Source: an uncultured virus (IMG/VR IMGVR_UViG_3300023110_001575)
Lineage: Duplodnaviria > Heunggongvirae > Uroviricota > Caudoviricetes
Reading direction: 5' to 3' (one strand)
IMG/VR virus record: IMGVR_UViG_3300023110_001575
Span: 1-64,000 of that record
DNA: 64,000 nt
Positions 1 to 64,000 of the stretch are shown here, piece after piece (position 1 is the stretch's first letter; every line of letters begins with the position of its first letter). Below the pieces are notes generated by a model. The model saw nothing but the letters and a program-made list of their open reading frames with translations. It was not told the DNA's origin and ran no database searches. Position numbers and translations under genes: made by a program.

Positions 1-970
1 GGCCACCACCTGTCTTGGATGGGATACGTCTTTGATGTATTTCCGTTTTAACACGCTCCACAAACTGCATAGCAAGGTGTGAAGGCATGTTGCCCACATC
101 AACGTAGAATACTCTGCGCTCTGGCGCCCGTTGGACACGATAGATAATAATCGCATCTTCAAGCAGTTCTTTCTGCTTGTATACTTTAAAAATTGTTTCT
201 AATAGACTGTTACCAAACGGATAGTTGTTATCTAGCCCTTCGCTCATTGATAGATGAACAACATGTTCTGCATCGATTGCAGTTTCATTTGCATCTTGAC
301 TCCAACGGCTTGTGCTTTGATCAGGAGTTCTACCTGTCATATATTTGTTGTCAAGTGTTTGGTATCCAGGATTGTTACCGCCTGGACCGTAAACTTGATT
401 TGTATTGATTTTTGTTGCACTTAATCCTTCAAAGGCAATGTTAAGATCTTTTACAATATATTGCTCAGGACGTTTGCCTTCCGATTCGTTAACGATAATT
501 TTTGTTACATTAGCAGGATCTACATGATACCATTTTTGTGTTTCAGGATCTCTAATAAAAAATTGGTCGCCAAACTTAAATGCATTTCTTATAACACGGA
601 ACATGCGTTTTTCAAATTCTTGTATCTTGCACCATTGTTTTAGATACTGACCAAGAATTTGTACTTCGCTTTTTGTTGCACCTTTGTTAAACTCAATATT
701 AAAAGGTGTGTTGTTTTGTTTGTTCTTTTGTGTGCAAAATTCTGCTAGGATGTCTAGTGCAGCATTAACTTCAGAGTCATTATCCATTGTGTTATATTGA
801 CCATAACGCTCAACACGATTTGGTGATCCGACATAAACATCAGGAAGGTGAGATGAATAGTTTGCTGCTGCTGGTCCCATTCCTTGACCTTGTGTAAAAC
901 TAAATGGACTGAAGTTACCGGTAGGATTGGCACTCGTTGCTACTGGTGTAAAATATTTTTTCCAACTCAT
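1..970 (-). CDS. gp20: T4-like portal vertex protein (5' part; runs off the left edge, absent from ORF track)
   Basis: Manual minus-strand translation from ATG at 970 gives MSWKKYFTPV...YNTMDNDSEVNAALDILAEF... and, near the edge, LLEDAIIIYRVQRAPERRVFYVDVGNMPSHLAMQFVERVKTEIHQRRIP, matching the gp20 YR..RAPERR.FY.DVGN.P signature. The start overlaps the tape-measure stop (ATGA). Confidence 0.93.
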   Translation of the reverse strand, partial: MSWKKYFTPVATSANPTGNFSPFSFTQGQGMGPAAANYSSHLPDVYVGSPNRVERYGQYNTMDNDSEVNAALDILAEFCTQKNKQNNTPFNIEFNKGATKSEVQILGQYLKQWCKIQEFEKRMFRVIRNAFKFGDQFFIRDPETQKWYHVDPANVTKIIVNESEGKRPEQYIVKDLNIAFEGLSATKINTNQVYGPGGNNPGYQTLDNKYMTGRTPDQSTSRWSQDANETAIDAEHVVHLSMSEGLDNNYPFGNSLLETIFKVYKQKELLEDAIIIYRVQRAPERRVFYVDVGNMPSHLAMQFVERVKTEIHQRRIPSKTGGG

Positions 971-3900
971 CTACCTAAACTCCTATACAGGTTAGTACTG
1001 CCTTTTGTATTTCTTGCAATGCCTTTTTCGACACTTAGCCCTTCACTTAGCAAATGCACAGCCATTTTCATATTGTTATTTAACTGATCTATCTTCTGAA
1101 TTAACTGAGTCTGGTCCGTACTTGAACCTTGCCTTTCGTAGAACGCATCTAGAAGTTGTCCTGCTTCTGTATTCCTAGGCACAACTGCTTCATTACCGTG
1201 CAATATTGCATGAGTTCCTCTACCAAAATCTCGGAACCCATTTGTTCCAGTGGCAAATTCAGGAAAGGAAGGACTATTAGGATAAAGTGCCATGATACTC
1301 TGACGTAATGCATCAGGATCGGTCATAAGAGCATCTAAATTAAGTGCGTCTGAGACAGGATCAGTTACTAAGTTTAAAAATTTAGCAAAATTTCCAGAAA
1401 TAACACTGCCATTGTCAATTGATCGTTGAACTTGTTCTGCACGTATAGTTTGTATTAAACTTTGTAATTCGTTCTTGTCAAGTTGTTCGCCTGACATAAA
1501 GCGAGTCATAGCATCATCACGTTGCGTGTCTGTCATCTTAGCACCTGGGATAAATGACTTTGCATATTGACCTAAAGATTTTAGAATTTGCATCATGCCT
1601 GCTTCAATTGAGATTGTCATCTCTTGAATTAATCTATCAATATAACTAGCAAAATCTTCGGTAGCCTCCATGCCTAGTAAATCTCTTACAGCGTTAATTT
1701 GGGTATTAATAAATGTTTGCATTTTGGTTTGTAAATCAGTAAGTGTTGTGTTCATCCACTCTTGAAACGTTTGGCCCCCTGGTGCAAATCCAAATGTATC
1801 TGCTATTGTATCCATTACAGTAATGATAGTGTTATTAATAGCATTCATGGTATTTGAAATACTTGTCCAAGTACTGTCAAACCATTCACGAAGTGTTTGT
1901 CCTTGTCCAAAACCTAGTGCATCTCTAAAGTAATTAACAGTACTATTCATTGTCGTTGTTACAGTGTCTATCATATTACTTATAGTTGCTAACGTATTGT
2001 CAAACCATTGTGTTAGACTTGTTTGGCCGCTTGTGCCTATAAATCCCTTTATATCGTTGTACAATGTAGTTATTTTAGATAATATACCGTCTGGACCGTT
2101 AAATGCATTCTCAATTGCTGTTACTTGAGTAGTAACAAATACCTTTATATCGTCGTACAATGTAGTTACTTTAGATAACACACCGTCTGGACCGTTAAAT
2201 GCATTCTGAATTGCTGTTAATTGAGTAGTAAGCCAATCTGATACTGTTGTACCTTGTGGCATTCCTAGTATTTTAGATAAATGGGTATCAACAGTGTTAA
2301 ACGCATTTGTTATACTATCAGTAATTGCTTTTCCAAATTCAGTACCCGAAAAGAAGCCTGCTATGCTTTGTTTGATACTATCAAACATACCACCACTTCT
2401 TGACTGTTCTCCATTTGGCCCTTGCTGAAGTTCTCCAAATGCAAAATCCATTATATTTGCAAACGTGTCTCTAAGAAGTGTTTTAAGTCCTTCAATAATT
2501 GTTAACTTACCGTCTTGATCTGTAAAAATACTTTCTAAATAATTAGCAAACTCTACAAGTTTTTCTTGAAGGTATCCTAATGCATCTCTTGCTTCTCCTG
2601 AATTTAAAAAATCGTTAAATCTTCTCAACCCTCTAGTAACAAATCCTTGTGGACCAAAAATTGCATTTAAAAAATCTTTTACAGTGTTTGTTACTGTGCT
2701 AAGACCGCCTGCTGCACCTGGAGAAAAGAAATTTTTCAAAGCGTCTCCAAACTCTCCAAACACTTCAAGTAATCCGCCTCTGCCGTCAGTACCGTCTACA
2801 ATTTCAAAGAATGCCCTAACAACTGATTTTCTCACGTCAGTTATTGCTTGTTCAAAGTTTCCTAGTGCAGATGTTAATCTATTCCTGCGTCCCTGTTCTT
2901 CTTCACTAAGTCCTGCATCTATTCCTCTGATACTGTTGAATTGGTATGCATAGTCTGCAACACTTGCAAGTGCAGCAACAACACCGTTACTACTGTTTTG
3001 CATTGATGTAAGTTGTGCAGGGCCATACTGTTGCGAAAATCTTTCTAGCGTAGGACCAAATCTGTTTTGCAAAGTTGAAATAACATCAGATAGTTCTTCT
3101 TCACCTGTAAAAACTCGTTGCATATAAGTTTCAATGCCAGGCATAGCCTGTACTAAAGCCTTGCCTAAATCAGTTTGTGCAACGCCATCCATTAGGTCTT
3201 GGAAGCCATCACTGAAACCCGGAAGTCTTGTGTCAAAGAACGTCAACGCACCACGCAAGTTGTTTCGTTCATTTTCATTTAATCGATTCAACTGATTTCT
3301 AATTCTAGCTTCAGTCATTTGCTGTGCCATTCTATCAGCAAGTTGTCTGCGTTCTTCACCTGTTAGTTTTGCTAGTCTATCAAGTTGTAAAATATAATTT
3401 GCTGCACTTGCTTGTGTTTGTCCATCAAATCTCAGTGCTTGTGACTGTCTCATTCTTTCGTTTGATAGAAAATCAATAAGTCCTTCGTTAACATCTTCAA
3501 TAGTGAAACCCATTGCAAAGAATTGTCTACCTAATCCTGTTCTAAACTCTTGACTGAATGTTCCAAGAAGTTTTGCACCGTTAGTTACAGTGCCTCCAAA
3601 AAACGCTAGATTTGCAGCATTGTCTCTTACCATTTGTGCAAAATCATCAAGACTCATTGATGCTTCTGCACTTATTTTCATCATTTCAAAAATACTATTT
3701 TCAAAACTTGCACCTACTGATGCTAAACTTCTAAATTGATCAACTGTGTGATCCAAGTAGCGTGTAAGTCTTGTTACAACATTTGTACTTCCAAAGATTG
3801 CTTCAGCAAAGTCACTAGCCCGTGTGCCTCCAAACGCAAGTTCTTTAGCAAAACCTTTAAGGCCTTTGCCTGCTGCTTCTGCTGCTTTGCCTAACTTACT

Positions 3901-4086
3901 GACTTTGTCAGTGCCATCTTTTTGTGCTTTATTATAATTTTCTTGTATACGTGTTGCTGTATCAGGGCCGCCACCGCCACCACGTCTTTCAGTTGCTGCT
4001 AATAAAGCCTGTAAGGTGGCTTCACTTGCTACGCCGTCTCTTGGACGGGGGCCGCCTACATTACTAATTTCTACATCTTCTGCCAA
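967..4086 (-). CDS. Tail tape measure protein
   Basis: 1039 aa, Ala/Gln/Thr-rich and helical-looking, with periodic Trp/Phe repeats. The C-terminal FATGTNGFRDFGRGTHAILHGNEAVVP motif is typical of tape-measure C-termini. Adjacent to the gp26-like gene. TTG start. Confidence 0.8.
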   Translation of the reverse strand: MAEDVEISNVGGPRPRDGVASEATLQALLAATERRGGGGGPDTATRIQENYNKAQKDGTDKVSKLGKAAEAAGKGLKGFAKELAFGGTRASDFAEAIFGSTNVVTRLTRYLDHTVDQFRSLASVGASFENSIFEMMKISAEASMSLDDFAQMVRDNAANLAFFGGTVTNGAKLLGTFSQEFRTGLGRQFFAMGFTIEDVNEGLIDFLSNERMRQSQALRFDGQTQASAANYILQLDRLAKLTGEERRQLADRMAQQMTEARIRNQLNRLNENERNNLRGALTFFDTRLPGFSDGFQDLMDGVAQTDLGKALVQAMPGIETYMQRVFTGEEELSDVISTLQNRFGPTLERFSQQYGPAQLTSMQNSSNGVVAALASVADYAYQFNSIRGIDAGLSEEEQGRRNRLTSALGNFEQAITDVRKSVVRAFFEIVDGTDGRGGLLEVFGEFGDALKNFFSPGAAGGLSTVTNTVKDFLNAIFGPQGFVTRGLRRFNDFLNSGEARDALGYLQEKLVEFANYLESIFTDQDGKLTIIEGLKTLLRDTFANIMDFAFGELQQGPNGEQSRSGGMFDSIKQSIAGFFSGTEFGKAITDSITNAFNTVDTHLSKILGMPQGTTVSDWLTTQLTAIQNAFNGPDGVLSKVTTLYDDIKVFVTTQVTAIENAFNGPDGILSKITTLYNDIKGFIGTSGQTSLTQWFDNTLATISNMIDTVTTTMNSTVNYFRDALGFGQGQTLREWFDSTWTSISNTMNAINNTIITVMDTIADTFGFAPGGQTFQEWMNTTLTDLQTKMQTFINTQINAVRDLLGMEATEDFASYIDRLIQEMTISIEAGMMQILKSLGQYAKSFIPGAKMTDTQRDDAMTRFMSGEQLDKNELQSLIQTIRAEQVQRSIDNGSVISGNFAKFLNLVTDPVSDALNLDALMTDPDALRQSIMALYPNSPSFPEFATGTNGFRDFGRGTHAILHGNEAVVPRNTEAGQLLDAFYERQGSSTDQTQLIQKIDQLNNNMKMAVHLLSEGLSVEKGIARNTKGSTNLYRSLGR
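2046..2231 (-). repeat. Tandem 96-bp (32-aa) duplication inside tape measure gene
   Basis: Two near-identical copies offset by 96 nt (cctttatatcg at 2046 and 2142), encoding TTQLTAIQNAFNGPDGVLSKVTTLYDDIKVFV and TTQVTAIENAFNGPDGILSKITTLYNDIKGFI. Confidence 0.92.
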
Positions 4087-4141
4087 TGAATCATTCCAAA
4101 TTAACTGCGCACATTATATTAATTCATATATATACGTGTAG

Positions 4142-4147
4142 TATTTA
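4142..4147 (-). promoter_or_regulatory. Putative T4-type late promoter core (TAAATA) for the tape measure-portal operon
   Basis: TATTTA on + (TAAATA on -) about 55 nt upstream of the tape measure start. The same motif precedes many structural genes. Confidence 0.5.
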
Positions 4148-4163
4148 TCCGGAGAAAAAATAC

Positions 4164-5021
4164 ATGCAGACAGCAACAGCAAACCCGCTGTCTAAACATT
4201 TTAGACAGCCTAAATTATATATCAAATTACCTAGTGGTGGAAATTTTTATCGTCCTGGTAGTCTTGTGCCTGAGCAAACGGGTGAATACCCTGTGTATGC
4301 TATGACAGCAAAGGATGAACTTATGTTCAAAACTCCTGATGCTTTGTTAAACGGCCAAAGCACAGTAAACGTAATTCAAAGTTGTATGCCCAATATCAAA
4401 GATGGTTGGTCAATACCTAGCATCGACATTGATGCTATATTAATTGCAATTAGAATCGCAACCTATGGCGAAGTAATGGAACTAGGTGTTAACATCAAAG
4501 AAATAGATGAAGAAAGATCATTTGAACTTGATTTGCGCACAGTTCTTGATGGACTAATTGCAAGACAGTATGATAATGTTTTTCAAATCGGCGACTTTAC
4601 TTTTGAAATTGCGCCGATGGTGTACAAAAAGTTTACAGAAATTGCTTTAAAAACATTTGAAGAACAACGTTTGTTTAGAATTGTTAACGACGATAACATG
4701 AGCGAAACAGATAAAATTACTCAGTTTAATGAAGCATTTGTTAGAGTTACCGAACTTAACATTAGTAATATTCTAAACAGTATTATGTCAATACAGTTTC
4801 AGGATGAAGAACCTGTTACTAACAGAGATCATATTATAGAATTTTTTGAAAACGCCGACAAAGACATTTACACTTCTCTTATAGTTCATTTAGATGAACA
4901 AAGAGAAAAGTTTGCAATACCGCCATTCAAGGCACGTCTAAGTCCAGCGGATATCGAAAGAGGAGCACCAGAAACTATTGATGTTCCGATTACTTTCGAT
5001 CAATCAAATTTTTTCGCCTAA
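4164..5021 (+). CDS. gp26: Baseplate hub assembly protein / tail assembly chaperone, T4 gp26-like
   Basis: NPLSKHFRQPKLYIKLPSGG...YAMTAKDELMFK...D.DAILIAIRIATYGE...NFF pattern typical of gp26-like proteins. Start moved to ATG 4164, which has a GGAGA RBS upstream. 285 aa. Confidence 0.75.
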   Translation: MQTATANPLSKHFRQPKLYIKLPSGGNFYRPGSLVPEQTGEYPVYAMTAKDELMFKTPDALLNGQSTVNVIQSCMPNIKDGWSIPSIDIDAILIAIRIATYGEVMELGVNIKEIDEERSFELDLRTVLDGLIARQYDNVFQIGDFTFEIAPMVYKKFTEIALKTFEEQRLFRIVNDDNMSETDKITQFNEAFVRVTELNISNILNSIMSIQFQDEEPVTNRDHIIEFFENADKDIYTSLIVHLDEQREKFAIPPFKARLSPADIERGAPETIDVPITFDQSNFFA

Positions 5022-5071
5022 GGATCTCAGCTCTGTCCTTAGAGGACATTCTTAAACAAGTTGAGATCCTT
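5009..5071 (+). promoter_or_regulatory. Putative -1 programmed ribosomal frameshift signal (T_TTT_TTC slippery heptamer plus 3' stem-loop)
   Basis: In-frame T TTT TTC at 5009-5015, two codons before the stop. Stem AAGGATCTCAGCT (5020-5032) pairs with AGTTGAGATCCTT (5059-5071), with an inner TGTCCT/AGGACA hairpin. The -1 frame is open for 76 codons. Confidence 0.75.
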
Positions 5072-5245
5072 GACAACGAATCAAAACAAATAAAATATGA
5101 TCTCTACAAATTGTCTTGGTACATGCGTGGAGGTGTTTCGGTGTCAGAACTTTACGAGATGAGTGTTGAGGACAGAGAAATCCTAGCAGGTATAGTAAAA
5201 GAAAATTTAGAAACTAGTAAAAAGACAGGACAGCCGTTTTGGTAA
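5015..5245 (+). CDS. gp51-like baseplate hub assembly segment, probably translated as a -1 frameshift extension of the gp26-like gene
   Basis: Open -1 frame: RLRISALSLEDILKQVEILDNESKQIKYDLYKLSWYMRGGVSVSELYEMSVEDREILAGIVKENLETSKKTGQPFW*. It has no good start of its own (first ATG at 5123 gives 40 aa). The S.SE...M..EDRE pattern resembles gp51-type proteins. Confidence 0.7.
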   Translation, partial: RLRISALSLEDILKQVEILDNESKQIKYDLYKLSWYMRGGVSVSELYEMSVEDREILAGIVKENLETSKKTGQPFW

Positions 5246-5764
5246 TTAAGAAGGCTGTGAAACTTTGTAGCCTTTTTTCTTAAGCATTGCAATTGCTGTT
5301 TTTTCTTCAGGTGAAATTCTTGATGTTGCCCACTGTGGTGTAGCATCCGGTGATGCAAACTTACTACGTTTCTTAGGATCACCAGCACCAGATCTTTGAA
5401 AGCCTTGCTGTGTTACTTTCTTTAAAATCTCATCTACTTCAGGATTGCTTAGTGGTTCATTTTCATCTCTACCACCTGCTTCTCTTGACTTACCTAAAAT
5501 CATATCAACATCAGTAGTAGGTAAACCTTTTTGTCTTAGAAAACCCTTGAGTTGATCAGGTTCTAGTTTTCCTTTTTTAATGCCACTACCTGCCATCCAT
5601 ACACTTAGATCTTTTTTGGTTTGGTTTGCATCTTTGCCTACATCAAGTTTTGCTTTTGCAGTTTTACTGCCTAATTTACTCATAGCACCAAGTCCTGCTC
5701 TTTTTAGCAATCCCATTGGTTTTTCACTTACGTTATCTTCACTAATAATCTCAAATACTTTCAT
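5246..5764 (-). CDS. Lys-rich hypothetical protein, possible internal head protein
   Basis: 172 aa, basic. N-terminal MKVFEIISE resembles leaders cleaved by T4-type prohead protease (I/L-x-E). AAGGA RBS and a TATAAATA upstream. Confidence 0.55.
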   Translation of the reverse strand: MKVFEIISEDNVSEKPMGLLKRAGLGAMSKLGSKTAKAKLDVGKDANQTKKDLSVWMAGSGIKKGKLEPDQLKGFLRQKGLPTTDVDMILGKSREAGGRDENEPLSNPEVDEILKKVTQQGFQRSGAGDPKKRSKFASPDATPQWATSRISPEEKTAIAMLKKKGYKVSQPS

Positions 5765-5793
5765 AAGACAATCCTTTTTGATGTTGTTATATT

Positions 5794-5801
5794 TATTTAT
5801 A
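5794..5801 (-). promoter_or_regulatory. T4-type late promoter TATAAATA
   Basis: Perfect TATAAATA on the minus strand 30 nt upstream of the ATG at 5764. Confidence 0.7.
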
Positions 5802-5813
5802 TGAATTATTTAG

Positions 5814-5886
5814 TATTGCTACTACGTAGCAATAAGTTTTCGCTATCGCTCAAACTATATTTGTTTTTTTATTAGTGCGAAGCACT
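5814..5886. other. Cluster of three short inverted repeats / GNA-type mini-hairpins
   Basis: TATTGCTAC-TAC-GTAGCAATA (5814-5834), AGTTT-TCGCTATCGCTC-AAACT (5835-5856) and AGTGC-GAA-GCACT (5874-5886). Confidence 0.75.
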
Positions 5887-5910
5887 TAGTTTCATGTAGA
5901 TTAATTAGTC

Positions 5911-6160
5911 AGACGGAACCTTGCAGCGGTTCCATCCTCCTCGAGCTTCATGTGAGTTGCATAGCCGAGACTTGGAAGTAGGTATTTGACTTTGCTACTG
6001 GGCTCTAACCTTTCCCAACCTACGTCGACATCACGCAAAATGCGCTATCCCCCGCTTCGTTCCTAGTGCTAAGGGGTTTTCGTAGCATACAGCCTGTGGG
6101 ACTTCACCAGTGTCTGATCACGTGGTTACGTGAAGCTCAAGGTGGATCGAACAATTCCGA
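5911..6160 (-). ncRNA. Putative structured non-coding RNA of unknown family, directly 3' of the GIY-YIG gene
   Basis: ORF-free and visibly GC-richer than its surroundings. It has a 15-position closing stem (6142-6128 with 5953-5939), internal stems GTAGGT/ACCTAC, TGGG/CCCA and CCCC/GGGG, and a 3' hairpin at 5911-5937 whose mismatches become G-U pairs only on the minus strand. Confidence 0.6.
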
Positions 6161-6595
6161 TCAAACAGTGTCCTGATGTGCCTTTAAATTTTCTCTAAGT
6201 ATTTTTGAACCACCAACTCGAACGTTTATAATACCATTATAGTATTCATCTGTTTCTAAAACTCTACGTTCAAATTGTTCTCGTGCCTCTAAATATGACA
6301 TTTCGCCTCTAGATTTACAAAAATAAAGTATTTCTCTTGTAAACTTGTTTTCGCCTAATTTTTCTACGTCTGCTATTAGTTTATCTGACGATCCCCAATA
6401 GTCTCGCCAATCTGATTCCTTGTAGCCTCGTCTTTTATTTTTTTTGCCTTTAAGCGGTGGTTTGGTTGTTTTAAACTTTGCTAGTTTTTTGCCTACGTAT
6501 TTGCGATTGTCCGTTAAATTAGTAATAAGGTAAACAAACCCTTCGTACTCGTTTGGTATTTCTGTTACTTCTTTACCTTGATATATCCAATTCAT
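6161..6595 (-). CDS. GIY-YIG family endonuclease (EndoII/Seg-like, single domain)
   Basis: GFVYLITN...RKYVGKK motif, YWGSS, F.REIL, YLEAREQF (catalytic Glu candidate) and YYNGII. 144 aa. Confidence 0.85.
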   Translation of the reverse strand: MNWIYQGKEVTEIPNEYEGFVYLITNLTDNRKYVGKKLAKFKTTKPPLKGKKNKRRGYKESDWRDYWGSSDKLIADVEKLGENKFTREILYFCKSRGEMSYLEAREQFERRVLETDEYYNGIINVRVGGSKILRENLKAHQDTV

Positions 6596-6613
6596 ACAGT
6601 AATTTATGTGTGC

Positions 6614-6841
6614 CTATGTGCTTTCTTCTCTTGTTTTGGATAGAGGATGTTTTTTTAGTGCCTGTTGGTGTATTTCTTGTATTTCTAAACGTCTTACCTT
6701 TGCTAGTTTCATAATTTGACTTAAATGTTTGCGAACTACTCGTCTTTTTGCCTCAGATGGCCTTTGTAAAAATATTTCATTGGCTTTAAAGTAAGCCAAA
6801 TACTCTTTTACCAATTGATCATGTACATCGTCTTCAATCAT
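6614..6841 (-). CDS. Hypothetical small helical protein
   Basis: 75-aa ORF whose start overlaps the gp46 stop (ATGA). No recognisable motif. Confidence 0.7.
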   Translation of the reverse strand: MIEDDVHDQLVKEYLAYFKANEIFLQRPSEAKRRVVRKHLSQIMKLAKVRRLEIQEIHQQALKKHPLSKTREEST

Positions 6842-8613
6842 TCTACCACTTCAATGTCGTTTTCGTATGAAGTAAAGCCATTTTCCTTTACAACCTTTAG
6901 AATATTGTTTACTCTGCCTACTAGTTCGTCTTTATGACTAATCAAATAGATGTTTTTCTGTCTTTCTCTGCCCATCTTCTTTAGTACACTCAAAGAATTC
7001 TCGACACCCTGACTGTCCATACCACTATCAATAAGTTCGTCAATGAATAATAGGTTCAGTCCTTGGTACAATGACTCCCAAACATCACGGAATGCAAAAC
7101 TCATACCAAGTATTAGCCTATTGCGTTCACCTCTTGACAAGTTATCAAAGTCTAAGTCTTGGCCAAGTTGTGTTATTTCAACGGCTAAGTCGTTTTGGAA
7201 TGTAACTTGATGAGGTAAGCCTAACTTATCGAGATAATTCGTAAGCCTGTTGTTTAGATATGCAAGATTTTGATCAATAATCTTCTTTCTTATGAAAGAA
7301 TCTTTGTTTGTTAGTAGTTTTAACAAAAACTCTTGGTGTTCTTTGAAAGTATTCAGTTGATTTATAACTGACCAATCGATATCTTGCAGTGCTGTGTTAG
7401 TTAAATCGTCAATTTGTGCCTGATAAGGGTCTTCTTCTTGCTCTTTACTTAGCAATGTATTCTTTAAGTTATCTACGTTGTTTCTATGTTCATATGCTTC
7501 ACGCATTGTATCATAAAATGTAGTAGGACGACCGTCAATATCACCAATTATACCCAATTCAACAGCGTTATCATCAAATTTATTTTTTATTTCAATGAAA
7601 TATGCTCTGGCATCGGCTAGATCTTTAGTTTTAGTTGCAAGAATCTCTGCTTTCTTAGTTTCATGTAGTTCTTGACCACATGTATAACAAATAGCATCGT
7701 CTAATTCTGCAATGTCTTTAGTAACCTTTTTTACAGACTTGTCTGCACGTTGTAGTGCAGGCTCTAACGTGCTTAATTCTTTTCTAAGAGCCGTTATTTT
7801 GTTGTTTAGTTCTTGCCAATTCTGTAATTGTTCGTGATTTTCAAGTTCTTTTTCAATATCTACTTGTTCTAGTTCTTTAATACCGTTTTTTAACTTTTCA
7901 ATGTCTGTTTTTTGCTTTGTTTTCCATGCAGACTGTCTAGTTCTTAGTGTATTAATACTTTGAGAGATTTTTTCATTAGAAGATTGTATTGCATTAATCT
8001 TTAATTGTTCTTCTGTAATGCTATCTTTGGTATATTTGATTTGTTCTTTAAGATTATCTGCCTTTTCTGATAAAATAGTAATACCTAGCAGTTGCTCAAT
8101 GACTTCACGTTGATCATTTTGTCGCATACTTAGGAAAGGCTCGGTGTATGTGTTCAATGCAACCACGTGCTTGAACATATTGTGACTCATTTCAAGTAAA
8201 CCATTAATAGAGTCTTGTGTTTTACGGCTATCGCCTTGCGATTCGTCAGTTAAATCTTGTTGTTCGTGGTCGTTTACATAAAATTTTAGTACATTAGGCG
8301 ATCTTCCACGTTCAATTCGATAACTGTTTCCACCTTTTTCAAAGTTTAGTGTAACCAACATGCCCTTACTATTGGTTTTGTTAATCAAGTTATTACGCTT
8401 GATGTTTGTTAGTGCTTGGCCGTACAAGGCATAGGACAATGCATTGATTATCGTAGTTTTACCTGTACCGTTGCGTGATCCTGAATCATCACCTCCTTGG
8501 TCTAAGTTTTCACCAAGCACTAGAGTTAACTGTTCACGGTCAAAGTCAACAGCTTGGGTAACATTACCCACACTCATAAAGTTTTTTACGGTTAAATCTT
8601 TAAATTTTATCAT
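6838..8613 (-). CDS. gp46: Recombination endonuclease ATPase subunit (Rad50/SbcC-like)
   Basis: Walker A SRNGTGKTT, coiled coil with CYTC zinc hook, LSRGE signature, Walker B LLFIDE and H-loop LISHK. Confidence 0.95.
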   Translation of the reverse strand: MIKFKDLTVKNFMSVGNVTQAVDFDREQLTLVLGENLDQGGDDSGSRNGTGKTTIINALSYALYGQALTNIKRNNLINKTNSKGMLVTLNFEKGGNSYRIERGRSPNVLKFYVNDHEQQDLTDESQGDSRKTQDSINGLLEMSHNMFKHVVALNTYTEPFLSMRQNDQREVIEQLLGITILSEKADNLKEQIKYTKDSITEEQLKINAIQSSNEKISQSINTLRTRQSAWKTKQKTDIEKLKNGIKELEQVDIEKELENHEQLQNWQELNNKITALRKELSTLEPALQRADKSVKKVTKDIAELDDAICYTCGQELHETKKAEILATKTKDLADARAYFIEIKNKFDDNAVELGIIGDIDGRPTTFYDTMREAYEHRNNVDNLKNTLLSKEQEEDPYQAQIDDLTNTALQDIDWSVINQLNTFKEHQEFLLKLLTNKDSFIRKKIIDQNLAYLNNRLTNYLDKLGLPHQVTFQNDLAVEITQLGQDLDFDNLSRGERNRLILGMSFAFRDVWESLYQGLNLLFIDELIDSGMDSQGVENSLSVLKKMGRERQKNIYLISHKDELVGRVNNILKVVKENGFTSYENDIEVVE

Positions 8614-9623
8614 TATAACTCTTTGTAAATGTCCAACAGCATCTTTTTATTGAAAGATTCAGAGTCAATTGCAAGAATTTCGTTGCTAACAATCTGATCC
8701 ACACTCTCAAACTGTGCAATATCAAGTTCTGTTGTAATTTCTTCAATTTGTTTTTGTGGTATTAGTGTAATTTCTCTACATTTGTACTGATCTATAAATG
8801 TTTCTTTAATAAAACTTGCTTCTTCGTATGAAATAGGAAGGTCAAGTGTTACCCTCAAGTACATATTAGGTTTGATCAGTGTGTCTTTTTCGTCAATCAA
8901 CTGAGATAACTTAACTGTACGAAACTTTGGACAGTCTAGCCAGTTGATATACTCTGGTTCTGCATCGTTCTCACGGTCCAGTATCATCATACCACGGTCA
9001 TCATCCCAAGTATCTGCATAGTTGTGTGGGAAAGCATTACCTATGTAGTGGATCTTGCCCTGCCGTTGACGTTTGTGGAAGTGTCCGCTGAACACATACT
9101 CTTGATTCTTGAAGTGTTGTGACTTTAGTTCACCGTGATCTGGCATCTGCACCATAGCATTCATATAGAAACTAGGTAATTCAAAGTGTCCAAACAAATA
9201 TTTGGCTTGTATCTTCTCTATACGGCGCCATTCATCGCCTACTAACCAAGGAACTAGTGCTACATCTTCTACAACTTGTATTTCGTTAACAACTGTTATA
9301 CCTGGAATGTGTTTTGCCCATTCGGTGCTTTTAACATCACGTTTATCTTTGTAATACAAATCGTGATTGCCTGCAAACATATAAAAGTTTTCAAATGCTG
9401 CACCTAGTTTTTCTAAACTACGAATACCTGCATCCATAGTTGTTAAATTAAGACTATTTCTGTTATGATTCCAGTCACCGCAGAAAATACCAGTCTCGCA
9501 ACCGTTTTCTTTTGCTGTTTCGATGTACCAGTCTATGAAGTTTTCACAATCTTGGTTATGTACTCGTGAATTACCCTTCATACCAAAGTGTATGTCAGTA
9601 AACACTGCTGCTTTTTTAAACAA
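8613..9623 (-). CDS. gp47: Recombination endonuclease nuclease subunit (Mre11/SbcD-like)
   Basis: Metallophosphoesterase motifs TDIHFG, GDW, GNHD, GHFE and SGHFH. Coupled to gp46. TTG start with GGAG RBS. Confidence 0.95.
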   Translation of the reverse strand: MFKKAAVFTDIHFGMKGNSRVHNQDCENFIDWYIETAKENGCETGIFCGDWNHNRNSLNLTTMDAGIRSLEKLGAAFENFYMFAGNHDLYYKDKRDVKSTEWAKHIPGITVVNEIQVVEDVALVPWLVGDEWRRIEKIQAKYLFGHFELPSFYMNAMVQMPDHGELKSQHFKNQEYVFSGHFHKRQRQGKIHYIGNAFPHNYADTWDDDRGMMILDRENDAEPEYINWLDCPKFRTVKLSQLIDEKDTLIKPNMYLRVTLDLPISYEEASFIKETFIDQYKCREITLIPQKQIEEITTELDIAQFESVDQIVSNEILAIDSESFNKKMLLDIYKEL

Positions 9624-9646
9624 ATTTATACTCCGTATTGAGTTTT

Positions 9647-9675
9647 ATTATAAGATCAAAGGAAAACAAAGTCAA
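9647..9675 (-). promoter_or_regulatory. Sigma70-type (early) promoter for gp47-gp46
   Basis: Minus strand reads TTGACT-N17-TATAAT, ending about 24 nt upstream of the gp47 start. Confidence 0.8.
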
Positions 9676-9678
9676 CTA

Positions 9679-10506
9679 TTATTTTTTTGAGTCTTCTTCC
9701 CAACGTGCCTTAGAACGTTCGTGTTCGCCTTGGCTTTGTCTTGTGTAACTTGGGTTGAGATTGTTCATTTCTAGGATATCATCTCTAATATTTTGATTTC
9801 GTTTTTCTAAATTAATTACTCTTACAAATGAATTTGTAACTGCGGCTGTATAATAAGCAAATGGGTTTTGTGATTTTGATTCATCAAACTGCAAACCAAT
9901 TTGTGATAATTGCAAAATAGCCTGACCTTTCATTTCGTCATTGTACGTGTAGCCACGCACATTTCCTCTAGTTGCATATCTTTCACACAATTTCATCCAC
10001 ATCATTGCTAATTTGTTTGTAGCCATACCGTGTGTTTTGTCAAAATGTCCATTTTCCATTCCACCTGTCCAATGGCTTTTGCCTACACAGACAAGTTCAT
10101 CGTTTTCGTTAAACTTGTAGTGCTGAAATGGAGGAAAATTCAATTTTGTTTTAGTATCTGCAATAGTTTTAGGATTTTTCTTACGTCCTGGTTCTTCTGG
10201 AACATGATCAAACGTCATAATACGAAAAATTAGTTCATATTTGCTAATTTTACGGTAATCAACTTCGCATTCGGAGAGTTTTTTCTTGCGTCCAGCAGCT
10301 TTTTCTGCTTCATAAATTCTTTGTGTTTGTTTTTTTGCTTTGTTCTTTTTTGCCTCAGCAATTGTTCTAATGTTTACCTTTTCAATACTAGGTAAAATGA
10401 TATCATAATCAGCATAACTATTATCAGTATAACTGCAAAAAGTATTTTTTGATTTGTGTATCTCGGCTAGAATGTCCTTGTTGTTTAAATAATTGACTTT
10501 TTTCAT
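9679..10506 (-). CDS. gp55: Late-transcription sigma factor
   Basis: NYLNNKDILAEI N-terminus, RGYTYNDEM, FDESKSQNPFAYYTAAVTNSFVRVINLEKR. Sits next to gp47/gp46 as in T4-like phages. Start set at ATG 10506 after a GGAGA RBS. Confidence 0.85.
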   Translation of the reverse strand: MKKVNYLNNKDILAEIHKSKNTFCSYTDNSYADYDIILPSIEKVNIRTIAEAKKNKAKKQTQRIYEAEKAAGRKKKLSECEVDYRKISKYELIFRIMTFDHVPEEPGRKKNPKTIADTKTKLNFPPFQHYKFNENDELVCVGKSHWTGGMENGHFDKTHGMATNKLAMMWMKLCERYATRGNVRGYTYNDEMKGQAILQLSQIGLQFDESKSQNPFAYYTAAVTNSFVRVINLEKRNQNIRDDILEMNNLNPSYTRQSQGEHERSKARWEEDSKK

Positions 10507-10529
10507 TTTTTCTCCAAGTTGATACACAT

Positions 10530-10558
10530 ATAATAATATATGTATTTAATTTTGTCAA
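10530..10558 (-). promoter_or_regulatory. Sigma70-type promoter for gp55 with an embedded TAAATA
   Basis: Minus strand reads TTGACA-N17-TATTAT, and the spacer contains TAAATA (10548-10543). Confidence 0.65.
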
Positions 10559-10559
10559 C

Positions 10560-10565
10560 TAAATA
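10560..10565 (+). promoter_or_regulatory. Late promoter core TAAATA for the baseplate operon
   Basis: TAAATA directly upstream of the AGGAG RBS and ATG 10584, in the divergent intergenic gap. Confidence 0.6.
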
Positions 10566-10583
10566 TATGTAGGAGATTCGATT

Positions 10584-11612
10584 ATGGGAATAGTAAGAGA
10601 TAGCAAAGGGAATCCTGTTAGAGACAGTAGCGGTAATGCAGTTAGAACAGGCACTTCTCGAGGAAATTCGCCTGCACAAAGAAACAATGCACAGCCTCTT
10701 GATCCAAGAGTTGCTAGTGCTGTAAACGCAGGCGCAAATCAATTTCTTCAAACAGCATCAGGTAGAATTAAAAATCCTTTTTTAAAATCATTGTTTAATT
10801 TAGGTGCTGCTGCAATGAAAAGTGAAATGCGTAAAAGCACATCTCTTAACACTCTTACTAATAGACAAAATCAAATTAGCACACAAAGACAAAACTCGTA
10901 TGGTTTATCAACTAATGTAGCAAAGTCATCTTATGCAGCCAACAGTAGATCTACTACAGATGATTGGCGTGTTAAAATTAAATTACCTAATATTTCAAGT
11001 TTTCAGACTAGTCCACAACTAAATCCTTTGGTTGTTAAAACAGACGGATACATGGTATTTCCAACATTACCGCAACTTCTTGTTACACATGGAGCAAACT
11101 ATGATGTAATGAGTCCAACTCATACAAATTATGGCTATCAAATCTATCAAAACAGTCAAGTTGAAGATTTGACAATTGCTTGTGAATGGCCAGTAGAAAA
11201 CGAACAAGATGGATTGTATTGGATAGCAGCAACACACTTTTTAAGAAGTGTTTCTAAAATGTTTTACGGTAGTGATGCACAAAGTAATTTAGGTGCTCCG
11301 CCGCCTGTTGTTGAATTGTCAGGATATGGCGACTTTATATTTCCAAATGTTCCGATTGTAATTAAAATGTTCTCTTTAGATCTAAATGATGGTGTTGATT
11401 ATATCAAAGTACCATTGTACAATAGGTCTCAATTTGATGGAACAGCAGAAACTTACGGCGCAAGTCAAGGATATGATTATAGTTACGTTCCGACACTAAG
11501 CAGATTGTCAATTGTTGCAGGTATTGCACTAAGCAGAAATGAAGTAAGTCAGTTTAACTTAGACAGTTATGTGCAAGGCGATTATATTCAAGGTAATGGG
11601 AGATTTATCTAA
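10584..11612 (+). CDS. Baseplate-tail tube initiator/cap protein (gp48/gp54-like)
   Basis: C-terminal tube-initiator-like region (HFLRSVSKMFYG...GAPPPVVELSGYG.FIFPNVPIVIK) and position immediately before the gp53-like gene. Confidence 0.6.
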   Translation: MGIVRDSKGNPVRDSSGNAVRTGTSRGNSPAQRNNAQPLDPRVASAVNAGANQFLQTASGRIKNPFLKSLFNLGAAAMKSEMRKSTSLNTLTNRQNQISTQRQNSYGLSTNVAKSSYAANSRSTTDDWRVKIKLPNISSFQTSPQLNPLVVKTDGYMVFPTLPQLLVTHGANYDVMSPTHTNYGYQIYQNSQVEDLTIACEWPVENEQDGLYWIAATHFLRSVSKMFYGSDAQSNLGAPPPVVELSGYGDFIFPNVPIVIKMFSLDLNDGVDYIKVPLYNRSQFDGTAETYGASQGYDYSYVPTLSRLSIVAGIALSRNEVSQFNLDSYVQGDYIQGNGRFI

Positions 11613-11911
11613 TGCCATATGCAAACACTAGTCCATATTCACAAACAAAATATACTAGAAACGGAGCATTAGGTATATTTTCACCTAGATTTATACCCGA
11701 AACAGAAGACGATATTTTATATACAATAGAACCTGTTTATAATTATAGACCAGACTTGCTTGCTTTTGATGTGTACGAAACACCTAAACTATGGTGGGTA
11801 TTTGCACAACGTAATATGGATATTTTAAAAGATCCTGTATTTGATTTTAAAACAGGAACACAAATATATTTGCCAAAAAAATCTACATTGTTATCAGTAT
11901 TAGGAGTTTAG
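11612..11911 (+). CDS. gp53: Baseplate wedge protein, LysM-like fold
   Basis: YRPDLLAFDVYETPKLWWVFAQRN...DPVFDF..G..IYLP is the characteristic gp53/LysM-like pattern. Confidence 0.8.
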   Translation: MPYANTSPYSQTKYTRNGALGIFSPRFIPETEDDILYTIEPVYNYRPDLLAFDVYETPKLWWVFAQRNMDILKDPVFDFKTGTQIYLPKKSTLLSVLGV

Positions 11912-11912
11912 T

Positions 11913-14678
11913 ATGGCGATGCAGCCAAATATATTAAACCAATTTAGGAGTTGCAACTATAGATGGTCTCTTGGAGTTTTAGAACCTCAAGATTACAACG
12001 AAAGTGGTTTTTTAAATTATAAACCAAACCTTATTATTAGAGATGGCGGCATCGGTCAAAAAACTGTTTTAACAGAATTAGAAAAACAATACGGACAAGT
12101 TGAATTTTTTATGGATGATGTTGAAATAGAAGGGTTGTATAATCCAAATCCTGCAACAGGTACAACAAATAATGTAACATTTCAATTTAATGTTTACGAA
12201 CCATACAGTGTTGGGTTGTTTTTACAAGCACTTGCAATTGGTGCGTTGCAAGCAGGGTATGCGAATTATATTGAAGCACCGTTTTATATTTCTGTAGATT
12301 GGATCGGACATACAGATCAAGGAGAGCATGGCAAAACGGTAAGTAGTAGAGGTTATGCAATTAAATGGGTTGATATACAATTCAGTGTAGATGCAGGAGG
12401 AGCAAATTATAGTTGCACTGCTACACCTTTCAACCATTTAAATTTACTAGACCAAATTGCTAATATGCAGACTACAACAAGTATTTCTGGTACAAGTGTT
12501 GTAGAGGTTTTACAAAAAGGTGATAATAGTTTAACTTCTAGTCTAAATAGAATAGAAGAAAAGGCAGTTAGAGAAGGCAAGAAACTTGTAGGCGATAGAT
12601 ATACAATTGTTTTTCCAAAAAATCCTGAAGGCGGCTTAATTAATGAAGATGATATTTTTATTCCCGAAATTGATCCTGTTCTAAATGCACCTATAGGATA
12701 TTTTCAAGGAGCAGTTGATCCTGCACTTGCAAGAGCACAAAAAGATTCCTTACGCAGACAATTAGACACTGTGATTTCTAATATAGATGCACTGGATGAT
12801 TTATCAGGGGTTGGAGATCGTGCAATTTCAGAAGCAGCACGAGCAAATTTAGAAAAAGAAAGACAAGAGATACAATCTCGTCTTAATGGTCCTGCTACAC
12901 CTACAGTAACAGATACAGGATTAGGAATACCAGGTAGGATAGAATCTTTTAGAGCAGCTGAGCAATCTGGCAATGTTCAGTATGGAGATTTCTCAGCAGC
13001 AGATGTTACACTGTTCCAAGATGCAAATTCTAATTACATCGGAAACAGTCCTATTGTAAGAACATTTGAAGATCCTGGCAACATACGTTTTGCATTTGAA
13101 AACAGTAGTTGGGATGAAACTACAAGAACAATTAGAGATGCTCAATTTACAATTGATCCGTTGACAAGAGATTTTGTATTTCCGCAAAATACAAGTATAC
13201 CGATAATAATTGAAGATGTAATTTTAACTAGTGAATGGGGAAGAAGTTTAATTGAACAATATCCTGATTCTGATGGTATGATGACATGGTTTAAAATCGA
13301 TGTAAAAAACAGAATACTTGATACTATTGAAATGACAAAAAGTGGTAGATCTGCTATGGAGTTTCAGTACATTGTAATTCCTTATAAAGTACATTCTAGT
13401 GTTTTTGGTGCTCCTACAATTCAAACTAATTATTCGCAAAGGGCGTTAAATTTAGACAAAGGATATTTTTATTCTTATACTGGAAGAAATACTGATATTA
13501 TTGATTTTAATTTTACAATTGATAATAGTTTTCACAAACCTTGGACTAATATACAATCAGGAGAAGATAGCGATGTACCAAATGTTACAAATAATAAAGT
13601 AACTTCAAAATCAGGTACTAACATTCCTCCTAATGCAAATGCTGGAATTAGGAATGTAGTATATCCATATACATTAGATATGGCAAATTCAGGCGGCGCG
13701 AGGATAAGCACGAACACTAGAAGAATAGCAGAACTTTTTAATAATTTAATTCTTAACAGTGATACAGAAAATGTGTCATTAGAATTAACAATTTGGGGAG
13801 ATCCTTACTATATGGCAGAATCTGATGCAAGTAATTTTAGATTACCTGCTGATCAATCTAGATCATATGTTGCTGGAAATGTTCAAGCACCGTTTGTTTA
13901 TGAACAAGTAGATATTCTTGTGTATTTTAGAACTGGATTTGACTATAGACAAGGACAAATGGTAATAGACTCTTTACAACAGTTTACAGGTTTATATAAT
14001 ATTGTTACTGTTAGAAATAGTTTTTCGAAAGGCAGATTTACACAAACACTGGAATTAGTAAGACGTCCAGGACAAGACGAACAAACACTTAATTCTATTG
14101 CAAGTTTGTTTGATGAAAATCTTTCTGGAGATTTAGCAACACAATTAATTAACCAATCGATTATAAATGTAGTAGATGACTTTAATAAAATACTTGAAAG
14201 ACTACCACAAGAATATTTGAAAGTTACAGGATTGGAAAGAATAGATATACAAAAAGTTGTATCTGCAAGTGTAGATAATTTGTTCCAAAGAACAGGCGGA
14301 GAATATGGTGATTTTGTAGGATTTTTTAGAGACGTAACAACAAATGCACTTGCACCTGCAATAAATGTTCTAGGAGGAAATGTTAGCGATTTAGGAAATT
14401 TCCAACTACCAAATGAAGTTGGATCTAATGCATTAAATCAACTTCGACAGAAGGTGTTAGAAAGAGGTGCAGTAGACGGATCAGAAATTGCTCAAGATAT
14501 TTTTAAGGCAAAAATGGAAGCATTAGATGGAGCAATAGAAACAGCAATAAGTGGAGCATTAGACGAAGCAGCAAATCAAGTTGCACCTGTGCTAAATGAT
14601 ATTGTAACAGCAGGAAAAAATGCAGCACCTGATGTGTATAATACTGCAAGAAAAATGACAAGAGGATTTTTCACATAA
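11913..14678 (+). CDS. Baseplate hub protein (gp27 / Mu gp44-like) with insertions
   Basis: LELTIWGDPYY and FTGLYNIVTVRNSFSKGRFTQTLELVR hub-type motifs. Located between gp53 and gp5. Confidence 0.65.
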   Translation: MAMQPNILNQFRSCNYRWSLGVLEPQDYNESGFLNYKPNLIIRDGGIGQKTVLTELEKQYGQVEFFMDDVEIEGLYNPNPATGTTNNVTFQFNVYEPYSVGLFLQALAIGALQAGYANYIEAPFYISVDWIGHTDQGEHGKTVSSRGYAIKWVDIQFSVDAGGANYSCTATPFNHLNLLDQIANMQTTTSISGTSVVEVLQKGDNSLTSSLNRIEEKAVREGKKLVGDRYTIVFPKNPEGGLINEDDIFIPEIDPVLNAPIGYFQGAVDPALARAQKDSLRRQLDTVISNIDALDDLSGVGDRAISEAARANLEKERQEIQSRLNGPATPTVTDTGLGIPGRIESFRAAEQSGNVQYGDFSAADVTLFQDANSNYIGNSPIVRTFEDPGNIRFAFENSSWDETTRTIRDAQFTIDPLTRDFVFPQNTSIPIIIEDVILTSEWGRSLIEQYPDSDGMMTWFKIDVKNRILDTIEMTKSGRSAMEFQYIVIPYKVHSSVFGAPTIQTNYSQRALNLDKGYFYSYTGRNTDIIDFNFTIDNSFHKPWTNIQSGEDSDVPNVTNNKVTSKSGTNIPPNANAGIRNVVYPYTLDMANSGGARISTNTRRIAELFNNLILNSDTENVSLELTIWGDPYYMAESDASNFRLPADQSRSYVAGNVQAPFVYEQVDILVYFRTGFDYRQGQMVIDSLQQFTGLYNIVTVRNSFSKGRFTQTLELVRRPGQDEQTLNSIASLFDENLSGDLATQLINQSIINVVDDFNKILERLPQEYLKVTGLERIDIQKVVSASVDNLFQRTGGEYGDFVGFFRDVTTNALAPAINVLGGNVSDLGNFQLPNEVGSNALNQLRQKVLERGAVDGSEIAQDIFKAKMEALDGAIETAISGALDEAANQVAPVLNDIVTAGKNAAPDVYNTARKMTRGFFT

Positions 14679-17170
14679 TGATAGCACCTAAACCTATAAG
14701 AACAGAACTTGGTAGAACTAGTAGAGAAGCAGCGCAACCGCATACTCCTGGTACATATCTTGCTAAAGTTGTAAGTCATTTAGATCAAAGATTTATGGGC
14801 GCTCTTAGAGTGCAAATTATTAAGACAAGATCTAGTGCTGATGACGATTCAGATCCTGGACAAGTTGTTGATGCATTTTATGCAAGTCCGTTTTTTGGTA
14901 CCACACCACTTACAGGTGCAACAGGACCAAACGATTATACTCATACACAACAAAGTTACGGATTTTGGGCAGTACCGCCAGATCCTGGATCACGTGTTCT
15001 TGTAACATTTGTCGAAGGCAGACATGACTATTGTTTTTGGTTTGCATGTGTGCCAGATGAATATATGAATTTTACTGTGCCTGCAGGTAATACTGCAACT
15101 GCTGTTACAGATCCTACAATGACACCTGGTACACTACTCGGTAAAAAATTACCAGTGGGAGAGTACAATAAAAATAGAGTAGATCCGCAAGGACAAAAAC
15201 AACCAACATACTATCCTAAACCTCCAAATGATAGGATAACAGATCAATTGTTTAAAGCAGGTTTATTAGATGATGATACAAGAGGACTAACAACAAGCGG
15301 TGCAAGACGTGAAGCACCTAGTAATGTATATGGAATGAACACTCCGGGCCCACTTTATAAAGGTCCTGGTGCTCCTAGAGTAGATAAAGGTGTTGCAGGT
15401 GCTACAGCATCTATGTTCTCAAGTAGGATAGGCGGCCATAGTATTGTTATGGACGACGGCGATGAAAAAATACTACGTAGAGGTCCTGCACGTGAAACAC
15501 CATCTGAATATGTGCCTTTAGAACAAAACGAAGGTGGCGGTAATTATGAAATACCTGCAAATGAACTGTTTAGAATTCGTACTCGCACAGGACATCAAAT
15601 TTTATTACATAACAGTGAAGATTTAATTTACATAGGAAACGCAGGAGGCACTGCATGGATTGAACTTACAGCAAATGGAAAAATTGACATTTATTCTCAT
15701 GATAGTGTAAGTATACACTCTGAAAACGATTTAAATTTTGTTGCTGATAGAGACATTAATTTAACTGCCTATGAAGATATGAATATCATAGTTGGTAAAG
15801 AATTAAGAATAGATGCTGGAGATCAAATAGGACTAACAAGTGGTGCAAAAATTGCAGCAAATGCTGAAGAAGGTATTAGTTTATCTGCTGGTACGTTTTT
15901 AGCAGGATATGCACCTGATAATGTAAGTTTTATTTCCCAAAACACAGCAGACTTTTTAGCAGAATCTACAGTTAATATCGGATCAGCCGCAGGAGAAGTT
16001 GCGATTGAAGGTTGTTCTTATGTTAAAATTGCAACTGACGGTGATTTCCATACAAAAGCATTGGGAACAATTTTTATGCAAAGTGATGAATCTAGCATTA
16101 ATTTGTTAGCAAAACTTTCAACAAAAATTACTGCTGATAATACTGTAGAAATTAAAAGCACAGGTGCTGCAATGAAACTTTATTCCGCAGCAACAATGAG
16201 TTTAAAAGCAGACGGAGCAAATATACAAGCAACAGGAACTAATATTCATCTTAACACAGCAGGAAGTCCTGCAGATACTGCTAGTAATGCACAAGCAGCA
16301 ACACTTCCTGCTGTACCTGATCCTGCGCTGCCTGAAAGTCCTGCAAGAGCAAAACAAGCCGCAAGACAACCAATGCACGAACCTTGGTATCAGCACGAAA
16401 ATCTAAATCCAACGGAATATACTCCAGAAAAAACAAGAGCAGGTCAACAGCAAATTGATACATTTGTTGATGCTGTGCCTGATACTTATTTGCCTCCACA
16501 AAATCAGCCATCGGTTGGCAGAACACAAAGTCAGCAGCGTCCACAACAAGATTTTGCAGGACCTCCTGGCGCATATACAGATCCAAATGCTAATGTACCT
16601 AGAGCACAAGGCGGAACACCAGCAGAACCTTTAACTGCTGCACCTGGGCGTATTCCTGGATTCACAGAACAAGAAACATTAATTTATCTAAATGCTCTAG
16701 GTCAAAGAGAAAGTGGAAATTCATATGACGTTGTAAACAGTATATGTTTTGCAGGAAAATACCAATTTGGACACGCTGCACTTGAAGACATGGGATATAT
16801 TAGATCGGGAACATTTGCAAGAGGGTTAAGAAACTGCACTGTTATGCGTGATTCTTCATTCTGGACAGGAAGAGACGGCATTTCAAGTTTACAAGATTGG
16901 CTAGGCAGTCCAGATGTTCAAGAAGCAACAATAATTAGATACACAACACAAAATTTAAATACACTACGTAGAATTGACGCTTTGTTTGCAGGCGATAGTG
17001 TAAGTGTTATTTCAGGATTGCTAATGGCAGCACACCTTAAAGGCCCAGGAGATGTAAAAGATTGGCGAGTCGGTAATTTAGTAAATCCTGATGCATATGG
17101 AACTACAGTGCAAGCTTATTATAATTTAGGAAGGTCGACAATTTCAAATGAAACAGTATGGAGTGCATAA
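14678..17170 (+). CDS. gp5: Baseplate central spike with C-terminal lysozyme-like domain
   Basis: N-terminal OB-fold motif (GFWAVPPDPGSRVLVTFVEG), RTRTGHQILLH, beta-helix repeats, Pro/Gln-rich linker and a C-terminal LGQRESGNSY...GKYQFG muramidase-like motif. Confidence 0.8.
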   Translation: MIAPKPIRTELGRTSREAAQPHTPGTYLAKVVSHLDQRFMGALRVQIIKTRSSADDDSDPGQVVDAFYASPFFGTTPLTGATGPNDYTHTQQSYGFWAVPPDPGSRVLVTFVEGRHDYCFWFACVPDEYMNFTVPAGNTATAVTDPTMTPGTLLGKKLPVGEYNKNRVDPQGQKQPTYYPKPPNDRITDQLFKAGLLDDDTRGLTTSGARREAPSNVYGMNTPGPLYKGPGAPRVDKGVAGATASMFSSRIGGHSIVMDDGDEKILRRGPARETPSEYVPLEQNEGGGNYEIPANELFRIRTRTGHQILLHNSEDLIYIGNAGGTAWIELTANGKIDIYSHDSVSIHSENDLNFVADRDINLTAYEDMNIIVGKELRIDAGDQIGLTSGAKIAANAEEGISLSAGTFLAGYAPDNVSFISQNTADFLAESTVNIGSAAGEVAIEGCSYVKIATDGDFHTKALGTIFMQSDESSINLLAKLSTKITADNTVEIKSTGAAMKLYSAATMSLKADGANIQATGTNIHLNTAGSPADTASNAQAATLPAVPDPALPESPARAKQAARQPMHEPWYQHENLNPTEYTPEKTRAGQQQIDTFVDAVPDTYLPPQNQPSVGRTQSQQRPQQDFAGPPGAYTDPNANVPRAQGGTPAEPLTAAPGRIPGFTEQETLIYLNALGQRESGNSYDVVNSICFAGKYQFGHAALEDMGYIRSGTFARGLRNCTVMRDSSFWTGRDGISSLQDWLGSPDVQEATIIRYTTQNLNTLRRIDALFAGDSVSVISGLLMAAHLKGPGDVKDWRVGNLVNPDAYGTTVQAYYNLGRSTISNETVWSA

Positions 17171-17173
17171 AAA

Positions 17174-17989
17174 ATGTGTCAAGTTATAATACCAGCAAAT
17201 GCAGTTGTGCCTCCAAGACAGTCTCCAACTGATCAAATAGCACAACAAGATAGTCAAGGTACACAAGCATTACAATGGCCACCAGGAACAATCGGCGATT
17301 TGCGAGATGGAGATCCTGTTACAGGAGTAGATGGCGGACAGGGTGGAACAGGTGGCAGTCCTCATTTTTTCAGTTATAATAATCCTAACAGAGGTGGAGT
17401 AGAACAAATTACCAATATTCCTCCAGCAGATACTCCATACGGTGCGCTTGCAAATACGCTTGTTGCCTTTAACAGACTAGACTGGACTGAAAAAGGATCT
17501 CCACCAAATCCTAATATCTATGCTTGTTATGTAACTGCTGGCAGATCAGGATATACAAGAGATTCGGGTGCAATTGATTATGCATGGTGTGCAGCATTTG
17601 TAAGTCATGTATTAGCAACCGCAGGTTTAGAAAGTTTTAACACTATGGGAAGTCAAGAATATAAGCGGTACGGACGGGCAATTGATTGGAGAGATTTGTC
17701 TAAGATTAGAAAATACGATATTGCTGTTTTAAAATCTAGAACACGTAGCGGAGGTCATGTAGGGTTTGTTTGGGCTGTAGAACCAGGAAGTTTTAAGATA
17801 CAAATTGCCGGAGGCAACCAAGGCGACAATTATAAAGTTTCTAACTACTGGATTAACAATCCTGATGCAAATTTATATCTTACTGATATTCGTAGGAATT
17901 GGGACATACCTCCCAAATATGATATTGCATATCCAACAGGAGATACAGCAGTTGACACTGGCGGAATAACACAAGGGAGTGTGATATGA
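17174..17989 (+). CDS. NlpC/P60-CHAP superfamily (TIGR02594-like) putative cell-wall peptidase
   Basis: AWCAAFVSHVL (Cys), GGHVGFV (His) and GGNQGD motifs. Confidence 0.8.
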   Translation: MCQVIIPANAVVPPRQSPTDQIAQQDSQGTQALQWPPGTIGDLRDGDPVTGVDGGQGGTGGSPHFFSYNNPNRGGVEQITNIPPADTPYGALANTLVAFNRLDWTEKGSPPNPNIYACYVTAGRSGYTRDSGAIDYAWCAAFVSHVLATAGLESFNTMGSQEYKRYGRAIDWRDLSKIRKYDIAVLKSRTRSGGHVGFVWAVEPGSFKIQIAGGNQGDNYKVSNYWINNPDANLYLTDIRRNWDIPPKYDIAYPTGDTAVDTGGITQGSVI

Positions 17990-18534
17990 GTTCAATTGAT
18001 AATGTTTTAACAACTTATCCTATGTCTAGTAGAGAAATCAACAGACTTATTGATAAAATTGATATGAGCACTGATATAGCAGATGACGGTTATCCTGTAG
18101 GATTGACTGATTTAGAAAAACAGCAATATGATAATATAATTGGACCTTTACAATTTTACGCTGCACAAATCGCAAGACAAGCAGAAGCAGCATTTGCTGA
18201 ACAAGTAGAAGATTGGGATGCTAGAGTTGATACTAGGGTAAATGGAAGAGAGTTTATACGTAATGGATTGATGTTAAATTCTACTCCTGAAGAAGTACAA
18301 AAACTTATATCTCAAGCACTACTAGACGATTTTAATCGTCAAAAATTTGAATTAGATTTAGCGTACAGATTAGAAAGAATTTTTCCTTGGCAAAAAGAGG
18401 AAGTTACTTGGAAAAACGCAGACGCACCCATAAACTTAGGTCTAGATTGGGCTCTTGAAATGTATGACAAATACAATGCAAGATCTGATGAAGATTTTAG
18501 ACGTCTTGCAATTAGACAAGCAATCAGATACTAA
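17986..18534 (+). CDS. Hypothetical protein in baseplate operon
   Basis: 182-aa ORF coupled to the upstream gene (ATGA) with a GGGAG RBS. No motif recognised. Confidence 0.65.
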   Translation: MSSIDNVLTTYPMSSREINRLIDKIDMSTDIADDGYPVGLTDLEKQQYDNIIGPLQFYAAQIARQAEAAFAEQVEDWDARVDTRVNGREFIRNGLMLNSTPEEVQKLISQALLDDFNRQKFELDLAYRLERIFPWQKEEVTWKNADAPINLGLDWALEMYDKYNARSDEDFRRLAIRQAIRY

Positions 18535-18542
18535 ATATTATT

Positions 18543-18989
18543 ATGAGTACACTAGAAAAAAATCTGTATAAAAATTTAAAGGTAAGACAAAAATCTTATC
18601 AAGTGTCTAATCCTGTAAGAAGTAAATCTTATAGAGGAGTAAGCACTACAGATCCTAACACAAAAAATTTCAACTATACAGATATTGAACTAATAAAAAG
18701 AGATATTTTAAATCATTTTCACATTAGAGTAGGTGAAAAATTAGAAAATCCTAATTTTGGTACAATTATATGGGATCTTTTATACGAGCCGTTTACACCG
18801 GATGTAGAGCAAGCAATTATTGCAAATGTAACTGAAATTGCAAATGCAGATCCTAGAGTTACATTAACAGATGTACAAGTAGATTCTTTTGAATCAGGTA
18901 TACAAATACAGTTAACTTTACTATTTTTAGAGTACAATATATCTGAAGTTTTACAATACGAATTTGACCTAAATAACGAAATCTTTTAA
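18543..18989 (+). CDS. gp25: Baseplate wedge / sheath initiator
   Basis: DIELIKRDILNHFHIRVGEKLENPNFGTIIWDLLYEP...DPRV matches the gp25/GPW family. TAAATA at 18532. Confidence 0.9.
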   Translation: MSTLEKNLYKNLKVRQKSYQVSNPVRSKSYRGVSTTDPNTKNFNYTDIELIKRDILNHFHIRVGEKLENPNFGTIIWDLLYEPFTPDVEQAIIANVTEIANADPRVTLTDVQVDSFESGIQIQLTLLFLEYNISEVLQYEFDLNNEIF

Positions 18990-19045
18990 AGTACGTGTAT
19001 TATAATCCTAGATAAATATTATAAATTAATGTTAAGGAAGTGCCC

Positions 19046-22000
19046 ATGTCTTCTATAGATAGACAAAACAGATTATTGCTTGCTGAGGATTGGACAAAGA
19101 TCTATCAGAGTTTTAATAACGCAGAATTCAAATCATATGACTTTGATACATTACGTAGAACAATGATAAGTTACCTACGTAAAAATTATCCAGAAGATTT
19201 TAATGATTATATTGAAAGTTCAGAATATCTTGCAATAATTGATATGATTGCGTTTCTTGGGCAAAACCTTTCATATAGAACAGATTTAAATGCAAGAGAA
19301 AACTATTTAGAACTTGCAGAACGTAGAGAAAGTGTACTCCGTTTAGCAAGACTATTAAGTTATAATGTAACACGTAACCAAGCAGCAAACGGCTTTCTTA
19401 AAATTACAGCAGTTCAGACATCCGAAAATGTAATTGACAGTAATGGAAATAGTCTTTCAGGTAGAAGCATTTTATGGAATGATAACGTTAACAATGACTG
19501 GTTTGAACATTTTGTTAAAATATTAAATGCAGCAAACAATGTATCTAATCAATTTGGACGTCCTGTAAACAATCAAGTTATTGACGGTATTCCAACAGAG
19601 CAGTATACATTTGAAACTAATAATGGCGGTATTCCAATTTATGCGTTCAATCGTGACGTAAATGGCGAAGGTTTAGATTTTGAAGTTGTAAGCACAATTA
19701 TTGACAATGGTGAATTAAAAGAAGCAACACCTAAACCTGCAGAGCCATTAAGTTACATTTATAGAGATAACGGCAGAGGACCTGGTGCATCTAGTACAGG
19801 ATTCTTTATGCATTTTAGACAAGGTAGATTACAAAGAGGTGACTTTGGTGTAGACTTTCCAGTGCCTAATCAAAAAATTGACATTGATACAACAAACATT
19901 AACAATTCAGATGTTTGGCTTTTTGGATTAGATAGTTCTTCAAGAGAAACTACAGAATGGACAAAAATTGATGCTGTAGAAGGAAATAATATTGTTTACA
20001 ATAGCATTTCAAAAAATATTAAAAATGTCTTCAGTGTGCTATCTAGAGCAGACGACAGAATTAGTTTAATTTTTAGTGACGGCGTTTTTGGCAATTTGCC
20101 TACCGGAACATTTAGAGTATATTATAGAACAAGTGCAAATTCAGATGTTGTTATATTGCCAACCAATATAAAAGATGTACAAGTTACTATTCCTTATATC
20201 AGTTCAACAGGTAGAACTGAAACACTTGTTCTTACATTGTCATTACAAGAAACAATTTCTAACAGTGCAAGTAGTGAAAGTACAGATAGCATTAGAAATA
20301 ATGCATCTTCAACTTACTATACTCAAAACAGAATGGTAACAGGCGAAGATTACAATGTTGGTCCACTAGGTGTAAGCCAAGACATTATTAAGGTAAAATC
20401 ACTAAACAGAATTGCAAGCGGTATTAGTAGAAATTATGATATTTTAGATGCTACTGGAAAATACAGTAGCACTAATCTATTTGCTACTGATGGTATTTTG
20501 TATAAAGAGTATATTGACGAAGTTACAAGCTTTGACTTTACAACACGGTCAGATATTTTACAAACAGTTTTAAACAAAATTACTCCATTGTTACAAAGTA
20601 AAAATATTAGAAACTTTTACTTAGAAAATTATAACAGACAAGATTATCGTGAATTAGGTTTAGTGTGGCACGAAGAAACAATCGATACAAACAGAACTAC
20701 AGGTATGTTTGAAGATAGTAACTTAATTAGATATACAGTAGGATCATTCACTGAAGGACCGTTGCGTTTTATTGAACCTGGTGCAATGGTTAAATTTACT
20801 GCACCATCAGGTTATCATTTTATGACTAATGATGACAATAAACTTATGCTAGGTGATGCAACACATAGATATTCAACTTCATATATTTGGACAAAATGTA
20901 TTAGTGTTACAAACGGTGGAAACACTGTTGATGAAACTACAGGACTAGGCGGTGTTGTTTTTAATGATGCTATACCTGACGGTGCTGTTTTAGATAGTAC
21001 AATTCCTAAACTTAGCACACAATTGATTGTAGATATTCAAGGTCAAATGGTAGATCAAATTTTCTCGTACAATACTTTTGGTTTGCGGTACGATAGAGAA
21101 TCTAGATCTTGGAAAGTTATTACTCAGGACAATTTAAATATCACAGGTAATTTTAGTTTAGGACAGGCCGGAGATGTAAGTAATTCACGTATTGATAGCA
21201 GTTGGTTGTTTTTGTTTGAAACTGACGGCGAAACTTATACTGTAACTTATAGAACATTGCGTTACATATTTGAAAGCGATTCAGAATTAAGATTCTATTT
21301 TGACAACAACAAAAAAATATTTGATAGTAAATCAGGTAAAATTATTAGAGATAGAGTATCAGTGCTAAACATCAACAATGATGTAAATTCTAGTACAGGA
21401 ACAGAATCTTACACATTGGATTATGATTGGGAAATATCAAGTGTATATAGAGACCAAGACGGTTATATAGATAGTACTAGAGTTGAAGTTGCGTTTTTTG
21501 ATAGCGACGATGATGGGGTAATTGATAATCCAGACTTGTTTACAGAAATTGTAGATTCTACAAATTATATTTTCTTAAAAGCCAAACAGCAAAATAATAC
21601 AACTGTCTACAATTATGTTTCTGCAGAAAGTGAAAATATAAATGTTGTAGGGTTTAGCACAGACATTAATTTATTAACACCTAATAATCCTAAGTATTAT
21701 GTAAGTGCAACAGACGAATTTTATATTTTAGACTCTGTTAATAGAACATTATCACCTTCTTATGATTATAAAGCATTTATAGGTCGTGATAGTATAAGTT
21801 TTAGATATGTACATGCAAGTGATGAAAACAGCAGGATTGATCCTAGCAGCACAAACGTAATTGATGTGTATCTAATGACACGAGCATACGATACAGCATT
21901 TAGACAATACCTAAGAAACATTGTTACAACTAAACCTTTACCATTGAGCAGTGATCAAATGGCAAGGTATTATGGCGGTGAAATTGAAAAAGTAAAATCT

Positions 22001-22513
22001 ATAAGTGATGAAATAATTTACCATCCTGTTAAGTACAAAGTGCTATTTGGAGATAAAGCAGATATAGATTTACAAGCAGCAATTAAAGTTGTAAAATCTA
22101 AAGAACGTGTAATAAATGATAATGAATTAAAAGTTCGTATTGTGCAAGCAATGAATGAATTTTTTGCATTAGACAATTGGGACTTTGGCGAAACATTTTA
22201 TTGGAGTGAATTAAGTGCATATATTATGAAGCAATTAGCACCTGATATAAACAGTATTGTAGTTGTTCCAAGACTTGCAAGTAGTTCATATGGAAGTTTA
22301 CAAGAAATTAAATGTGATTCAGATGAAATATTAATAAGTGGTGCAACTGTTTCTGATATAGAAATAATTGAGGCACTAACTTCAGAAAGACTTAAAGCGT
22401 CTGGTACAGTAGTTACTCAAAGCGAATTTGTAGGAAGCGGAATACAAAGTGCAGAAGAAACTACAACAGATAATTTTATAATTGGTTCTACAGATAATAC
22501 CGGAGGCTATTAA
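19046..22513 (+). CDS. gp6: Baseplate wedge subunit
   Basis: YDFDTLRRTMISYLR...FNDY.ESS...LARLLSY, F.DGVFG..P and QNRMVTGEDY gp6/baseplate-J-like motifs. Follows gp25. ATG 19046 after AAGGA, with TAAATA at 19013. Confidence 0.85.
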   Translation: MSSIDRQNRLLLAEDWTKIYQSFNNAEFKSYDFDTLRRTMISYLRKNYPEDFNDYIESSEYLAIIDMIAFLGQNLSYRTDLNARENYLELAERRESVLRLARLLSYNVTRNQAANGFLKITAVQTSENVIDSNGNSLSGRSILWNDNVNNDWFEHFVKILNAANNVSNQFGRPVNNQVIDGIPTEQYTFETNNGGIPIYAFNRDVNGEGLDFEVVSTIIDNGELKEATPKPAEPLSYIYRDNGRGPGASSTGFFMHFRQGRLQRGDFGVDFPVPNQKIDIDTTNINNSDVWLFGLDSSSRETTEWTKIDAVEGNNIVYNSISKNIKNVFSVLSRADDRISLIFSDGVFGNLPTGTFRVYYRTSANSDVVILPTNIKDVQVTIPYISSTGRTETLVLTLSLQETISNSASSESTDSIRNNASSTYYTQNRMVTGEDYNVGPLGVSQDIIKVKSLNRIASGISRNYDILDATGKYSSTNLFATDGILYKEYIDEVTSFDFTTRSDILQTVLNKITPLLQSKNIRNFYLENYNRQDYRELGLVWHEETIDTNRTTGMFEDSNLIRYTVGSFTEGPLRFIEPGAMVKFTAPSGYHFMTNDDNKLMLGDATHRYSTSYIWTKCISVTNGGNTVDETTGLGGVVFNDAIPDGAVLDSTIPKLSTQLIVDIQGQMVDQIFSYNTFGLRYDRESRSWKVITQDNLNITGNFSLGQAGDVSNSRIDSSWLFLFETDGETYTVTYRTLRYIFESDSELRFYFDNNKKIFDSKSGKIIRDRVSVLNINNDVNSSTGTESYTLDYDWEISSVYRDQDGYIDSTRVEVAFFDSDDDGVIDNPDLFTEIVDSTNYIFLKAKQQNNTTVYNYVSAESENINVVGFSTDINLLTPNNPKYYVSATDEFYILDSVNRTLSPSYDYKAFIGRDSISFRYVHASDENSRIDPSSTNVIDVYLMTRAYDTAFRQYLRNIVTTKPLPLSSDQMARYYGGEIEKVKSISDEIIYHPVKYKVLFGDKADIDLQAAIKVVKSKERVINDNELKVRIVQAMNEFFALDNWDFGETFYWSELSAYIMKQLAPDINSIVVVPRLASSSYGSLQEIKCDSDEILISGATVSDIEIIEALTSERLKASGTVVTQSEFVGSGIQSAEETTTDNFIIGSTDNTGGY

Positions 22514-25500
22514 TGGCATACGATAAAGAACAAAACGAAAGTGGTTTGCCTACTGATAACAACGAAAATCCAAAAGCAATTGATTTTCTGCCAAAATATT
22601 TTAGAACAGATGTAAACAAAAAGTTACTATCTAGCACCATACAGCAAATGATCAATCCAGGTGCTGTTGAAAAAATTAATGCTTTTGCAGGTAGACGTAA
22701 TTCTAAAGTAAACCAAGTCAGTGATGTTTATCTTCCTGATGTAACTCCTGACAGAGAAAATTATCAATTTGAACCTAGTATTGTATACAAAGACGAATTA
22801 GATAATGTTTTGTTTTATAAAAACTATCCTGATTTTATCGGACAAATTAAAAACTTTAAAGGCCCTACAGAAAATCATAATAGTTTAAACTCGCAAGAAA
22901 TGTATTCTTGGAATCCACATATTGATTGGGATAAGTTTGCTAATTTCCGTGAATACTATTGGTTACCTTTAGGTCCTTTGCCTATTCCTGTATTTGGTGA
23001 ACAAAAAGAAATTGAAAGCACTATTGTTGTGTCAACAGTAGTTGACGACGATAATACTGCATTCTTGTTTAGTTCGAGGGGAGCAACAAGAAATCCTACA
23101 CTAAGATTGTTTAAAGGACAAACTTATGTTTTTGAAATTAACACTCCTGGGCATCCATTTACTATTGGAATTACAAGAGATTTTACTGATACAGATCTAG
23201 GATTTAGTGTAGAGCAAGAAATTAGTAGTGAAATTTATGACAAGGATATGTTAAAATATGTTTATGACGAAGAAGGTAGACTTGTTTTAACAGAAGATGA
23301 TTATATTGAGGAAGGGGTAATAAAATGGACTATACCTGACGATGTTCCAGACAGTCTTTATTACCTTAGCCAAAACGATATAAACACAAGTGGTATTATT
23401 TTAAGTTTTGCTATAGAAGAAAACACAGAAATCGATCTTGCTGAAAATGTTATTGGTAAGAAAACCTATAAAACAGGCACAGGCGTACAACTTTCAAATG
23501 GCATGAAAGTTTATTTCCAAGGTACTGTTACACCACAAGAATACAGTGAAGGTTTTTTTTACATTGAAGGTGTAGGCACAAGCATTAAATTAATTCCAGA
23601 AAATGATTTAGAAGTTCCTAGTATCTTTACAAGTGATGTAGAAATTGCATGGGATGAATATGGATTTGACGAAGTACCGTACGAAGACGCTGCAAGTTTT
23701 CCAGGTACAAAAGATTATATTACAGTTAATAGATCAAGTCATGACAGAAACCCTTGGTCACGTTATAATAGATGGTTCCATAAGGATGTAATTGAAAAAA
23801 GTTATGAAGTTAACAATACTGAAATAAATCTAGATCAAAACTTTAGAGCAAAAAGACCGATCATTGAATTTAACGCAGGACTTAAATTATTCAACCATGG
23901 TACATTTGCAAAGAAAAATGTTAATTTAGTTGATAATTTTACAAAAGATGCTTTTAGTAATGTAGAAGGAAGTCTTGGATACAACATAGACGGTGTAGAT
24001 CTAACTGACGGAATGCGTGTATTATTTACAGCAGACCCTGACAGTTTTGTAAATGGTAAAATTTACGAAGTTAATTTTATTACACATAACAGCCGTAGGC
24101 AAATTAGTCTTGTTGAAACTACTGACACTATGCCTTTAGAAAATGAAACTGTACTTGCGTTAGAAGGTGAATCGCTAGGCGGCAAGATGTTTTGGTACAA
24201 TGGTACACAGTGGATTCAGTCACAAGAAAAAACAGGTGTAAACCAAGCACCACTTTTTGACGTTTTTGATCATGACGGAACAATTTTAAACGATGAAATA
24301 ACATATCCTGCGTCAGACTTTATTGGTAATAAAATTTTTAGTTATAAAGAAGGCACCGGATCTGATGATACAGAATTAGGATTTCCTCTAAAGTATAGAA
24401 ATATTTCTAATATAGGAGATATTGTATTTTCGTTTGATTTACAAAACCAAACAGTAAGATATCAAAACGAATTGCGCGAAACACTTACAACACAAACTGA
24501 TACAGGATTTTTGAAAAAGTTTTCCGATATTAGCACATTTGATTATGTAAACGGATGGACAAAAACAAATATATTAAGCAGACAGGCAGTAATACAACAG
24601 CAACTTACAGTTGATGATGAAGTTAATAATTTTCCAATTACTGTTTTTAACAAAAGCGGTACTCTAAGTGATTTAGTTGTTAAAGCTTATGTTGATGGTA
24701 AAAAAGTTTTAGATTCTAAATTTACTATAGACAATATAAACAATATAGCAACTGTAATTTTTCAAGAAGATTTAGAAGTTGGAAAAACACTTGTGTTTAG
24801 ATGTTTTTCTAACACTCCAAAAAATGAAAATGGTTACTATGAAATACCTGTAAACTTAGAAAAAAATCCATTAAATGATAACTTAGTTGACTTTACGTTA
24901 GGTGAAGTAAATGATCATGTAGAATCTATTATTGAAGAAGTACAAGGCTTTGACGGCATTTATCCTGGCGTTAGTAATCTTAGAGATTTAGGAAATGTTA
25001 CACATTATGGTAAGCGTTTTGTACAACACAGCGGACCATTTAATTTAGCAGCATTCCATATTACTGATAAAGAAGCAAATATTGTTAAAGCAATTAATTT
25101 TGTTAGATCAGAATACGGTAAAACAAAACGAAGACTAATTGCACTTGCTAATGAAAGCGGTATAGAAGGAACTGCAAAAGATCAATTAGATGCAGTGCTT
25201 GAAAGATTTTCTAAAGAAACTGTTTCATATAGAAATTTCTATTATGGTGACATGGTTGGTAAGAAAGCAAATACAAGCACAACACACAATATAGATAACA
25301 GTGAAGAAACATATTTTGCTATTGGTCTTACAAATTTTGATATAAACAAGTTGTCTAATCAAGCAGTATATGTTTATCTTAACGGAGTTCAACTTCTAAA
25401 AGATAGAGATTATACAATAAGCGATAACTTTGTTAATATAACAGCAACACTTGCAAAAGGCGATGTTGTAAGAGTTGATGAATTTGAAAATACAAATGGA

Positions 25501-28500
25501 TGTTATATTCCGCCAACACCTACTAAATTAGGTTTGTTTCCTTTATATTATCCTGAAATTCAAAAAGATCATACAGTAAGACCTGCTGTAAAAACATTTG
25601 TTACACCTAGAGCCCAAACACGCTTTGTACTAGAAAATGTTAACAAAATTATCGAAGCAACTGATCTTATTGTACAAGTAGGTGATGTCAAAGCATATGC
25701 TAATGTTGATTATAATATAGAAAAAGTAAGAAATGGTTTATTTTATGTAGACTTTGTAGAACCAGTTGCAGCCAATGAAAATGTAATCATAGGATTTCCG
25801 CAAGTAGTTATTCAAGGACATGATGGAAGTTTAACAAAAGCATGGAATGATTTTAGAGATGACTTTTTGCTAGAGTATGAATATAGAGTATATAATAATA
25901 TTAAATTAAAATATGATGCTAGTGTTTTAGATGTAAACAATTTTATTCCTACATTTGACAGAGATACTAAATTTACCAAAGAACAAATTGATAACAGTAT
26001 ACTTGGAGATTTTACAAGTTGGTTAGAAGATGCAGGAAATTTAACTTATACTGAAAATAACTTTTATGATGCAAGAGACGGATTTACATACAACTATAGT
26101 TTTATGTCAAATACAGACGGCGAGCCCTTAAAAGGATTTTGGAGAAGTGTGTATAAAACATATTATGGCACTGATCGTCCTAATACTCATCCATGGGAAA
26201 TGGTAGGATTAACAATTAAGCCTACATGGTGGGATGAACAATACGGACTTGCTCCTTACACAAGTGATAATATTTTACTTTGGACAGACATGGCAGAAGG
26301 TATTGTAAGAACACCTGGCACTGTTCCACAAAAAAATAAAATGTACAAGCACTCAAAATTACTTAATGCTATTCCGGTAGATAGCAACGGTAAGTTAGTT
26401 GATCCGTATAATGCAGGACTTGCACAAAACTATAAATTTGACACAGCAAGTAATAACTTTGTGTTTGGCGACGAAGCACCTGTCGAGACTGCATGGAGAA
26501 GAAGTTCAGAGTTTCCGTTTGCATTATTAAAGGCATGGATGTTAAATCAATCTGCACAAATTTTTGGTCTAGCTTTTGATAGATCACGCATAAAAAAGAA
26601 TTTATCAAATCAATACGTCTATACTGAAACAAACAAAGCAATACGTTGTGAAGATTTAGTATTCCCTAGTATTACAAGTGACGAAGATATTACTCTTACA
26701 AGTGGACTTGTAAACTTTGTTGCGAGTTACATGTCTTCCAAGTATAGTTCAAATTATAATAATTATAAGCAAAGACTAAAAGGATTAAAAAATCAACTGT
26801 CAATTAGAGTTGGCGGGTTTGCAAGTAAAGAAAAATTAAAATTAGTTTTAGATGCAAGAAGTCCTCTAAACAAAAGTAGTAATTTTGTACCAGAAGAAAA
26901 TTATCAAATTTTCTTAAACACATCAAGTCCGTTGGAAACGTTTGTCTTCAGTGGCATGATAATTGAAAAAACAGCAGATAACACATATATCTTAAAAGGC
27001 TACGATGGCGATAATCCTACGTTTCCTTTTTACAGACCATTAGAAACAAATTCAGATACATCGATTACTGTAGGCGGCATTTCTGCAGATTATGTTGTAT
27101 GGACTGAAGATCAACAATATACAATTGGTACAATTGTTGAGTATCAAAATAACTGGTATAGAACAACAACTACTCACAAGAGTGCTGAAACATTTGACGC
27201 AACAAAATTTGCTAAGTTGCCTACACTTCCAGTTACTGGTGGCATTAGTGCAAAAATTAGAAAAAGATATGAAACTACCGTTTCGTATATTTCTTATGGC
27301 ACAATTTTAGAATCAGTGCAAGAAGTTGTTGACTTTATGCAAGGATATGAAAAGTTTTTAAAACAGCAAGGATTCAGACTAGACTATTACAATAGAGAAA
27401 CAGATAGTTTAGAAGACATGACTTTATGCATACAAGAGTTTATGTTCTGGGTAACACAAAACTGGGAAGCAGGGACAATCCTTACAACTAGTCCGTGTGC
27501 AAATAGGTGTATCTTTACTGCTCCGTATTATGTTGTAGATGATATATTTGATGATTTTTACGGTTATAACCTGTTGTCGGGAAATGGTGAAAAACTAGGC
27601 AGAGATCTAAGCAACATTTATAGAGATGATACAAATACATTTGGTATTACACCTTCAAACACAAATGAAGGAATTTATTTAATTAAACTACCGCTTGTGC
27701 AAACAGAGCATGTTATTTTGTTAGATAACGCAACAGTTTTCAACGATGTAATTTACGATGTAGCGCCGGGCTACAGACAGGAAAGAATCAAACTTGTAGG
27801 TTATAGAACAGACAATTGGGAAGGTGGCTTAAACATTCCTGGATTCTTCTATGACAATGTGAAAGTTGATTTTTGGAAAACTTATGAAGATTATGCAGTA
27901 GGCGATGTTGTTAAATTTAAAGAATTCTTTTATTCGGCAAATGTAAAACACAACAGTGGAGAAGTTTTTGTTTCTGCAAACTGGAATAGATTATCAGAAG
28001 AACCTAAAGCAGAACTATATCCTAACTTTGATTACAGAGTAAATCAGTTTACTGATTTTTATGATTTAGATACTGACAATTTTGACACAGAACAACAGCG
28101 TTTAGGACAACATTTAATCGGTTATCAAAAACGTGAATACCTAAGTAATATTATTCCTGACAGTGTAAGTCAATATAAGTTCTACCAGGGATTTATACAA
28201 GAAAAAGGAACAAAAAATTCTCTTACAAAATTGTTTGATGCACTAAGCACATCGGGCGAAGAAAGTCTAAAGTTTTTTGAAGAATGGGCAATTAGAGTCG
28301 GATCTTATGGTGCATTAGATAATAAGCAAGATTTAGAGTTTAAATTAAACGAAAGTAACTATAAACTAGAACCTCAATTATTTGAATTAACAAACAACAA
28401 AACAGATGATGCAGATTTAATTTATAAAATTGCTGATTATGAAGTATATGAAAAACCCGAGGACTATGCCAATGCGCCGTTTGTAATGTCTACTGCAAAA

Positions 28501-31500
28501 CTAAACACAAGCCGTAATAATGGTTGGGTGCGTTTACAAGATGTTAAAGGTGCTGTTACAACTTATAAAGGACTGTTAGATCTTAACATAGCAACTACAT
28601 ATATTGGCGATAATATTTGGATACAAAACAAAAAGAATGAATGGGATGTTGTAACTCAAGTTAAAGAAACAAATAAAATTGTAGGTTATGATATTGAAGT
28701 TGAAGGAGCATATACTGATTCTAGAGGTAACACATTAAATGTATTAAAAATTGTGTTTGACAAATATGTTGATTTTACTAAAGGTGAAATTATTGGCATT
28801 TATGGCGGCTTGTCTACTATTACAGGATATTGGGAAATTTTAGAAGTAGGTATAGATTATGTTATAGTTGACACAGGAACATTGTCAGTAACTGAAACAC
28901 AAATTAACACATTCCCAGATAGTACAGAAAATGCAGTATCTAGATTTGTTACTAGAAGATTTACTGATATAGAAGAATTAAACGAAGAAGTTAAAGATTT
29001 ATTCCATGTAGAAAATGATAAAGTATGGATTGAAAAGGTTGATGGCAATTGGGGATTATACGAAAACGAAGGTATCTTTACTTTACAAAAAGAAGTTTAT
29101 AATCCATCGGGCGATCAAGACGGATTTGCAACTGCTTATGATGTAAATTCAAATAACACATACATTCCTATTGCAAGTTTAGGACACCCTGGAGAAGAAG
29201 GCATACTTAGACTTTTCTATCGTCCAAATGAACAATTAGAAATCAGCCTAAGACAAATAATGGAACCTGAATTAGTAAGCGATCCAGAAATTGGATTTGG
29301 CAGAACAGTTGCAATTTCAGATGATGCAACTTATATTGCTGTAGGTGCTCCTTACACAAGTAATGTAAAAACACTTTATATTGATGAATTACAACCTGAT
29401 GTAATTTATTATGAAGGAGATATTGTTAGAGATAGAGGTGTTTTATGGCAAGCAAACAAAGACATTGGACTATACTATGATAGCGTAGGTGATAGTTCTA
29501 CTATTACTATTAATGATGCTGATTGGGACGAAGTTAATCTAATTACAGGATTAGAACCATCGTTAGACATATTGAAAAACCGTTTAGTACCTAGTGTAGA
29601 ATTTACAGATCAAATGCTGAATGTTGCATTGTCTAACCCAACAGCACCAGCAGAGTTTGAAACTTGGGCACGTAGCATTGCAGACGATGGGTTTGCATTT
29701 GGTAACATTGACAAAAGCACTTCACCACCAACAATTAGAAGTGCAGATGTTTTGCAGTTTATAAAAATTAGAGCGGGTACTGCTGCACAAGACAACGTTG
29801 ACCGTTGGAAAGATATTATTTTACCTAGTTTATTAGAACAGTCTTGGTACAATGATACCTTTACTTTAGGTCATAGCGGTAGCGGTATTGAAAAACAAGG
29901 TACAGTTTATCTATACAAACAAGATGCTGATACAGGATTGTACGAAGTTGAACATATTATTTGCTCACCGTTTCCAAAGGCAAACGAACAATTTGGTACA
30001 AAGGTACAATTAAGGAAAGCAGCAAACGGTTCTCTTAAAATGTTTGTTGGTGCTCCTGGTGCAGACGGAACTGATGTTGGTAGAATTTACATGCTAGATA
30101 ACGAAGGCGGTGAATGGAAATATAGTGCTGACAGAAGTTATAAAGGTGTGTACAATGATCTATTCAAATACAATGAAAATGATTTAACGTTCTATAACGG
30201 TGCATTGTATAAAGCTGTAACTAACATTGCACCTGGTACAAGTTTACCTTCTGATGCTCCTAATTTATGGATTGAACAAACAGATGTAAACACAGAATAT
30301 ACAGGATACGTGCCTAGACAAAACTTTATTGCAAGTGAAAACGAAGGAGATGTTACTAACCAAAGTATTAACATTGGTAAAGTTTTTGATACAAACAAAT
30401 TAGGCGATGTACTGGCATTTAGTGCAAAATCTGGCAATGACGAACTTGTTAGTATCTATACTAATGTTTTTGCTAGATGGAGGCTAAGTCAAAGTATTGT
30501 AAATCAAGAAGGTATTGATTATAGTGTTGCTGTAAATGATACAGGAGATACAATAGGTATTGGAGCTCCATTATATAACACTGAAGAAATTACAGATGCA
30601 GGTAGTGTAAAATTATACACTCAAAACTCAACAGGCGATACTTGGGAATTAACTCAAACTCTTACAAGTCCATACAAAGAAAAAAACGAAGCATGGGGAC
30701 TTGCAATTGATTTTTCTGCAGATAAACTATTAGTTGTAGGCAAGAATACTGACACACGTACTACTACAACATTTGACAGATATGTTGAATATAAAAAGTA
30801 TGCAATAGGAAAAAATGAATTTAAAAATACAATTTACAGTAGATATGTAAATGATAACACAGGTACACAAAATACAGAAAAAACTACATTTGACGGCGGC
30901 AGGACTACCTTTGTAACAAAAGAAATTGATTCGGGAAGATTAGGTATCTACGAAAAGTTAGGTGATAAGTTTATATTTGGTGAAGATCTACCTTACTCAA
31001 GAAAAACAATAGCCAATGATTTAAGTAATATTAAATTACAAGACAACAATGTATATGTTGGATTACCTATGATTAATCCATCTGAATTTACAGATTCATC
31101 TCGTTTAGAAAATGAAGATTCTACTGCCGGTATGTTTGTAAACTTTAGAGCAGATAAGAATAAGAATAGTTGGAAAGTAATTACATCAGAAACTGGTCAA
31201 GTTGATCTAAATAAAATTGGTAGAGTATTTTTATACAGTCAAGCAACAAATGATATTATAACTAATTTAGATGTAATTGATCCTAGACAGGGAAAAATTG
31301 CAGGTGTTGCTGATCAAGAAATAAATTATAAAACACCTTATGATCCTGCAATTTATAGCAATGGTGGTGCAAAAGTTATTGTTGATCAAGCAGCAAATTG
31401 GTGTGAAGAACACGTAGGGGAAATTTGGTGGAATATTGATACAGTAAGTTGGTTTAATCCATACCAAGGTCCAATACAATATAGATCTGCAAATTGGCAC

Positions 31501-34500
31501 AAGCAAACACAAACAAGTCTTGTTACTGTGCTAGAATGGGTAGAAAGCACGGTTCCTCCACAAGAATATATTTCACTTGCTGACACTACACAAGGATATG
31601 CACAAGGTATAAGCGGCACACCTTACTATGATGCAAACACATATAGTGTAAAAAGCAAAGTTGATTCTGTAAGCGGTCAAGCAAAACTTTACTATTACTT
31701 CTGGGTACAAAATAAACAAACTATACCTAATATTCCTAATAGAGCATTAAGTGTATTTGAAATAGCAAAATTAATTGAAGATCCATCTAGATATGGATAT
31801 AGATACATTCAGTTACTTGATGACAATAAATTTAGTTTGCATAATGTAAAATCATTTATTAATGACAAAGACACTATTTTACACTTTACATTAATTGATG
31901 ATGCAGAGCAAAAAACACCAATTCATAATGAATATCAATTAATGAGTTCAGGGTTAGCAACAAGCAAACCAAACGATGAAATAGAATCTAAATGGATTGA
32001 TAGTTTAGTAGGTTATGATCTAAATAATGCAACAGTTCCTGATCCAAATCTATCTCCTAAAATGAAGTACGGCATATTAAACTATCCAAGACAGGGTATG
32101 TTTATCAACAGAATTGAAGCATTAAAACAAGTTGTTGAAAGAGTCAACACGGTATTTGCTAAAACACAAATTGTAGATAATTATGATATTAGTTTGCTAC
32201 AGCAAAATGATCCTGTACCAAATGTTTCTGAAAACCTATACGACACAACAGTTGAAACAACTGATTTATTAAGATTTGTGGGTACTGCAAAAGTACAAAC
32301 AGCTGAGTTTACACCAGTAATTGAAAACAGTAAAATTGTTTCAGTTACAATTACTAATCCGGGACGTGGATATGTTTATCCGCCTACTGTTAGAATAGAA
32401 GATACCTATGGCAAGGGTGCTGTTATCAATACCACAATAAACAACTTAGGACAAGTTACAGGAGCAACTGTAAGAAAGCAAGGTAAAAATTACAGTAATG
32501 CAACAACAATAACTGCAAGACCATTTAGTGTTCTTGTAAATTCTGATAGTGATATTGGAGGTAGATGGGCAATCTATACATATGATGCAACATCAAGTGA
32601 ATGGGATAGATTAAGGTCTCAGTCATATGTAACTACAGGTTATTGGAATTATGCTGATTGGTATGCAACAGGATATAATTCACAAACACCAATTGATCAA
32701 ACAGTTGATTTGGCATATGAATTATTTAGACTAGAAAACAATATTGGCGACATTGTAAAAATTAAAGAAGTTGGCACAGGCGGCTGGCTATTGTTGAAAA
32801 AAATTGATGACCAGTTAATTGAGGATTACACAATTAATTACGAAACTATTGGTCGCCAAAACGGCACTATTAAATTAAGTAACAAACTTTATAATTTCTT
32901 AGAAGCTGCTGGCGGTTTTGATACTGAAATATACGATACATCATTCTATGATAGAGAACCTATCCAAGAACTTAGAAATATTTTAAGTGCATTAAAAAAT
33001 GACATCTATATAAATGATTTAGCAGTAGAGTGGAATAACTTATTCTTTGCAAGTTTAAAATATGCAATGAGCGAACAAACTGACTTAGACTGGGCGTTTA
33101 AATCTAGTTTCATTAGAGTAAAACACGTACTTGGCGATTTTGAACAAAAATTGTCTTACCAAAATGACAACTTAGAAAATTATGAAGACTACGTAAAAGA
33201 AGTTAAGCCATATCATAGTAAGATAAGAGAGTACATTAGTTCTTATGATCATGTTGAACCTACAAACAGTTTAACAACTGACTTTGATGTACCTCCTAGT
33301 TATAGTACTTCAAAAGAAATCGAAACAATTGCTGCAAAATATGATAATGGTAATGTTACAGATATTATTGAAAAGTATCAGCAATATCCTTACAAAAGTT
33401 GGGTAGACAATAACGGATATGACATCATTCAAATAGAAGTTACTAACGGAGGATCAAACTATAAAGAAACTCCTCCTGTGACTATTTTAGGAGATAGCGG
33501 AGCAACAGCAAAAGCATATTTGTCTAAAGGTAGTGTTAGCAAAATTGAAATTGTCAATATAGGTAGTAAAGTTTATGAAGCACCATTAGTAGTAATTGAC
33601 GAACCAAGTCCTGGAGGAATACAGGCTAAAGCAACTGCTATTATTGGAAACCCATTAGTGCGTTCTACACACATGGTAATGAAGTTTGATAGAACAACAG
33701 GCACATACTTGATGACAAATGTAGACGAATCTGAAACGTTTACTGGCACAGGTTCTACTACTAAGTTTTCTTTAAAATGGCCAATTAATAGAAATACAAA
33801 TACGTATGAAGTAACTGTAGATGGATTACCAATTTTAAAAGGTGAATATTCTGTAGACAATGAAAACGACACATCAAAAGGTTATGACAGAGAATTAGGG
33901 TATATTACATTTGAAGAAGCACCTGCGACAGGAGCAACAATTGTAATTACATATAAGCGTAATCTAAACATGCTTACAGCAGCAGATAGAATTTATCATG
34001 CTTATAACCCAACCGCAGGCATGCCTGGCAAGGACCTATCACAACTAATGGACGGTGTTGATTATGATGGCGCTGTATATGATGGTATTAGTTTTGGTAC
34101 TGAACAAGGTTTTGATATCGGCGGTTTTGCAGAATACAGATTTGATACCATTGCAAATACAACAGATGATGAAATTTTTGTTTTAGATGGTAGCACAACA
34201 ACATTTACACTAAGCACTCCGTTAGAAGACGGTGTGCAATACAACGTATATTGGAAGTCGATAAATGCAAAATTAAATGATGATCCAATAAGACTAGATG
34301 ATCCTGACTATGATGGAATAACAGTATTAGATAACAAATATGCACTAATGTTGCCATTATCAGGTGATGGTGTTACTGATACTGTAAATATCGATTGGAC
34401 AAAATGGAAAACTGTAGAAGACAGAGATTTTCTTGTTGCAGGTGACACAGTAATAATTAGAAAATCAACAAGTGACGGAAGTTTTGAACTTGCAGGAAGC

Positions 34501-36933
34501 ACATATGACGTTGATTTATCAGGTGGTGATATTGACTATGGAGATGCACTGGGCGTAAGTCCTAGCGATATTGTTGTAGATGGTGATGGATTTGTAACTC
34601 CAACAACTTCAAAAGGACCTGAGGAACTTGTACCAGGACAATTATTAGATACACTAGACATTTCAGTATATCATAGAACAACAGACGGTACAGGAATGAT
34701 TGGTTCAATAAATTATATTATTGATGAATCAACTTCAGTTTATGTGTTGCCTAGTGTTCCACATAGCAATGATGCTATTATTGTAAAACTAGATAATGAA
34801 ACTATTGATAATGATAGATATGAAGTTGACTGGGATACACAAACACTTACATTTACTGATAGCACAGTGCCTTACGGAACACATTTAAACATTACAACCA
34901 TTGGTACAAATGGTGCAGAAATGCTTGATACTGATTATGTAAAATTTGATGGCAGTACATATTCATACATTACAGCAGCAAAATGGTCAGATGCATTAAC
35001 AGCATTTGTAACAATTAATGGCGTTGTTCAACAGCAAGGCGTAAACTTTACTGTAGAACGTAGCACTTCATCAGATGTATTTGAAAATAGAGTAAAACTT
35101 ACATTTGAAGATGGAACAATGCAACCAGATGATTATATTCAATGGAGCATTTATGCAAGTAATCTAAAAACATATAGTCAAGTGTTAATCGATAACACAT
35201 TTGAACCAGATGGACAAAATGATTATTATCAGTTTACAACAACTGAATTTCCTATTCCTTTCAATAGAAAGCCATTAGGACATCAAATATTAGTATTCCA
35301 AAACAAAAGATTGTTACAACCAGGATATAGTATCAAACATACTGCAACAAATTCAGTAACCTATGAAATAGAAAAATGGCAGTTCAATGATCCTACACTA
35401 ATTGAAAGTGAAAACATTTTAGTTTTTGTTAATGATAGACAACTTACAAAAAATGAATTTACTTATGATACAGTAAATGCTAGAGTGTTCTTAAGTAGAA
35501 GAGATATCTTTGAAGAAGGTGATACTATTGGTATCTATGTTATTCAGTATGCAGATTACTATTTTGTTGATACAAAACTTACATGTGTACTAGATGATAG
35601 TACTGCACCTGCGTTAGACACATACTTAGAAGTAGGTAATGAACTTGTTATAGAATCAATTGGTGATAGCACAACTTATACAAGTACAATTGTTGCAGTA
35701 GAGGAAAACACTGTAACAATTAGAAGCAAACGTGATGATATATTTGCAAGTTGGGTTGCAGGTAATGATTTTGTAATTAGTGTAAATGATGGCGATAGTA
35801 CACCATTGCAAATGAGTGATATCGAATACGTTTCAAGCGATTCAATGACATTTGCAACAGCACCTAGCAGCGGTGCTAACATCGAAGTTTACCAATTTAG
35901 TAATCATGATATTAATAATTTTGAAAGACAGCAATACGATGTATTAGCAACAACAACTGTAAGTGCAGGTACAGATGCGTACTTCAAACGCAACCTACTA
36001 TCACAAGGGTTTGTTAATTTAAGAAGTAATATTCAAAACGTACAATATGTTTGGGTTGCAAAAAATGGCGAACTACTAAGTCCAAACGCAGATTATACGT
36101 TAAATGCAAAATACAATGCAGTAAGTTTGAATTTGCCTGTTTTAGATGGCGATAGAATTGATGTGTTAGAATTTGGTAATGATCCAGCAACACCTAGATT
36201 TGGATATAGAATATTTAGAGATATTCTAGGTAGAACACATTACAAACGATTAAATGAAGAAAATGCGTTCTCACTTAAAGATCCTTTGAACTATTACGAT
36301 ACACGTATTGTACTCGAAGGCGGCGCAGATAATTTATATAGACCATCCAAAGGATCGACACTACCTGGAGTAGTATGGATTGACGGCGAACGTATTGAAT
36401 ATTATGATATTAAGGGAACTACATTGTTGCAATTACGTAGAGGTACGTTAGGTACTGGTGTAATTGAGTATTGTGCAGCAGGTACAAGAGTGTTAGGTCA
36501 AGGCCCTAATGAAACTATTGAGTATTCAGATACAACATATGAACAAGAAATTATTGCAGACGGTAGTTCTAGTGCAACTGAATATACACTAAACTTTACA
36601 CCGTCATCAGTTAATGAAATTGATGTATTCTTAGGAGGCAAGCGTTTGCGTAAAACAGGTATGCAAATGTTTAATTGGCAAACTAATCAAGACAGCACAG
36701 AAGCAGACTATACTCTTGATGCAGAGTATAGAGTAAGCGGTTCAAATATATACATTGAACCAAGAAATCCTTTAACAAATGACATTATTCCACCGTCGGA
36801 CTTTGAAGGACAAAAAATTAAAATCGTTAGAAAAACAGGAAAAGTATGGAATGATACAGGTAAATCGTTGGCAAATAGCGATAATAAAATTGCAAAATTT
36901 ATTAGAGCAGCCACAATCCGTTTGCCTAAATAA
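22513..36933 (+). CDS. Giant (4806 aa) multidomain baseplate/receptor-binding structural protein (gp7-like position)
   Basis: Directly after gp6. Contains FG-GAP-like propeller repeats (FGRTVAIS..IAVGAP, MFVGAPG, IGIGAPLY), short W...Y..G..V.Y CBM-like modules, ITNPGRGY/VTNGGSNY repeats, a KPYHSKIRE wedge-like motif and RRGTLGT near the C-terminus. Confidence 0.7.
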   Translation: MAYDKEQNESGLPTDNNENPKAIDFLPKYFRTDVNKKLLSSTIQQMINPGAVEKINAFAGRRNSKVNQVSDVYLPDVTPDRENYQFEPSIVYKDELDNVLFYKNYPDFIGQIKNFKGPTENHNSLNSQEMYSWNPHIDWDKFANFREYYWLPLGPLPIPVFGEQKEIESTIVVSTVVDDDNTAFLFSSRGATRNPTLRLFKGQTYVFEINTPGHPFTIGITRDFTDTDLGFSVEQEISSEIYDKDMLKYVYDEEGRLVLTEDDYIEEGVIKWTIPDDVPDSLYYLSQNDINTSGIILSFAIEENTEIDLAENVIGKKTYKTGTGVQLSNGMKVYFQGTVTPQEYSEGFFYIEGVGTSIKLIPENDLEVPSIFTSDVEIAWDEYGFDEVPYEDAASFPGTKDYITVNRSSHDRNPWSRYNRWFHKDVIEKSYEVNNTEINLDQNFRAKRPIIEFNAGLKLFNHGTFAKKNVNLVDNFTKDAFSNVEGSLGYNIDGVDLTDGMRVLFTADPDSFVNGKIYEVNFITHNSRRQISLVETTDTMPLENETVLALEGESLGGKMFWYNGTQWIQSQEKTGVNQAPLFDVFDHDGTILNDEITYPASDFIGNKIFSYKEGTGSDDTELGFPLKYRNISNIGDIVFSFDLQNQTVRYQNELRETLTTQTDTGFLKKFSDISTFDYVNGWTKTNILSRQAVIQQQLTVDDEVNNFPITVFNKSGTLSDLVVKAYVDGKKVLDSKFTIDNINNIATVIFQEDLEVGKTLVFRCFSNTPKNENGYYEIPVNLEKNPLNDNLVDFTLGEVNDHVESIIEEVQGFDGIYPGVSNLRDLGNVTHYGKRFVQHSGPFNLAAFHITDKEANIVKAINFVRSEYGKTKRRLIALANESGIEGTAKDQLDAVLERFSKETVSYRNFYYGDMVGKKANTSTTHNIDNSEETYFAIGLTNFDINKLSNQAVYVYLNGVQLLKDRDYTISDNFVNITATLAKGDVVRVDEFENTNGCYIPPTPTKLGLFPLYYPEIQKDHTVRPAVKTFVTPRAQTRFVLENVNKIIEATDLIVQVGDVKAYANVDYNIEKVRNGLFYVDFVEPVAANENVIIGFPQVVIQGHDGSLTKAWNDFRDDFLLEYEYRVYNNIKLKYDASVLDVNNFIPTFDRDTKFTKEQIDNSILGDFTSWLEDAGNLTYTENNFYDARDGFTYNYSFMSNTDGEPLKGFWRSVYKTYYGTDRPNTHPWEMVGLTIKPTWWDEQYGLAPYTSDNILLWTDMAEGIVRTPGTVPQKNKMYKHSKLLNAIPVDSNGKLVDPYNAGLAQNYKFDTASNNFVFGDEAPVETAWRRSSEFPFALLKAWMLNQSAQIFGLAFDRSRIKKNLSNQYVYTETNKAIRCEDLVFPSITSDEDITLTSGLVNFVASYMSSKYSSNYNNYKQRLKGLKNQLSIRVGGFASKEKLKLVLDARSPLNKSSNFVPEENYQIFLNTSSPLETFVFSGMIIEKTADNTYILKGYDGDNPTFPFYRPLETNSDTSITVGGISADYVVWTEDQQYTIGTIVEYQNNWYRTTTTHKSAETFDATKFAKLPTLPVTGGISAKIRKRYETTVSYISYGTILESVQEVVDFMQGYEKFLKQQGFRLDYYNRETDSLEDMTLCIQEFMFWVTQNWEAGTILTTSPCANRCIFTAPYYVVDDIFDDFYGYNLLSGNGEKLGRDLSNIYRDDTNTFGITPSNTNEGIYLIKLPLVQTEHVILLDNATVFNDVIYDVAPGYRQERIKLVGYRTDNWEGGLNIPGFFYDNVKVDFWKTYEDYAVGDVVKFKEFFYSANVKHNSGEVFVSANWNRLSEEPKAELYPNFDYRVNQFTDFYDLDTDNFDTEQQRLGQHLIGYQKREYLSNIIPDSVSQYKFYQGFIQEKGTKNSLTKLFDALSTSGEESLKFFEEWAIRVGSYGALDNKQDLEFKLNESNYKLEPQLFELTNNKTDDADLIYKIADYEVYEKPEDYANAPFVMSTAKLNTSRNNGWVRLQDVKGAVTTYKGLLDLNIATTYIGDNIWIQNKKNEWDVVTQVKETNKIVGYDIEVEGAYTDSRGNTLNVLKIVFDKYVDFTKGEIIGIYGGLSTITGYWEILEVGIDYVIVDTGTLSVTETQINTFPDSTENAVSRFVTRRFTDIEELNEEVKDLFHVENDKVWIEKVDGNWGLYENEGIFTLQKEVYNPSGDQDGFATAYDVNSNNTYIPIASLGHPGEEGILRLFYRPNEQLEISLRQIMEPELVSDPEIGFGRTVAISDDATYIAVGAPYTSNVKTLYIDELQPDVIYYEGDIVRDRGVLWQANKDIGLYYDSVGDSSTITINDADWDEVNLITGLEPSLDILKNRLVPSVEFTDQMLNVALSNPTAPAEFETWARSIADDGFAFGNIDKSTSPPTIRSADVLQFIKIRAGTAAQDNVDRWKDIILPSLLEQSWYNDTFTLGHSGSGIEKQGTVYLYKQDADTGLYEVEHIICSPFPKANEQFGTKVQLRKAANGSLKMFVGAPGADGTDVGRIYMLDNEGGEWKYSADRSYKGVYNDLFKYNENDLTFYNGALYKAVTNIAPGTSLPSDAPNLWIEQTDVNTEYTGYVPRQNFIASENEGDVTNQSINIGKVFDTNKLGDVLAFSAKSGNDELVSIYTNVFARWRLSQSIVNQEGIDYSVAVNDTGDTIGIGAPLYNTEEITDAGSVKLYTQNSTGDTWELTQTLTSPYKEKNEAWGLAIDFSADKLLVVGKNTDTRTTTTFDRYVEYKKYAIGKNEFKNTIYSRYVNDNTGTQNTEKTTFDGGRTTFVTKEIDSGRLGIYEKLGDKFIFGEDLPYSRKTIANDLSNIKLQDNNVYVGLPMINPSEFTDSSRLENEDSTAGMFVNFRADKNKNSWKVITSETGQVDLNKIGRVFLYSQATNDIITNLDVIDPRQGKIAGVADQEINYKTPYDPAIYSNGGAKVIVDQAANWCEEHVGEIWWNIDTVSWFNPYQGPIQYRSANWHKQTQTSLVTVLEWVESTVPPQEYISLADTTQGYAQGISGTPYYDANTYSVKSKVDSVSGQAKLYYYFWVQNKQTIPNIPNRALSVFEIAKLIEDPSRYGYRYIQLLDDNKFSLHNVKSFINDKDTILHFTLIDDAEQKTPIHNEYQLMSSGLATSKPNDEIESKWIDSLVGYDLNNATVPDPNLSPKMKYGILNYPRQGMFINRIEALKQVVERVNTVFAKTQIVDNYDISLLQQNDPVPNVSENLYDTTVETTDLLRFVGTAKVQTAEFTPVIENSKIVSVTITNPGRGYVYPPTVRIEDTYGKGAVINTTINNLGQVTGATVRKQGKNYSNATTITARPFSVLVNSDSDIGGRWAIYTYDATSSEWDRLRSQSYVTTGYWNYADWYATGYNSQTPIDQTVDLAYELFRLENNIGDIVKIKEVGTGGWLLLKKIDDQLIEDYTINYETIGRQNGTIKLSNKLYNFLEAAGGFDTEIYDTSFYDREPIQELRNILSALKNDIYINDLAVEWNNLFFASLKYAMSEQTDLDWAFKSSFIRVKHVLGDFEQKLSYQNDNLENYEDYVKEVKPYHSKIREYISSYDHVEPTNSLTTDFDVPPSYSTSKEIETIAAKYDNGNVTDIIEKYQQYPYKSWVDNNGYDIIQIEVTNGGSNYKETPPVTILGDSGATAKAYLSKGSVSKIEIVNIGSKVYEAPLVVIDEPSPGGIQAKATAIIGNPLVRSTHMVMKFDRTTGTYLMTNVDESETFTGTGSTTKFSLKWPINRNTNTYEVTVDGLPILKGEYSVDNENDTSKGYDRELGYITFEEAPATGATIVITYKRNLNMLTAADRIYHAYNPTAGMPGKDLSQLMDGVDYDGAVYDGISFGTEQGFDIGGFAEYRFDTIANTTDDEIFVLDGSTTTFTLSTPLEDGVQYNVYWKSINAKLNDDPIRLDDPDYDGITVLDNKYALMLPLSGDGVTDTVNIDWTKWKTVEDRDFLVAGDTVIIRKSTSDGSFELAGSTYDVDLSGGDIDYGDALGVSPSDIVVDGDGFVTPTTSKGPEELVPGQLLDTLDISVYHRTTDGTGMIGSINYIIDESTSVYVLPSVPHSNDAIIVKLDNETIDNDRYEVDWDTQTLTFTDSTVPYGTHLNITTIGTNGAEMLDTDYVKFDGSTYSYITAAKWSDALTAFVTINGVVQQQGVNFTVERSTSSDVFENRVKLTFEDGTMQPDDYIQWSIYASNLKTYSQVLIDNTFEPDGQNDYYQFTTTEFPIPFNRKPLGHQILVFQNKRLLQPGYSIKHTATNSVTYEIEKWQFNDPTLIESENILVFVNDRQLTKNEFTYDTVNARVFLSRRDIFEEGDTIGIYVIQYADYYFVDTKLTCVLDDSTAPALDTYLEVGNELVIESIGDSTTYTSTIVAVEENTVTIRSKRDDIFASWVAGNDFVISVNDGDSTPLQMSDIEYVSSDSMTFATAPSSGANIEVYQFSNHDINNFERQQYDVLATTTVSAGTDAYFKRNLLSQGFVNLRSNIQNVQYVWVAKNGELLSPNADYTLNAKYNAVSLNLPVLDGDRIDVLEFGNDPATPRFGYRIFRDILGRTHYKRLNEENAFSLKDPLNYYDTRIVLEGGADNLYRPSKGSTLPGVVWIDGERIEYYDIKGTTLLQLRRGTLGTGVIEYCAAGTRVLGQGPNETIEYSDTTYEQEIIADGSSSATEYTLNFTPSSVNEIDVFLGGKRLRKTGMQMFNWQTNQDSTEADYTLDAEYRVSGSNIYIEPRNPLTNDIIPPSDFEGQKIKIVRKTGKVWNDTGKSLANSDNKIAKFIRAATIRLPK

Positions 36934-36950
36934 ATACAGTATAGGTGATT

Positions 36951-37565
36951 ATGATGAATGAAATAAATGAATTAAACGGCATACATGTAGAAGGTCATAT
37001 TAAGATTTTTGACCCTAAAACTGATGAAGTTTTTATAAACCAACGTAATGCTATTCATTACGAAAATATGAGTATTGCATTGGCAGAAAGTTTGTCTAAT
37101 GCAGGACAAGGGTTCATAAATGAAATGGTATTTGGCAATGGCGGAACAAGTGTTGATCCAACAGGGATTATTACATATTTGACTCCTAACACAACAGGAA
37201 CAAATGCAAGTCTTTACAACCAAACCTATACTAAAGTTGTAGATGATCAAAATGTAAACAACACAGATGCCAGCAGAAACAAAACAGAAATTAGACATGT
37301 AAGTGGAACTAATTATACTGATATTTTAGTAAGTTGTTTATTAGATTACGGCGAACCAGAAGGACAAGATGCTTTCGATACTGCTAATGATACAGAACAA
37401 CTATATGTGTTTGACGAACTAGGCTTGCGTAGTTATGCAAGTTCTGGCACAGGTCGTTTAATCACACACGTAATTTTCCATCCTGTACAAAAATCTTTGA
37501 ACAGACTAATTCAAATTGATTATACTGTAAGGGTACAAAGTTTAAGCGGATTCAACGAGGTGTAA
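36951..37565 (+). CDS. Baseplate/fibre-attachment structural protein
   Basis: About 204 aa with EGHIKIFD..., FDELGL, LITHVIFHPVQKSLNRLIQIDYTVR. TAAATA at 36931 and AGGTG RBS. Lies in the structural block. Confidence 0.6.
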   Translation: MMNEINELNGIHVEGHIKIFDPKTDEVFINQRNAIHYENMSIALAESLSNAGQGFINEMVFGNGGTSVDPTGIITYLTPNTTGTNASLYNQTYTKVVDDQNVNNTDASRNKTEIRHVSGTNYTDILVSCLLDYGEPEGQDAFDTANDTEQLYVFDELGLRSYASSGTGRLITHVIFHPVQKSLNRLIQIDYTVRVQSLSGFNEV

Positions 37566-37566
37566 C

Positions 37567-39636
37567 ATGAGTGATCAATATGATGTAAGATTTACAGATT
37601 TTAGCAACAAGGGCAGTGTTACAGTCGATGCCGATGAAATAAACACAGAAACAAGTGTTAGTTTTATTGGTCGGAACAAATCAGATTATGGTTTGTCCTT
37701 AAATGAAAACTTCTTGCATTTACTTGAAAACTTTGCAAACAATGATTCTCCATCAAATCCAGTTGAAGGACAACTTTGGTATGACACAACCGCAGGAGTT
37801 GATCAATTAAAAATTTATGATGGCACTGGTTGGGTCAGTGCAGGCGGCATTAAAAAAGCCAGTTCTGCACCTGACAATAGTGCATCTACTGTAGGAGACC
37901 TTTGGGTCGATACTGTTAACCAACAGTTGTTCATTTATACAGGAAGTAATTATGTTTTAGTAGGACCGACTTACACACAAGGGTCTGCAACAGGACCACA
38001 ATTTGTAAGTGTTCTGGGAACTGATAACATAGAATATCCAGTTGTAATAAATTATGTAAACAGTGTTCCTATTACAATTTATGCTGAAACAGAATTTACA
38101 CCCAAAGCAACACTAGCAGGTTTTACCACAATTAAAAAAGGTATGACTGTAACTAGCAACGGCAAGTATTATGGTGTTTCAGAAAAAGCAGAAAATCTTT
38201 TAGTAAGCGGGCAAACATATGCAGGTAGTGAATTTGCAAGATTAAGTGCTGCTAATACATTTACACAGCCTGTTAGAATTTCAAACAGCAATGGATTAGT
38301 TGTCGGAGAAACAGAAACACTTGCTTTTAATATTACAGGTAGTAATTCACAGATTGTTAATAAAGCATCGGATGGTGCGATTGATTTTAGAGTCCAGTCT
38401 ACTCAAACTGCAATTAGAATAAAGTCAGATGGCAATGTAGGCATTGGCACACTTGCAGCAGAAGAAAAACTTCAAGTTGAAGGCAATATTAAATCTAGCG
38501 GAAAACTATCAATTGGATCTACAAATGATAGTTCAAGCATTAGTGATTCAAATGCAAGTTTATATACACCAGGCGGCGTAGCAATTAGTAAGTCGTTGAA
38601 TGTAGGTGGTAGTGCAAATATTGGAGGAAACTTAGAAGTAGGAGATATTACTCCACAGGCGCTTGGAAAAAATCTAGGCACTGCTGCTTTGCCTTACAAT
38701 AATGTTTATGGTAATACATTTAGAGGCAACCTAGTAGGTAATGTTACAGGTTCACTCACAGGTAGTGTTAGCGGATCAGCAGCAAAATTAAACAGTGCAA
38801 CAACGTTTAGTATAAGTGGTGATGTTTCTACATTAGCTGACTATAGTTTTGATGGTACACAAGGTGCAATTGAAATGGTAGTAGAAATTGATCCTGACTT
38901 AATTGCAGATAAAACAATTTACACTGATGATGATAAATTAAATGGCACAGAAACATTATTAATTTACAAAGAACAAAGAAACGCAAGTGATCCTGATAAC
39001 AATCTTCCGTTAGGATTATACAAGACAACAGTTGATAGTGTTCTTGCAACAATACCACAATTTCAACCAGGTATGATTATGCCATATGGTGCAGGAACCG
39101 CACCAACCGGTTGGCTATTGTGTTACGGACAAGAAGTTCTAATAACTGATTATCAAGCATTATACGACATTATAGGAACAACATTTGGTACACCTAGCAG
39201 CGCACTAAAATTTAAAGTACCTGATTTAAGAGGCAGATTTCCATTGGGTTATCTTGCTGGTGAGGGTAGAACACTTTCGACAGATGAAGACAGAGTGTAT
39301 GACGATGCAGCCGCAGATATTTTAGGTGCAGATGGTGGTAGCAATAGAGACTGGATTACAAAAGATCAACTTCCAGAACACGAGCATACATTGATGGGAG
39401 ATGCAGGTAATCAATATTATGCTGTAAACAATCTACCTAGCGCAGGTGATGGAAATAGTGTTGCTGTTAATACATTAGGGACTAATCCAGGAAGAGGTTT
39501 ACAAGGAACAGAAGGCGTTGATGGTTTAACAACTACAACAGAAACAATAGACGGTACACCACAAGACGTTGGTAACAAGTTTGATACTGTGCCTCCTTTC
39601 TTAGCAGTCAATTATATCATTTACACAGGGGCATAA
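37567..39636 (+). CDS. Tail fibre / baseplate protein with tail-collar domain
   Basis: Shared N-terminal NENFLHLLENFA...P..GQLWYD module, and C-terminal collar motif PGMIMPYGAGTAPTGWLLCYGQ...FKVPDLRGRF ending PPFLAVNYIIY. Confidence 0.8.
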   Translation: MSDQYDVRFTDFSNKGSVTVDADEINTETSVSFIGRNKSDYGLSLNENFLHLLENFANNDSPSNPVEGQLWYDTTAGVDQLKIYDGTGWVSAGGIKKASSAPDNSASTVGDLWVDTVNQQLFIYTGSNYVLVGPTYTQGSATGPQFVSVLGTDNIEYPVVINYVNSVPITIYAETEFTPKATLAGFTTIKKGMTVTSNGKYYGVSEKAENLLVSGQTYAGSEFARLSAANTFTQPVRISNSNGLVVGETETLAFNITGSNSQIVNKASDGAIDFRVQSTQTAIRIKSDGNVGIGTLAAEEKLQVEGNIKSSGKLSIGSTNDSSSISDSNASLYTPGGVAISKSLNVGGSANIGGNLEVGDITPQALGKNLGTAALPYNNVYGNTFRGNLVGNVTGSLTGSVSGSAAKLNSATTFSISGDVSTLADYSFDGTQGAIEMVVEIDPDLIADKTIYTDDDKLNGTETLLIYKEQRNASDPDNNLPLGLYKTTVDSVLATIPQFQPGMIMPYGAGTAPTGWLLCYGQEVLITDYQALYDIIGTTFGTPSSALKFKVPDLRGRFPLGYLAGEGRTLSTDEDRVYDDAAADILGADGGSNRDWITKDQLPEHEHTLMGDAGNQYYAVNNLPSAGDGNSVAVNTLGTNPGRGLQGTEGVDGLTTTTETIDGTPQDVGNKFDTVPPFLAVNYIIYTGA

Positions 39637-39637
39637 C

Positions 39638-41518
39638 ATGAGTTATAAGATTAATAAAACAGATGGTACATTACTAGTAGATTTGATAGATGGGCGTATC
39701 GATCAAGATACCACTGACTTAACTCTTGTAGGACGTAACTATAAAGGTTACGGAGAAATTTTTAACGAAAATTTTGTGCAAATGTTAGAAAACTTTTCTA
39801 ATAATGCTCCGCCGAGCAATCCATTAAGAGGTCAACTTTGGTACGACACAGAAGAAGGCAGATTAAAAGTTTGGACAGGAACAGAATTTAAAGCAACTGA
39901 TACAACAACAGTTTCAGACACACAGCCTACACTTATTGCAGGCGATGTTTGGATTGACAGCGGACGTAAGCAAATTTATTTTTCAGATGGTACATCAGAT
40001 CTTATATTAGCAGGCCCTGGGTATACAGCACAGCAAGGCGAAACAGGCTGGCGTACTGTAACTGTAATTGATAATTTTGGTATTGAAAGAATAGTCGCCT
40101 TACTAATGATTTCAGGTTCTCCTGCTGCACTTGTAAGTAAAGAAGACTTTACAGCAGCAGCAACAGATGCAAATCTAGCACTTATTCCTAATTTTGCAAT
40201 TACAATCAAAGCAGGTTTTAATATTTCAACAGCATTTGCTGATTTTGAGTTTGATGGCAATGCTGCAACTACAAGTGCATTACTTGACTCAACATTACAA
40301 AGTTATACACCAGACGATTTCTTAAAACTAGATCCGCCATTAGATAGTGGCAGCGGTCAGCGTAGAAATACTAGTAATGGTGTTATTTTTGTAAATGATG
40401 ATAACGGTCTTTATGTAGGAACAGATGGTGATTTAAGAACTTTTGTATCAGGAAATGAAGTATACCAAAGATTGCAAAACACTACAACCACTGCATTTAG
40501 AATGCAATACAAGTCAAGCGGTATTGACACTGACTTCTTTACCTTAGATAGATCATCTGGTAGAATTGGTTTATTTACATCATCACCTACATCCACAGTT
40601 GACATTACAGGTGATTTAAAAATATCAGGAGATTTATTAGTTGAAGGCGATGCAACTTATTTGAATGTTGCGACATTACGTGTTGAAGACAAACAAATAG
40701 AATTAGCAACTACAGACGATAGTAGTACACAAACAGATGCACAAGTTAATGAATCTGGTATTGTTGTTAAGGTAGACGATGGCGATGATAAAGAATGGAT
40801 TTGGGAACTAGCAAATAATGCATGGAACACAAATAAACAAAATATAAATCTAACAAGTGGCTATGCTTATATGATAGGAAACTCAAATGTTTTAACACAA
40901 AATGAATTGGGTGCAAGTGTTGTGAGTGCTCCAGGATTAACAAGCCTTGGTACACTGTCGAGTCTACAAGTAGATTATTTGAATTTGGATAATGCAACTA
41001 TTACAGCAACTACTTTCCCGCTTAACATTATAAGTGAAGGCGATATTGTTGTTGCAGGCACAGGCGGTAGTCCAAATGTAAAAATTACAGGTGTAACATC
41101 ACCTGAAGTTAGTGATCCGCCAGACTATGTTGCAACCAAGGGTTATGTAGACGAACTATATAAAGATACAGATATTAAATTTTCATTAGATATTACAGGA
41201 CTTTCTAATATACAAATTGCATTAGTTTTAGAAGACTTGTTCCCTGCTGTAGGTTATAACACAGGTGTGTACTGTTTTGTTCACACTGTTGATTATAGTG
41301 CAGGCGGTACTACAAGTTTTGATGTAGATGATAGTTTAACAAAAAGTTTAGTTGCAGTTGATAGTAATGGTGTTCAAAACCAATCGGTCTTACAGGACAT
41401 AAGTTTTACTACACAAGTAGCAACAGTATCATTTTCACCAACAAGAGGACTAAAACGGTTTATTATTGACGGTGCCTATAACTGGATATTTGTTGACGAT
41501 TTGGTATCTAGTGTGTAA
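39638..41518 (+). CDS. Tail fibre / baseplate structural protein
   Basis: Same N-terminal module (TDLTLVGRNYKGYGEIFNENFVQMLENF...GQLWYD), with beta-rich fibre motifs (V.DK.IEL, ATKGYVD). Confidence 0.7.
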   Translation: MSYKINKTDGTLLVDLIDGRIDQDTTDLTLVGRNYKGYGEIFNENFVQMLENFSNNAPPSNPLRGQLWYDTEEGRLKVWTGTEFKATDTTTVSDTQPTLIAGDVWIDSGRKQIYFSDGTSDLILAGPGYTAQQGETGWRTVTVIDNFGIERIVALLMISGSPAALVSKEDFTAAATDANLALIPNFAITIKAGFNISTAFADFEFDGNAATTSALLDSTLQSYTPDDFLKLDPPLDSGSGQRRNTSNGVIFVNDDNGLYVGTDGDLRTFVSGNEVYQRLQNTTTTAFRMQYKSSGIDTDFFTLDRSSGRIGLFTSSPTSTVDITGDLKISGDLLVEGDATYLNVATLRVEDKQIELATTDDSSTQTDAQVNESGIVVKVDDGDDKEWIWELANNAWNTNKQNINLTSGYAYMIGNSNVLTQNELGASVVSAPGLTSLGTLSSLQVDYLNLDNATITATTFPLNIISEGDIVVAGTGGSPNVKITGVTSPEVSDPPDYVATKGYVDELYKDTDIKFSLDITGLSNIQIALVLEDLFPAVGYNTGVYCFVHTVDYSAGGTTSFDVDDSLTKSLVAVDSNGVQNQSVLQDISFTTQVATVSFSPTRGLKRFIIDGAYNWIFVDDLVSSV

Positions 41519-41554
41519 TTAGGTAAATACAGTGCAGAGGGAGTAAGCTCACAA

Positions 41555-43018
41555 ATGGCATATACAATTAATAGATTTAACGGCACAGTCTTAACAAATG
41601 TTGAAGACGGCACAATTAACACTACTACAGATTTGAAGTTAGTAGGGAAGAATTATAGTGGTTACGGTGAAAGCCAAAACGAAAACTTTTTGTTTTTGTT
41701 AGAAAATTTTGCAGGTGTAAATGCACCTACAAAACCAATCAGTGGTATGATTTGGTTTGACAGTGGAACTAACAAACTTAAATTTTATAATGGAACATCA
41801 TGGAAGCCAGCAGGCGGCACTGAAATAAGCACAACAGCACCAGCAGGATCATCAGAGGGAGACTTTTGGTGGGATAGCAACAACGAGCAGTTTTATGTAA
41901 GATCAGCATCTGGCAACTGGGTGTTAATTGGTCCACAAGGTGTTGGCGCAGGATTTGGTGTAACACAAACTAAAAGTCTTACACTTACAGATACTACAGG
42001 TACCATTCATGCCATTTTGGCTACCTATGTAGAAGACACTGTAATTTCAACTATCAGTCCAGATACATTTACTCCTAACACAGCAAGTGCAATTACAGGT
42101 TTCCCAACAATTTATGCAGGTATTACACTCCTAAATTCAAATTCAGGAGAAACAACAACTACACATAGATTCTATGGTACTGCAACTAATGCTGACAAAC
42201 TAGGTGGATTAAGTTCTAGTGATTTTGTTAGATCAACAGGTACAACAAACTTTAGTTCTCTAGTTACATTTAGTGATATTGGATTTACATTAGGTACAGG
42301 CACAGATTTAACTTTTGAAATAGATACAGACGGTATTACACCTGTATTTAAAATGAATCAAGATAAGTTGCGTATTAAAGATAGTTCAGGCAATGTTGTA
42401 GTTTATTGGGATGCAACAGGTATGCATCCTGGTGCAAATGCAAACGGCACAATTTACAATTTAGGAAAAGGTGCTGAAAAATTTGAAAATGTATATGCAA
42501 CAACTTTTAATGGTACAGCAACACAAGCAGATACTTTAAAAGTTGGAAGTGCATATAGAAGTGCAGCAACTTCTGCAACATTTGATAGTATTGCAGCAAG
42601 AGATAGTGCAGGTAACCTAACAGCCGTTGTGTTTAGTGGTACAGCAACTAAAGCAAGATATGCCGACTTAGCAGAAAAATATACTACAGGTGATATAGAT
42701 TTAGAGCCAGGAACAGCAGTAGCAGTAGGTACAGATGATTGTTGCGAAGTAGTACCAGCAAAGTCAAGCGATATTTGCATTGGAGTTGTATCAACTGATC
42801 CTGCAATTATGATGAATAGTGAAGCAGATGGTCAATACATTGCACTAAAAGGTCGTGTTCCTGTAAAAGTAGAAGGTCCTGTAAAAAAAGGACAAGCAAT
42901 TTATGCATGGGAAGATGGTATTTGTAAAACAGTAGCAACCACTGCACTAATAGGTGTAGCACTTGAAACTAAAGACTCAGATGATGTAGGATTAGTGGAG
43001 TGTGTGCTAAAAGTATAA
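41555..43018 (+). CDS. Tail fibre protein with C-terminal intramolecular-chaperone / peptidase G2-like domain
   Basis: Same N-terminal module. C-terminal YADLAEKY...GVVSTDPAIMMN...IALKGRVPVKV.GPVKKG...IGVALE. TAAATA at 41524. Confidence 0.7.
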   Translation: MAYTINRFNGTVLTNVEDGTINTTTDLKLVGKNYSGYGESQNENFLFLLENFAGVNAPTKPISGMIWFDSGTNKLKFYNGTSWKPAGGTEISTTAPAGSSEGDFWWDSNNEQFYVRSASGNWVLIGPQGVGAGFGVTQTKSLTLTDTTGTIHAILATYVEDTVISTISPDTFTPNTASAITGFPTIYAGITLLNSNSGETTTTHRFYGTATNADKLGGLSSSDFVRSTGTTNFSSLVTFSDIGFTLGTGTDLTFEIDTDGITPVFKMNQDKLRIKDSSGNVVVYWDATGMHPGANANGTIYNLGKGAEKFENVYATTFNGTATQADTLKVGSAYRSAATSATFDSIAARDSAGNLTAVVFSGTATKARYADLAEKYTTGDIDLEPGTAVAVGTDDCCEVVPAKSSDICIGVVSTDPAIMMNSEADGQYIALKGRVPVKVEGPVKKGQAIYAWEDGICKTVATTALIGVALETKDSDDVGLVECVLKV

Positions 43019-43021
43019 ATA
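43014..43021 (+). promoter_or_regulatory. T4-type late promoter TATAAATA
   Basis: Perfect TATAAATA overlapping the upstream stop, before the AGGAG RBS and ATG 43046. Confidence 0.7.
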
Positions 43022-43045
43022 TACTAGTACTTATTAGGAGTTTCG

Positions 43046-43933
43046 ATGGCAGTAGGATCAGTAATATCAGCAGCACGTTACAATGCAATTCAGTCTCAAG
43101 TTGAACAAGTTTTAGGTGTTGGATCCGGCCGATTTGGTTATAACAATACAGTAACTAGTGCTCCGGTTTCAAGCGGATCAGGCACAGTAAACGAAGTGCA
43201 TATGTCAGCACTAAAAGCAGACTTAACAGATGCTTATGTACACCAAACTGGATCATCTCCTACACCTTTAACTAGTGTTGCTGTTGCAGATGATATTACA
43301 GATGCTGTATATTTAGAATACGAAACAATTGGAAATTACATATATCTAAATAAAGATGATTTGTATGCTTCTACTCAAGCAAGTGTAGAATCTAAAGTTT
43401 CATCATCAAGAGGTACTTCTAGTCCTTGGGGAGATATTTCATCAAGAGAAACAATTACACACGAATTTACAGCGACATTTACTGATGCAAATCATAGACG
43501 TGCATTTTTCAATGCAGGAGGTCAAGTTAGAGTTAGCACAACAGTAACAAATGCATCTGGTGCAAAAGGATCTGACTGGGCATCTATGATGTCAGCAATA
43601 GGTACAGTCGCTATGGATAGATCACAAACTACTGCATCATCGCCTGGAACATCGATTGGTAATTATGATCTTAACACAACGTATCAAACAATTTTTACTA
43701 AATCAGGTTCTGGTGTTTATGCAAGCAATAGTTATACTATTAAAGCTAAAGCAGACAGTGATACAGTTTTAAGATTTAAAGTTGAATTTTATGACGGTAT
43801 TCCTGCAATTGGTGCTGGTGGCACTGATGAAGCAGTTATTGCAGATATTACATCAAGTGTTTCTCAACTAAGGGCAACGGGTTCATATGTGTCAGTACCG
43901 ACTCCGACATACGCTAACGTTTCTACCTTATAA
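43046..43933 (+). CDS. Ser/Thr-rich virion structural protein (paralog A)
   Basis: I.A..YN start, HQTG, FFNAGGQVR and SGSGVYASNSYTI motifs, all shared with the next gene. Confidence 0.65.
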   Translation: MAVGSVISAARYNAIQSQVEQVLGVGSGRFGYNNTVTSAPVSSGSGTVNEVHMSALKADLTDAYVHQTGSSPTPLTSVAVADDITDAVYLEYETIGNYIYLNKDDLYASTQASVESKVSSSRGTSSPWGDISSRETITHEFTATFTDANHRRAFFNAGGQVRVSTTVTNASGAKGSDWASMMSAIGTVAMDRSQTTASSPGTSIGNYDLNTTYQTIFTKSGSGVYASNSYTIKAKADSDTVLRFKVEFYDGIPAIGAGGTDEAVIADITSSVSQLRATGSYVSVPTPTYANVSTL

Positions 43934-43951
43934 GTACAGTAGGAGTTACTA

Positions 43952-45223
43952 ATGCCGTTTACTATTGGCCAAACAATTACTGCATCTAATTATAATACAC
44001 TTCGTACAAACGTACTAGGTGTGTATCAAACTCTGTACGGACAATCACCTTATTCTAGCACAGTAACTGGTAATAGCACTCCTAATGCAGGTGATGGTGA
44101 TCAAATTACAACCACTGAAATGTTGAATTTATTTTTAGATGTTCAGGCAGCATACTTGCATCAAACAGGAAGTGTTAACAGTAATATTGCAGTACCAGAA
44201 GTTGGTTTAACAGTATCAGCAGACGAATCTGAAGCAGGCGGCCATAGCGGTATGATACTTGCTGTAGGTTTAACAAATCCTGCAACTATAACAACAGACA
44301 CAAACCATAATTTAAAAGATGGAGTGTTAATAACATTTAATGACGTAGAAGGTACTACTGAACTAAACGGATTAAGTTACTATGTCAAAGTTACAGGGTC
44401 AGCCGATATAGAATTGTATACAAACAGTGCGTTGACAACAGGTCTAAATGCAACAGGCTATACTACATTTAGCGGATACGGGCATTGGAATGCTCAAGCA
44501 ACAGCAGTAACAGACGGCACAAAAATGGGTTACAATGATTATGAAACAGCGATTTTAGATGTTGTAAACTTTAATGGAGAAGTATCAGGTTGGCCTTTGC
44601 TTACCAACTTTACTTTAGGAACACCTACTGCAAGTGCAACAAGAACAGCAAGTTGGGGCGGTACAGGTACAGGCGGCAGCGGTCCGCCTAATAGCATTTA
44701 TCATGTAGTAACAGTGACATTTACAAGTGCTGCCGCATTAGGATATTATTTCAACGCTGGCGGCCAAATAAGATTTAATGCTTCTGCGTCAGGCGGCTCT
44801 GATCCTAAAGATACAGAATGGATCGGTATGCTTAGTGCTATGGGCACAATATCATTTGACAAATATGATACTTCTGCAAGTAGCGGTACAAGTGCAGGCT
44901 TAGGCGCAGACGATCTAACAGCCTCATATCAAACTTTGCTAACTAAATCAGGAAGCGGTGCTTATGCAAATAACGAATATACACTTGAAGGACTTAAATC
45001 TGCTGGTAATGTGTTGAGATTTAGAATCAGCATGAATGACGATTACACCGGTACATTTTTTGATTACGACATAACTGCTGATTTTGATAGTTCTTGCACT
45101 TCTTTTAGACCAGACAGTAGTTTTACATATAATTCTACAACATATACAGCAGTTGATTTACCTCATCCTACAATATCAAACGCTACAGAATTGACTGCCG
45201 ATTTAGCAAGTCCTCCGTCATAA
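43952..45223 (+). CDS. Ser/Thr-rich virion structural protein (paralog B) with inserted beta-domain
   Basis: HQTG, YFNAGGQIRF and SGSGAYANNEYT shared with paralog A. Extra TNPATITTDTNHNLKDG...VEGTTELNG segment resembles FCCH-like phage modules. TATAAGTA and AGGAG upstream. Confidence 0.65.
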   Translation: MPFTIGQTITASNYNTLRTNVLGVYQTLYGQSPYSSTVTGNSTPNAGDGDQITTTEMLNLFLDVQAAYLHQTGSVNSNIAVPEVGLTVSADESEAGGHSGMILAVGLTNPATITTDTNHNLKDGVLITFNDVEGTTELNGLSYYVKVTGSADIELYTNSALTTGLNATGYTTFSGYGHWNAQATAVTDGTKMGYNDYETAILDVVNFNGEVSGWPLLTNFTLGTPTASATRTASWGGTGTGGSGPPNSIYHVVTVTFTSAAALGYYFNAGGQIRFNASASGGSDPKDTEWIGMLSAMGTISFDKYDTSASSGTSAGLGADDLTASYQTLLTKSGSGAYANNEYTLEGLKSAGNVLRFRISMNDDYTGTFFDYDITADFDSSCTSFRPDSSFTYNSTTYTAVDLPHPTISNATELTADLASPPS

Positions 45224-45262
45224 TTAAGTTAAATACGTACATTATTATGTAGGAGTATCCGT

Positions 45263-45610
45263 ATGGACGATCGTCTTGAACAAGCAATAGATTCTGCCAA
45301 TTTTTTAATTACATTAGAAAATACAAAACGCATATTGAAAGAGCAATATAAAGAATCTTTGGTTTGCTATCATAACAAAGGACAATTTAGTATTAGCATG
45401 GAACTTATAAGTTATTTGCAAACACTAATAGGCATGAATCAAACAGAAACTGTTCTAATTGACGATCACGATATTCCTATTCAAATCGAAAATTTAAAAC
45501 TTTTTGTTTTAGAAGTAATGAATCAATTTTATAATGCAAACAACAAATATCTTATAGAGTATAACAAACTTGTTAAAAAGAGGTCAACAAAGGATATTGT
45601 AGAAGTATGA
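45263..45610 (+). CDS. Hypothetical protein
   Basis: 115 aa with TAAATA (45230) and AGGAG RBS upstream. First gene of the modification cluster. Confidence 0.7.
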   Translation: MDDRLEQAIDSANFLITLENTKRILKEQYKESLVCYHNKGQFSISMELISYLQTLIGMNQTETVLIDDHDIPIQIENLKLFVLEVMNQFYNANNKYLIEYNKLVKKRSTKDIVEV

Positions 45611-46458
45611 GCAAAGGTGTCCTCTTTATTGCAAGAAACAATAAAGAAATTAACTATCTTTACCAAGCAGTGTTCAATGCACACAGAGTACACAAATATT
45701 TAGGTGTACCTGTTTCGATAATTACAGATAACAAAGAATATTTAGAAACACGATTCGATAGTCATCCTTTTGAACATGTTATAGAAATTCCAAACGATCA
45801 AGATTATGGATATAGAAAATACAATGACGGAACGTATTCTAAAAGAAATTTAGAATGGAAAAACACTTCACGGGCAAAAGCATACGACCTTTCTCCTTAC
45901 GAAGAAACACTATTATTAGATACAGATTATATAATTGCAAATAGTTTGTTAAAAGATTGTTTTAACCAATTACATGATTTTTTAATTTATAAGGATAGTG
46001 TTGAACTTAGTGGATGGAGAGACGTATCAGAATTTGAATTATGTAGTGACAAGACAATAGATTTTTATTGGGCAACTTGTGTATATTTTAGAAAAAGTCC
46101 TGACAACAAACGGTTCTTTGATCTGCTTCATCATATATCAGAGAATTGGGAACATTATAGAAACTTGTACCAAATTAAAAGTGCAATTTTTCGTAATGAT
46201 TATGTTTTTAGTGTTGCAATACACATAATGAATGGACATTATAAAAACGGGTTTGCAAAAACTTTACCTGGTAAATTGTTTTATACAATTGATAGAGATT
46301 TGCTTATTGACATTGATGGCGATGATTTTTTATTTTGTTTAGAGAAAAAAGATAGTTTTGGTAATTACATGCCATTGAGAATGAGAGGTTCTAATGTACA
46401 TGTAATGAATAAATTTAGTTTAACGAGAGCAATGTATGTCCCAGAATTCAAAGATTAA
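45607..46458 (+). CDS. GT-A fold glycosyltransferase-like protein (GT8-like)
   Basis: RAKAYDLSPYEETLLLDTDY contains a DxD motif, followed by FRND and HVMNK. Confidence 0.7.
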   Translation: MSKGVLFIARNNKEINYLYQAVFNAHRVHKYLGVPVSIITDNKEYLETRFDSHPFEHVIEIPNDQDYGYRKYNDGTYSKRNLEWKNTSRAKAYDLSPYEETLLLDTDYIIANSLLKDCFNQLHDFLIYKDSVELSGWRDVSEFELCSDKTIDFYWATCVYFRKSPDNKRFFDLLHHISENWEHYRNLYQIKSAIFRNDYVFSVAIHIMNGHYKNGFAKTLPGKLFYTIDRDLLIDIDGDDFLFCLEKKDSFGNYMPLRMRGSNVHVMNKFSLTRAMYVPEFKD

Positions 46459-47290
46459 TTTTACATTGTTTGCACAAAATACAGATGTTGATTATGTTCA
46501 GCAAGCATGTCTTTGCGCAATGAGTATTAAAAATTCAAATCCGAACAGTTCTATTTGTTTGGTAACAAATGATGTTGTGCCTGATAAGTATCAAAATTTA
46601 TTTGATTATATAAAAGAAATACCTTGGGGAGATGCTGCACAAGGACAAGAATGGAAGATTCATAATCGCTGGAAATTATACCATGTTACTCCGTATGATA
46701 ATACAATTGTATTAGATGTTGATATGCTTGTGCTAGACGACATTAGCCGTTGGTGGGAATTTTTACAAACAAAGGAATTATTTTTTACATCAAATGTAAG
46801 AACATATAGAAATGATATTGTCACAAGTAGATTTTATAGGCCAGCATTTGATAAATTTTATTTGCCAGATACTTATGTGGGATTTTATTATTTTAAAAAA
46901 TCTGATCTAGCACACACTTATTTTAAATGGCTCGAACTAGCAGTTAATAATTGGGAAAAGTTTCAAGGAGATTTTGCAGGAGGCAAATACTATCAGCGTG
47001 TAGCAAGTATTGACATGCTGACTGCAATAATTATAAAAATTCTTGGAATCGAAAACGAAGTCACCTGCAAAGTTAGAGATTATCCCCATTTTACACATAT
47101 GAAGTTACATTGCCAAAATTGGACTAATGTTAAAGTAGACAGTTGGCAAAAGTATGTAGGCACATATCTTACAAATGACGGTAAATTAAAAATAGGCAAC
47201 TATTTCCAACAAGGTGTCTTTCATTATACAGAAGATGACTTTGTAAACGATAGAATTATAAACATATATGAAAAGCTTGTAGGAGTTTAA
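46436..47290 (+). CDS. GT-A fold glycosyltransferase-like protein (GT8-like, paralog)
   Basis: RWKLYHVTPYDNTIVLDVDM contains a DxD motif, with FTHMK and FHY. Parallels the previous gene. Confidence 0.7.
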   Translation: MSQNSKINFTLFAQNTDVDYVQQACLCAMSIKNSNPNSSICLVTNDVVPDKYQNLFDYIKEIPWGDAAQGQEWKIHNRWKLYHVTPYDNTIVLDVDMLVLDDISRWWEFLQTKELFFTSNVRTYRNDIVTSRFYRPAFDKFYLPDTYVGFYYFKKSDLAHTYFKWLELAVNNWEKFQGDFAGGKYYQRVASIDMLTAIIIKILGIENEVTCKVRDYPHFTHMKLHCQNWTNVKVDSWQKYVGTYLTNDGKLKIGNYFQQGVFHYTEDDFVNDRIINIYEKLVGV

Positions 47291-47869
47291 ATGTTACAAA
47301 TATCTACTAACAAATTTATTTACTTTGATGAAAATGGAGAACTTTTATCTGTTAGCAATACTAACGCAGAAGAAGGGAACTGGATTGAAGTAGACATTGA
47401 TGCAGTTAAAGATATTTTAGATGCAAAGGATTCTATGACAAATTATAGTGTTGCATTTGATAGCACTACAAAAAAATATGAACTAAAGCATAAACTTATA
47501 GCAGTAGACTTCAATACTGATATATGGTATGACATTTTTGAAATACCAATTACAGAAAAAGCAGATGTAATTGTTACACAAGATTGTAAAAATAAAGAAT
47601 GGTTATTTGAACTAGATCCTATGATAGTAAAAGAAACAAAATCTAAAGACTCTTTTTATAACTTTCCTATGCAATTCTCGATCACAGAGTTTAATGATCC
47701 TCATAATTTATTGCAGTTTATTAAGTTTGGCTTTAGAGATTTGATAGAAGAAAATGTAGTAAAAGTTGCGTTTGATGATAATTTTAAGGTAGACAAAACT
47801 GACATAAGTGTGTATACTATTAAAAAATTCGATACCTATTGTCGGAGAACGGTGAATGAGCAAATTTAA
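47291..47869 (+). CDS. Hypothetical protein
   Basis: 192-aa acidic ORF with AGGAG RBS, inside the operon. Confidence 0.7.
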   Translation: MLQISTNKFIYFDENGELLSVSNTNAEEGNWIEVDIDAVKDILDAKDSMTNYSVAFDSTTKKYELKHKLIAVDFNTDIWYDIFEIPITEKADVIVTQDCKNKEWLFELDPMIVKETKSKDSFYNFPMQFSITEFNDPHNLLQFIKFGFRDLIEENVVKVAFDDNFKVDKTDISVYTIKKFDTYCRRTVNEQI

Positions 47870-48797
47870 AATACTAGACTATGACATTATCTATCTTAGT
47901 TATGACGAACCTAATGCTGAAAAAAACTATGCAGATTTGTGTAGGAAAATTCCTTGGGCTAAACGTGTACACGGTGTAGACGGAAGTGATGCAGCACACA
48001 AAGCATGTGCAGAACTTTCAGAGACGGATAGATTTATTACTATCGATGGCGATAATATTATTGATTCTGAGTTTCTTACAAAAGAATATGATTTAGAAAC
48101 ACACGAAGACATGCACTGGAATCGTGATATAAAGTTTGAAGACTGTGTAGTAAGTTGGAGTGCTAGAAATACAATTAACGGACTAATGTACGGTAACGGC
48201 GGTATTAAATGCTGGCCTAAAGATAAAGTGTTAAACATGCGTACACACGAAAATGCAGATCCTAATAATGCACATGCTCAAGTTGATTTTTGTTGGGACT
48301 TAGAATATATTCAAATGAATGCGTGTTATAGCGAAATTATGAATAATGCTACTCCGCAGCAAGCATGGCGTGCTGGATTTAGAGAAGGTGTCAAAATGGC
48401 ACTTGACAGAGGTATGAAACCTACTTTGAATGATTTTAAACGTAATCATTGGAAGAACTTGCATCGTTTGTATATTTGGCTAATGATAGGCGCTGATGTA
48501 GAAAATGGTAAATGGGCTATTTACGGCGCAAGAGAAGGTCTTTATAAAACAATGTGTACGGATTGGGACTTTGTAAATGTTCGTGATTTTAAATGGTTAA
48601 ATGAATATTGGGCAAATGAAGTTGAATCTAAAGTATCTTTAGAAGGACTTGAAGATTCAATTGAGGAATATGGTATTAAACTAATTAACGAACTCGATTT
48701 ACCTATTGCTGAAGAATGCTTAACTGCACAACAAAGTAATTTTTTCAAAACAGTATATCAAAATCCGGGTAGAACTGCTGGACAACAATTTATATGA
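47856..48797 (+). CDS. Putative glycosyltransferase-like (GT-A) protein
   Basis: DIIYLSYDEPNAE...RVHGVDGSDAAHKACA...FITIDGDN (DxD-like), YGNGGIKCW and AWRAGFREGVKM. Confidence 0.55.
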   Translation: MSKFKILDYDIIYLSYDEPNAEKNYADLCRKIPWAKRVHGVDGSDAAHKACAELSETDRFITIDGDNIIDSEFLTKEYDLETHEDMHWNRDIKFEDCVVSWSARNTINGLMYGNGGIKCWPKDKVLNMRTHENADPNNAHAQVDFCWDLEYIQMNACYSEIMNNATPQQAWRAGFREGVKMALDRGMKPTLNDFKRNHWKNLHRLYIWLMIGADVENGKWAIYGAREGLYKTMCTDWDFVNVRDFKWLNEYWANEVESKVSLEGLEDSIEEYGIKLINELDLPIAEECLTAQQSNFFKTVYQNPGRTAGQQFI

Positions 48798-50176
48798 AAT
48801 CAGAAACAGATAGAATTAAAGAAGCCGCTAGTATAATGGAGGATGTAAGTCCGACATTCTGTTTGGCTAAGTGGCATCATACTACAATTTATTTACACAC
48901 AGGTGATACACACAGTTGCTATCATCCGTCGCCGCATAAGATTGATTTAGAAGAAATTAAAAACAATCCTAGTGCATTGCACAATACACTTACAAAGAAA
49001 AAAGAACGTGCAAAAATGCTTGTAGGTGAAAAACCTAAAGGCTGTACCTATTGCTGGAATGTCGAAACACTAGGAGATGATCATATTTCTGATAGAAACA
49101 TTCGTAATGAAAGTATTTACAAGCCTGAGCGATTACAAGAAATTGTAGATTCGCCTTGGGATTTTGACGTAAATCCAGAATATATCGAAATTGCATTTAG
49201 TAATGAATGCAATTTTAAATGTGGATATTGTTCACCTATGGCAAGTAGTAGCTTTTATAACGAAGTCAAAAAACATGGTCCGTATGATATGGTTAAAAAT
49301 CATCGATGCGATGTTGATTGGTTTCAGCCTATGGAAGAAGGGTCAAATCCTTACGTAGATGCATGGTGGAAATGGTGGCCTGAAGTAAGTAAGACACTAA
49401 ACATTTTACGCATTACAGGCGGTGAGCCTCTTATGCATAAAAGCACATGGCGTATATTTGACGAACTTAAAGAAAATCCACGTCCTCATATTGAACTTAA
49501 CCTCAATAGTAACATGGGTTTAAGTCCACGCATTGTGTCTAAGTTTGCCGATAATGTAAAAGAACTTTTAGAAGGTAACAAAATTAAAAAGTTTAAAGTA
49601 TATTCTAGTATAGATACATTTGATAATCGTGCAGAATATCTTCGCACAGGTTTAGATGTAAATCTTTGGGAAAGTAATATGAAAAACTTTTTAAATATTA
49701 CTGGCTCCGATTTAACAATCATGTGTACGTTTAATATTCTTAGTGTTACAAGTTTTAATTTATTCCTACAAAAAGTTTTAGATTGGCGTAAAGAATTTTA
49801 TGATCCTAAGCGTAGACGTATTAGATTTGATACACCTTATCTAAAAGAACCGTTACAATATGATATGCATATTTTACCTAAGGATGAATTTTTGCCTTAC
49901 ATGGATAAAATTTTACAATTTATTAATGACAATAGAGACGACAAAGACACTACGAAATTTAGTGATTTAGAATATGAACGTTTTCGTAGAGTAAGAAATT
50001 ATTTTGCAAATGTTAACTATGACGAACCGAGAGTAAAAGAAGGCAGAGCAGATTTTTACAATTGGTTTAATGAATATGATGTTAGAAGAAACGTTAATTT
50101 TTTAGAAACATTTCCTGAGATGGAAGGGTTTTATAATTTATGTAAGCAAACTAAGGATGAACTAGAAGTTGTCTAA
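48794..50176 (+). CDS. Radical SAM protein with N-terminal Cys-rich auxiliary cluster region
   Basis: CNFKCGYC (CxxxCxxC) and ITGGEPLM, plus N-terminal C.AKW...SCYHP...GCTYCW. Confidence 0.9.
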   Translation: MKSETDRIKEAASIMEDVSPTFCLAKWHHTTIYLHTGDTHSCYHPSPHKIDLEEIKNNPSALHNTLTKKKERAKMLVGEKPKGCTYCWNVETLGDDHISDRNIRNESIYKPERLQEIVDSPWDFDVNPEYIEIAFSNECNFKCGYCSPMASSSFYNEVKKHGPYDMVKNHRCDVDWFQPMEEGSNPYVDAWWKWWPEVSKTLNILRITGGEPLMHKSTWRIFDELKENPRPHIELNLNSNMGLSPRIVSKFADNVKELLEGNKIKKFKVYSSIDTFDNRAEYLRTGLDVNLWESNMKNFLNITGSDLTIMCTFNILSVTSFNLFLQKVLDWRKEFYDPKRRRIRFDTPYLKEPLQYDMHILPKDEFLPYMDKILQFINDNRDDKDTTKFSDLEYERFRRVRNYFANVNYDEPRVKEGRADFYNWFNEYDVRRNVNFLETFPEMEGFYNLCKQTKDELEVV

Positions 50177-51011
50177 TTTGTTTTGTTACGGGTGCAGTTT
50201 TACAAATTACAGTTGGCCTATGTATCCTGAATACTTGGCACAGGAGTTTGATAAAACATTTAATTGTGGATTATCTGGTTTAGGTAATTTTGCAATATAT
50301 CATAGATTACTAGGCACTGTTTTAGAAAACAAAATTAAAGAAAATGATACTGTAATTGTTCAGTGGTCAGAGCCATCAAGGCATGATTACCTTGACAAAG
50401 AAGAAGAATGGTCTAATATTGGCGGCGGCTTAGCCTTAGAACTAACTGCAAAAAGATTAGATCATATTATATCTCATAGTTCGTCTTACGTTAAAACTTT
50501 GACATATATGTTTCATACAGTTAACTTACTTGAATCTTTAAAAGTTAACTGGACTTTTCTTTTTCTTACACCAGATGCAATGGCACACCTAAGTATTCAA
50601 AGAGGTAAACATATAGATTTAGCAGGACATCAAAAACGCATAGCACAAAATATGACGAACAAAGTTAACAAGTATCGTCATAAGTTTATCGAGTTACCAT
50701 TAATGCATCACTTTAATCATAAAGATCCTGTGTTTATGACAAATCATGGTGGCAATTGGTGGGATGACCATCCTAGACCTAAATCAACATATAAATTTGT
50801 AAAGGAAGTTTTAGCACCAAAATTACAAATTAATACTAATAATATAACTAGTTACAACAAATATGTTTGTAACAGAATATTTGTACCTGTAAAAGAAAGA
50901 ACATACAATCAAGAATTTATGATTGAAGCAATGCGTGAGTTACCTGACAATCTCAAGTATAGTTATGATATAAGTGAATTAATAAATGAAACAATTGATA
51001 TGGGCATATAA
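50169..51011 (+). CDS. SGNH/GDSL hydrolase-like protein (acyl transferase or esterase)
   Basis: YGCSFT block I, G.GN block II, VQWS and C-terminal DDHP. TTG start. Confidence 0.65.
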   Translation: MSNLFCYGCSFTNYSWPMYPEYLAQEFDKTFNCGLSGLGNFAIYHRLLGTVLENKIKENDTVIVQWSEPSRHDYLDKEEEWSNIGGGLALELTAKRLDHIISHSSSYVKTLTYMFHTVNLLESLKVNWTFLFLTPDAMAHLSIQRGKHIDLAGHQKRIAQNMTNKVNKYRHKFIELPLMHHFNHKDPVFMTNHGGNWWDDHPRPKSTYKFVKEVLAPKLQINTNNITSYNKYVCNRIFVPVKERTYNQEFMIEAMRELPDNLKYSYDISELINETIDMGI

Positions 51012-52293
51012 TTGGATTGGGCCACTAGGTCCTTTAAATAACCATAAGATACCAGATGTATATGATCTGGCTAAGCGCATTGACGACATTGATGTTAAGT
51101 TTAGCGATGCAACAATGGAGCATGATCCTGCTGTTATGGAGATAGGAAATTTTGTACCTTGCAAAATTATTCCATCTTCCGAGATAAAAGATATAGGGGA
51201 TAGCAAATTTTTCTATGAAGTTATTTTAAGTCCTAACTTAAATTACATGTCTATCACAATGGATATGTTTTGCGGATTTTTACAAAGAACGCCTATTCCT
51301 GGCGAGGTTTGGGATAAAATTTACAATGGTAACGGATATCTATTTGTAAACTGTAGATATGAAAGTTTTGTTACGCATAGAGATTTTCAAACATTACATG
51401 ATTATTTTAATAGTCAAGGTGTGCCCTTGAACAAAGTTATCTATGCAACAAACTGTGCAAATATACAAACTATTTACGACAAGTACTGTTTACAAGCAGG
51501 TGTAGGCGAAGATAAATTAAATGTCGAATATATGGGTTTGTATATACAAATTACAAAAGACATTTTACGTGATGAAGTTTATGAAAGTCGTGTTGACTTG
51601 GGCAAACAAGATAGATTGTTTTTAAATTTTAACAGACGTAGTCATGAACATCGTATGTTGCTGTTATTGCAAATGATTAAAAATGATATGCTAGATGACT
51701 GTCATATGAGTTTTGACAGACATGGAGGTGTTAATAGACCATTTGAACATTTTATATACGATTTTGAGAGAACTTCTTCAAAATATAATTTAGAATTTGA
51801 AAGAGAAGATTTTGAAAATTTATGGGACGATTTGCCTTTTGTGCTAGACAGTAAACATTTTGACAGATTTCCTGTAGAAGAACACTTAATGGATACTGCT
51901 GAATGGTATGATCGAACATATATTCATCTTGCAAGCGAAACAAATTTTGAAAATAATGTAATTCATTTGACAGAAAAAACAATGAAGCCAATTATATTCA
52001 AACAACCATTTATTATTGTTGGCCCTGCGTTTACACTTCAGTATCTTAAAAAATTAGGATTTAAAACTTTTGATGCTTGGTGGGACGAAAGTTATGATGA
52101 AACACTAAATGGGAAAGATAGAATGCAAGCAATTATAAAAGTATGTAAAGATATCAAGTCTTGGCCTAAACAAAAATTAAAACAGTTATATACACAAACA
52201 CATGAGATACGAGAATACAATATTCAACATTTTAAAAATTTAAAACCTGTAGAACTATTAGATCTTGTTGAAAAATATGGAGCAGACATATGA
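50986..52293 (+). CDS. GT-B fold glycosyltransferase-like protein (GT10-like C-terminal motif)
   Basis: FLNFNRR..HR and ASETNF...HLTEKTMKPIIFKQPFIIVG...LKKLGFKTF..WDESYD. Confidence 0.6.
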   Translation: MKQLIWAYNWIGPLGPLNNHKIPDVYDLAKRIDDIDVKFSDATMEHDPAVMEIGNFVPCKIIPSSEIKDIGDSKFFYEVILSPNLNYMSITMDMFCGFLQRTPIPGEVWDKIYNGNGYLFVNCRYESFVTHRDFQTLHDYFNSQGVPLNKVIYATNCANIQTIYDKYCLQAGVGEDKLNVEYMGLYIQITKDILRDEVYESRVDLGKQDRLFLNFNRRSHEHRMLLLLQMIKNDMLDDCHMSFDRHGGVNRPFEHFIYDFERTSSKYNLEFEREDFENLWDDLPFVLDSKHFDRFPVEEHLMDTAEWYDRTYIHLASETNFENNVIHLTEKTMKPIIFKQPFIIVGPAFTLQYLKKLGFKTFDAWWDESYDETLNGKDRMQAIIKVCKDIKSWPKQKLKQLYTQTHEIREYNIQHFKNLKPVELLDLVEKYGADI

Positions 52294-53258
52294 GTAAGGT
52301 ATTAGTATGCGGAGCCGGAGGATTCATTGGAGTTCATTTGGTAAGAAGTTTAAAAGCACAAGGACATTATGTAATTGGTGCAGATTTAGAGTATCCTGAA
52401 TTTAGCGAAACCGAATGTGATGAATTTCATATTGTAGATTTGCGAGAACAAGCAGATGTACGTAAATTAATTACAGAAGACATTTATGAAATATATCAAC
52501 TTGCTGCGGATATGGGAGGAGCAGGATATATTTTTACAGGCGATAATGATGCTGATATTATGCACAACTCTGCTATGATTAATCTTAACATTTTGAAAGA
52601 AATGGTTGTTAAAGGTGTAAAACGTATTTTTTATAGTTCAAGTGCTTGCATGTATCCTGAACACAATCAGATGGATCCTGATAATCCTTTGTGTAGCGAA
52701 GAAAGTGCGTATCCAGCAAATCCTGATTCTGAATATGGTTGGGAAAAATTATTCAGCGAACGCTTGTGTATGTCTTTTGAAAAGAATTATGGTATACGTG
52801 CAAGAATGTGTCGTTTTCATAATGTGTTTGGACCAGAAAGCACATGGACTGGAGGTAAAGAAAAATCTCCCGCAGCCTTATGTAGAAAAGTTGCAATGAG
52901 CGAAGACGAAACTGTAGAAATTTGGGGACCTGGCACACAAACAAGAAGTTTTCTTTATATCGATGAAGCTATTGAAGGCATTCATAGGATTATGGAAAGC
53001 GATTATAATCAGCCGTTAAATCTTGGCAGTGAACGTATGATTGCTATAAATGATTTAGCACACCTAATTGCGAGTGTTAACACTAACAAAAAACTGAGAA
53101 TTAATAATGTGCCAGGACCTGTTGGTGTTAATGGCAGAAACAGTCATAATAAACTTATTAAGGAAACCATTGGTTGGGCACCGCAAGACAATTTAGAATA
53201 TGGCTTGCAACAAACTTATCAATGGATACTACAACAAATTGAGAAACAAGAAAATTGA
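52290..53258 (+). CDS. NAD-dependent nucleotide-sugar epimerase, GDP-mannose 3,5-epimerase-like
   Basis: GAGGFIG, QLAADMGGAGYI, YSSSACMYP, YGWEK (YxxxK), GGKEKSPAALCRK and QTRSFLYID. Confidence 0.88.
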   Translation: MSKVLVCGAGGFIGVHLVRSLKAQGHYVIGADLEYPEFSETECDEFHIVDLREQADVRKLITEDIYEIYQLAADMGGAGYIFTGDNDADIMHNSAMINLNILKEMVVKGVKRIFYSSSACMYPEHNQMDPDNPLCSEESAYPANPDSEYGWEKLFSERLCMSFEKNYGIRARMCRFHNVFGPESTWTGGKEKSPAALCRKVAMSEDETVEIWGPGTQTRSFLYIDEAIEGIHRIMESDYNQPLNLGSERMIAINDLAHLIASVNTNKKLRINNVPGPVGVNGRNSHNKLIKETIGWAPQDNLEYGLQQTYQWILQQIEKQEN

Positions 53259-54484
53259 AACTTGCTGCATACTATCATGATAAAATAGGAAATATGCACG
53301 GTGTACAGCCGTACATTTTTGATACGTGGTTATATTCTCGAACACTGAAAAAAGCAGGTTTTGGTATAAAACAAATTAAAGATGGGTGGAACTGGCCTGG
53401 AATATATTTTGTAAGTGTTGCAGGTCATTCTAATGATTGGGGAACACATGACAATCATGTGTTAAACAATTTGCCCAGCGAAGTTGCTAATGCAGTTCGT
53501 AGAGGAAAAATTAAAATTGTAATTGATAATTCGTCTGAAGGTATGAATATGATATTTCCTGGATGTGATGGGTTTTATAATATGCACGAAATAATGGAAG
53601 AAAATGATTTTCATAAAAATAGTGTTATACTTATGGACGGCAATGCAGATTTCTCTACAAATTATTTAACATGGTGTAACAGAAATTGGGATATACCGTT
53701 GTTTGCACATGTTCATAGTTTTACGCATACCTTTTATTTCGATAATAGAATACCACAAAGCGCACTAGTTATAAATGCTATTAAAAATAAAGATTCCAAA
53801 GATTTCCTTAGCATGAATAGAAATACAAGACCATCAAGGCTGGAGCATTTATTTTGGTTGTTAGATACAGGTTATGTAAGCAAGGGACTTGTAAGTGGAA
53901 GTTTACCGCAAAAAGAACAAGTAGGTGCGCCTAGTAGAATTACACTACAGGATGACAATTTATGGAATAAAACCTTGCTCAAAGGTTTGCCTTTAGACAT
54001 AGATGGCGTAGATTGTAAAAGTGACCCTGACAAAGATGCCACTATTTTTAATCATGCCCTTTATGAAAATAGTTTGCTCAGTGTGGTTACAGAAACTGCA
54101 TTTGCAGAAGAAGGGATGTTTATTACAGAAAAAGTAATGAAACCCATTGCAGCAGGACATCCTTTTATGATATTAGGACAATTTAGAGTCTTAAAATATC
54201 TAAGAAGTTTAGGTTATAAAACTGACTTTGAAGGCATAGATCAAAGTTACGATGAGATTTTAAATCCTAACGAAAGATTCCAAGCATTTCATAAAAGTTT
54301 AGAAAATTGGATTAAATTGACAAGAGCACAAAAAGAAGATATAATTATGGAAAATCTAAATAAGATTACATATAATCAAAATTTATTTAGATCTACAAAT
54401 TATAATAGAGATACTGGATTGCGACTCATGACAACTGTTCAAAATCTTTTTAACAATAAATATACTATCAATGAAAAAAATTAG
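53255..54484 (+). CDS. GT10-like glycosyltransferase-like protein
   Basis: FLSMNR..RPSR and VVTETAF...FITEKVMKPIAAGHPFMILG...LRSLGYKTDF..IDQSYD. TTG start. Confidence 0.6.
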   Translation: MKLAAYYHDKIGNMHGVQPYIFDTWLYSRTLKKAGFGIKQIKDGWNWPGIYFVSVAGHSNDWGTHDNHVLNNLPSEVANAVRRGKIKIVIDNSSEGMNMIFPGCDGFYNMHEIMEENDFHKNSVILMDGNADFSTNYLTWCNRNWDIPLFAHVHSFTHTFYFDNRIPQSALVINAIKNKDSKDFLSMNRNTRPSRLEHLFWLLDTGYVSKGLVSGSLPQKEQVGAPSRITLQDDNLWNKTLLKGLPLDIDGVDCKSDPDKDATIFNHALYENSLLSVVTETAFAEEGMFITEKVMKPIAAGHPFMILGQFRVLKYLRSLGYKTDFEGIDQSYDEILNPNERFQAFHKSLENWIKLTRAQKEDIIMENLNKITYNQNLFRSTNYNRDTGLRLMTTVQNLFNNKYTINEKN

Positions 54485-56435
54485 TTTTGTAAATCCGAAT
54501 TTCCAGCAAGGACCTAAAGAGTTTAACGCTTATTACTTACCGTATAGTGTTGGCATACTTTGGTCTTATGTAAACCAGTTTGAATCTATTAATACCCAAT
54601 ATGAACTTGATGAGTTTGTATGGCGAAGAGATCCTATTGCTGAAACAGTTGAACTTTTAAAAGATAACACAGTAGTAGGCTTTTCTACATACATATGGAA
54701 CAAGCAATACAATAATGTTTTAGCCAGAGAATTAAAAAAAGCAAATCCAAATATTGTAATTTTATTTGGCGGACCTGAGCCGCCTATCGAAGACCCAAAC
54801 TTTTTTGAACGTTTTCCTTATATTGATGTTTGTGTAAAACAGGAAGGAGAAAGAAGTTTTAGAAAAATTCTTGAAGCATTAGACGATAGAGATTCTTGGT
54901 TAGATGTAAAAGGTTTAATTGTAAATGTAGATGGTGAAACTGTAGACACAGGTGCTCAACCAAGAATTAACGAATTAGATGAGATACCTAGTCCTTATCT
55001 AACTGGTGTGTTTGATAAACTTATGGTAAAGCATCCTGAAGTGACATGGAATGCTACACTGGAAACAAATCGAGGTTGTCCGTATGCTTGTACTTTTTGT
55101 GACTGGGGCAGTTTAACATATAATAAAGTTAAAAAGTTTAATTTAGAACGTGTGTTTGATGAATTAGAATGGATCGGTAAAACAGGTTGCGACTTTGTAA
55201 GTTTAACGGATGCAAACTTTGGTATTTTTGCAGAACGTGATAGTATGATTGCAGATAAACTTATTCAAGTGCAAAAAACATACGATAACCCAAAAGCATA
55301 TACTATTGCTTGGGCTAAAAATCAAAAGAAAGAAGTTGTAGATATTGTTAGAAAACTTATCTATGATGGCGGTGCAAAAATTGGATTGAATTTATCTGTA
55401 CAGTCAATGGATGAAAATGTTTTAGAAATTATCAAACGTAAAAATCTTGAAATGAATAAAATTGAACAAGTGTTTGATATGTGCGAAGAAAATAATATTC
55501 CGTTATATACAGAGTTAATTTTAGGGTTACCCGGAGAAACATTAGAAACATGGAAAGATAATTTTTATAGTCTATACAAAGCTGGTAACCATACAGGCGT
55601 TACAGTATATCAAGCACAGTTGCTTGAAAATGCAGAAATGAATCTTGTGCAAAAACAAGAATTCAAAATTGAAGGTAGAAAAGTTACTGACTATCTTGTT
55701 GGCGCTTATAACGAAGATGAACTTAAAGAAGGTATAGATATTGTTGTATCTACAAAAGACTTATCTTATGAAAAGATGCTAGATGCACAAGTGTTTAGTT
55801 GGTTTCAAAATACTTTCCATATCAACGGTATCACAAATTATATCAGTCGATTTTTATACAACTTTAGCAACATAGAATATAGTGAATTTTACGAAAAATT
55901 ATTTGACCATATAAGCCGAGATCCTTGGTTAAAAAGCGAAATTGATCGCATAAGAAAATACTATATTAACTGGGGTACTAACGGTAGAATTGATCACCCT
56001 AAAATTCAAGGTATTGAAATACACGGATGGAATCTTATCCACAGCACTATTATTAATTTACACAGTGAAGATAAAGCATCACATGTGTTTAGTGTTGTAA
56101 AAGATTTTATGCAAAAAGAATACGCACATTTTCCACAAGATGTAATGGACCAACTTATGGACTTCCAATCTAGTTACCTTATCGATTACAACAAAATTAA
56201 ATCTTACCCGCTCACAAAAGATTACGATTACGATTTTCTCGGATACATACATAGTGGGGAAGAATTGAATAATAAGAGTACTTTATTTTTTGATTTTCCT
56301 GAAAACCAAGATATGAGTTTACAACAATTTTGTGAACAGATATTTTTTGCAAGAAGAAGGAATTTTGGTAAAGCATGGGTGACCAAGAAAAAGTTGCACA
56401 CATTTACGCATGGCAATATGGAAATGCAGAACTAG
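54471..56435 (+). CDS. Cobalamin-dependent (class B) radical SAM enzyme, probable methyltransferase
   Basis: N-terminal B12-binding-like region (VGFSTYIWN, ILFGGPE, QEGE), ETNRGCPYACTFCDW, DANFG and ELILGLPGET. TAAATA at 54457. Confidence 0.88.
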   Translation: MKKISFVNPNFQQGPKEFNAYYLPYSVGILWSYVNQFESINTQYELDEFVWRRDPIAETVELLKDNTVVGFSTYIWNKQYNNVLARELKKANPNIVILFGGPEPPIEDPNFFERFPYIDVCVKQEGERSFRKILEALDDRDSWLDVKGLIVNVDGETVDTGAQPRINELDEIPSPYLTGVFDKLMVKHPEVTWNATLETNRGCPYACTFCDWGSLTYNKVKKFNLERVFDELEWIGKTGCDFVSLTDANFGIFAERDSMIADKLIQVQKTYDNPKAYTIAWAKNQKKEVVDIVRKLIYDGGAKIGLNLSVQSMDENVLEIIKRKNLEMNKIEQVFDMCEENNIPLYTELILGLPGETLETWKDNFYSLYKAGNHTGVTVYQAQLLENAEMNLVQKQEFKIEGRKVTDYLVGAYNEDELKEGIDIVVSTKDLSYEKMLDAQVFSWFQNTFHINGITNYISRFLYNFSNIEYSEFYEKLFDHISRDPWLKSEIDRIRKYYINWGTNGRIDHPKIQGIEIHGWNLIHSTIINLHSEDKASHVFSVVKDFMQKEYAHFPQDVMDQLMDFQSSYLIDYNKIKSYPLTKDYDYDFLGYIHSGEELNNKSTLFFDFPENQDMSLQQFCEQIFFARRRNFGKAWVTKKKLHTFTHGNMEMQN

Positions 56436-58540
56436 AAAATAAAATCTGTTCACGTGTATGGGATCATATTTATTTTTGGTGGTATCATGAATTTGAAATT
56501 GATCTTTCCCAAAAATCTGTAAAACACATAAACAAAAACAATATAAAATATACTGTTGTAACTTGCATTAACGATTTACCTTTACTTCAAAAAAGACTAC
56601 GAGTAATAGGCTTACGGCCACATGGCAGAGCAGATATTTGGCCTGAGTTCTTCATTGTAAGAGCACATCAAGAACTGTTGAATAACAACTTCTTGTATGA
56701 TGATTTAATATTACAAGACAAACATACTTGGGATATATGGAAGCATCCTTTCTTATCGATGAATGGTAGAGAGCGTCATCATAGAGATGTTTTCATTGAT
56801 GTTCTTGCTAGAGAAAATTTAATAGATAAAGGATTAATAACATACCATCAGACTCATCGGAATGATGATCCTACTCAGTATTTTAAGTATCATGATGGTA
56901 GTAGATTGACTACAAATGATAGGTTTACTGAAAAATTATGTAGTTTTGATTTTAATGATGACTTTATCTATAGTTTCCTACATATTCCTACCGAAAGTTA
57001 TACAGAAGGTATGACAATAACAGAAAAGACAGCCACACCTATGTTATGTAAACTTCCGTTCTTAACTGTCGGTAGTAGATATTTCCATTCTAAATTAATG
57101 GAAATGGGTTTCGAAATATATGATGAAGTTTTTGACTATAGTTTTGACAATTTAAAAACTGACGAAGAACGTATCGAAGGTATAGTTAAAAATATAAAAT
57201 ATGTTGTAGATAACAAACATAATTTGCAAGGTATGTATGACACACTAAAGCCTAAATTACAAAAAAATGTAGAACACATATTTGACAAATACATATCAAA
57301 GTTTGAACACGTGCCTTCCACTGTGCAAAATAGGATTTTGGAAATTACTGCACCAGGAGGTGTAATGGAAGGCGATGAAGGAGAACTTTTAACTTTAGCA
57401 AAAAGGTTTACTGATAGAAAAATCAAAGCCAAAGGTCTAAAAGAAAGAAGAGATTATCTTTGGTATAATTATTGGTGTTCACATGAAAATGGAGATGGTT
57501 TTAATTTTAGACAAATTTTAAAAGATCTTAAAACTGTAAAAACTGATAAAGTTGTAATAGATGGTAGCGCAGAATGGGAACCATGGTTTGATCCAGAATA
57601 TGTAGAATATGTGAATGCTAATCCTAATATAGAAACTATTGTGATTAGTGGTTGTGCAAAAAATTCTTATTATGAAAATAAATTAAAAACAAGCGGCATA
57701 AACAGAATTAGAAGTTTACACTGGTCGACTTTCTTTTTCCATTATTCTACAAAAACAATTCTTGATGCATACGAGGATTATAACACACCAAAAGATGTTA
57801 GAGAATATTGGAATATAGATGACACAACAACAAAATGGCCTTGGATTTGTTTGCAAAACAGAGCACATTTACATCGTTGTCATTTAATTGATAATATTAA
57901 AAAATATAATTTACAAGATGCAGGTTATGTAACATGGATCGATGGCGGCAAAGAAAGACCAGACTTTCCATACAAATACCATGATGGTAAACAAATGACG
58001 CTAGAAAATGATACTTTTAGTCTTGATATGGATTCATACAAATTACCTGAAGAATATTGGCATACACTATGTGATTTTGTATCTGAAGCATGTTGGGAAA
58101 CTATATTTGTTACTGAAAAAACAATATATCCTTTGTTAAGTAAAAAATTATTTTTGGTATGCGGAGCACAAGGATTTCACGAACATTTAGATAAACTTGG
58201 GTTTGTTAGATATGATGAAATATTCGACTACAGTTTTGATAAAGAAACAGACTTAGCAAAACGTGTAGCAATGTATACTGAAGAAATGAGAAAGTACAGT
58301 GAAAATACTTTTTCTACTATTAAGACACACATACAAGAATACAATGAGTTGTATCATAAAATTGAATATAACCACAAGCGTGTGTTTGAAATCTTAAAAA
58401 GAGATCCTTACATGCCTAAAGCAGTAAAATATCAATGGTCAAGAATTGATACTGAAATACAAGATCAAGCATTGCCGCCGTGGCAAAAGTTATATTTAGA
58501 ACTTAAAAAACAAGTGATACGTGCGAGAAAAGAATTATGA
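56375..58540 (+). CDS. Tandem two-domain GT10-like glycosyltransferase-like protein
   Basis: The motif block occurs twice: TESY...ITEKTATPML.KLPFL.VG...GFEIYDEVFDYSFD and SEAC...FVTEKTIYPLL.KKLFLVCG...GFVRYDEIFDYSFD. Confidence 0.6.
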   Translation: MGDQEKVAHIYAWQYGNAELENKICSRVWDHIYFWWYHEFEIDLSQKSVKHINKNNIKYTVVTCINDLPLLQKRLRVIGLRPHGRADIWPEFFIVRAHQELLNNNFLYDDLILQDKHTWDIWKHPFLSMNGRERHHRDVFIDVLARENLIDKGLITYHQTHRNDDPTQYFKYHDGSRLTTNDRFTEKLCSFDFNDDFIYSFLHIPTESYTEGMTITEKTATPMLCKLPFLTVGSRYFHSKLMEMGFEIYDEVFDYSFDNLKTDEERIEGIVKNIKYVVDNKHNLQGMYDTLKPKLQKNVEHIFDKYISKFEHVPSTVQNRILEITAPGGVMEGDEGELLTLAKRFTDRKIKAKGLKERRDYLWYNYWCSHENGDGFNFRQILKDLKTVKTDKVVIDGSAEWEPWFDPEYVEYVNANPNIETIVISGCAKNSYYENKLKTSGINRIRSLHWSTFFFHYSTKTILDAYEDYNTPKDVREYWNIDDTTTKWPWICLQNRAHLHRCHLIDNIKKYNLQDAGYVTWIDGGKERPDFPYKYHDGKQMTLENDTFSLDMDSYKLPEEYWHTLCDFVSEACWETIFVTEKTIYPLLSKKLFLVCGAQGFHEHLDKLGFVRYDEIFDYSFDKETDLAKRVAMYTEEMRKYSENTFSTIKTHIQEYNELYHKIEYNHKRVFEILKRDPYMPKAVKYQWSRIDTEIQDQALPPWQKLYLELKKQVIRARKEL

Positions 58541-59712
58541 AAAAAGTAGCAATGATAGGATGCGGCAAATTAGGACAAGATTGTGCCGAAGTAATGGCAA
58601 CACATTATGATGTTGTAGGTTATGATGTTGCAAAGCGGACACCGCGAAACTTTTCTATGTGTCAAACTATAAAAGACGCAGTTACAGATACAAATATAAT
58701 TTTTGTTGCAGTGCCCACACCACACGAAGCACAATATGGAGGCGAGACTCCTACTAGTCATTTGCCTAATAAAGATTTTGACTATAGTATTGTTGAATCT
58801 GTGTTACGTAAAATTAACAAGCATGTAAACAAATCACAGTTAGTTGTGCTTATTAGTACAGTTCTTCCTGGTACAACTAGAAATAGATTTATCAAACTAA
58901 TAAAAAATGCACGTTTTGTTTACAATCCTTACTTAATAGCAATGGGTACAATTAAATGGGACATGGTAAATCCTGAAATGGTTATTATTGGCACTGAAGA
59001 CGGTAGCACTACAGATGATGCAAAAGAGTTGATCGACTTTTATAAGCCTATAATGCAAAACAATCCTAGATATGAAATAGGCACATGGGATGAAGCAGAA
59101 GCTATAAAAATATTTTACAATACGTTTATCAGTACTAAACTAAGTTTAGTTAATATGATACAAGATGTTGCTGAAACAAGTGGTAATATTAATGTTGATG
59201 TTGTTACAGAAGCCCTTGCAAAAAGCACATACCGAATTATGGGGCCAGGCTATATGCAAGCAGGTATGGGAGACGGAGGCGCATGTCATCCTAGAGATAA
59301 TATTGCTTTACGATATCTAGCACAACGGTTAGACTTAGGTTATGATTTGTTTGATAGTATTATGACTGCAAGAGAAGTACAAGCCAAAAGAATGGCACAG
59401 AGATTGATTAGAGAAGGTAATGATATTTGTATTGTAGGAAAAGCCTATAAGCCAGGAGTTTATTACACTATAGGCAGTAGTAGTATGCTAGTAGGACATT
59501 ATGTAGAAGAATTAGGAGGGTCTCTAACTTATTATGACATCAACACAGGAGATACGGTATTTCCTAAAGCAGATGTATATCTAATAGGTTATTGGGAACA
59601 GTATGTAGAAGAAATTGAATGGCCGCTTGGGTCTACAGTAGTAGATCCTTGGAGGAAACTTAGAGATTCAAACGAATTCAAAGTTGTACATTACGGTAAC
59701 ACACGGAGTTAA
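58537..59712 (+). CDS. UDP-glucose/GDP-mannose 6-dehydrogenase family protein
   Basis: GCGKLG Rossmann motif, FVAVPTP, ISTVLPGT, EAIKIFYN, GDGGACHPRD (catalytic Cys) and AYKP. Confidence 0.9.
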   Translation: MKKVAMIGCGKLGQDCAEVMATHYDVVGYDVAKRTPRNFSMCQTIKDAVTDTNIIFVAVPTPHEAQYGGETPTSHLPNKDFDYSIVESVLRKINKHVNKSQLVVLISTVLPGTTRNRFIKLIKNARFVYNPYLIAMGTIKWDMVNPEMVIIGTEDGSTTDDAKELIDFYKPIMQNNPRYEIGTWDEAEAIKIFYNTFISTKLSLVNMIQDVAETSGNINVDVVTEALAKSTYRIMGPGYMQAGMGDGGACHPRDNIALRYLAQRLDLGYDLFDSIMTAREVQAKRMAQRLIREGNDICIVGKAYKPGVYYTIGSSSMLVGHYVEELGGSLTYYDINTGDTVFPKADVYLIGYWEQYVEEIEWPLGSTVVDPWRKLRDSNEFKVVHYGNTRS

Positions 59713-59719
59713 ATATTGC

Positions 59720-60460
59720 ATGGAACTAGTAACACATCTTAAAACAACATATCCAAACATTAAAAAATTAAATTATGAATTTGTAGGAACACCGCCATAT
59801 CCTATGATTACATTAGACAATTTTTTGCCAGAATCAATGGCAAAAGCAATGGAACTTGAGTGCGAAAGCATACCAGAATTCCATTGGAAAGAATTTACCC
59901 GTCGCGATAGTTATATGCGTGAACTTACAAATTTAGAGGTAGCACCTGTAGCACAAAATTTTACAAATCAAATGCACAGTCAAGCAGGTATGCAATGGTT
60001 GATTAAACTTACTGGTATTAAGGATCTTATTCCTGATCCTTATATTGTAGGTGCAGGTTATAGTAGAAGTTATCCAGGATGTAAATTATCAATCCATACA
60101 GATTTTAACTGGAATGATACAATTAAAGTACATCGTATGCTGAGTATGATAATTTATCTAGGATCGGATTGGGAAGAAGAATGGGGCGGCCATTTACATT
60201 TCAATGACTTCAACAATAAAGGTCCTGTACAAAAAGTTGCACCAATGTTTAATAGAGCAATTATTTGGAGACACCATGAAAGAGGGTTCCATGGGTTTCC
60301 TGATGCACTAGCATGTCCTGAAGGGCGTACAAGAAATGCATTTAGATTGTTCTTTTACGTAAGCAATGCAAAACACGATGATGAGAATTTACCTCATCGT
60401 AGTTTGTATTGGTTTGATGAAGAAACAGGCGAACCCTATGATATTACAACTGAAAGATAG
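59720..60460 (+). CDS. 2OG-Fe(II) oxygenase (prolyl-4-hydroxylase-like)
   Basis: LSIHTDFN (HxD), W.EEWGG.L, P.FNRAII, FHG and a distal Arg. Start set at ATG 59720. Confidence 0.85.
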   Translation: MELVTHLKTTYPNIKKLNYEFVGTPPYPMITLDNFLPESMAKAMELECESIPEFHWKEFTRRDSYMRELTNLEVAPVAQNFTNQMHSQAGMQWLIKLTGIKDLIPDPYIVGAGYSRSYPGCKLSIHTDFNWNDTIKVHRMLSMIIYLGSDWEEEWGGHLHFNDFNNKGPVQKVAPMFNRAIIWRHHERGFHGFPDALACPEGRTRNAFRLFFYVSNAKHDDENLPHRSLYWFDEETGEPYDITTER

Positions 60461-61088
60461 AACTGTAGAGTTAAACGATCCTTGGGATGCAGTCACAGTA
60501 TTTGAAGATAGACTAGCAGAATATGCTGGATCTAAATATGCAGTATGTGTTGATAGTTGTAGTAATTCAATGTTTCTTTGTATGAAATACTTAGGCGTAA
60601 CAGGTCAAACAATTACATTGCCTGCACATACATATTCAAGCACACCAATGCAGTGTATTCACGCAGGTAATAAAATTAAATTTATTGATAAAGAATGGAG
60701 TGGTGATTATTTTTTAGATCCTACTCCTATTGTTGACGGAGCAACTAGATTCCGTAAAGGAATGTATATACCTGAGTCATATTATTGTGTAAGTTTTCAT
60801 CATAGAAAAACACTTAAATTAGGTAAAGGTGGAGTAATACTAACAGATGACATAGACTTTGTAGAATGGTGCCGTCCTATGATTTATGATGGGCGCCACA
60901 AATATGTTAGACATGAAGATGACGATTATAGTTGTATAGGCTATCATATGTATATGACTCCAGAAGAAGCCATAAGAGGTATTACACTCTTTGAAGAATT
61001 AGGACCAGATAATCCTGATACAGGTTCTAGTACAACATACAAAGATTTACGAAAACAGAAAGTATTTGACGAGTATAGAGATGAGTAA
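60438..61088 (+). CDS. DegT/DnrJ/EryC1/StrS-family PLP-dependent aminotransferase (short, ~216 aa)
   Basis: FEDRLAEYAGSKYAVCVDSCS, P..TY, SFHHRKTLKLGKGGVILTDD (PLP Lys loop) and GYHMYM. Start set at ATG 60438. Confidence 0.8.
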   Translation: MILQLKDRTVELNDPWDAVTVFEDRLAEYAGSKYAVCVDSCSNSMFLCMKYLGVTGQTITLPAHTYSSTPMQCIHAGNKIKFIDKEWSGDYFLDPTPIVDGATRFRKGMYIPESYYCVSFHHRKTLKLGKGGVILTDDIDFVEWCRPMIYDGRHKYVRHEDDDYSCIGYHMYMTPEEAIRGITLFEELGPDNPDTGSSTTYKDLRKQKVFDEYRDE

Positions 61089-62124
61089 AATAAACGCAAA
61101 CACAGAATGGGGCACACTTAAAGAAGTAATTTTAGGTAATGCAGAGTGGGCTCAAGTTCCTAGGATCAAAAACAAAGATATACATTGTGTTGACTATGCT
61201 AACATAGATGATTTATCCGACATGCCGGGCGGGCAATATCCAGAAGATGTTATTAACGAAACTATAGAAGACTTAAACGTGTTTCAAAAACAACTTGAAG
61301 ACATTGGTGTAAAAGTCATGCGTCCTACAAAGTTTAATCATGGAGTTACACACATGTCTCCTGATTGGTCTACTGATGCATACTATAGTTATTGTCCACG
61401 TGATAGTGTGCTTACTATTGGTGATATGCTTATCGAAACTCCTATGCCTCTTAGAAGTAGATATTTTGAAACATTTGGTATGAGAAGTATTTTCAAAGAG
61501 TATTTTGTAAACGGCAGTAGATGGATTGCAGCACCTAAGCCTAGATTACCAGATAAACTTTATGATAGATCAGATCTAAATGCTCCTACACTTACTGAAT
61601 ATGAACCAGCATTTGATGCTGCTAACTGTGTAAAGATAGGTAAAGATATATTATATCTTGTTTCAAACAGCGGAAACAAAATGGGCGCACGGTGGCTACA
61701 AAGTACACTTGGTGAAAAGTATACAGTGCATATGTTAGAAAACGTGTATGCATATGTACATTTAGATACTAGTATTATGCCATTGGCACCTGGTAAAGTA
61801 TTATTAAATTCTGAAAGAGTAAAAGAAGAACAACTACCTGACATATTCAACAAGTGGGAAAAAATATGGGCACCTGAACCACATGAAACACAGGTTATGC
61901 ATGATTGGGCACCTGCAAGTCCTTGGCTAGGAATGAATATTTTAAGTTTAAGTGAATCTTTAGTTGCCGTTGAAGAAAATCAACATAGTTTAACAAAAAC
62001 TTTAGAAAATTCAGGCTTTGATGTTATGCACGTAAAGATGAGACATTGTCGAACACTAAGCGGCGGCCCCCATTGTGTTACACTTGATACAGTTAGAGAG
62101 GATGAATATGCAGACTATCGATAA
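61081..62124 (+). CDS. Amidinotransferase (glycine / inosamine-phosphate amidinotransferase family)
   Basis: TEWGTLKEVILG, YCPRD, RSRYFE, FDAAN, SGNKMG, HLDT and LSGGPHCVTLD (Asp-His-Cys triad). Confidence 0.9.
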   Translation: MSKINANTEWGTLKEVILGNAEWAQVPRIKNKDIHCVDYANIDDLSDMPGGQYPEDVINETIEDLNVFQKQLEDIGVKVMRPTKFNHGVTHMSPDWSTDAYYSYCPRDSVLTIGDMLIETPMPLRSRYFETFGMRSIFKEYFVNGSRWIAAPKPRLPDKLYDRSDLNAPTLTEYEPAFDAANCVKIGKDILYLVSNSGNKMGARWLQSTLGEKYTVHMLENVYAYVHLDTSIMPLAPGKVLLNSERVKEEQLPDIFNKWEKIWAPEPHETQVMHDWAPASPWLGMNILSLSESLVAVEENQHSLTKTLENSGFDVMHVKMRHCRTLSGGPHCVTLDTVREDEYADYR

Positions 62125-62998
62125 AGCAATTATTGGCTTAGGTTGTAGTTGGACACAGGGCGAAGGCGGCTATACAGAAGAAACATGGAAGAAACACAAC
62201 GGAAAGATGAATTTTCCTATGGATCAAAGCACAGACCTTATTCCTATGGAATGGGAAAACAGTTGGGTTAATGTATTAGCAAGGGATCATTTTACGGATT
62301 ATACAGCAGTTAATTTAGGTCAGCGAGGTATAGGTAACAGAGCAGCAGCAAGGTGTTTGTACTTGACAGATATAGATTGGGATGCAATGGAAGATTGCAT
62401 TATTGTGTTTATGCTAAGTGGATACGAACGTTTTGATTTTTTTAGACAAGACATGCATTTTGACGAAGAGCCGCATTTTACAAGACACAGAGAACACCCT
62501 TATAAACGTGCTCATCATTATAACTTTAATACTGTATGGCCTAATGATAGTGACAAGTTTTGGAAAGCATATACAAGAACTTGTTGGAGCGAAACATGTG
62601 CAAGTATGGAAACTCTATGTAGTATTTTAGAAGTGCAAAATTTTTGTAAGGCCTATGGATTTAAATTTGTTCTTGCAAATGCATTTGATTATAGAGGAAA
62701 ACATGATTTAGAAACAAGAACAGGCGGTTTGCACGATCAAATAGATTGGACAAAGTATATACACGATTATAGACATTATGATCAATTTGTAGATTTGCTA
62801 GTAGAAGCAGATGATTGGTTACAAGGTGAACATGAAAGATCACAATGGTGGGATAGATATCATAATTTAGATTATCCTAAACAGTTTCTAACAAATGATA
62901 TTCATCCAAATATCAATGGCTACAAGTTAATGGCAAAAGAACTTGCAGAATTTATTACAGAAACATATGGCTTGACAACTGCAAAAAATCCTGTATAA
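62108..62998 (+). CDS. SGNH hydrolase-like protein (paralog of 50169)
   Basis: LGCSWTQG, NLGQRGIGN and C-terminal NDIHPNINGY. Start is approximate (ATG 62102 or 62108). Confidence 0.65.
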   Translation: MQTIDKAIIGLGCSWTQGEGGYTEETWKKHNGKMNFPMDQSTDLIPMEWENSWVNVLARDHFTDYTAVNLGQRGIGNRAAARCLYLTDIDWDAMEDCIIVFMLSGYERFDFFRQDMHFDEEPHFTRHREHPYKRAHHYNFNTVWPNDSDKFWKAYTRTCWSETCASMETLCSILEVQNFCKAYGFKFVLANAFDYRGKHDLETRTGGLHDQIDWTKYIHDYRHYDQFVDLLVEADDWLQGEHERSQWWDRYHNLDYPKQFLTNDIHPNINGYKLMAKELAEFITETYGLTTAKNPV

Positions 62999-63017
62999 TT
63001 TATAAAAAGGATTTCGT

Positions 63018-64000
63018 ATGAGCGATTATAATCAGTCTGCAGATATTGCAGAAAAGCAGTTAAAGAATATCAGCAAGACAATGTGTTATGCAAAATGGAC
63101 ACAGGTTTCTATGCATCTTACAAATGGTAAAACGCATAGTTGCTATCATCCGCCATTGCATGATATGGATGTTGATGCTGTAAAAGCAAATCCTAAAGCC
63201 TTACATAATACTGCACAAAAGAAAGAAGAACGTGCAATGATGCTCAAAGGCGAGCGTCCTGCAGGTTGTGCATATTGCTGGAAGATTGAAGACGTAGGAG
63301 GTCGCAGTGATAGAATATACCGTTCCGGAGAGTATTGGGCACAGAATAGTAGAAGTGATATTATTGATGCACTAGATACAGGTGACGTAGATCCACGTTA
63401 TATGGAAGTTAATTTTAACCAAGCATGTAATTTTTCTTGTATGTATTGTTCTCCACATTTAAGCACAACATGGGAAGAAAAAATCAAAGAACATGGCGAA
63501 TTTAAAATACTAGATGCAGAGGGCAAGGAAACAGGACATAACAATCTAGAGTATTTGCAAGAAAAAGGACTTATGCCTTTGAAAGTACGGCAAAGCGAAA
63601 ATCCTTATCTTGAAGCTTTTTGGAAATGGTGGCCTAGTTTATATAACAAACTAGAAGTATTTCGTATTACAGGCGGCGAGCCGTTAATGGACATCAACAC
63701 ATTTCGTGTACTTGAATATATCTATGAAAATCCAAACACATGGCTTGAATTAAGTATTACAACAAACATGTGTCCTCCTAAAGAAGAACTTATGGATAGA
63801 TTCTTATCTAAAGTAAAAAAACTTGAAGAGATACAAATTTGGGAAGATAAAAATCGTTGGAATCCAGGTAGCGGAAACAACTGGTATGTTAACATGGCAT
63901 TGAAAAACTTTGCGTTGTTTATTTCAGTTGACAGCGTAGGCTCACAAGCAGAATACATACGTGGCGGATTAAAGTGGGATACAATGACACGTAATACTAT
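63018..64000 (+). CDS. Radical SAM protein, paralog of 48794 (runs off the right edge, absent from ORF track)
   Basis: Manual translation from ATG 63018 (AAGGA RBS): MSDYNQSADIAEKQLKNISKTMCYAKW...HSCYHP...GCAYCW...CNFSCMYCSP...FRITGGEPLM. Confidence 0.88.
   Translation, partial: MSDYNQSADIAEKQLKNISKTMCYAKWTQVSMHLTNGKTHSCYHPPLHDMDVDAVKANPKALHNTAQKKEERAMMLKGERPAGCAYCWKIEDVGGRSDRIYRSGEYWAQNSRSDIIDALDTGDVDPRYMEVNFNQACNFSCMYCSPHLSTTWEEKIKEHGEFKILDAEGKETGHNNLEYLQEKGLMPLKVRQSENPYLEAFWKWWPSLYNKLEVFRITGGEPLMDINTFRVLEYIYENPNTWLELSITTNMCPPKEELMDRFLSKVKKLEEIQIWEDKNRWNPGSGNNWYVNMALKNFALFISVDSVGSQAEYIRGGLKWDTMTRNT

What the first reader, a model, noticed from the sequence alone, without database searches (positions are those of the whole stretch)
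5911..6595. Minimal GIY-YIG nuclease followed immediately by a ~250-nt structured, possibly pseudoknotted non-coding RNA
Seen: the genome is almost gap-free, yet about 400 bp with no ORF follow the GIY-YIG stop (6161) on the same strand, much of it GC-richer. Read on the minus strand it folds into a 15-position closing helix (CCUUGAGCUUCACGU 6142-6128 with ACAUGAAGCUCGAGG 5953-5939). This encloses CCCC/GGGG, GUAGGU/ACCUAC and UGGG/CCCA stems and is followed by a 3' hairpin (5937-5911) whose G-U pairs work only on this strand. UGCUAC (6087-6082) can pair with GUAGCA (5998-5993), which lies inside another stem's loop, giving a pseudoknot. Known: nucleases with an adjoining structured RNA (IscB/TnpB omega RNA, HEARO) are RNA-guided. 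This 144-aa protein shows no C-terminal DNA-recognition domain of the kind Seg or I-TevI homing enzymes carry, but has a very basic insert (KTTKPPLKGKKNKRRG). Inference: a candidate undescribed nuclease-RNA ribonucleoprotein, a ribozyme, or a replication-primer RNA. I cannot assign it to a known RNA family.
Basis: partly seen in the sequence, partly recalled or inferred. Interest (0 to 1): 0.85.

Follow-up and report, generated by a model that had tools for sequence, protein, structure and literature searches.

The report
New structured RNA beside phage nuclease
Just after a small nuclease gene, these uncultured ocean and marsh giant phages encode a large, intricately folded RNA that matches no catalogued RNA family and carries two short repeats that always mutate together, which points to an RNA machine of a kind not yet described.

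Summary
Window 6163-5891 (minus strand) encodes a ~270-nt structured RNA directly 3' of a SegE-type GIY-YIG gene. Near-identical to diverged copies sit at the same place in at least 120 viral contigs. In 84 dereplicated copies the pseudoknot helix UGCUAC/GUAGCA, the CCCC/GGGG helix and a variable hairpin covary strongly. G.U pairs outnumber A.C 248 to 14, so the RNA is read in the nuclease's sense. Rfam 15 gives no match.

Three things are new here:
- The invariant strand GUAGGUUG can pair either with ACCUAC or with the RNA's own 3' tail CAAUCU-AC.
- Two 7-nt direct repeats, 54-68 nt apart, are identical in 141 of 143 loci although the heptamer changed at least 15 times.

A second RNA class with the same 5' and 3' modules replaces the core in 51 contigs.

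The nuclease is fixed in this phage clade. A 72%-identical homolog in phage Melnitz lacks the RNA, so an RNA-guided nuclease is not supported.

Best reading: a new autonomous RNA family, possibly self-processing, beside a Seg-like endonuclease, much as SegB sits beside T4 tRNA genes. Its function is unproven.

The parts
6161..6595 (-). 144-aa SegE-type GIY-YIG nuclease gene (stop codon 6163-6161). It is a fixed neighbour of the RNA.
   Evidence: Pfam PF19835, E 1.3e-34, profile 1-123/123. PHROG 447. AF2 pLDDT 81.9. Best fold match is the I-TevI catalytic domain 1LN0, prob 0.96, E 0.26. The motif residues Y22, Y33, E103 and N120 are invariant in 15 homologs. Which residue matches which I-TevI catalytic residue is recalled, not aligned to a structure.
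5891..6163 (-). Class-1 structured RNA as a whole, from the stop-codon hairpin to the end of repeat R2.
   Evidence: Conserved in 62 of 80 GIY loci and in at least 120 viral contigs. Covariation. No Rfam match.
6145..6162 (-). Hairpin overlapping the GIY stop codon (GAUCGG-loop-UCGAUC).
   Evidence: In the MFE fold. The stem changes GAUCGAG/CUCGAUC to GAUCUAG/CUAGAUC in relatives.
6105..6144 (-). Short-type 5' domain: helix CACC 6144-6141 / GGUG 6108-6105 enclosing UUGAG and a small hairpin. Most relatives carry a larger four-helix domain here instead.
   Evidence: CACC/GGUG changes to CGCU/AGCG in relatives. Helices H1-H4 of the long type are supported by mutual information.
6128..6142 (-). 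Window-specific and an alternative to P8.
   Evidence: -25.2 kcal/mol in the window, weak or absent in most relatives.
6082..6094 (-). P3 5' strands: P3b GGCU 6094-6091 and P3a UGCUAC 6087-6082.
   Evidence: P3a 6 of 6 pairs covary. The two-segment duplex forms in all 68 representatives tested. Top mutual-information pairs.
5988..5998 (-). P3 3' strands: GUAGCA 5998-5993 and AGUC 5991-5988 (pseudoknot partner of 6094-6082).
6049..6081 (-). A-rich junction GAAAA (6081-6077), P4 (6076-6072 / 6053-6049), inner pairs, and the invariant loop UAGGAACGAAG.
   Evidence: P4/P5 6 of 7 pairs covary; GGAACGA is invariant.
6033..6045 (-). P6 hairpin (GCGC/GCGU). In relatives it grows by up to about 80 nt.
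   Evidence: 3 of 3 base pairs covary. 28 distinct lengths, spread evenly over the three classes modulo 3.
6016..6031 (-). Invariant junction AUGUCGAC plus the guide-like strand GUAGGUUG (6023-6016).
   Evidence: Invariant in 84 sequences. It pairs either with ACCUAC 5983-5978 or with the tail 5903-5896.
5999..6017 (-). Hairpin UGGG-AAAGGUUAGAG-CCCA. Its loop can pair through GGUUA 6010-6006 with UGACU 5911-5907, and through GAG 6005-6003 with CUC 5956-5954.
   Evidence: Stem and loop are invariant. Only G.C to G.U changes occur in the loop-tail pairs.
5978..5983 (-). ACCUAC, the P7 3' strand, followed by invariant UUCC.
   Evidence: Paired in 84 of 84 sequences; 7 show G.U at one position.
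5939..5970 (-). Local hairpin P8 (UCUCG 5970-5966 / CGAGG 5943-5939) whose loop holds ACUC (5957-5954) and repeat R1.
   Evidence: The local partner is a recurrent best duplex partner in the long type. Register differences in MAFFT leave it at 68.5% paired.
5947..5953 (-). Repeat R1, ACAUGAA.
   Evidence: Identical to R2 in 141 of 143 loci and in 83 of 84 rows, with at least 16 changes on the tree.
5912..5936 (-). P9 hairpin GAUGGAACC-GCUGCAA-GGUUCCGUC.
   Evidence: 9 pairs, 98.8% paired, many G.U pairs.
5891..5911 (-). 3' tail: UGACU (5911-5907), linker, AAUCU (5902-5898), and repeat R2 ACAUGAA (5897-5891).
   Evidence: Invariant UGACU and AUCU. The tail pairs with 6023-6016. R2 co-variation.
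5874..5886 (-). Small hairpin AGUGC-UUC-GCACU after R2. In some relatives a hairpin plus a U-run sits here.
   Evidence: Sequence. Loci L250 and L290. Not scored as a terminator in the window.

Best explanation
WHAT IT IS (shown). It is a gene for a previously uncatalogued structured RNA. The RNA is about 270 nt in the window and 230-400 nt in relatives. It is read in the same direction as the GIY-YIG gene and begins at that gene's stop codon. It lies at the 3' end of the gp47-gp46-orf75-GIY gene string of an uncultured clade of large T4-like phages.

The core is a double-pseudoknot fold. A long-range helix P3 crosses P7, with P4/P5 and a length-variable P6 in between. An invariant hairpin loop can clamp the 3' tail.

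The nuclease next to it belongs to the Seg-type GIY-YIG homing-endonuclease family. In this clade it is a fixed neighbour, in the way SegB sits among T4 tRNA genes. Nothing indicates that the RNA guides it.

HOW IT WORKS (inferred). The RNA is a self-contained device that toggles between two folds. The invariant strand GUAGGUUG pairs either with ACCUAC inside the core or with the RNA's own tail CAAUCU-AC. The hairpin loop holds UGACU and CUC. This arrangement would bring two equivalent sites, ACUC-R1 and AAUCU-R2, to the same core. The two 7-nt sites are kept identical by selection.

I think the most likely purpose is site-specific self-processing: 3'-end trimming, or excision or circularisation of the 55-68-nt P9 module. 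I put about 0.3 on catalysis by the RNA itself, and about 0.95 on it being a functional structured RNA.
For: Conservation and linkage:
- Of the 80 closest GIY loci, 62 carry class 1, 7 carry class 2 and 11 are too short.
- A 25-nt core pattern is found in at least 120 viral contigs. GIY lies upstream in 89 of 89 loci that can be tested, even where GIY is only 49-56% identical.
- GIY is present in 77 of 80 gp46 loci. The other 3 end within 284 nt of gp46.

Structure:
- Covariation statistics and per-helix counts are; mutual-information pairs; the P3 duplex forms in 68 of 68 representatives.
- G.U 248 against A.C 14.
- Non-coding: P6 lengths are evenly spread modulo 3, and 72 of 170 ungapped columns are invariant.
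- No Rfam family and no tRNA or tmRNA.

Switch:
- GUAGGU pairs with ACCUAC in 84 of 84 sequences.
- RNAalifold instead pairs GUAGGUUG with CAAUCUAC (8 pairs), GGUCA with UGACU, and GAG with CUC.
- The only changes seen at R positions 1-2 (A to G, C to U) keep pairing with U and G of the guide strand by wobble.

Repeats:
- R1 = R2 in 141 of 143 loci, with 9 shared variants, at a spacing of 54-68 nt.
- On a tree built without the repeat columns, R1 changed at least 16 times and R2 at least 15 times, yet 83 of 84 rows are identical. 14 of 15 independent contrasts go the same way and none goes the opposite way.
- Class 2 has the same layout with other heptamers. Of 51 loci, 41 are identical, 5 differ at one base and 5 were not parsed.

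Transcription: metatranscriptome contigs cover the region, including one 1554-nt contig with no differences across 5600-6237.

Neighbour precedent:
- SegB lies in the T4 tRNA cluster and cleaves tRNA genes (PMC2330249, abstract in the search listing).
Against: - No experiment and no raw-read data show a discrete RNA, its ends, cleavage or circles. The RNA-library contigs could derive from contaminating DNA and show no joint.
- P7, the invariant hairpin, the loop-tail pairs and the guide-tail helix never vary on both sides. Neither fold of the proposed switch is proven by covariation.
- No partner complementary to the heptamers exists within 1.5 kb. No third copy exists beyond chance in the 126-kb record. 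I cannot say why the repeats must be identical.
- Most large structured RNAs found by comparative genomics have not turned out to be ribozymes (recalled).
- Perfect linkage to GIY inside the clade leaves a functional tie to the nuclease possible.
- The tree used to count changes is built from a short, possibly recombining alignment.
Confidence: 0.55

Rival explanations
1. A non-catalytic, trans-acting stable RNA. It could be a protein sponge or scaffold, an anti-defence decoy, or a mimic of a host RNA. It would be inherited together with, and perhaps spread or amplified by, the neighbouring Seg-like endonuclease. The repeats would be two binding or processing sites for a protein.
For: Invariant single-stranded loops and junctions (GGAACGAAG, AUGUCGAC, AAAGGUCAGAG, UUCC) fit protein or tertiary contacts. 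SegB-type endonucleases amplify adjacent RNA or anti-defence genes (PMC13096335, abstract and passages). Two interchangeable cores with shared end modules look like alleles under an arms race.
Against: A protein site would not need the two heptamers to be identical while remaining free to vary. No homolog was found in bacterial genomes that it could mimic: 9 pattern hits, of which 3 are phage-like contigs inside MAGs and 6 are chance.
Confidence: 0.25
2. One reading: the RNA is the guide or scaffold of the domain-less GIY-YIG nuclease (an RNA-guided or RNA-assembled nuclease). One heptamer in the RNA would recognise the identical heptamer in DNA through the complementary strand.
For: Linkage is perfect: 89 of 89 and 48 of 48 loci. 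The nuclease lacks any DNA-binding domain. Identical RNA and DNA heptamers are what RNA-DNA recognition of a nearby site would demand.
Against: - The Melnitz homolog, at 72% identity, has no such RNA and sits at another locus.
- GIY proteins beside class-1 and class-2 RNAs are equally close to the window's protein, at 76-84% identity, so the protein does not track the RNA core.
- Some relatives carry an extra small ORF between GIY and the RNA.
- A 7-nt guide is very short.
- No free variable guide segment exists.
Confidence: 0.1
3. A degenerate or unusual group I intron, or a lariat-capping-type derivative, that carries the GIY-YIG gene as its homing endonuclease and splices out of a transcript.
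For: The helix order P3-(A-rich junction)-P4/P5-P6-P7 with a P3/P7 pseudoknot, and a hairpin between P7 and P3' as in subgroup IA (recalled). A guide-like strand pairs with a pyrimidine-rich site that ends next to the repeat. Phage group I introns often carry GIY-YIG genes (recalled).
Against: - No match to Rfam group I or lariat-capping models even at E<=10.
- No P8 between P3' and P7'.
- No interrupted host gene. The flanking 75-aa ORF and the downstream ORFs are complete and variable.
- The nucleotide before R2 is U, not G.
- No skipped form appears in RNA-library contigs, and one contig runs straight through.
- No empty (element-free) site among 80 gp46 loci.
Confidence: 0.05
4. A DNA-level element (replication origin, recombination or packaging site) or a decayed protein-coding remnant, rather than an RNA.
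For: A GC-rich island. Direct repeats of the length of a recombinase overlap region. A palindromic GTCGAC in the invariant core.
Against: Strand-specific G.U pairing, 248 against 14 A.C. Compensatory changes in three helices. 208 of 208 loci hold exactly one P9 module, so no deletion or duplication between the repeats is seen. No conserved frame.
Confidence: 0.03

Closest known systems
T4 SegB (a GIY-YIG free-standing homing endonuclease) with its neighbouring tRNA genes
   Same: A small Seg-family GIY-YIG gene lies directly beside structured-RNA genes in a T4-type phage. According to PMC13096335 (abstract and passages read), the endonuclease is often kept ('domesticated') in myoviruses.
   Different: The RNA here is not a tRNA (ARAGORN finds none). 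The nuclease has no C-terminal DNA-binding domain and is present in every locus examined. Cleavage of the RNA gene by this nuclease is untested.
Group I intron core, including subgroup IA phage introns and the lariat-capping (GIR1) ribozyme
   Same: The helix order and the P3/P7 pseudoknot. An A-rich junction before P4. An internal strand able to dock a pyrimidine-rich substrate-like segment. Association with a GIY-YIG gene.
   Different: No Rfam match, no P8, no P1/P2 next to a splice site, no exons, no terminal G, and no spliced form seen. The nuclease gene lies upstream of the whole core.
IscB/TnpB omega-RNAs (HEARO) and other nuclease-adjacent guide RNAs
   Same: A structured RNA is encoded next to a small nuclease gene, and part of the RNA (the heptamer) is identical to nearby DNA.
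   Different: Different nuclease fold (GIY-YIG, not RuvC/HNH). No Rfam HEARO or omega-RNA match. No long variable guide. A close homolog of the nuclease exists without the RNA.
Large orphan structured RNAs of phages and metagenomes (GOLLD, ROOL, IMES RNAs; recalled from the literature)
   Same: Found by comparative analysis. Several hundred nucleotides long, with pseudoknots and invariant loops. Phage-borne. Function unknown.
   Different: No sequence or structure match to any of them in Rfam 15. Unique features are the two co-varying heptamers and the two interchangeable cores with common end modules.
Phage T4 gene 60 bypass element with mobA (recalled; not read here)
   Same: A T4-type phage, a homing-endonuclease gene next to an odd RNA element, and matched short sequences about 50 nt apart around a hairpin.
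   Different: No reading frame runs through the element. The spacing is not constrained modulo 3: 66, 40 and 35 loci fall in the three classes, my tally of the spacings.

Membership tests
Group I intron (Rfam RF00028) | Match to the family covariance model | tested here: not met
   No hit at E<=10 in window 5700-6300. No hit at E<=1 in 12 related loci or at E<=5 in 5 more.
Group I intron (Rfam RF00028) | P3/P7 pseudoknot with P4-P6 between the P3 and P7 5' strands | tested here: met
   P3a, P4/P5 and P6 covary. P7 is paired in 84 of 84 sequences but invariant.
Group I intron (Rfam RF00028) | P8 hairpin between P3' and P7' | tested here: not met
   Only 4-12 unpaired, A-rich nucleotides lie between P3' and ACCUAC in all 84 sequences.
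Group I intron (Rfam RF00028) | Interrupts a gene; spliced exons are observed; the intron ends in G | tested here: not met
   Flanking ORFs are complete. No element-free allele in 80 gp46 loci. No joint across the element, and a continuous 1554-nt RNA-library contig. U precedes R2. Contigs cannot exclude rare spliced forms.
Lariat-capping ribozyme (GIR1) | Rfam model match, and a position upstream of the endonuclease ORF whose mRNA it caps | tested here: not met
   No Rfam hit. The RNA lies downstream of the GIY ORF.
HEARO / IscB-TnpB omega-RNA | Rfam model match, an adjacent RuvC/HNH nuclease, and a variable guide at one end | tested here: not met
   No Rfam hit. The nuclease is GIY-YIG. Variable parts are helix strands.
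tRNA / tmRNA | Cloverleaf or tRNA-like domain found by ARAGORN | tested here: not met
   0 genes in the window and 0 in the 126-kb record.
SegE-type GIY-YIG domain (Pfam PF19835) | Full-length match above the gathering score | tested here: met
   119.5 bits against a cut-off of 25; residues 3-123 on profile 1-123/123.
SegE-type GIY-YIG domain (Pfam PF19835) | GIY-YIG fold and conserved catalytic motif residues | tested here: met
   FVY (20-22), Y-[IV]-G (33-35), E103 and N120 are invariant in 15 homologs. The best fold match is the I-TevI catalytic domain, weakly (prob 0.96, E 0.26). The assignment of roles to residues is recalled.
Free-standing homing endonuclease (Seg/Mob type) | Sporadic presence among close relatives, at different loci | tested here: inconclusive
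   Present in all testable loci of this clade: 77 of 80, with the remaining 3 truncated. This argues against active homing. A 72%-identical copy sits after nrdB in phage Melnitz, which argues for past mobility.
Free-standing homing endonuclease (Seg/Mob type) | C-terminal DNA-binding domain and site-specific DNA cleavage | tested here: not met
   Only about 20 residues follow the catalytic domain. Cleavage is not testable with these tools. Only proteins of 79-252 aa were searched, so longer fused forms were not looked for.
Riboswitch | Known aptamer class upstream of a consistently regulated gene | tested here: not met
   No Rfam riboswitch match. The downstream ORFs differ among relatives and have their own TATAAATA late-type promoter.

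The most novel reading that the evidence does not exclude
The element is a new class of self-processing ribozyme. The invariant strand GUAGGUUG acts as an internal guide that docks the RNA's own 3' tail (CAAUCU-AC). A loop clamps UGACU and CUC. The core then cuts or transesterifies at two equivalent sites, ACUC-R1 and AAUCU-R2. This would release or circularise the 55-68-nt P9 module and recreate the same junction sequence. That would explain why the two heptamers must stay identical while being free to drift. The two RNA classes would be alternative catalytic cores on one substrate module.
Probability: 0.2. Interest if true: 0.92.

Novelty: categorically new. Interest (0 to 1): 0.8.

Why it matters
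If the reading holds, a widespread group of uncultured large T4-like phages carries a complex RNA of a family nobody has catalogued. The nuclease family has thousands of protein clusters in ocean, estuary, marsh and freshwater data. The RNA is found in hundreds of contigs.

The covariation support is as strong as for accepted Rfam families. The RNA has two pseudoknots and a built-in alternative pairing. Its most unusual feature is a pair of direct repeats that change together, and I know no precedent for that among structured RNAs.

Such features mark RNAs that do chemistry or undergo programmed rearrangement. The element is therefore a concrete, testable candidate for a new ribozyme or RNA-switch class. 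It can be made by in vitro transcription from the sequence alone.

It also extends the SegB-tRNA theme, in which GIY-YIG endonucleases settle next to, and may propagate, phage RNA genes.

The work tempers the more exciting claim of an RNA-guided GIY-YIG nuclease. That claim has no support beyond adjacency.

Tried and rejected
Searches that found nothing:
- blastn of the RNA against 50,697 cultured-phage records: no match.
- Rfam at permissive thresholds on the window part, on 12 class-1 loci and on 5 further loci including 3 class-2 loci: only chance-level hits to unrelated families.
- Bacterial-genome scan for a host homolog of the core: 9 hits, about the number I estimate by chance. Only 3 are real, and those are phage-like contigs binned into MAGs.
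- Two full-text searches for a described GIY-YIG-associated RNA, and a look into one 2026 preprint on noncoding families: nothing relevant.
- Earlier-findings look-ups: nothing on this element.

Tests of the heptamer repeats:
- A cis partner complementary to the heptamers, within -1000 to +500 nt and allowing two G.U pairs: none at a consistent place.
- Extra heptamer copies in the loci or in the 126-kb record: only chance ones inside coding regions.
- The heptamer as a genome-wide motif: no.
- Co-variation of the heptamer with the GIY start region: none.
- Translation-based readings (mini-ORF, stop-start overlap, ribosomal hop): rejected. No conserved frame exists, and the repeat spacing falls in all three classes modulo 3 (66, 40 and 35 loci, my tally).

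Other structural ideas:
- Pairing of the tail with AGAUUG in the long-type 5' domain: 6/6 in 60 of 93 sequences, but without covariation (shuffles give the same count). The region covaries instead as its own hairpin.
- My first all-against-all pair screen was too permissive to use.
- RNase P-like and tmRNA-like resemblances that I noticed by eye were recalled-motif matches only. Rfam and ARAGORN do not back them.

Read evidence:
- Metatranscriptome contigs gave no RNA ends, no strand and no joint. One contig ends at 5937, but an end of a short contig is not evidence.

Protein:
- The PDB sequence search for the nuclease found nothing at E<=1.
Full report
**Setting.**
The window is the first 64 kb of a 126-kb viral record estimated at 35% complete. 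Around the finding, the minus strand carries:
- an SbcD-like gene (8613-9623, Metallophos);
- an SbcC/gp46-like gene (6838-8613);
- a 75-aa ORF;
- the 144-aa GIY-YIG ORF (6161-6595);
- a 396-nt gap;
- a 172-aa ORF (5246-5764) preceded by TATAAATA at 5801-5794.

Baseplate and tail genes follow on the plus strand. Related contigs reach 256 kb in the viral collection, so this is an uncultured clade of large T4-like phages.

**The nuclease.**
- The ORF matches Pfam SegE_GIY-YIG over the whole profile (E 1.3e-34). The 'basic insert' therefore belongs to the family.
- At least 8000 protein clusters are related. All 120 listed are unnamed or called 'hypothetical protein'.
- The motif residues are invariant in 15 homologs down to 50% identity.
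- An AlphaFold model (pLDDT 81.9) is closest to the I-TevI catalytic domain, though weakly (prob 0.96, E 0.26). A sequence search of the PDB found nothing.
- There is no DNA-binding domain.

**Is the RNA real?**
- The gap is a GC island (47-51% against about 33%).
- The single sequence folds only modestly better than shuffles (z = -2.1 on the minus strand, -1.3 on the plus strand).
- Comparative data decide the matter. Of the 80 closest GIY loci in IMG/VR, 62 hold the same element right after the gene. Another 11 are cut too short. The remaining 7 hold a different RNA, class 2.
In all 89 with enough upstream DNA, GIY lies upstream by 131-577 nt, even when the protein is only 49-56% identical. 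The RNA core is thus better conserved than the protein.
- In 80 loci found through gp46, 77 have GIY. The other 3 end within 284 nt of gp46.
- No cultured phage in INPHARED has the RNA.
- A scan of one genome per prokaryote species found only 3 true copies, on phage-like contigs inside MAGs, plus 6 chance hits.
- Rfam 15 gave nothing. ARAGORN gave nothing.

**Structure.**
On 84 copies dereplicated at 93% (A2), my hand-drawn structure gives:
- 93.1% paired cells, against 85.1% in shuffles (0 of 500) and 32-41% when slid;
- 20 pairs with changes on both sides.

Per helix:
A second segment, P3b, extends it. The two-part duplex forms in all 68 representatives tested, and its pairs top an independent mutual-information ranking.
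- P7 (GUAGGU/ACCUAC), the hairpin UGGG...CCCA, and a possible loop-tail pairing GGUCA/UGACU are invariant or change only between G.C and G.U.
- P9, the 3' hairpin, is full of G.U pairs.

Other counts:
- Overall G.U = 248 against A.C = 14, so the RNA is the GIY-sense strand.
- P6 has 28 different lengths, spread evenly modulo 3. Of 170 ungapped columns, 72 are invariant. It is not coding.

The helix order P3, A-rich junction, P4/P5, P6, P7, hairpin, P3', P7' gives the group I type of pseudoknot. But there is no P8, no exon context and no model match.

**The 5' domain and the closing helix.**
- Most relatives have a larger four-helix 5' domain that starts at, or overlaps, the GIY stop codon.
- The window has a short form.
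It is weak or absent elsewhere.
- It excludes a local hairpin (P8) that recurs in relatives with compensatory changes.

**Two new features.**

First, a second fold. RNAalifold on A2 pairs:
- the invariant GUAGGUUG with the tail CAAUCU-AC (8 pairs);
- GGUCA with UGACU;
- GAG with the CUC before the first repeat.

GUAGGU therefore has two invariant partners, ACCUAC and AUCUAC, and a third look-alike, ACUCAC. That is the signature of a built-in switch, or of a guide strand docking a substrate-like tail. No covariation can yet choose between the folds.

Second, two co-varying direct repeats.
- A heptamer follows ACUC (R1, 5953-5947), and the same heptamer follows AAUCU (R2, 5897-5891), 54-68 nt downstream.
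- They are identical in 141 of 143 distinct loci, across nine variants.
- On a tree built without these columns, R1 changed at least 16 times and R2 at least 15 times, yet 83 of 84 rows are identical. 14 of 15 independent contrasts go the same way.
- Position 4 is always U, position 6 is always A, and position 1 is always a purine.
- No complementary partner exists nearby.
- There are no further copies, no link to the GIY start site, and no reading frame.
- No deletion or duplication variant occurs among 208 loci.

I cannot explain the need for identity. Ideas that fit are two equivalent processing or ligation sites, or a template-switch or realignment step.

**Class 2.**
Fifty-one contigs carry another core at the same place, and all 48 testable ones lie after GIY. 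Class 2 shares with class 1:
- the short 5' domain;
- the 3' module GGCUG-N-ACUC-R1...hairpin...UGACU-N4-CAAUCU-R2;
- a hairpin loop containing GGUCA.

Its heptamers are GAAUAAU or GAAUGAU.

**Expression.**
- Salt-marsh, aquatic and freshwater RNA libraries hold the region or relatives of it.
- Laid contigs include a 1554-nt piece identical to 5600-6237. They show no joint across the element.
- Contigs cannot show ends, strand or level, and DNA carry-over is possible.
- No sigma-70-like promoter on the RNA strand lies between GIY and the RNA. I take the RNA to be co-transcribed with GIY (inference).

**Relation to the nuclease.**
- Adjacency is perfect, but the whole neighbourhood is syntenic.
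- The Melnitz homolog (72% identity over 135 aa) lies after nrdB. It is followed by 148 nt with a late-type promoter and no such RNA.
- GIY proteins next to class 1 and class 2 are equally similar to the window's protein.
- Some relatives have an extra small ORF between GIY and the RNA.

This fits a Seg-type endonuclease that settled beside a conserved RNA gene. SegB did the same in the T4 tRNA cluster (PMC2330249, abstract in listing). SegB homologs do so widely (PMC13096335, abstract and passages). It does not fit an obligate ribonucleoprotein.

**Verdict.**
Function remains unproven.

Noticed in passing
L050:3426-3900, L073:3435-3880, L264:3707-4160; 51 loci L292-L342: A second RNA class sits at the same position after GIY. 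Its core is different (for example GGGGG-AUACAGGUCAACCG-CCUCC). It shares the 5' domain, the ACUC-R1 / AAUCU-R2 layout and a GGUCA loop complementary to the tail UGACU. RNAalifold did not resolve its structure.
   Followed up: partly
window 5856-5835 (minus strand): A conserved hairpin between the RNA and the late-type promoter. The stem AGUUU/AAACU changes to GUGUU/AACAC in class-2 loci. The 12-nt loop GAGCGAUAGCGA is nearly invariant. A second, variable hairpin follows at 5834-5814. It may be a protein-binding or termination element.
   Followed up: no
L008, L028, L100, L152, L222 (about 250-300 nt between GIY and the RNA); L093, L119, L135: Some relatives carry an extra small ORF between GIY and the RNA. 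One type has a motif like G-x-W-P-T-G-K-H-x-G-x-K-L...Y-L-x-W. Another has a C-x-x-C pair. They might be detached DNA-binding modules of the nuclease.
   Followed up: no
L274:4837-5160: One contig has the RNA with its centre removed (P6, P7 5' strand, the invariant hairpin and P3' are missing), while the 5' domain and the 3' module are intact. This is either a natural deletion allele or an assembly artefact.
   Followed up: no
long-type loci, e.g. L085:1190-1240, L149:1265-1310: In the majority type, the last roughly 10 codons of GIY (...KAKHSNT) overlap the start of the RNA's 5' domain (..CAACACAUAAGGUUGGCGGG). The same sequence persists as non-coding DNA where an ORF is inserted. The RNA probably begins inside the GIY reading frame.
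   Followed up: partly
window 6596-6610 and the same place in relatives: A conserved motif (GGTAAGTA, ATAAGTA, ATACATAA or ATAAATTA) lies 5-8 nt before the GIY start codon in nearly all loci. Its role as a ribosome-binding site or promoter element is unknown.
   Followed up: no
window 22513-36930 (+): A single ORF of about 4800 codons in the tail and baseplate region. It was not scanned against any library here.
   Followed up: no
window 48794-62995 (+): A cluster of two radical-SAM genes (one with a B12-binding domain), an epimerase, a UDP-glucose dehydrogenase-like gene, an aminotransferase and a 2OG-Fe(II) oxygenase. It looks like a sugar or nucleotide-modification cassette in a phage.
   Followed up: no
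window 4086-5245 (+): Earlier notes of this scan on look-alike stretches in other genomes propose a -1 frameshift joining a gp26-like and a gp51-like baseplate-hub ORF. The window has a T4_baseplate ORF at 4086-5021 followed by a short ORF at 5111-5245. This was not examined here.
   Followed up: no

What the first reader, a model, noticed from the sequence alone, without database searches (positions are those of the whole stretch)
59720..62124. Oxygenase + aminotransferase + amidinotransferase trio: possible guanidino-sugar pathway in a phage
Seen: adjacent overlapping genes for a 2OG-Fe(II) oxygenase, a DegT/StrS-type aminotransferase and an amidinotransferase with an intact Asp/His/Cys triad. 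Known: in streptidine synthesis, oxidation, transamination and StrB1 amidino transfer from arginine convert a hydroxyl into a guanidino group. Inference: the phage may make a guanidinylated sugar or cyclitol, giving a cationic surface or DNA modification. I am not aware of this chemistry being characterised in a phage.
Basis: partly seen in the sequence, partly recalled or inferred. Interest (0 to 1): 0.7.

Follow-up and report, generated by a model that had tools for sequence, protein, structure and literature searches.

The report
Phage guanidino-sugar cassette in glycan island
An uncultured giant marine phage carries three coupled genes (an iron oxygenase, a half-size sugar aminotransferase and a streptomycin-type amidinotransferase) inside a very large block of sugar-building genes behind its tail fibres; together they most likely put a positively charged guanidino group on a sugar, a product that nobody has yet detected.

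Summary
Three overlapping + strand genes encode a 2OG-Fe(II) oxygenase (59720-60460), a DegT-family aminotransferase (60438-61088) and an amidinotransferase (61081-62124). The amidinotransferase matches StrB1 (PDB 1bwd) over its full length at E 1.2e-96, with all catalytic residues kept. One correction: the aminotransferase is a half-size form of 216 aa. It keeps the PLP lysine but lacks the C-terminal domain.

The trio lies in a co-directional island from about 45 to 99 kb, right behind the tail-fibre genes of a jumbo T4-like phage. The island holds sugar-nucleotide enzymes, an unannotated family with a glycosyltransferase GT-B fold, 17 radical SAM ORFs and a second amidinotransferase.

In relatives the oxygenase and mini-DegT are an almost obligate pair: 39 of 40 dereplicated loci. 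The amidinotransferase joins them in 13 of 40 loci, and in 9 of 12 members of the window's own amidinotransferase clade.

Best reading (about 0.45): the cassette makes a guanidino sugar for a phage-built glycan whose target is unknown. No cyclitol or kinase genes are present, so it is not a streptidine pathway.

The genes have been noted in print for phages (S-SCSM2R, CP220), but their function is untested. This scan has found such islands before on other DNA.

The parts
59720..60460 (+). 2OG-Fe(II) oxygenase of the P4H-like PF13640 type, 246 aa
   Evidence: PF13640 8.7e-13. H126-x-D128 and R205 are invariant in 31 homologues; a distal His (RGFHG) is visible in all rows but is not listed as invariant. 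The family is mostly viral in the ESM Atlas. It pairs with mini-DegT in 39 of 40 dereplicated loci.
60438..61088 (+). Half-size DegT/DnrJ/EryC1/StrS-family PLP enzyme ('mini-DegT'), 216 aa
   Evidence: PF01041 2.4e-18. 672 homologues at E<=1e-5; the best 120 are 212-233 aa. D100, S119, F120 and K124 (SFHHRK) are invariant. AF2 pLDDT 89.3. Foldseek top hits are GDP-perosamine synthase, ArnB and other sugar aminotransferases, TMq 0.58-0.66. It lacks the C-terminal domain and an internal stretch of about 45-60 aa.
61081..62124 (+). StrB1-type L-arginine amidinotransferase (AMT1), 347 aa
   Evidence: PDB 1bwd 1.2e-96 over the full length. Catalytic residues are invariant. 2086 homologues at E<=1e-10. 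374 viral-contig stretches encode a relative. Tree.
58537..59712 (+). NDP-sugar (UDP-glucose/GDP-mannose type) dehydrogenase-like protein, 391 aa
   Evidence: PF03721 6.1e-19 and PF00984 7e-18. TIGR03026 at 158 bits is below its cutoff of 189.8. phrog_9148 4.7e-98. It sits next to AMT in L025-29 and near it in L023, L030, L036 and L073.
62102..62998 (+). Unknown protein of 298 aa that overlaps the end of AMT1. It may be SGNH-like, judged only by eye from GCSW...DIHPN motifs.
   Evidence: No Pfam, NCBIfam, PHROG or PDB hit. It follows AMT1 in L023, L024, L030 and L073 at 55% identity.
63018..64000 (+). N-terminal-twitch radical SAM protein; it continues to 64541 beyond the window
   Evidence: NF033640 5.3e-74, 249.7 bits against a cutoff of 170.
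56375..58540 (+). 721-aa protein placed by BLAST clustering in the unannotated GT-B-like family; I read it as two tandem copies, which no call tested
   Evidence: It falls in the same BLAST cluster as the 409-aa and 435-aa proteins. It has no Pfam hit. Its own fold was not modelled.
54471..56435 (+). B12-binding radical SAM enzyme, KedN5-like C-methyltransferase type
   Evidence: PF04055 7.9e-13 and PF02310 1.9e-8. NF033712 8.7e-76, below its cutoff.
53255..54484 (+). GT-B-fold glycosyltransferase-like protein, 409 aa
   Evidence: AF2 pLDDT 81.4. Foldseek: trehalose-6-P synthase 5.8e-6, T4 beta-glucosyltransferase 2.5e-5, SdgB, BshA and a PBCV glycosyltransferase; TM only 0.35-0.47. This family is the commonest neighbour of AMT, in 22 of 42 groups.
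52290..53258 (+). SDR-type NDP-sugar epimerase, reductase or dehydratase
   Evidence: PF01370 1.4e-42. The best NCBIfam match is GDP-L-fucose synthase at 117 bits, below its cutoff.
50986..52293 (+). Member of the same GT-B-like family, 435 aa
   Evidence: BLAST cluster 1. No Pfam or NCBIfam hit.
48794..50176 (+). N-terminal-twitch radical SAM protein
   Evidence: NF033640 5.8e-94, 315 bits against a cutoff of 170. PF04055 5.2e-8.

Best explanation
The trio is a cassette that tailors an amino sugar into a guanidino sugar.

Shown: AMT1 is a StrB1-type amidinotransferase with its whole catalytic apparatus intact. The neighbouring 216-aa protein is a sugar-aminotransferase large domain that keeps its PLP lysine. 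An iron/2OG oxygenase is almost always paired with that protein.

Inferred mechanism:
1. A keto sugar is made. It may come from the oxygenase (hydroxylation of a carbinol C-H, then collapse to C=O) or from the co-encoded NDP-sugar dehydrogenase and SDR enzymes. The sugar may be nucleotide-activated or already glycan-bound.
2. The mini-DegT transaminates it to a primary amine.
3. AMT1 takes the amidino group of L-arginine onto Cys332, releases ornithine, and passes the group to that amine, giving a guanidino group (+42.02 Da).
4. Co-encoded GT-B-like transferases build the sugar into a glycan. Radical SAM, B12-methylating and other enzymes of the island tailor it further.

The island sits directly behind the tail-fibre genes and has no lipid-carrier, flippase or polymerase genes. 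The glycan is therefore most likely put on phage (fibre or virion) proteins in the cytoplasm. That last step is the weakest inference.
For: AMT1 identity:
- PDB 1bwd 1.2e-96 over equal lengths, whereas AGAT, SxtG and HsvA need about 12 extra residues.
- D108, R127, D179, H227, D229 and C332 are invariant.
- In the tree, AMT1 lies in a 78-row clade (SH-aLRT 94) with Streptomyces and Mycobacterium plasmid genes annotated as inosamine-phosphate amidinotransferase. Those genes sit beside a dehydrogenase, an aminotransferase and a phosphotransferase.
- That clade is separate from the glycine-type/HsvA-like clade and from the Campylobacter-phage clade.

Mini-DegT:
- It is of the sugar type by profile (9bgp, 7b0m, perosamine synthase) and by fold.

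Linkage:
- All four junctions overlap.
- The trio is present in 9 of 12 rows of the window's AMT clade, in several gene orders. A B12 radical SAM gene or another gene can be inserted, and the pair can be inverted.
- The oxygenase lies within 8 kb of mini-DegT in 39 of 40 groups. It is adjacent in 23, and the one miss is at a contig end.
- AMT is present in 13 of those 40 groups.
- In L067/L131 the mini-DegT is fused to the GT-B-like domain.

Sugar context in the window and in relatives:
- NDP-sugar dehydrogenase, SDRs, GDP-mannose 4,6-dehydratase, RmlC-like epimerase, PfkB kinase and GT-B-like proteins.
- Where AMT is absent, a carbamoyltransferase often follows mini-DegT (L158; also L054 and L130). 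That is another enzyme that caps an amine or hydroxyl.

Other:
- Contigs from four RNA libraries carry the region at 100% identity, and single contigs span oxygenase plus mini-DegT. This is weak, because DNA carry-over is not excluded.
Against: - No product has been observed, and acceptor specificity cannot be read from sequence.
- The role of the oxygenase is unexplained. In relatives that have a 4,6-dehydratase the keto sugar needs no oxygenase, yet the oxygenase is still there.
- The mini-DegT lacks the C-terminal domain that normally closes the active site. It may not be a classical NDP-sugar transaminase.
- In 2 of 12 rows of the window's AMT clade (L026, L036), AMT has no mini-DegT or oxygenase within 8 kb.
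- In most of the more distant viral AMT groups the neighbours are not sugar genes. They include a P-loop kinase, ferredoxin, DNA-methylase-like proteins and nucleotide-metabolism genes.
- More distant AMT relatives are fused to TauD-like or HalD-like oxygenases, aaRS-like or NRPS domains, which is amino-acid chemistry.
- The GT-B assignment rests on low TM-scores of 0.35-0.47.
Confidence: 0.45

Rival explanations
1. Amino-acid or polyamine amidination. AMT1 amidinates a free amine such as lysine (giving homoarginine), glycine, putrescine or spermidine. The oxygenase and PLP enzyme modify the same small molecule, giving a metabolite such as a cationic DNA-condensing polyamine or an unusual amino acid.
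For: HsvA is the second-best PDB match (2.2e-68); that it is a polyamine amidinotransferase is recalled. More distant relatives are fused to TauD-like or HalD-like oxygenases, an FAD oxidase, an aaRS-like domain or an NRPS A-T module. Many viral AMTs of the roughly 50%-identity clades sit among non-sugar genes.
Against: The mini-DegT resembles sugar aminotransferases, not amino-acid ones. The immediate context is sugar enzymes and GT-B-like proteins. The mini-DegT is fused to a GT-B-like domain in L067. AMT1 groups with StrB1-like sequences, not with HsvA-like or glycine-type ones.
Confidence: 0.17
2. DNA hypermodification. The island builds an elaborate, possibly guanidino-bearing sugar or side chain on a modified base of the phage DNA, to evade restriction.
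For: T4 beta-glucosyltransferase is the second Foldseek hit of the GT-B-like protein. In some relatives the oxygenase plus mini-DegT pair lies directly after ThyX (L114). AMT neighbours in some relatives include DNA-methylase-like, DUF1599, NT5C and nuclease genes. This phage also has QueE-like, GTP cyclohydrolase and weakly QueC-like genes.
Against: No hydroxymethylase or base-kinase gene was seen in the 126 kb held, though that is only about 35% of the genome. The island lies behind tail fibres, not in the replication module. The GT-B hits are generic.
Confidence: 0.12
3. Aminocyclitol or aminoglycoside-like small molecule. The phage makes a streptidine-like guanidino cyclitol or a diffusible antibiotic, as the 'antibiotic synthesis genes' label of PMC12801897 suggests.
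For: StrB1 is the best match. The enzyme palette (DegT, twitch radical SAM, B12 radical SAM C-methyltransferase, carbamoyltransferase in relatives) recalls aminoglycoside tailoring; that resemblance is recalled. PMC12801897 proposes this for S-SCSM2R (passages read).
Against: No inositol-phosphate synthase, 2-deoxy-scyllo-inosose synthase, Gfo/Idh/MocA dehydrogenase, aminoglycoside kinase, exporter or resistance gene was found in the island. There are many glycosyltransferase-like genes, and the island sits next to tail fibres. A lytic phage has little time to profit from an antibiotic (inference).
Confidence: 0.08
4. Direct protein modification. The oxygenase hydroxylates residues of a virion protein and AMT1 converts lysine side chains to homoarginine, with no sugar acceptor for AMT1.
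For: PF13640 is the prolyl/lysyl-hydroxylase type (weak PDB hits to prolyl hydroxylases). In S-SCSM2R an amidinotransferase (ORF266) and a 2OG oxygenase (ORF269) were found in the purified-virion proteome (PMC12801897, passage read).
Against: This reading gives no role to a sugar-type PLP enzyme. StrB1-type enzymes are known only for small acceptors (recalled). The authors themselves suggest carry-over of highly expressed proteins.
Confidence: 0.08

Closest known systems
StrB1, L-arginine:inosamine-phosphate amidinotransferase of streptomycin biosynthesis (Streptomyces griseus, PDB 1bwd)
   Same: Full-length match at E 1.2e-96 with the same length and no large indels, and all catalytic residues at the same numbers. 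An aminotransferase of the DegT family lies nearby, as in the actinobacterial cassettes.
   Different: Identity to a Streptomyces plasmid homologue is only about 43%. The gene is encoded by a phage. There are no cyclitol-forming, NAD-dehydrogenase or kinase partners; instead there is a 2OG oxygenase, a half-size DegT and glycosyltransferase-like genes. The acceptor is unknown.
'Antibiotic synthesis genes' of Synechococcus phage S-SCSM2R (ORF305 AHBA_syn-like, ORF306 radical SAM, ORF308 2OG oxygenase, ORF309 inosamine amidinotransferase; PMC12801897)
   Same: The same kinds of genes stand side by side: a short DegT-like protein of 195 aa, a radical SAM enzyme, glycosyltransferases, and a 2OG oxygenase directly upstream of an amidinotransferase (41% identical to AMT1).
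   Different: It is a T4-like cyanophage with a smaller cluster. ORF309 belongs to another viral AMT clade. The function is untested there too.
Radical SAM plus putative glycine amidinotransferase module of Campylobacter phages CP220/CPt10 (PMC2853527)
   Same: A phage module of five radical SAM genes, an amidinotransferase and nucleotide-diphospho-sugar-transferase-like genes.
   Different: Its amidinotransferase is 24-34% identical to AMT1 and falls in a different subfamily, with a Streptomyces glycine-type enzyme. No oxygenase plus mini-DegT pair is annotated there.
Host-recognition cluster of pelagimyophages and cyanomyophages, which carries glycosyltransferase and radical SAM cassettes (PMC7029224)
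   Same: A hypervariable block behind the tail fibres and a giant VrlC-like protein, with LPS-type sugar genes, UDP-glucose dehydrogenase and radical SAM cassettes (passages read).
   Different: By its baseplate protein, this phage is nearer to jumbo phages such as Salicola SCTP-2, Atu_ph07 and PA5oct, at 35-36% identity. That paper does not mention an amidinotransferase (0 occurrences of 'amidino').
Ugd/ArnA/ArnB route to UDP-4-amino-4-deoxy-L-arabinose, and GDP-perosamine synthesis
   Same: An NDP-sugar dehydrogenase, an SDR and a DegT-type transaminase stand together. ArnB and perosamine synthase are among the best structural matches of the mini-DegT. A GDP-mannose 4,6-dehydratase lies near the pair in L144.
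   Different: The SDR is not ArnA-like (best match is GDP-fucose synthase, below cutoff). The transaminase is truncated. An oxygenase and an amidinotransferase are added.

Membership tests
Amidinotransferase family (AGAT/StrB1, pentein fold) | Full-length sequence similarity to solved members | tested here: met
   1bwd 1.2e-96, 5wpi 2.2e-68, 6u1r 2.3e-62, AGAT 2e-52 and weaker.
Amidinotransferase family (AGAT/StrB1, pentein fold) | Catalytic Cys nucleophile with His and Asp partners (StrB1 C332, H227, D179, plus D108 and D229; these roles are recalled) | tested here: met
   All are invariant in 28 sequences and aligned to the same positions of 1bwd.
StrB1 subtype (short form, open active site) | About 347 aa, without the extra segments of the glycine-type enzymes | tested here: met
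   338 residues align to 338 of 1bwd, but to 346-350 of HsvA, SxtG and AGAT. AMT1 groups with actinobacterial StrB1-like genes in the tree.
StrB1 subtype | Acceptor is scyllo-inosamine 4-phosphate and donor is L-arginine | not testable with these tools
   This needs an enzyme assay.
Streptidine-type cassette (dehydrogenase + aminotransferase + kinase + amidinotransferase on a cyclitol) | Cyclitol-forming enzyme, NAD-dependent dehydrogenase and phosphotransferase beside the amidinotransferase | tested here: not met
   These are present in the Streptomyces and Mycobacterium reference loci. None was found among the island's ORFs from about 41.5 to 101 kb that were scanned against Pfam.
DegT/DnrJ/EryC1/StrS aminotransferases | Pfam PF01041 above its gathering score | tested here: met
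   67 bits against 19.8.
DegT/DnrJ/EryC1/StrS aminotransferases | PLP Schiff-base lysine in the SF(H)xxK motif | tested here: met
   S119, F120 and K124 are invariant. 'sfhhrktl' aligns to 'sfhprktl' of 9bgp.
DegT/DnrJ/EryC1/StrS aminotransferases | Two-domain architecture of about 360-400 aa | tested here: not met
   The protein is 216 aa. The best 120 homologues are 212-233 aa. The C-terminal domain and an internal stretch are absent.
2OG-Fe(II) oxygenases (PF13640) | HxD...H iron triad and a 2OG-binding Arg | tested here: met
   H126, D128 and R205 are invariant. A distal His is visible in every row of the alignment. The assignment of roles is inferred.
GT-B glycosyltransferases (for the 409-aa neighbour family) | Two Rossmann-like domains that match solved GT-B enzymes | tested here: inconclusive
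   57 Foldseek matches at E <= 0.001, and every one listed is a GT-B-type glycosyltransferase or a close relative (probability 0.97-1.0). TM-scores are only 0.35-0.47. No Pfam or PDB sequence match.
Phage virion glycosylation systems | A glycan demonstrated on virion proteins | not testable with these tools
   Only the position behind the tail-fibre genes is shown.

The most novel reading that the evidence does not exclude
Giant aquatic phages use a dedicated oxygenase, half-size aminotransferase and amidinotransferase cassette to make a guanidino sugar. No such sugar is known from any glycan (recalled). They then display it, within a glycan tailored by radical SAM enzymes, on their own tail fibres or virions. 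This would be a cationic, arginine-like sugar coat that affects adsorption or evasion of host defences.
Probability: 0.25. Interest if true: 0.85.

Novelty: new variant of a known kind. Interest (0 to 1): 0.62.

Why it matters
Guanidino sugars are known to me only from aminoglycoside-type antibiotics (recalled). A phage-made glycan that carries one would be new glycochemistry.

The cassette is widespread. 374 viral-contig stretches encode an AMT relative and 672 mini-DegT homologues were found.

The 216-aa mini-DegT and its obligate oxygenase partner form an undescribed enzyme pair. My literature searches found no functional study.

The island, with 17 radical SAM ORFs behind the tail fibres, is a large uncharted source of enzymes. 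It may also bear on phage host range.

S-SCSM2R is a cultured phage with a comparable cassette, so the question can be tested at the bench.

Tried and rejected
- Complex prediction on the oxygenase (A4) with mini-DegT (A2) gave no verdict: score 0.00 against a mark of 0.32. It is neither for nor against binding.
- Pfam, NCBIfam, PHROG and PDB sequence searches gave nothing for the 298-aa gene after AMT1, nor for the 313-, 280-, 435-, 721-, 854- and 302-aa proteins. My SGNH reading of the 298-aa protein is by eye only.
- A PDB profile search with the GT-B-like family found only chance-level hits.
- phmmer of the oxygenase against PDB gave only marginal prolyl-hydroxylase hits, E 0.08 and 0.33.
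- No tRNA gene in the window. The host was not identified.
- The single genome-contig scan returned one locus, a Pelagibacteraceae single-cell assembly at 38% identity. Its context was not examined, and cellular carriers of the trio were not surveyed.
- I could not place solved StrB1, AGAT, SxtG or CyrA sequences in the tree, because they are not stored proteins. Annotated plasmid genes served as labels instead.
- The tree is a quick search with SH-aLRT support only and midpoint rooting. AMT2's position is unresolved.
- Parts of the region without RNA-library contigs say nothing.
- An ArnA-like reading of the SDR was considered and dropped.
I saw only that 24 papers contain both search terms, 'virion glycosylation' and 'mycobacteriophage'.
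Full report
**What is there**

The window is the first 64 kb of a 126,358-bp viral record, which CheckV estimates to be 35% complete. The three ORFs of the finding are real, lie on the + strand and are translationally coupled.
- The oxygenase runs from 59720 to 60460.
- The aminotransferase runs from 60438 to 61088, overlapping the oxygenase by 23 nt.
- The amidinotransferase runs from 61081 to 62124, with an ATGAGTAA overlap of 8 nt.
- The next gene starts inside the amidinotransferase's last codons.

Pfam gives PF13640 (8.7e-13) and PF01041 (2.4e-18), and only a marginal ADI hit for the third protein.

**The amidinotransferase (AMT1)**

phmmer against all PDB chains settles its identity.
- StrB1 (1bwd) matches at E 1.2e-96 over residues 8-345 against 3-340, with equal lengths.
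- HsvA (2.2e-68), SxtG (2.3e-62) and AGAT (2e-52 and weaker) follow, and they need 346-350 residues for the same span.

In an alignment of 28 homologues, D108, R127, D179, H227, D229 and C332 are invariant. By the 1bwd alignment these carry StrB1's own numbers. Their catalytic roles are recalled from the StrB1/AGAT literature.

The family is large.
- 2086 proteins match at E<=1e-10, and the best 120 are 62-96% identical.
- 1378 50%-identity clusters match at E<=0.001.
- 374 of 379 pattern-matched stretches in IMG/VR encode a relative. Only the best 80 were fetched.

I built a quick maximum-likelihood tree of 120 rows. The rows were:
- 42 AMT ORFs from the dereplicated viral loci;
- 65 cluster representatives;
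- AMT1 and AMT2 from this genome;
- 7 annotated plasmid genes;
- S-SCSM2R ORF309, the CP220 gene and one SAG gene.

The tree gives these groupings:
- AMT1 sits in a fully supported clade of 12 viral rows.
- All viral AMTs lie in a 78-row clade (SH-aLRT 94). This clade also holds the Streptomyces and Mycobacterium plasmid genes annotated as inosamine-phosphate amidinotransferase.
- Those two genes sit beside dehydrogenase, aminotransferase and phosphotransferase genes.
- The Dolichospermum glycine-type, Pantoea and Bradyrhizobium genes form a separate 22-row clade.
- The Campylobacter phage CP220 gene groups with a Streptomyces glycine-type gene in a third clade of 14 rows.

The tree is midpoint-rooted with SH-aLRT support only. 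Solved reference sequences could not be included.

**The aminotransferase is a half-size form**

Homologues start at the Met of ATG 60438, so the protein is 216 aa.
- 672 homologues were found at E<=1e-5, and the best 120 are all 212-233 aa.
- D100, S119, F120 and K124 are invariant, within the motif SFHHRK.
- The profile aligns this motif to the lysine motif of solved sugar aminotransferases. It skips about 45-60 residues of the large domain and has nothing for the C-terminal domain.
- The AF2 model is confident, with pLDDT 89.3.
- Its best Foldseek matches are GDP-perosamine synthase, ArnB, DesV, WbpE, QdtB and AHBA synthase, with TMq 0.58-0.66 and TMt about 0.35-0.41.

It therefore works like a sugar-type PLP enzyme but fails the two-domain architecture of the family.

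**The oxygenase**

H126-x-D128 and R205 are invariant in 31 homologues, and a distal His is visible in every row. PDB sequence hits are marginal and point to prolyl hydroxylases. Atlas clusters of this family are mostly viral.

**Do the three genes travel together?**

Forward test, using 80 AMT loci that reduce to 42 groups at 95% identity:
- The oxygenase family occurs in 12 groups.
- The mini-DegT occurs in 10, or 11 counting the fused form in L067.
- An unannotated family that includes the window's 409-, 435- and 721-aa proteins occurs in 22.

Within the window's 12-row AMT clade:
- The full trio is present in 9 rows.
- It is absent within 8 kb in 2 rows (L026, L036).
- It is not assessable in 1 row (L041, cut by the contig end).
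- Gene order varies. A B12 radical SAM gene or another gene can sit between mini-DegT and AMT, and the pair can be inverted. This argues for functional linkage rather than mere inherited synteny.

Reverse test, using 60 mini-DegT loci, of which 59 have a called ORF, in 40 groups:
- The oxygenase is within 8 kb in 39 groups and adjacent in 23. The single miss starts at a contig end.
- AMT is present in 13 groups.

So the fixed unit is oxygenase plus mini-DegT, and AMT is an optional third member. Several large contigs carry AMT and mini-DegT about 20 kb apart, judging from the contig ranges. Genome-level co-occurrence is therefore higher than these counts.

In L067/L131 the mini-DegT is fused to the unannotated family's domain in a 605-aa protein.

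**Context**

PHROG hits show a T4-like layout: gp55-type late sigma factor, SbcCD-like nuclease, baseplate hub and wedge, a 4806-aa virion protein, and tail-fibre proteins at 37.5-43 kb. The baseplate wedge protein is nearest (35-36% identity) to jumbo phages Salicola SCTP-2, Atu_ph07, Phosso and PA5oct.

From about 45 kb to 99.6 kb all genes are co-directional. Among them:
- an NDP-sugar dehydrogenase-like gene directly upstream of the trio, and an SDR;
- 17 ORFs with radical SAM hits, 3 of them B12-binding;
- six N_Twi_rSAM (NF033640) family members above the family cutoff, out of the radical SAM ORFs submitted to NCBIfam;
- a second, divergent amidinotransferase at 76841-77887, which matches 1bwd at 1e-25 and keeps the catalytic motifs by eye.

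The 409-aa protein folds with pLDDT 81.4. It matches only GT-B-type glycosyltransferases: trehalose-6-phosphate synthase at 5.8e-6, T4 beta-glucosyltransferase, SdgB, BshA and a chlorovirus glycosyltransferase. TM-scores are low, 0.35-0.47.

Relatives add more sugar enzymes around the pair or around AMT: GDP-mannose 4,6-dehydratase, RmlC-like epimerases, a PfkB kinase, TPP-dependent E1-like subunits, PhyH oxygenases, DUF6071 and carbamoyltransferases.

No cyclitol-forming enzyme, kinase, lipid-carrier transferase, flippase or polymerase turned up in this island's Pfam scans.

**Expression**

Six metatranscriptomic runs hold 33-75% of the sampled words of the region. In the four runs I laid, contigs at 100% identity cover most of it. 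Single contigs span oxygenase plus mini-DegT: 59747-61071, 59731-60913 and 60041-61073. DNA carry-over is not excluded, so this is only a hint.

**Most likely mechanism**

Shown: there is an intact StrB1-type amidinotransferase, a sugar-type PLP enzyme that keeps its lysine, and an intact iron/2OG site. The genes are tightly coupled, and the neighbourhood is sugar-nucleotide and glycosyltransferase-like.

Inferred: a keto sugar is transaminated by the mini-DegT. AMT1 then converts the new amine to a guanidino group at the expense of arginine. The sugar enters a glycan built by the island.

Relatives put a carbamoyltransferase where others put AMT. This fits the idea that the pair creates a nucleophile which alternative enzymes then cap.

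The oxygenase's exact step is open. It could generate the ketone, or hydroxylate the sugar or the acceptor.

The target is the least certain part. Virion fibres are favoured by position and by the lack of envelope-export genes. The host surface and DNA remain possible.

**Against this reading**
- Two rows of the window's AMT clade lack the pair.
- Most of the more distant viral AMTs sit among non-sugar genes.
- Distant relatives are fused to amino-acid-type oxygenases, an aaRS-like domain or an NRPS module.
- The oxygenase persists even where a 4,6-dehydratase could supply the ketone.
- The mini-DegT's truncation may mean a different reaction.

**Literature**
- PMC12801897 (passages read) annotates S-SCSM2R ORF305, 306 and 309 as 'antibiotic synthesis genes'. 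It says their purpose is unclear, and it reports another amidinotransferase and a 2OG oxygenase in the virion proteome.
- The S-SCSM2R record shows the same neighbourhood: glycosyltransferases, a 195-aa AHBA_syn-like gene, a radical SAM gene, and a 2OG oxygenase directly before the amidinotransferase.
- PMC2853527 (passages read) noted five radical SAM genes plus a putative glycine amidinotransferase in CP220 and CPt10.
- PMC7029224 (passages read) describes tail-fibre-adjacent hypervariable clusters with glycosyltransferases, UDP-glucose dehydrogenase and radical SAM cassettes in pelagimyophages.
- Five searches found no functional study of a phage amidinotransferase. Supplements were not consulted.

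**Earlier notes of this scan**

After my own analyses I looked up the scan's notes. Islands of this kind, including a 'half-size sugar aminotransferase, streptomycin-type amidinotransferase, small iron oxygenase' cassette, had already been reported on at least ten other genomes. The notes agree with my reading but are not independent evidence.

**Verdict**

This is a new variant of known enzyme kinds. It is widespread, uncharacterised and testable at the bench.

Noticed in passing
G000:C1 76841-77887 (= L005:13841-14887), outside the window: A second, divergent amidinotransferase paralogue of 348 aa. It is 30% identical to AMT1 and matches 1bwd at 1e-25. It lacks roughly the first 40-50 residues seen in StrB1 and is flanked by two N-twitch radical SAM genes, an arrangement that recalls the Campylobacter phage module.
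   Followed up: partly
window 48794 to G000:C1 96441: 17 ORFs with radical SAM hits in one co-directional island, 3 of them B12-binding. Six members of NF033640 (N_Twi_rSAM) score above the family cutoff. This is an unusually large radical SAM complement for a phage.
   Followed up: partly
window 22513-36933: A single ORF of 4806 aa (phrog_10938 virion structural protein, E 0) lies just before the tail-fibre genes. It is a candidate carrier of whatever the island makes.
   Followed up: no
L007:14520-15413 (-), L007:16139-16822 (-), L006:12794-13537 (+): QueE-like radical SAM, GTP cyclohydrolase and a weak QueC-like protein. The phage may also make a 7-deazaguanine DNA modification.
   Followed up: no
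L067:9695-11512 and L131: A 605-aa natural fusion of the mini-DegT to the unannotated GT-B-like domain, preceded by AMT and the oxygenase.
   Followed up: partly
G000:C1 72313-72978 and 72923-73237: A 221-aa radical SAM ORF is followed by an overlapping 104-aa ORF that holds only a SPASM domain. This may be one gene split by a frameshift or an assembly error.
   Followed up: no
G000:C1 96434-97723 (L006:14434-15723): A TctA-family tricarboxylate transporter membrane subunit (PF01970, 2e-57) is encoded at the end of the island, with a redoxin at 86418-87005. Both are odd cargo for a phage.
   Followed up: no
Proteins P0248, P0318, P0253, P0254 and P0267: Distant amidinotransferase relatives are fused to other domains: a TauD-like dioxygenase, a HalD-type halogenase, a class II aaRS-like domain, an FAD oxidase or an NRPS A-T module. 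Pairing of an amidinotransferase with an oxygenase therefore recurs outside phages.
   Followed up: no
L114-L118, upstream of the oxygenase plus mini-DegT pair: In one group of viral contigs the pair lies directly after a ThyX gene. It is followed by an unannotated protein of about 450 aa instead of AMT.
   Followed up: no
window 6161-6595 (-): A 144-aa ORF matches a PHROG labelled NAD synthetase (4.8e-38) and also homing-endonuclease PHROGs. It sits between the replication and recombination genes.
   Followed up: no
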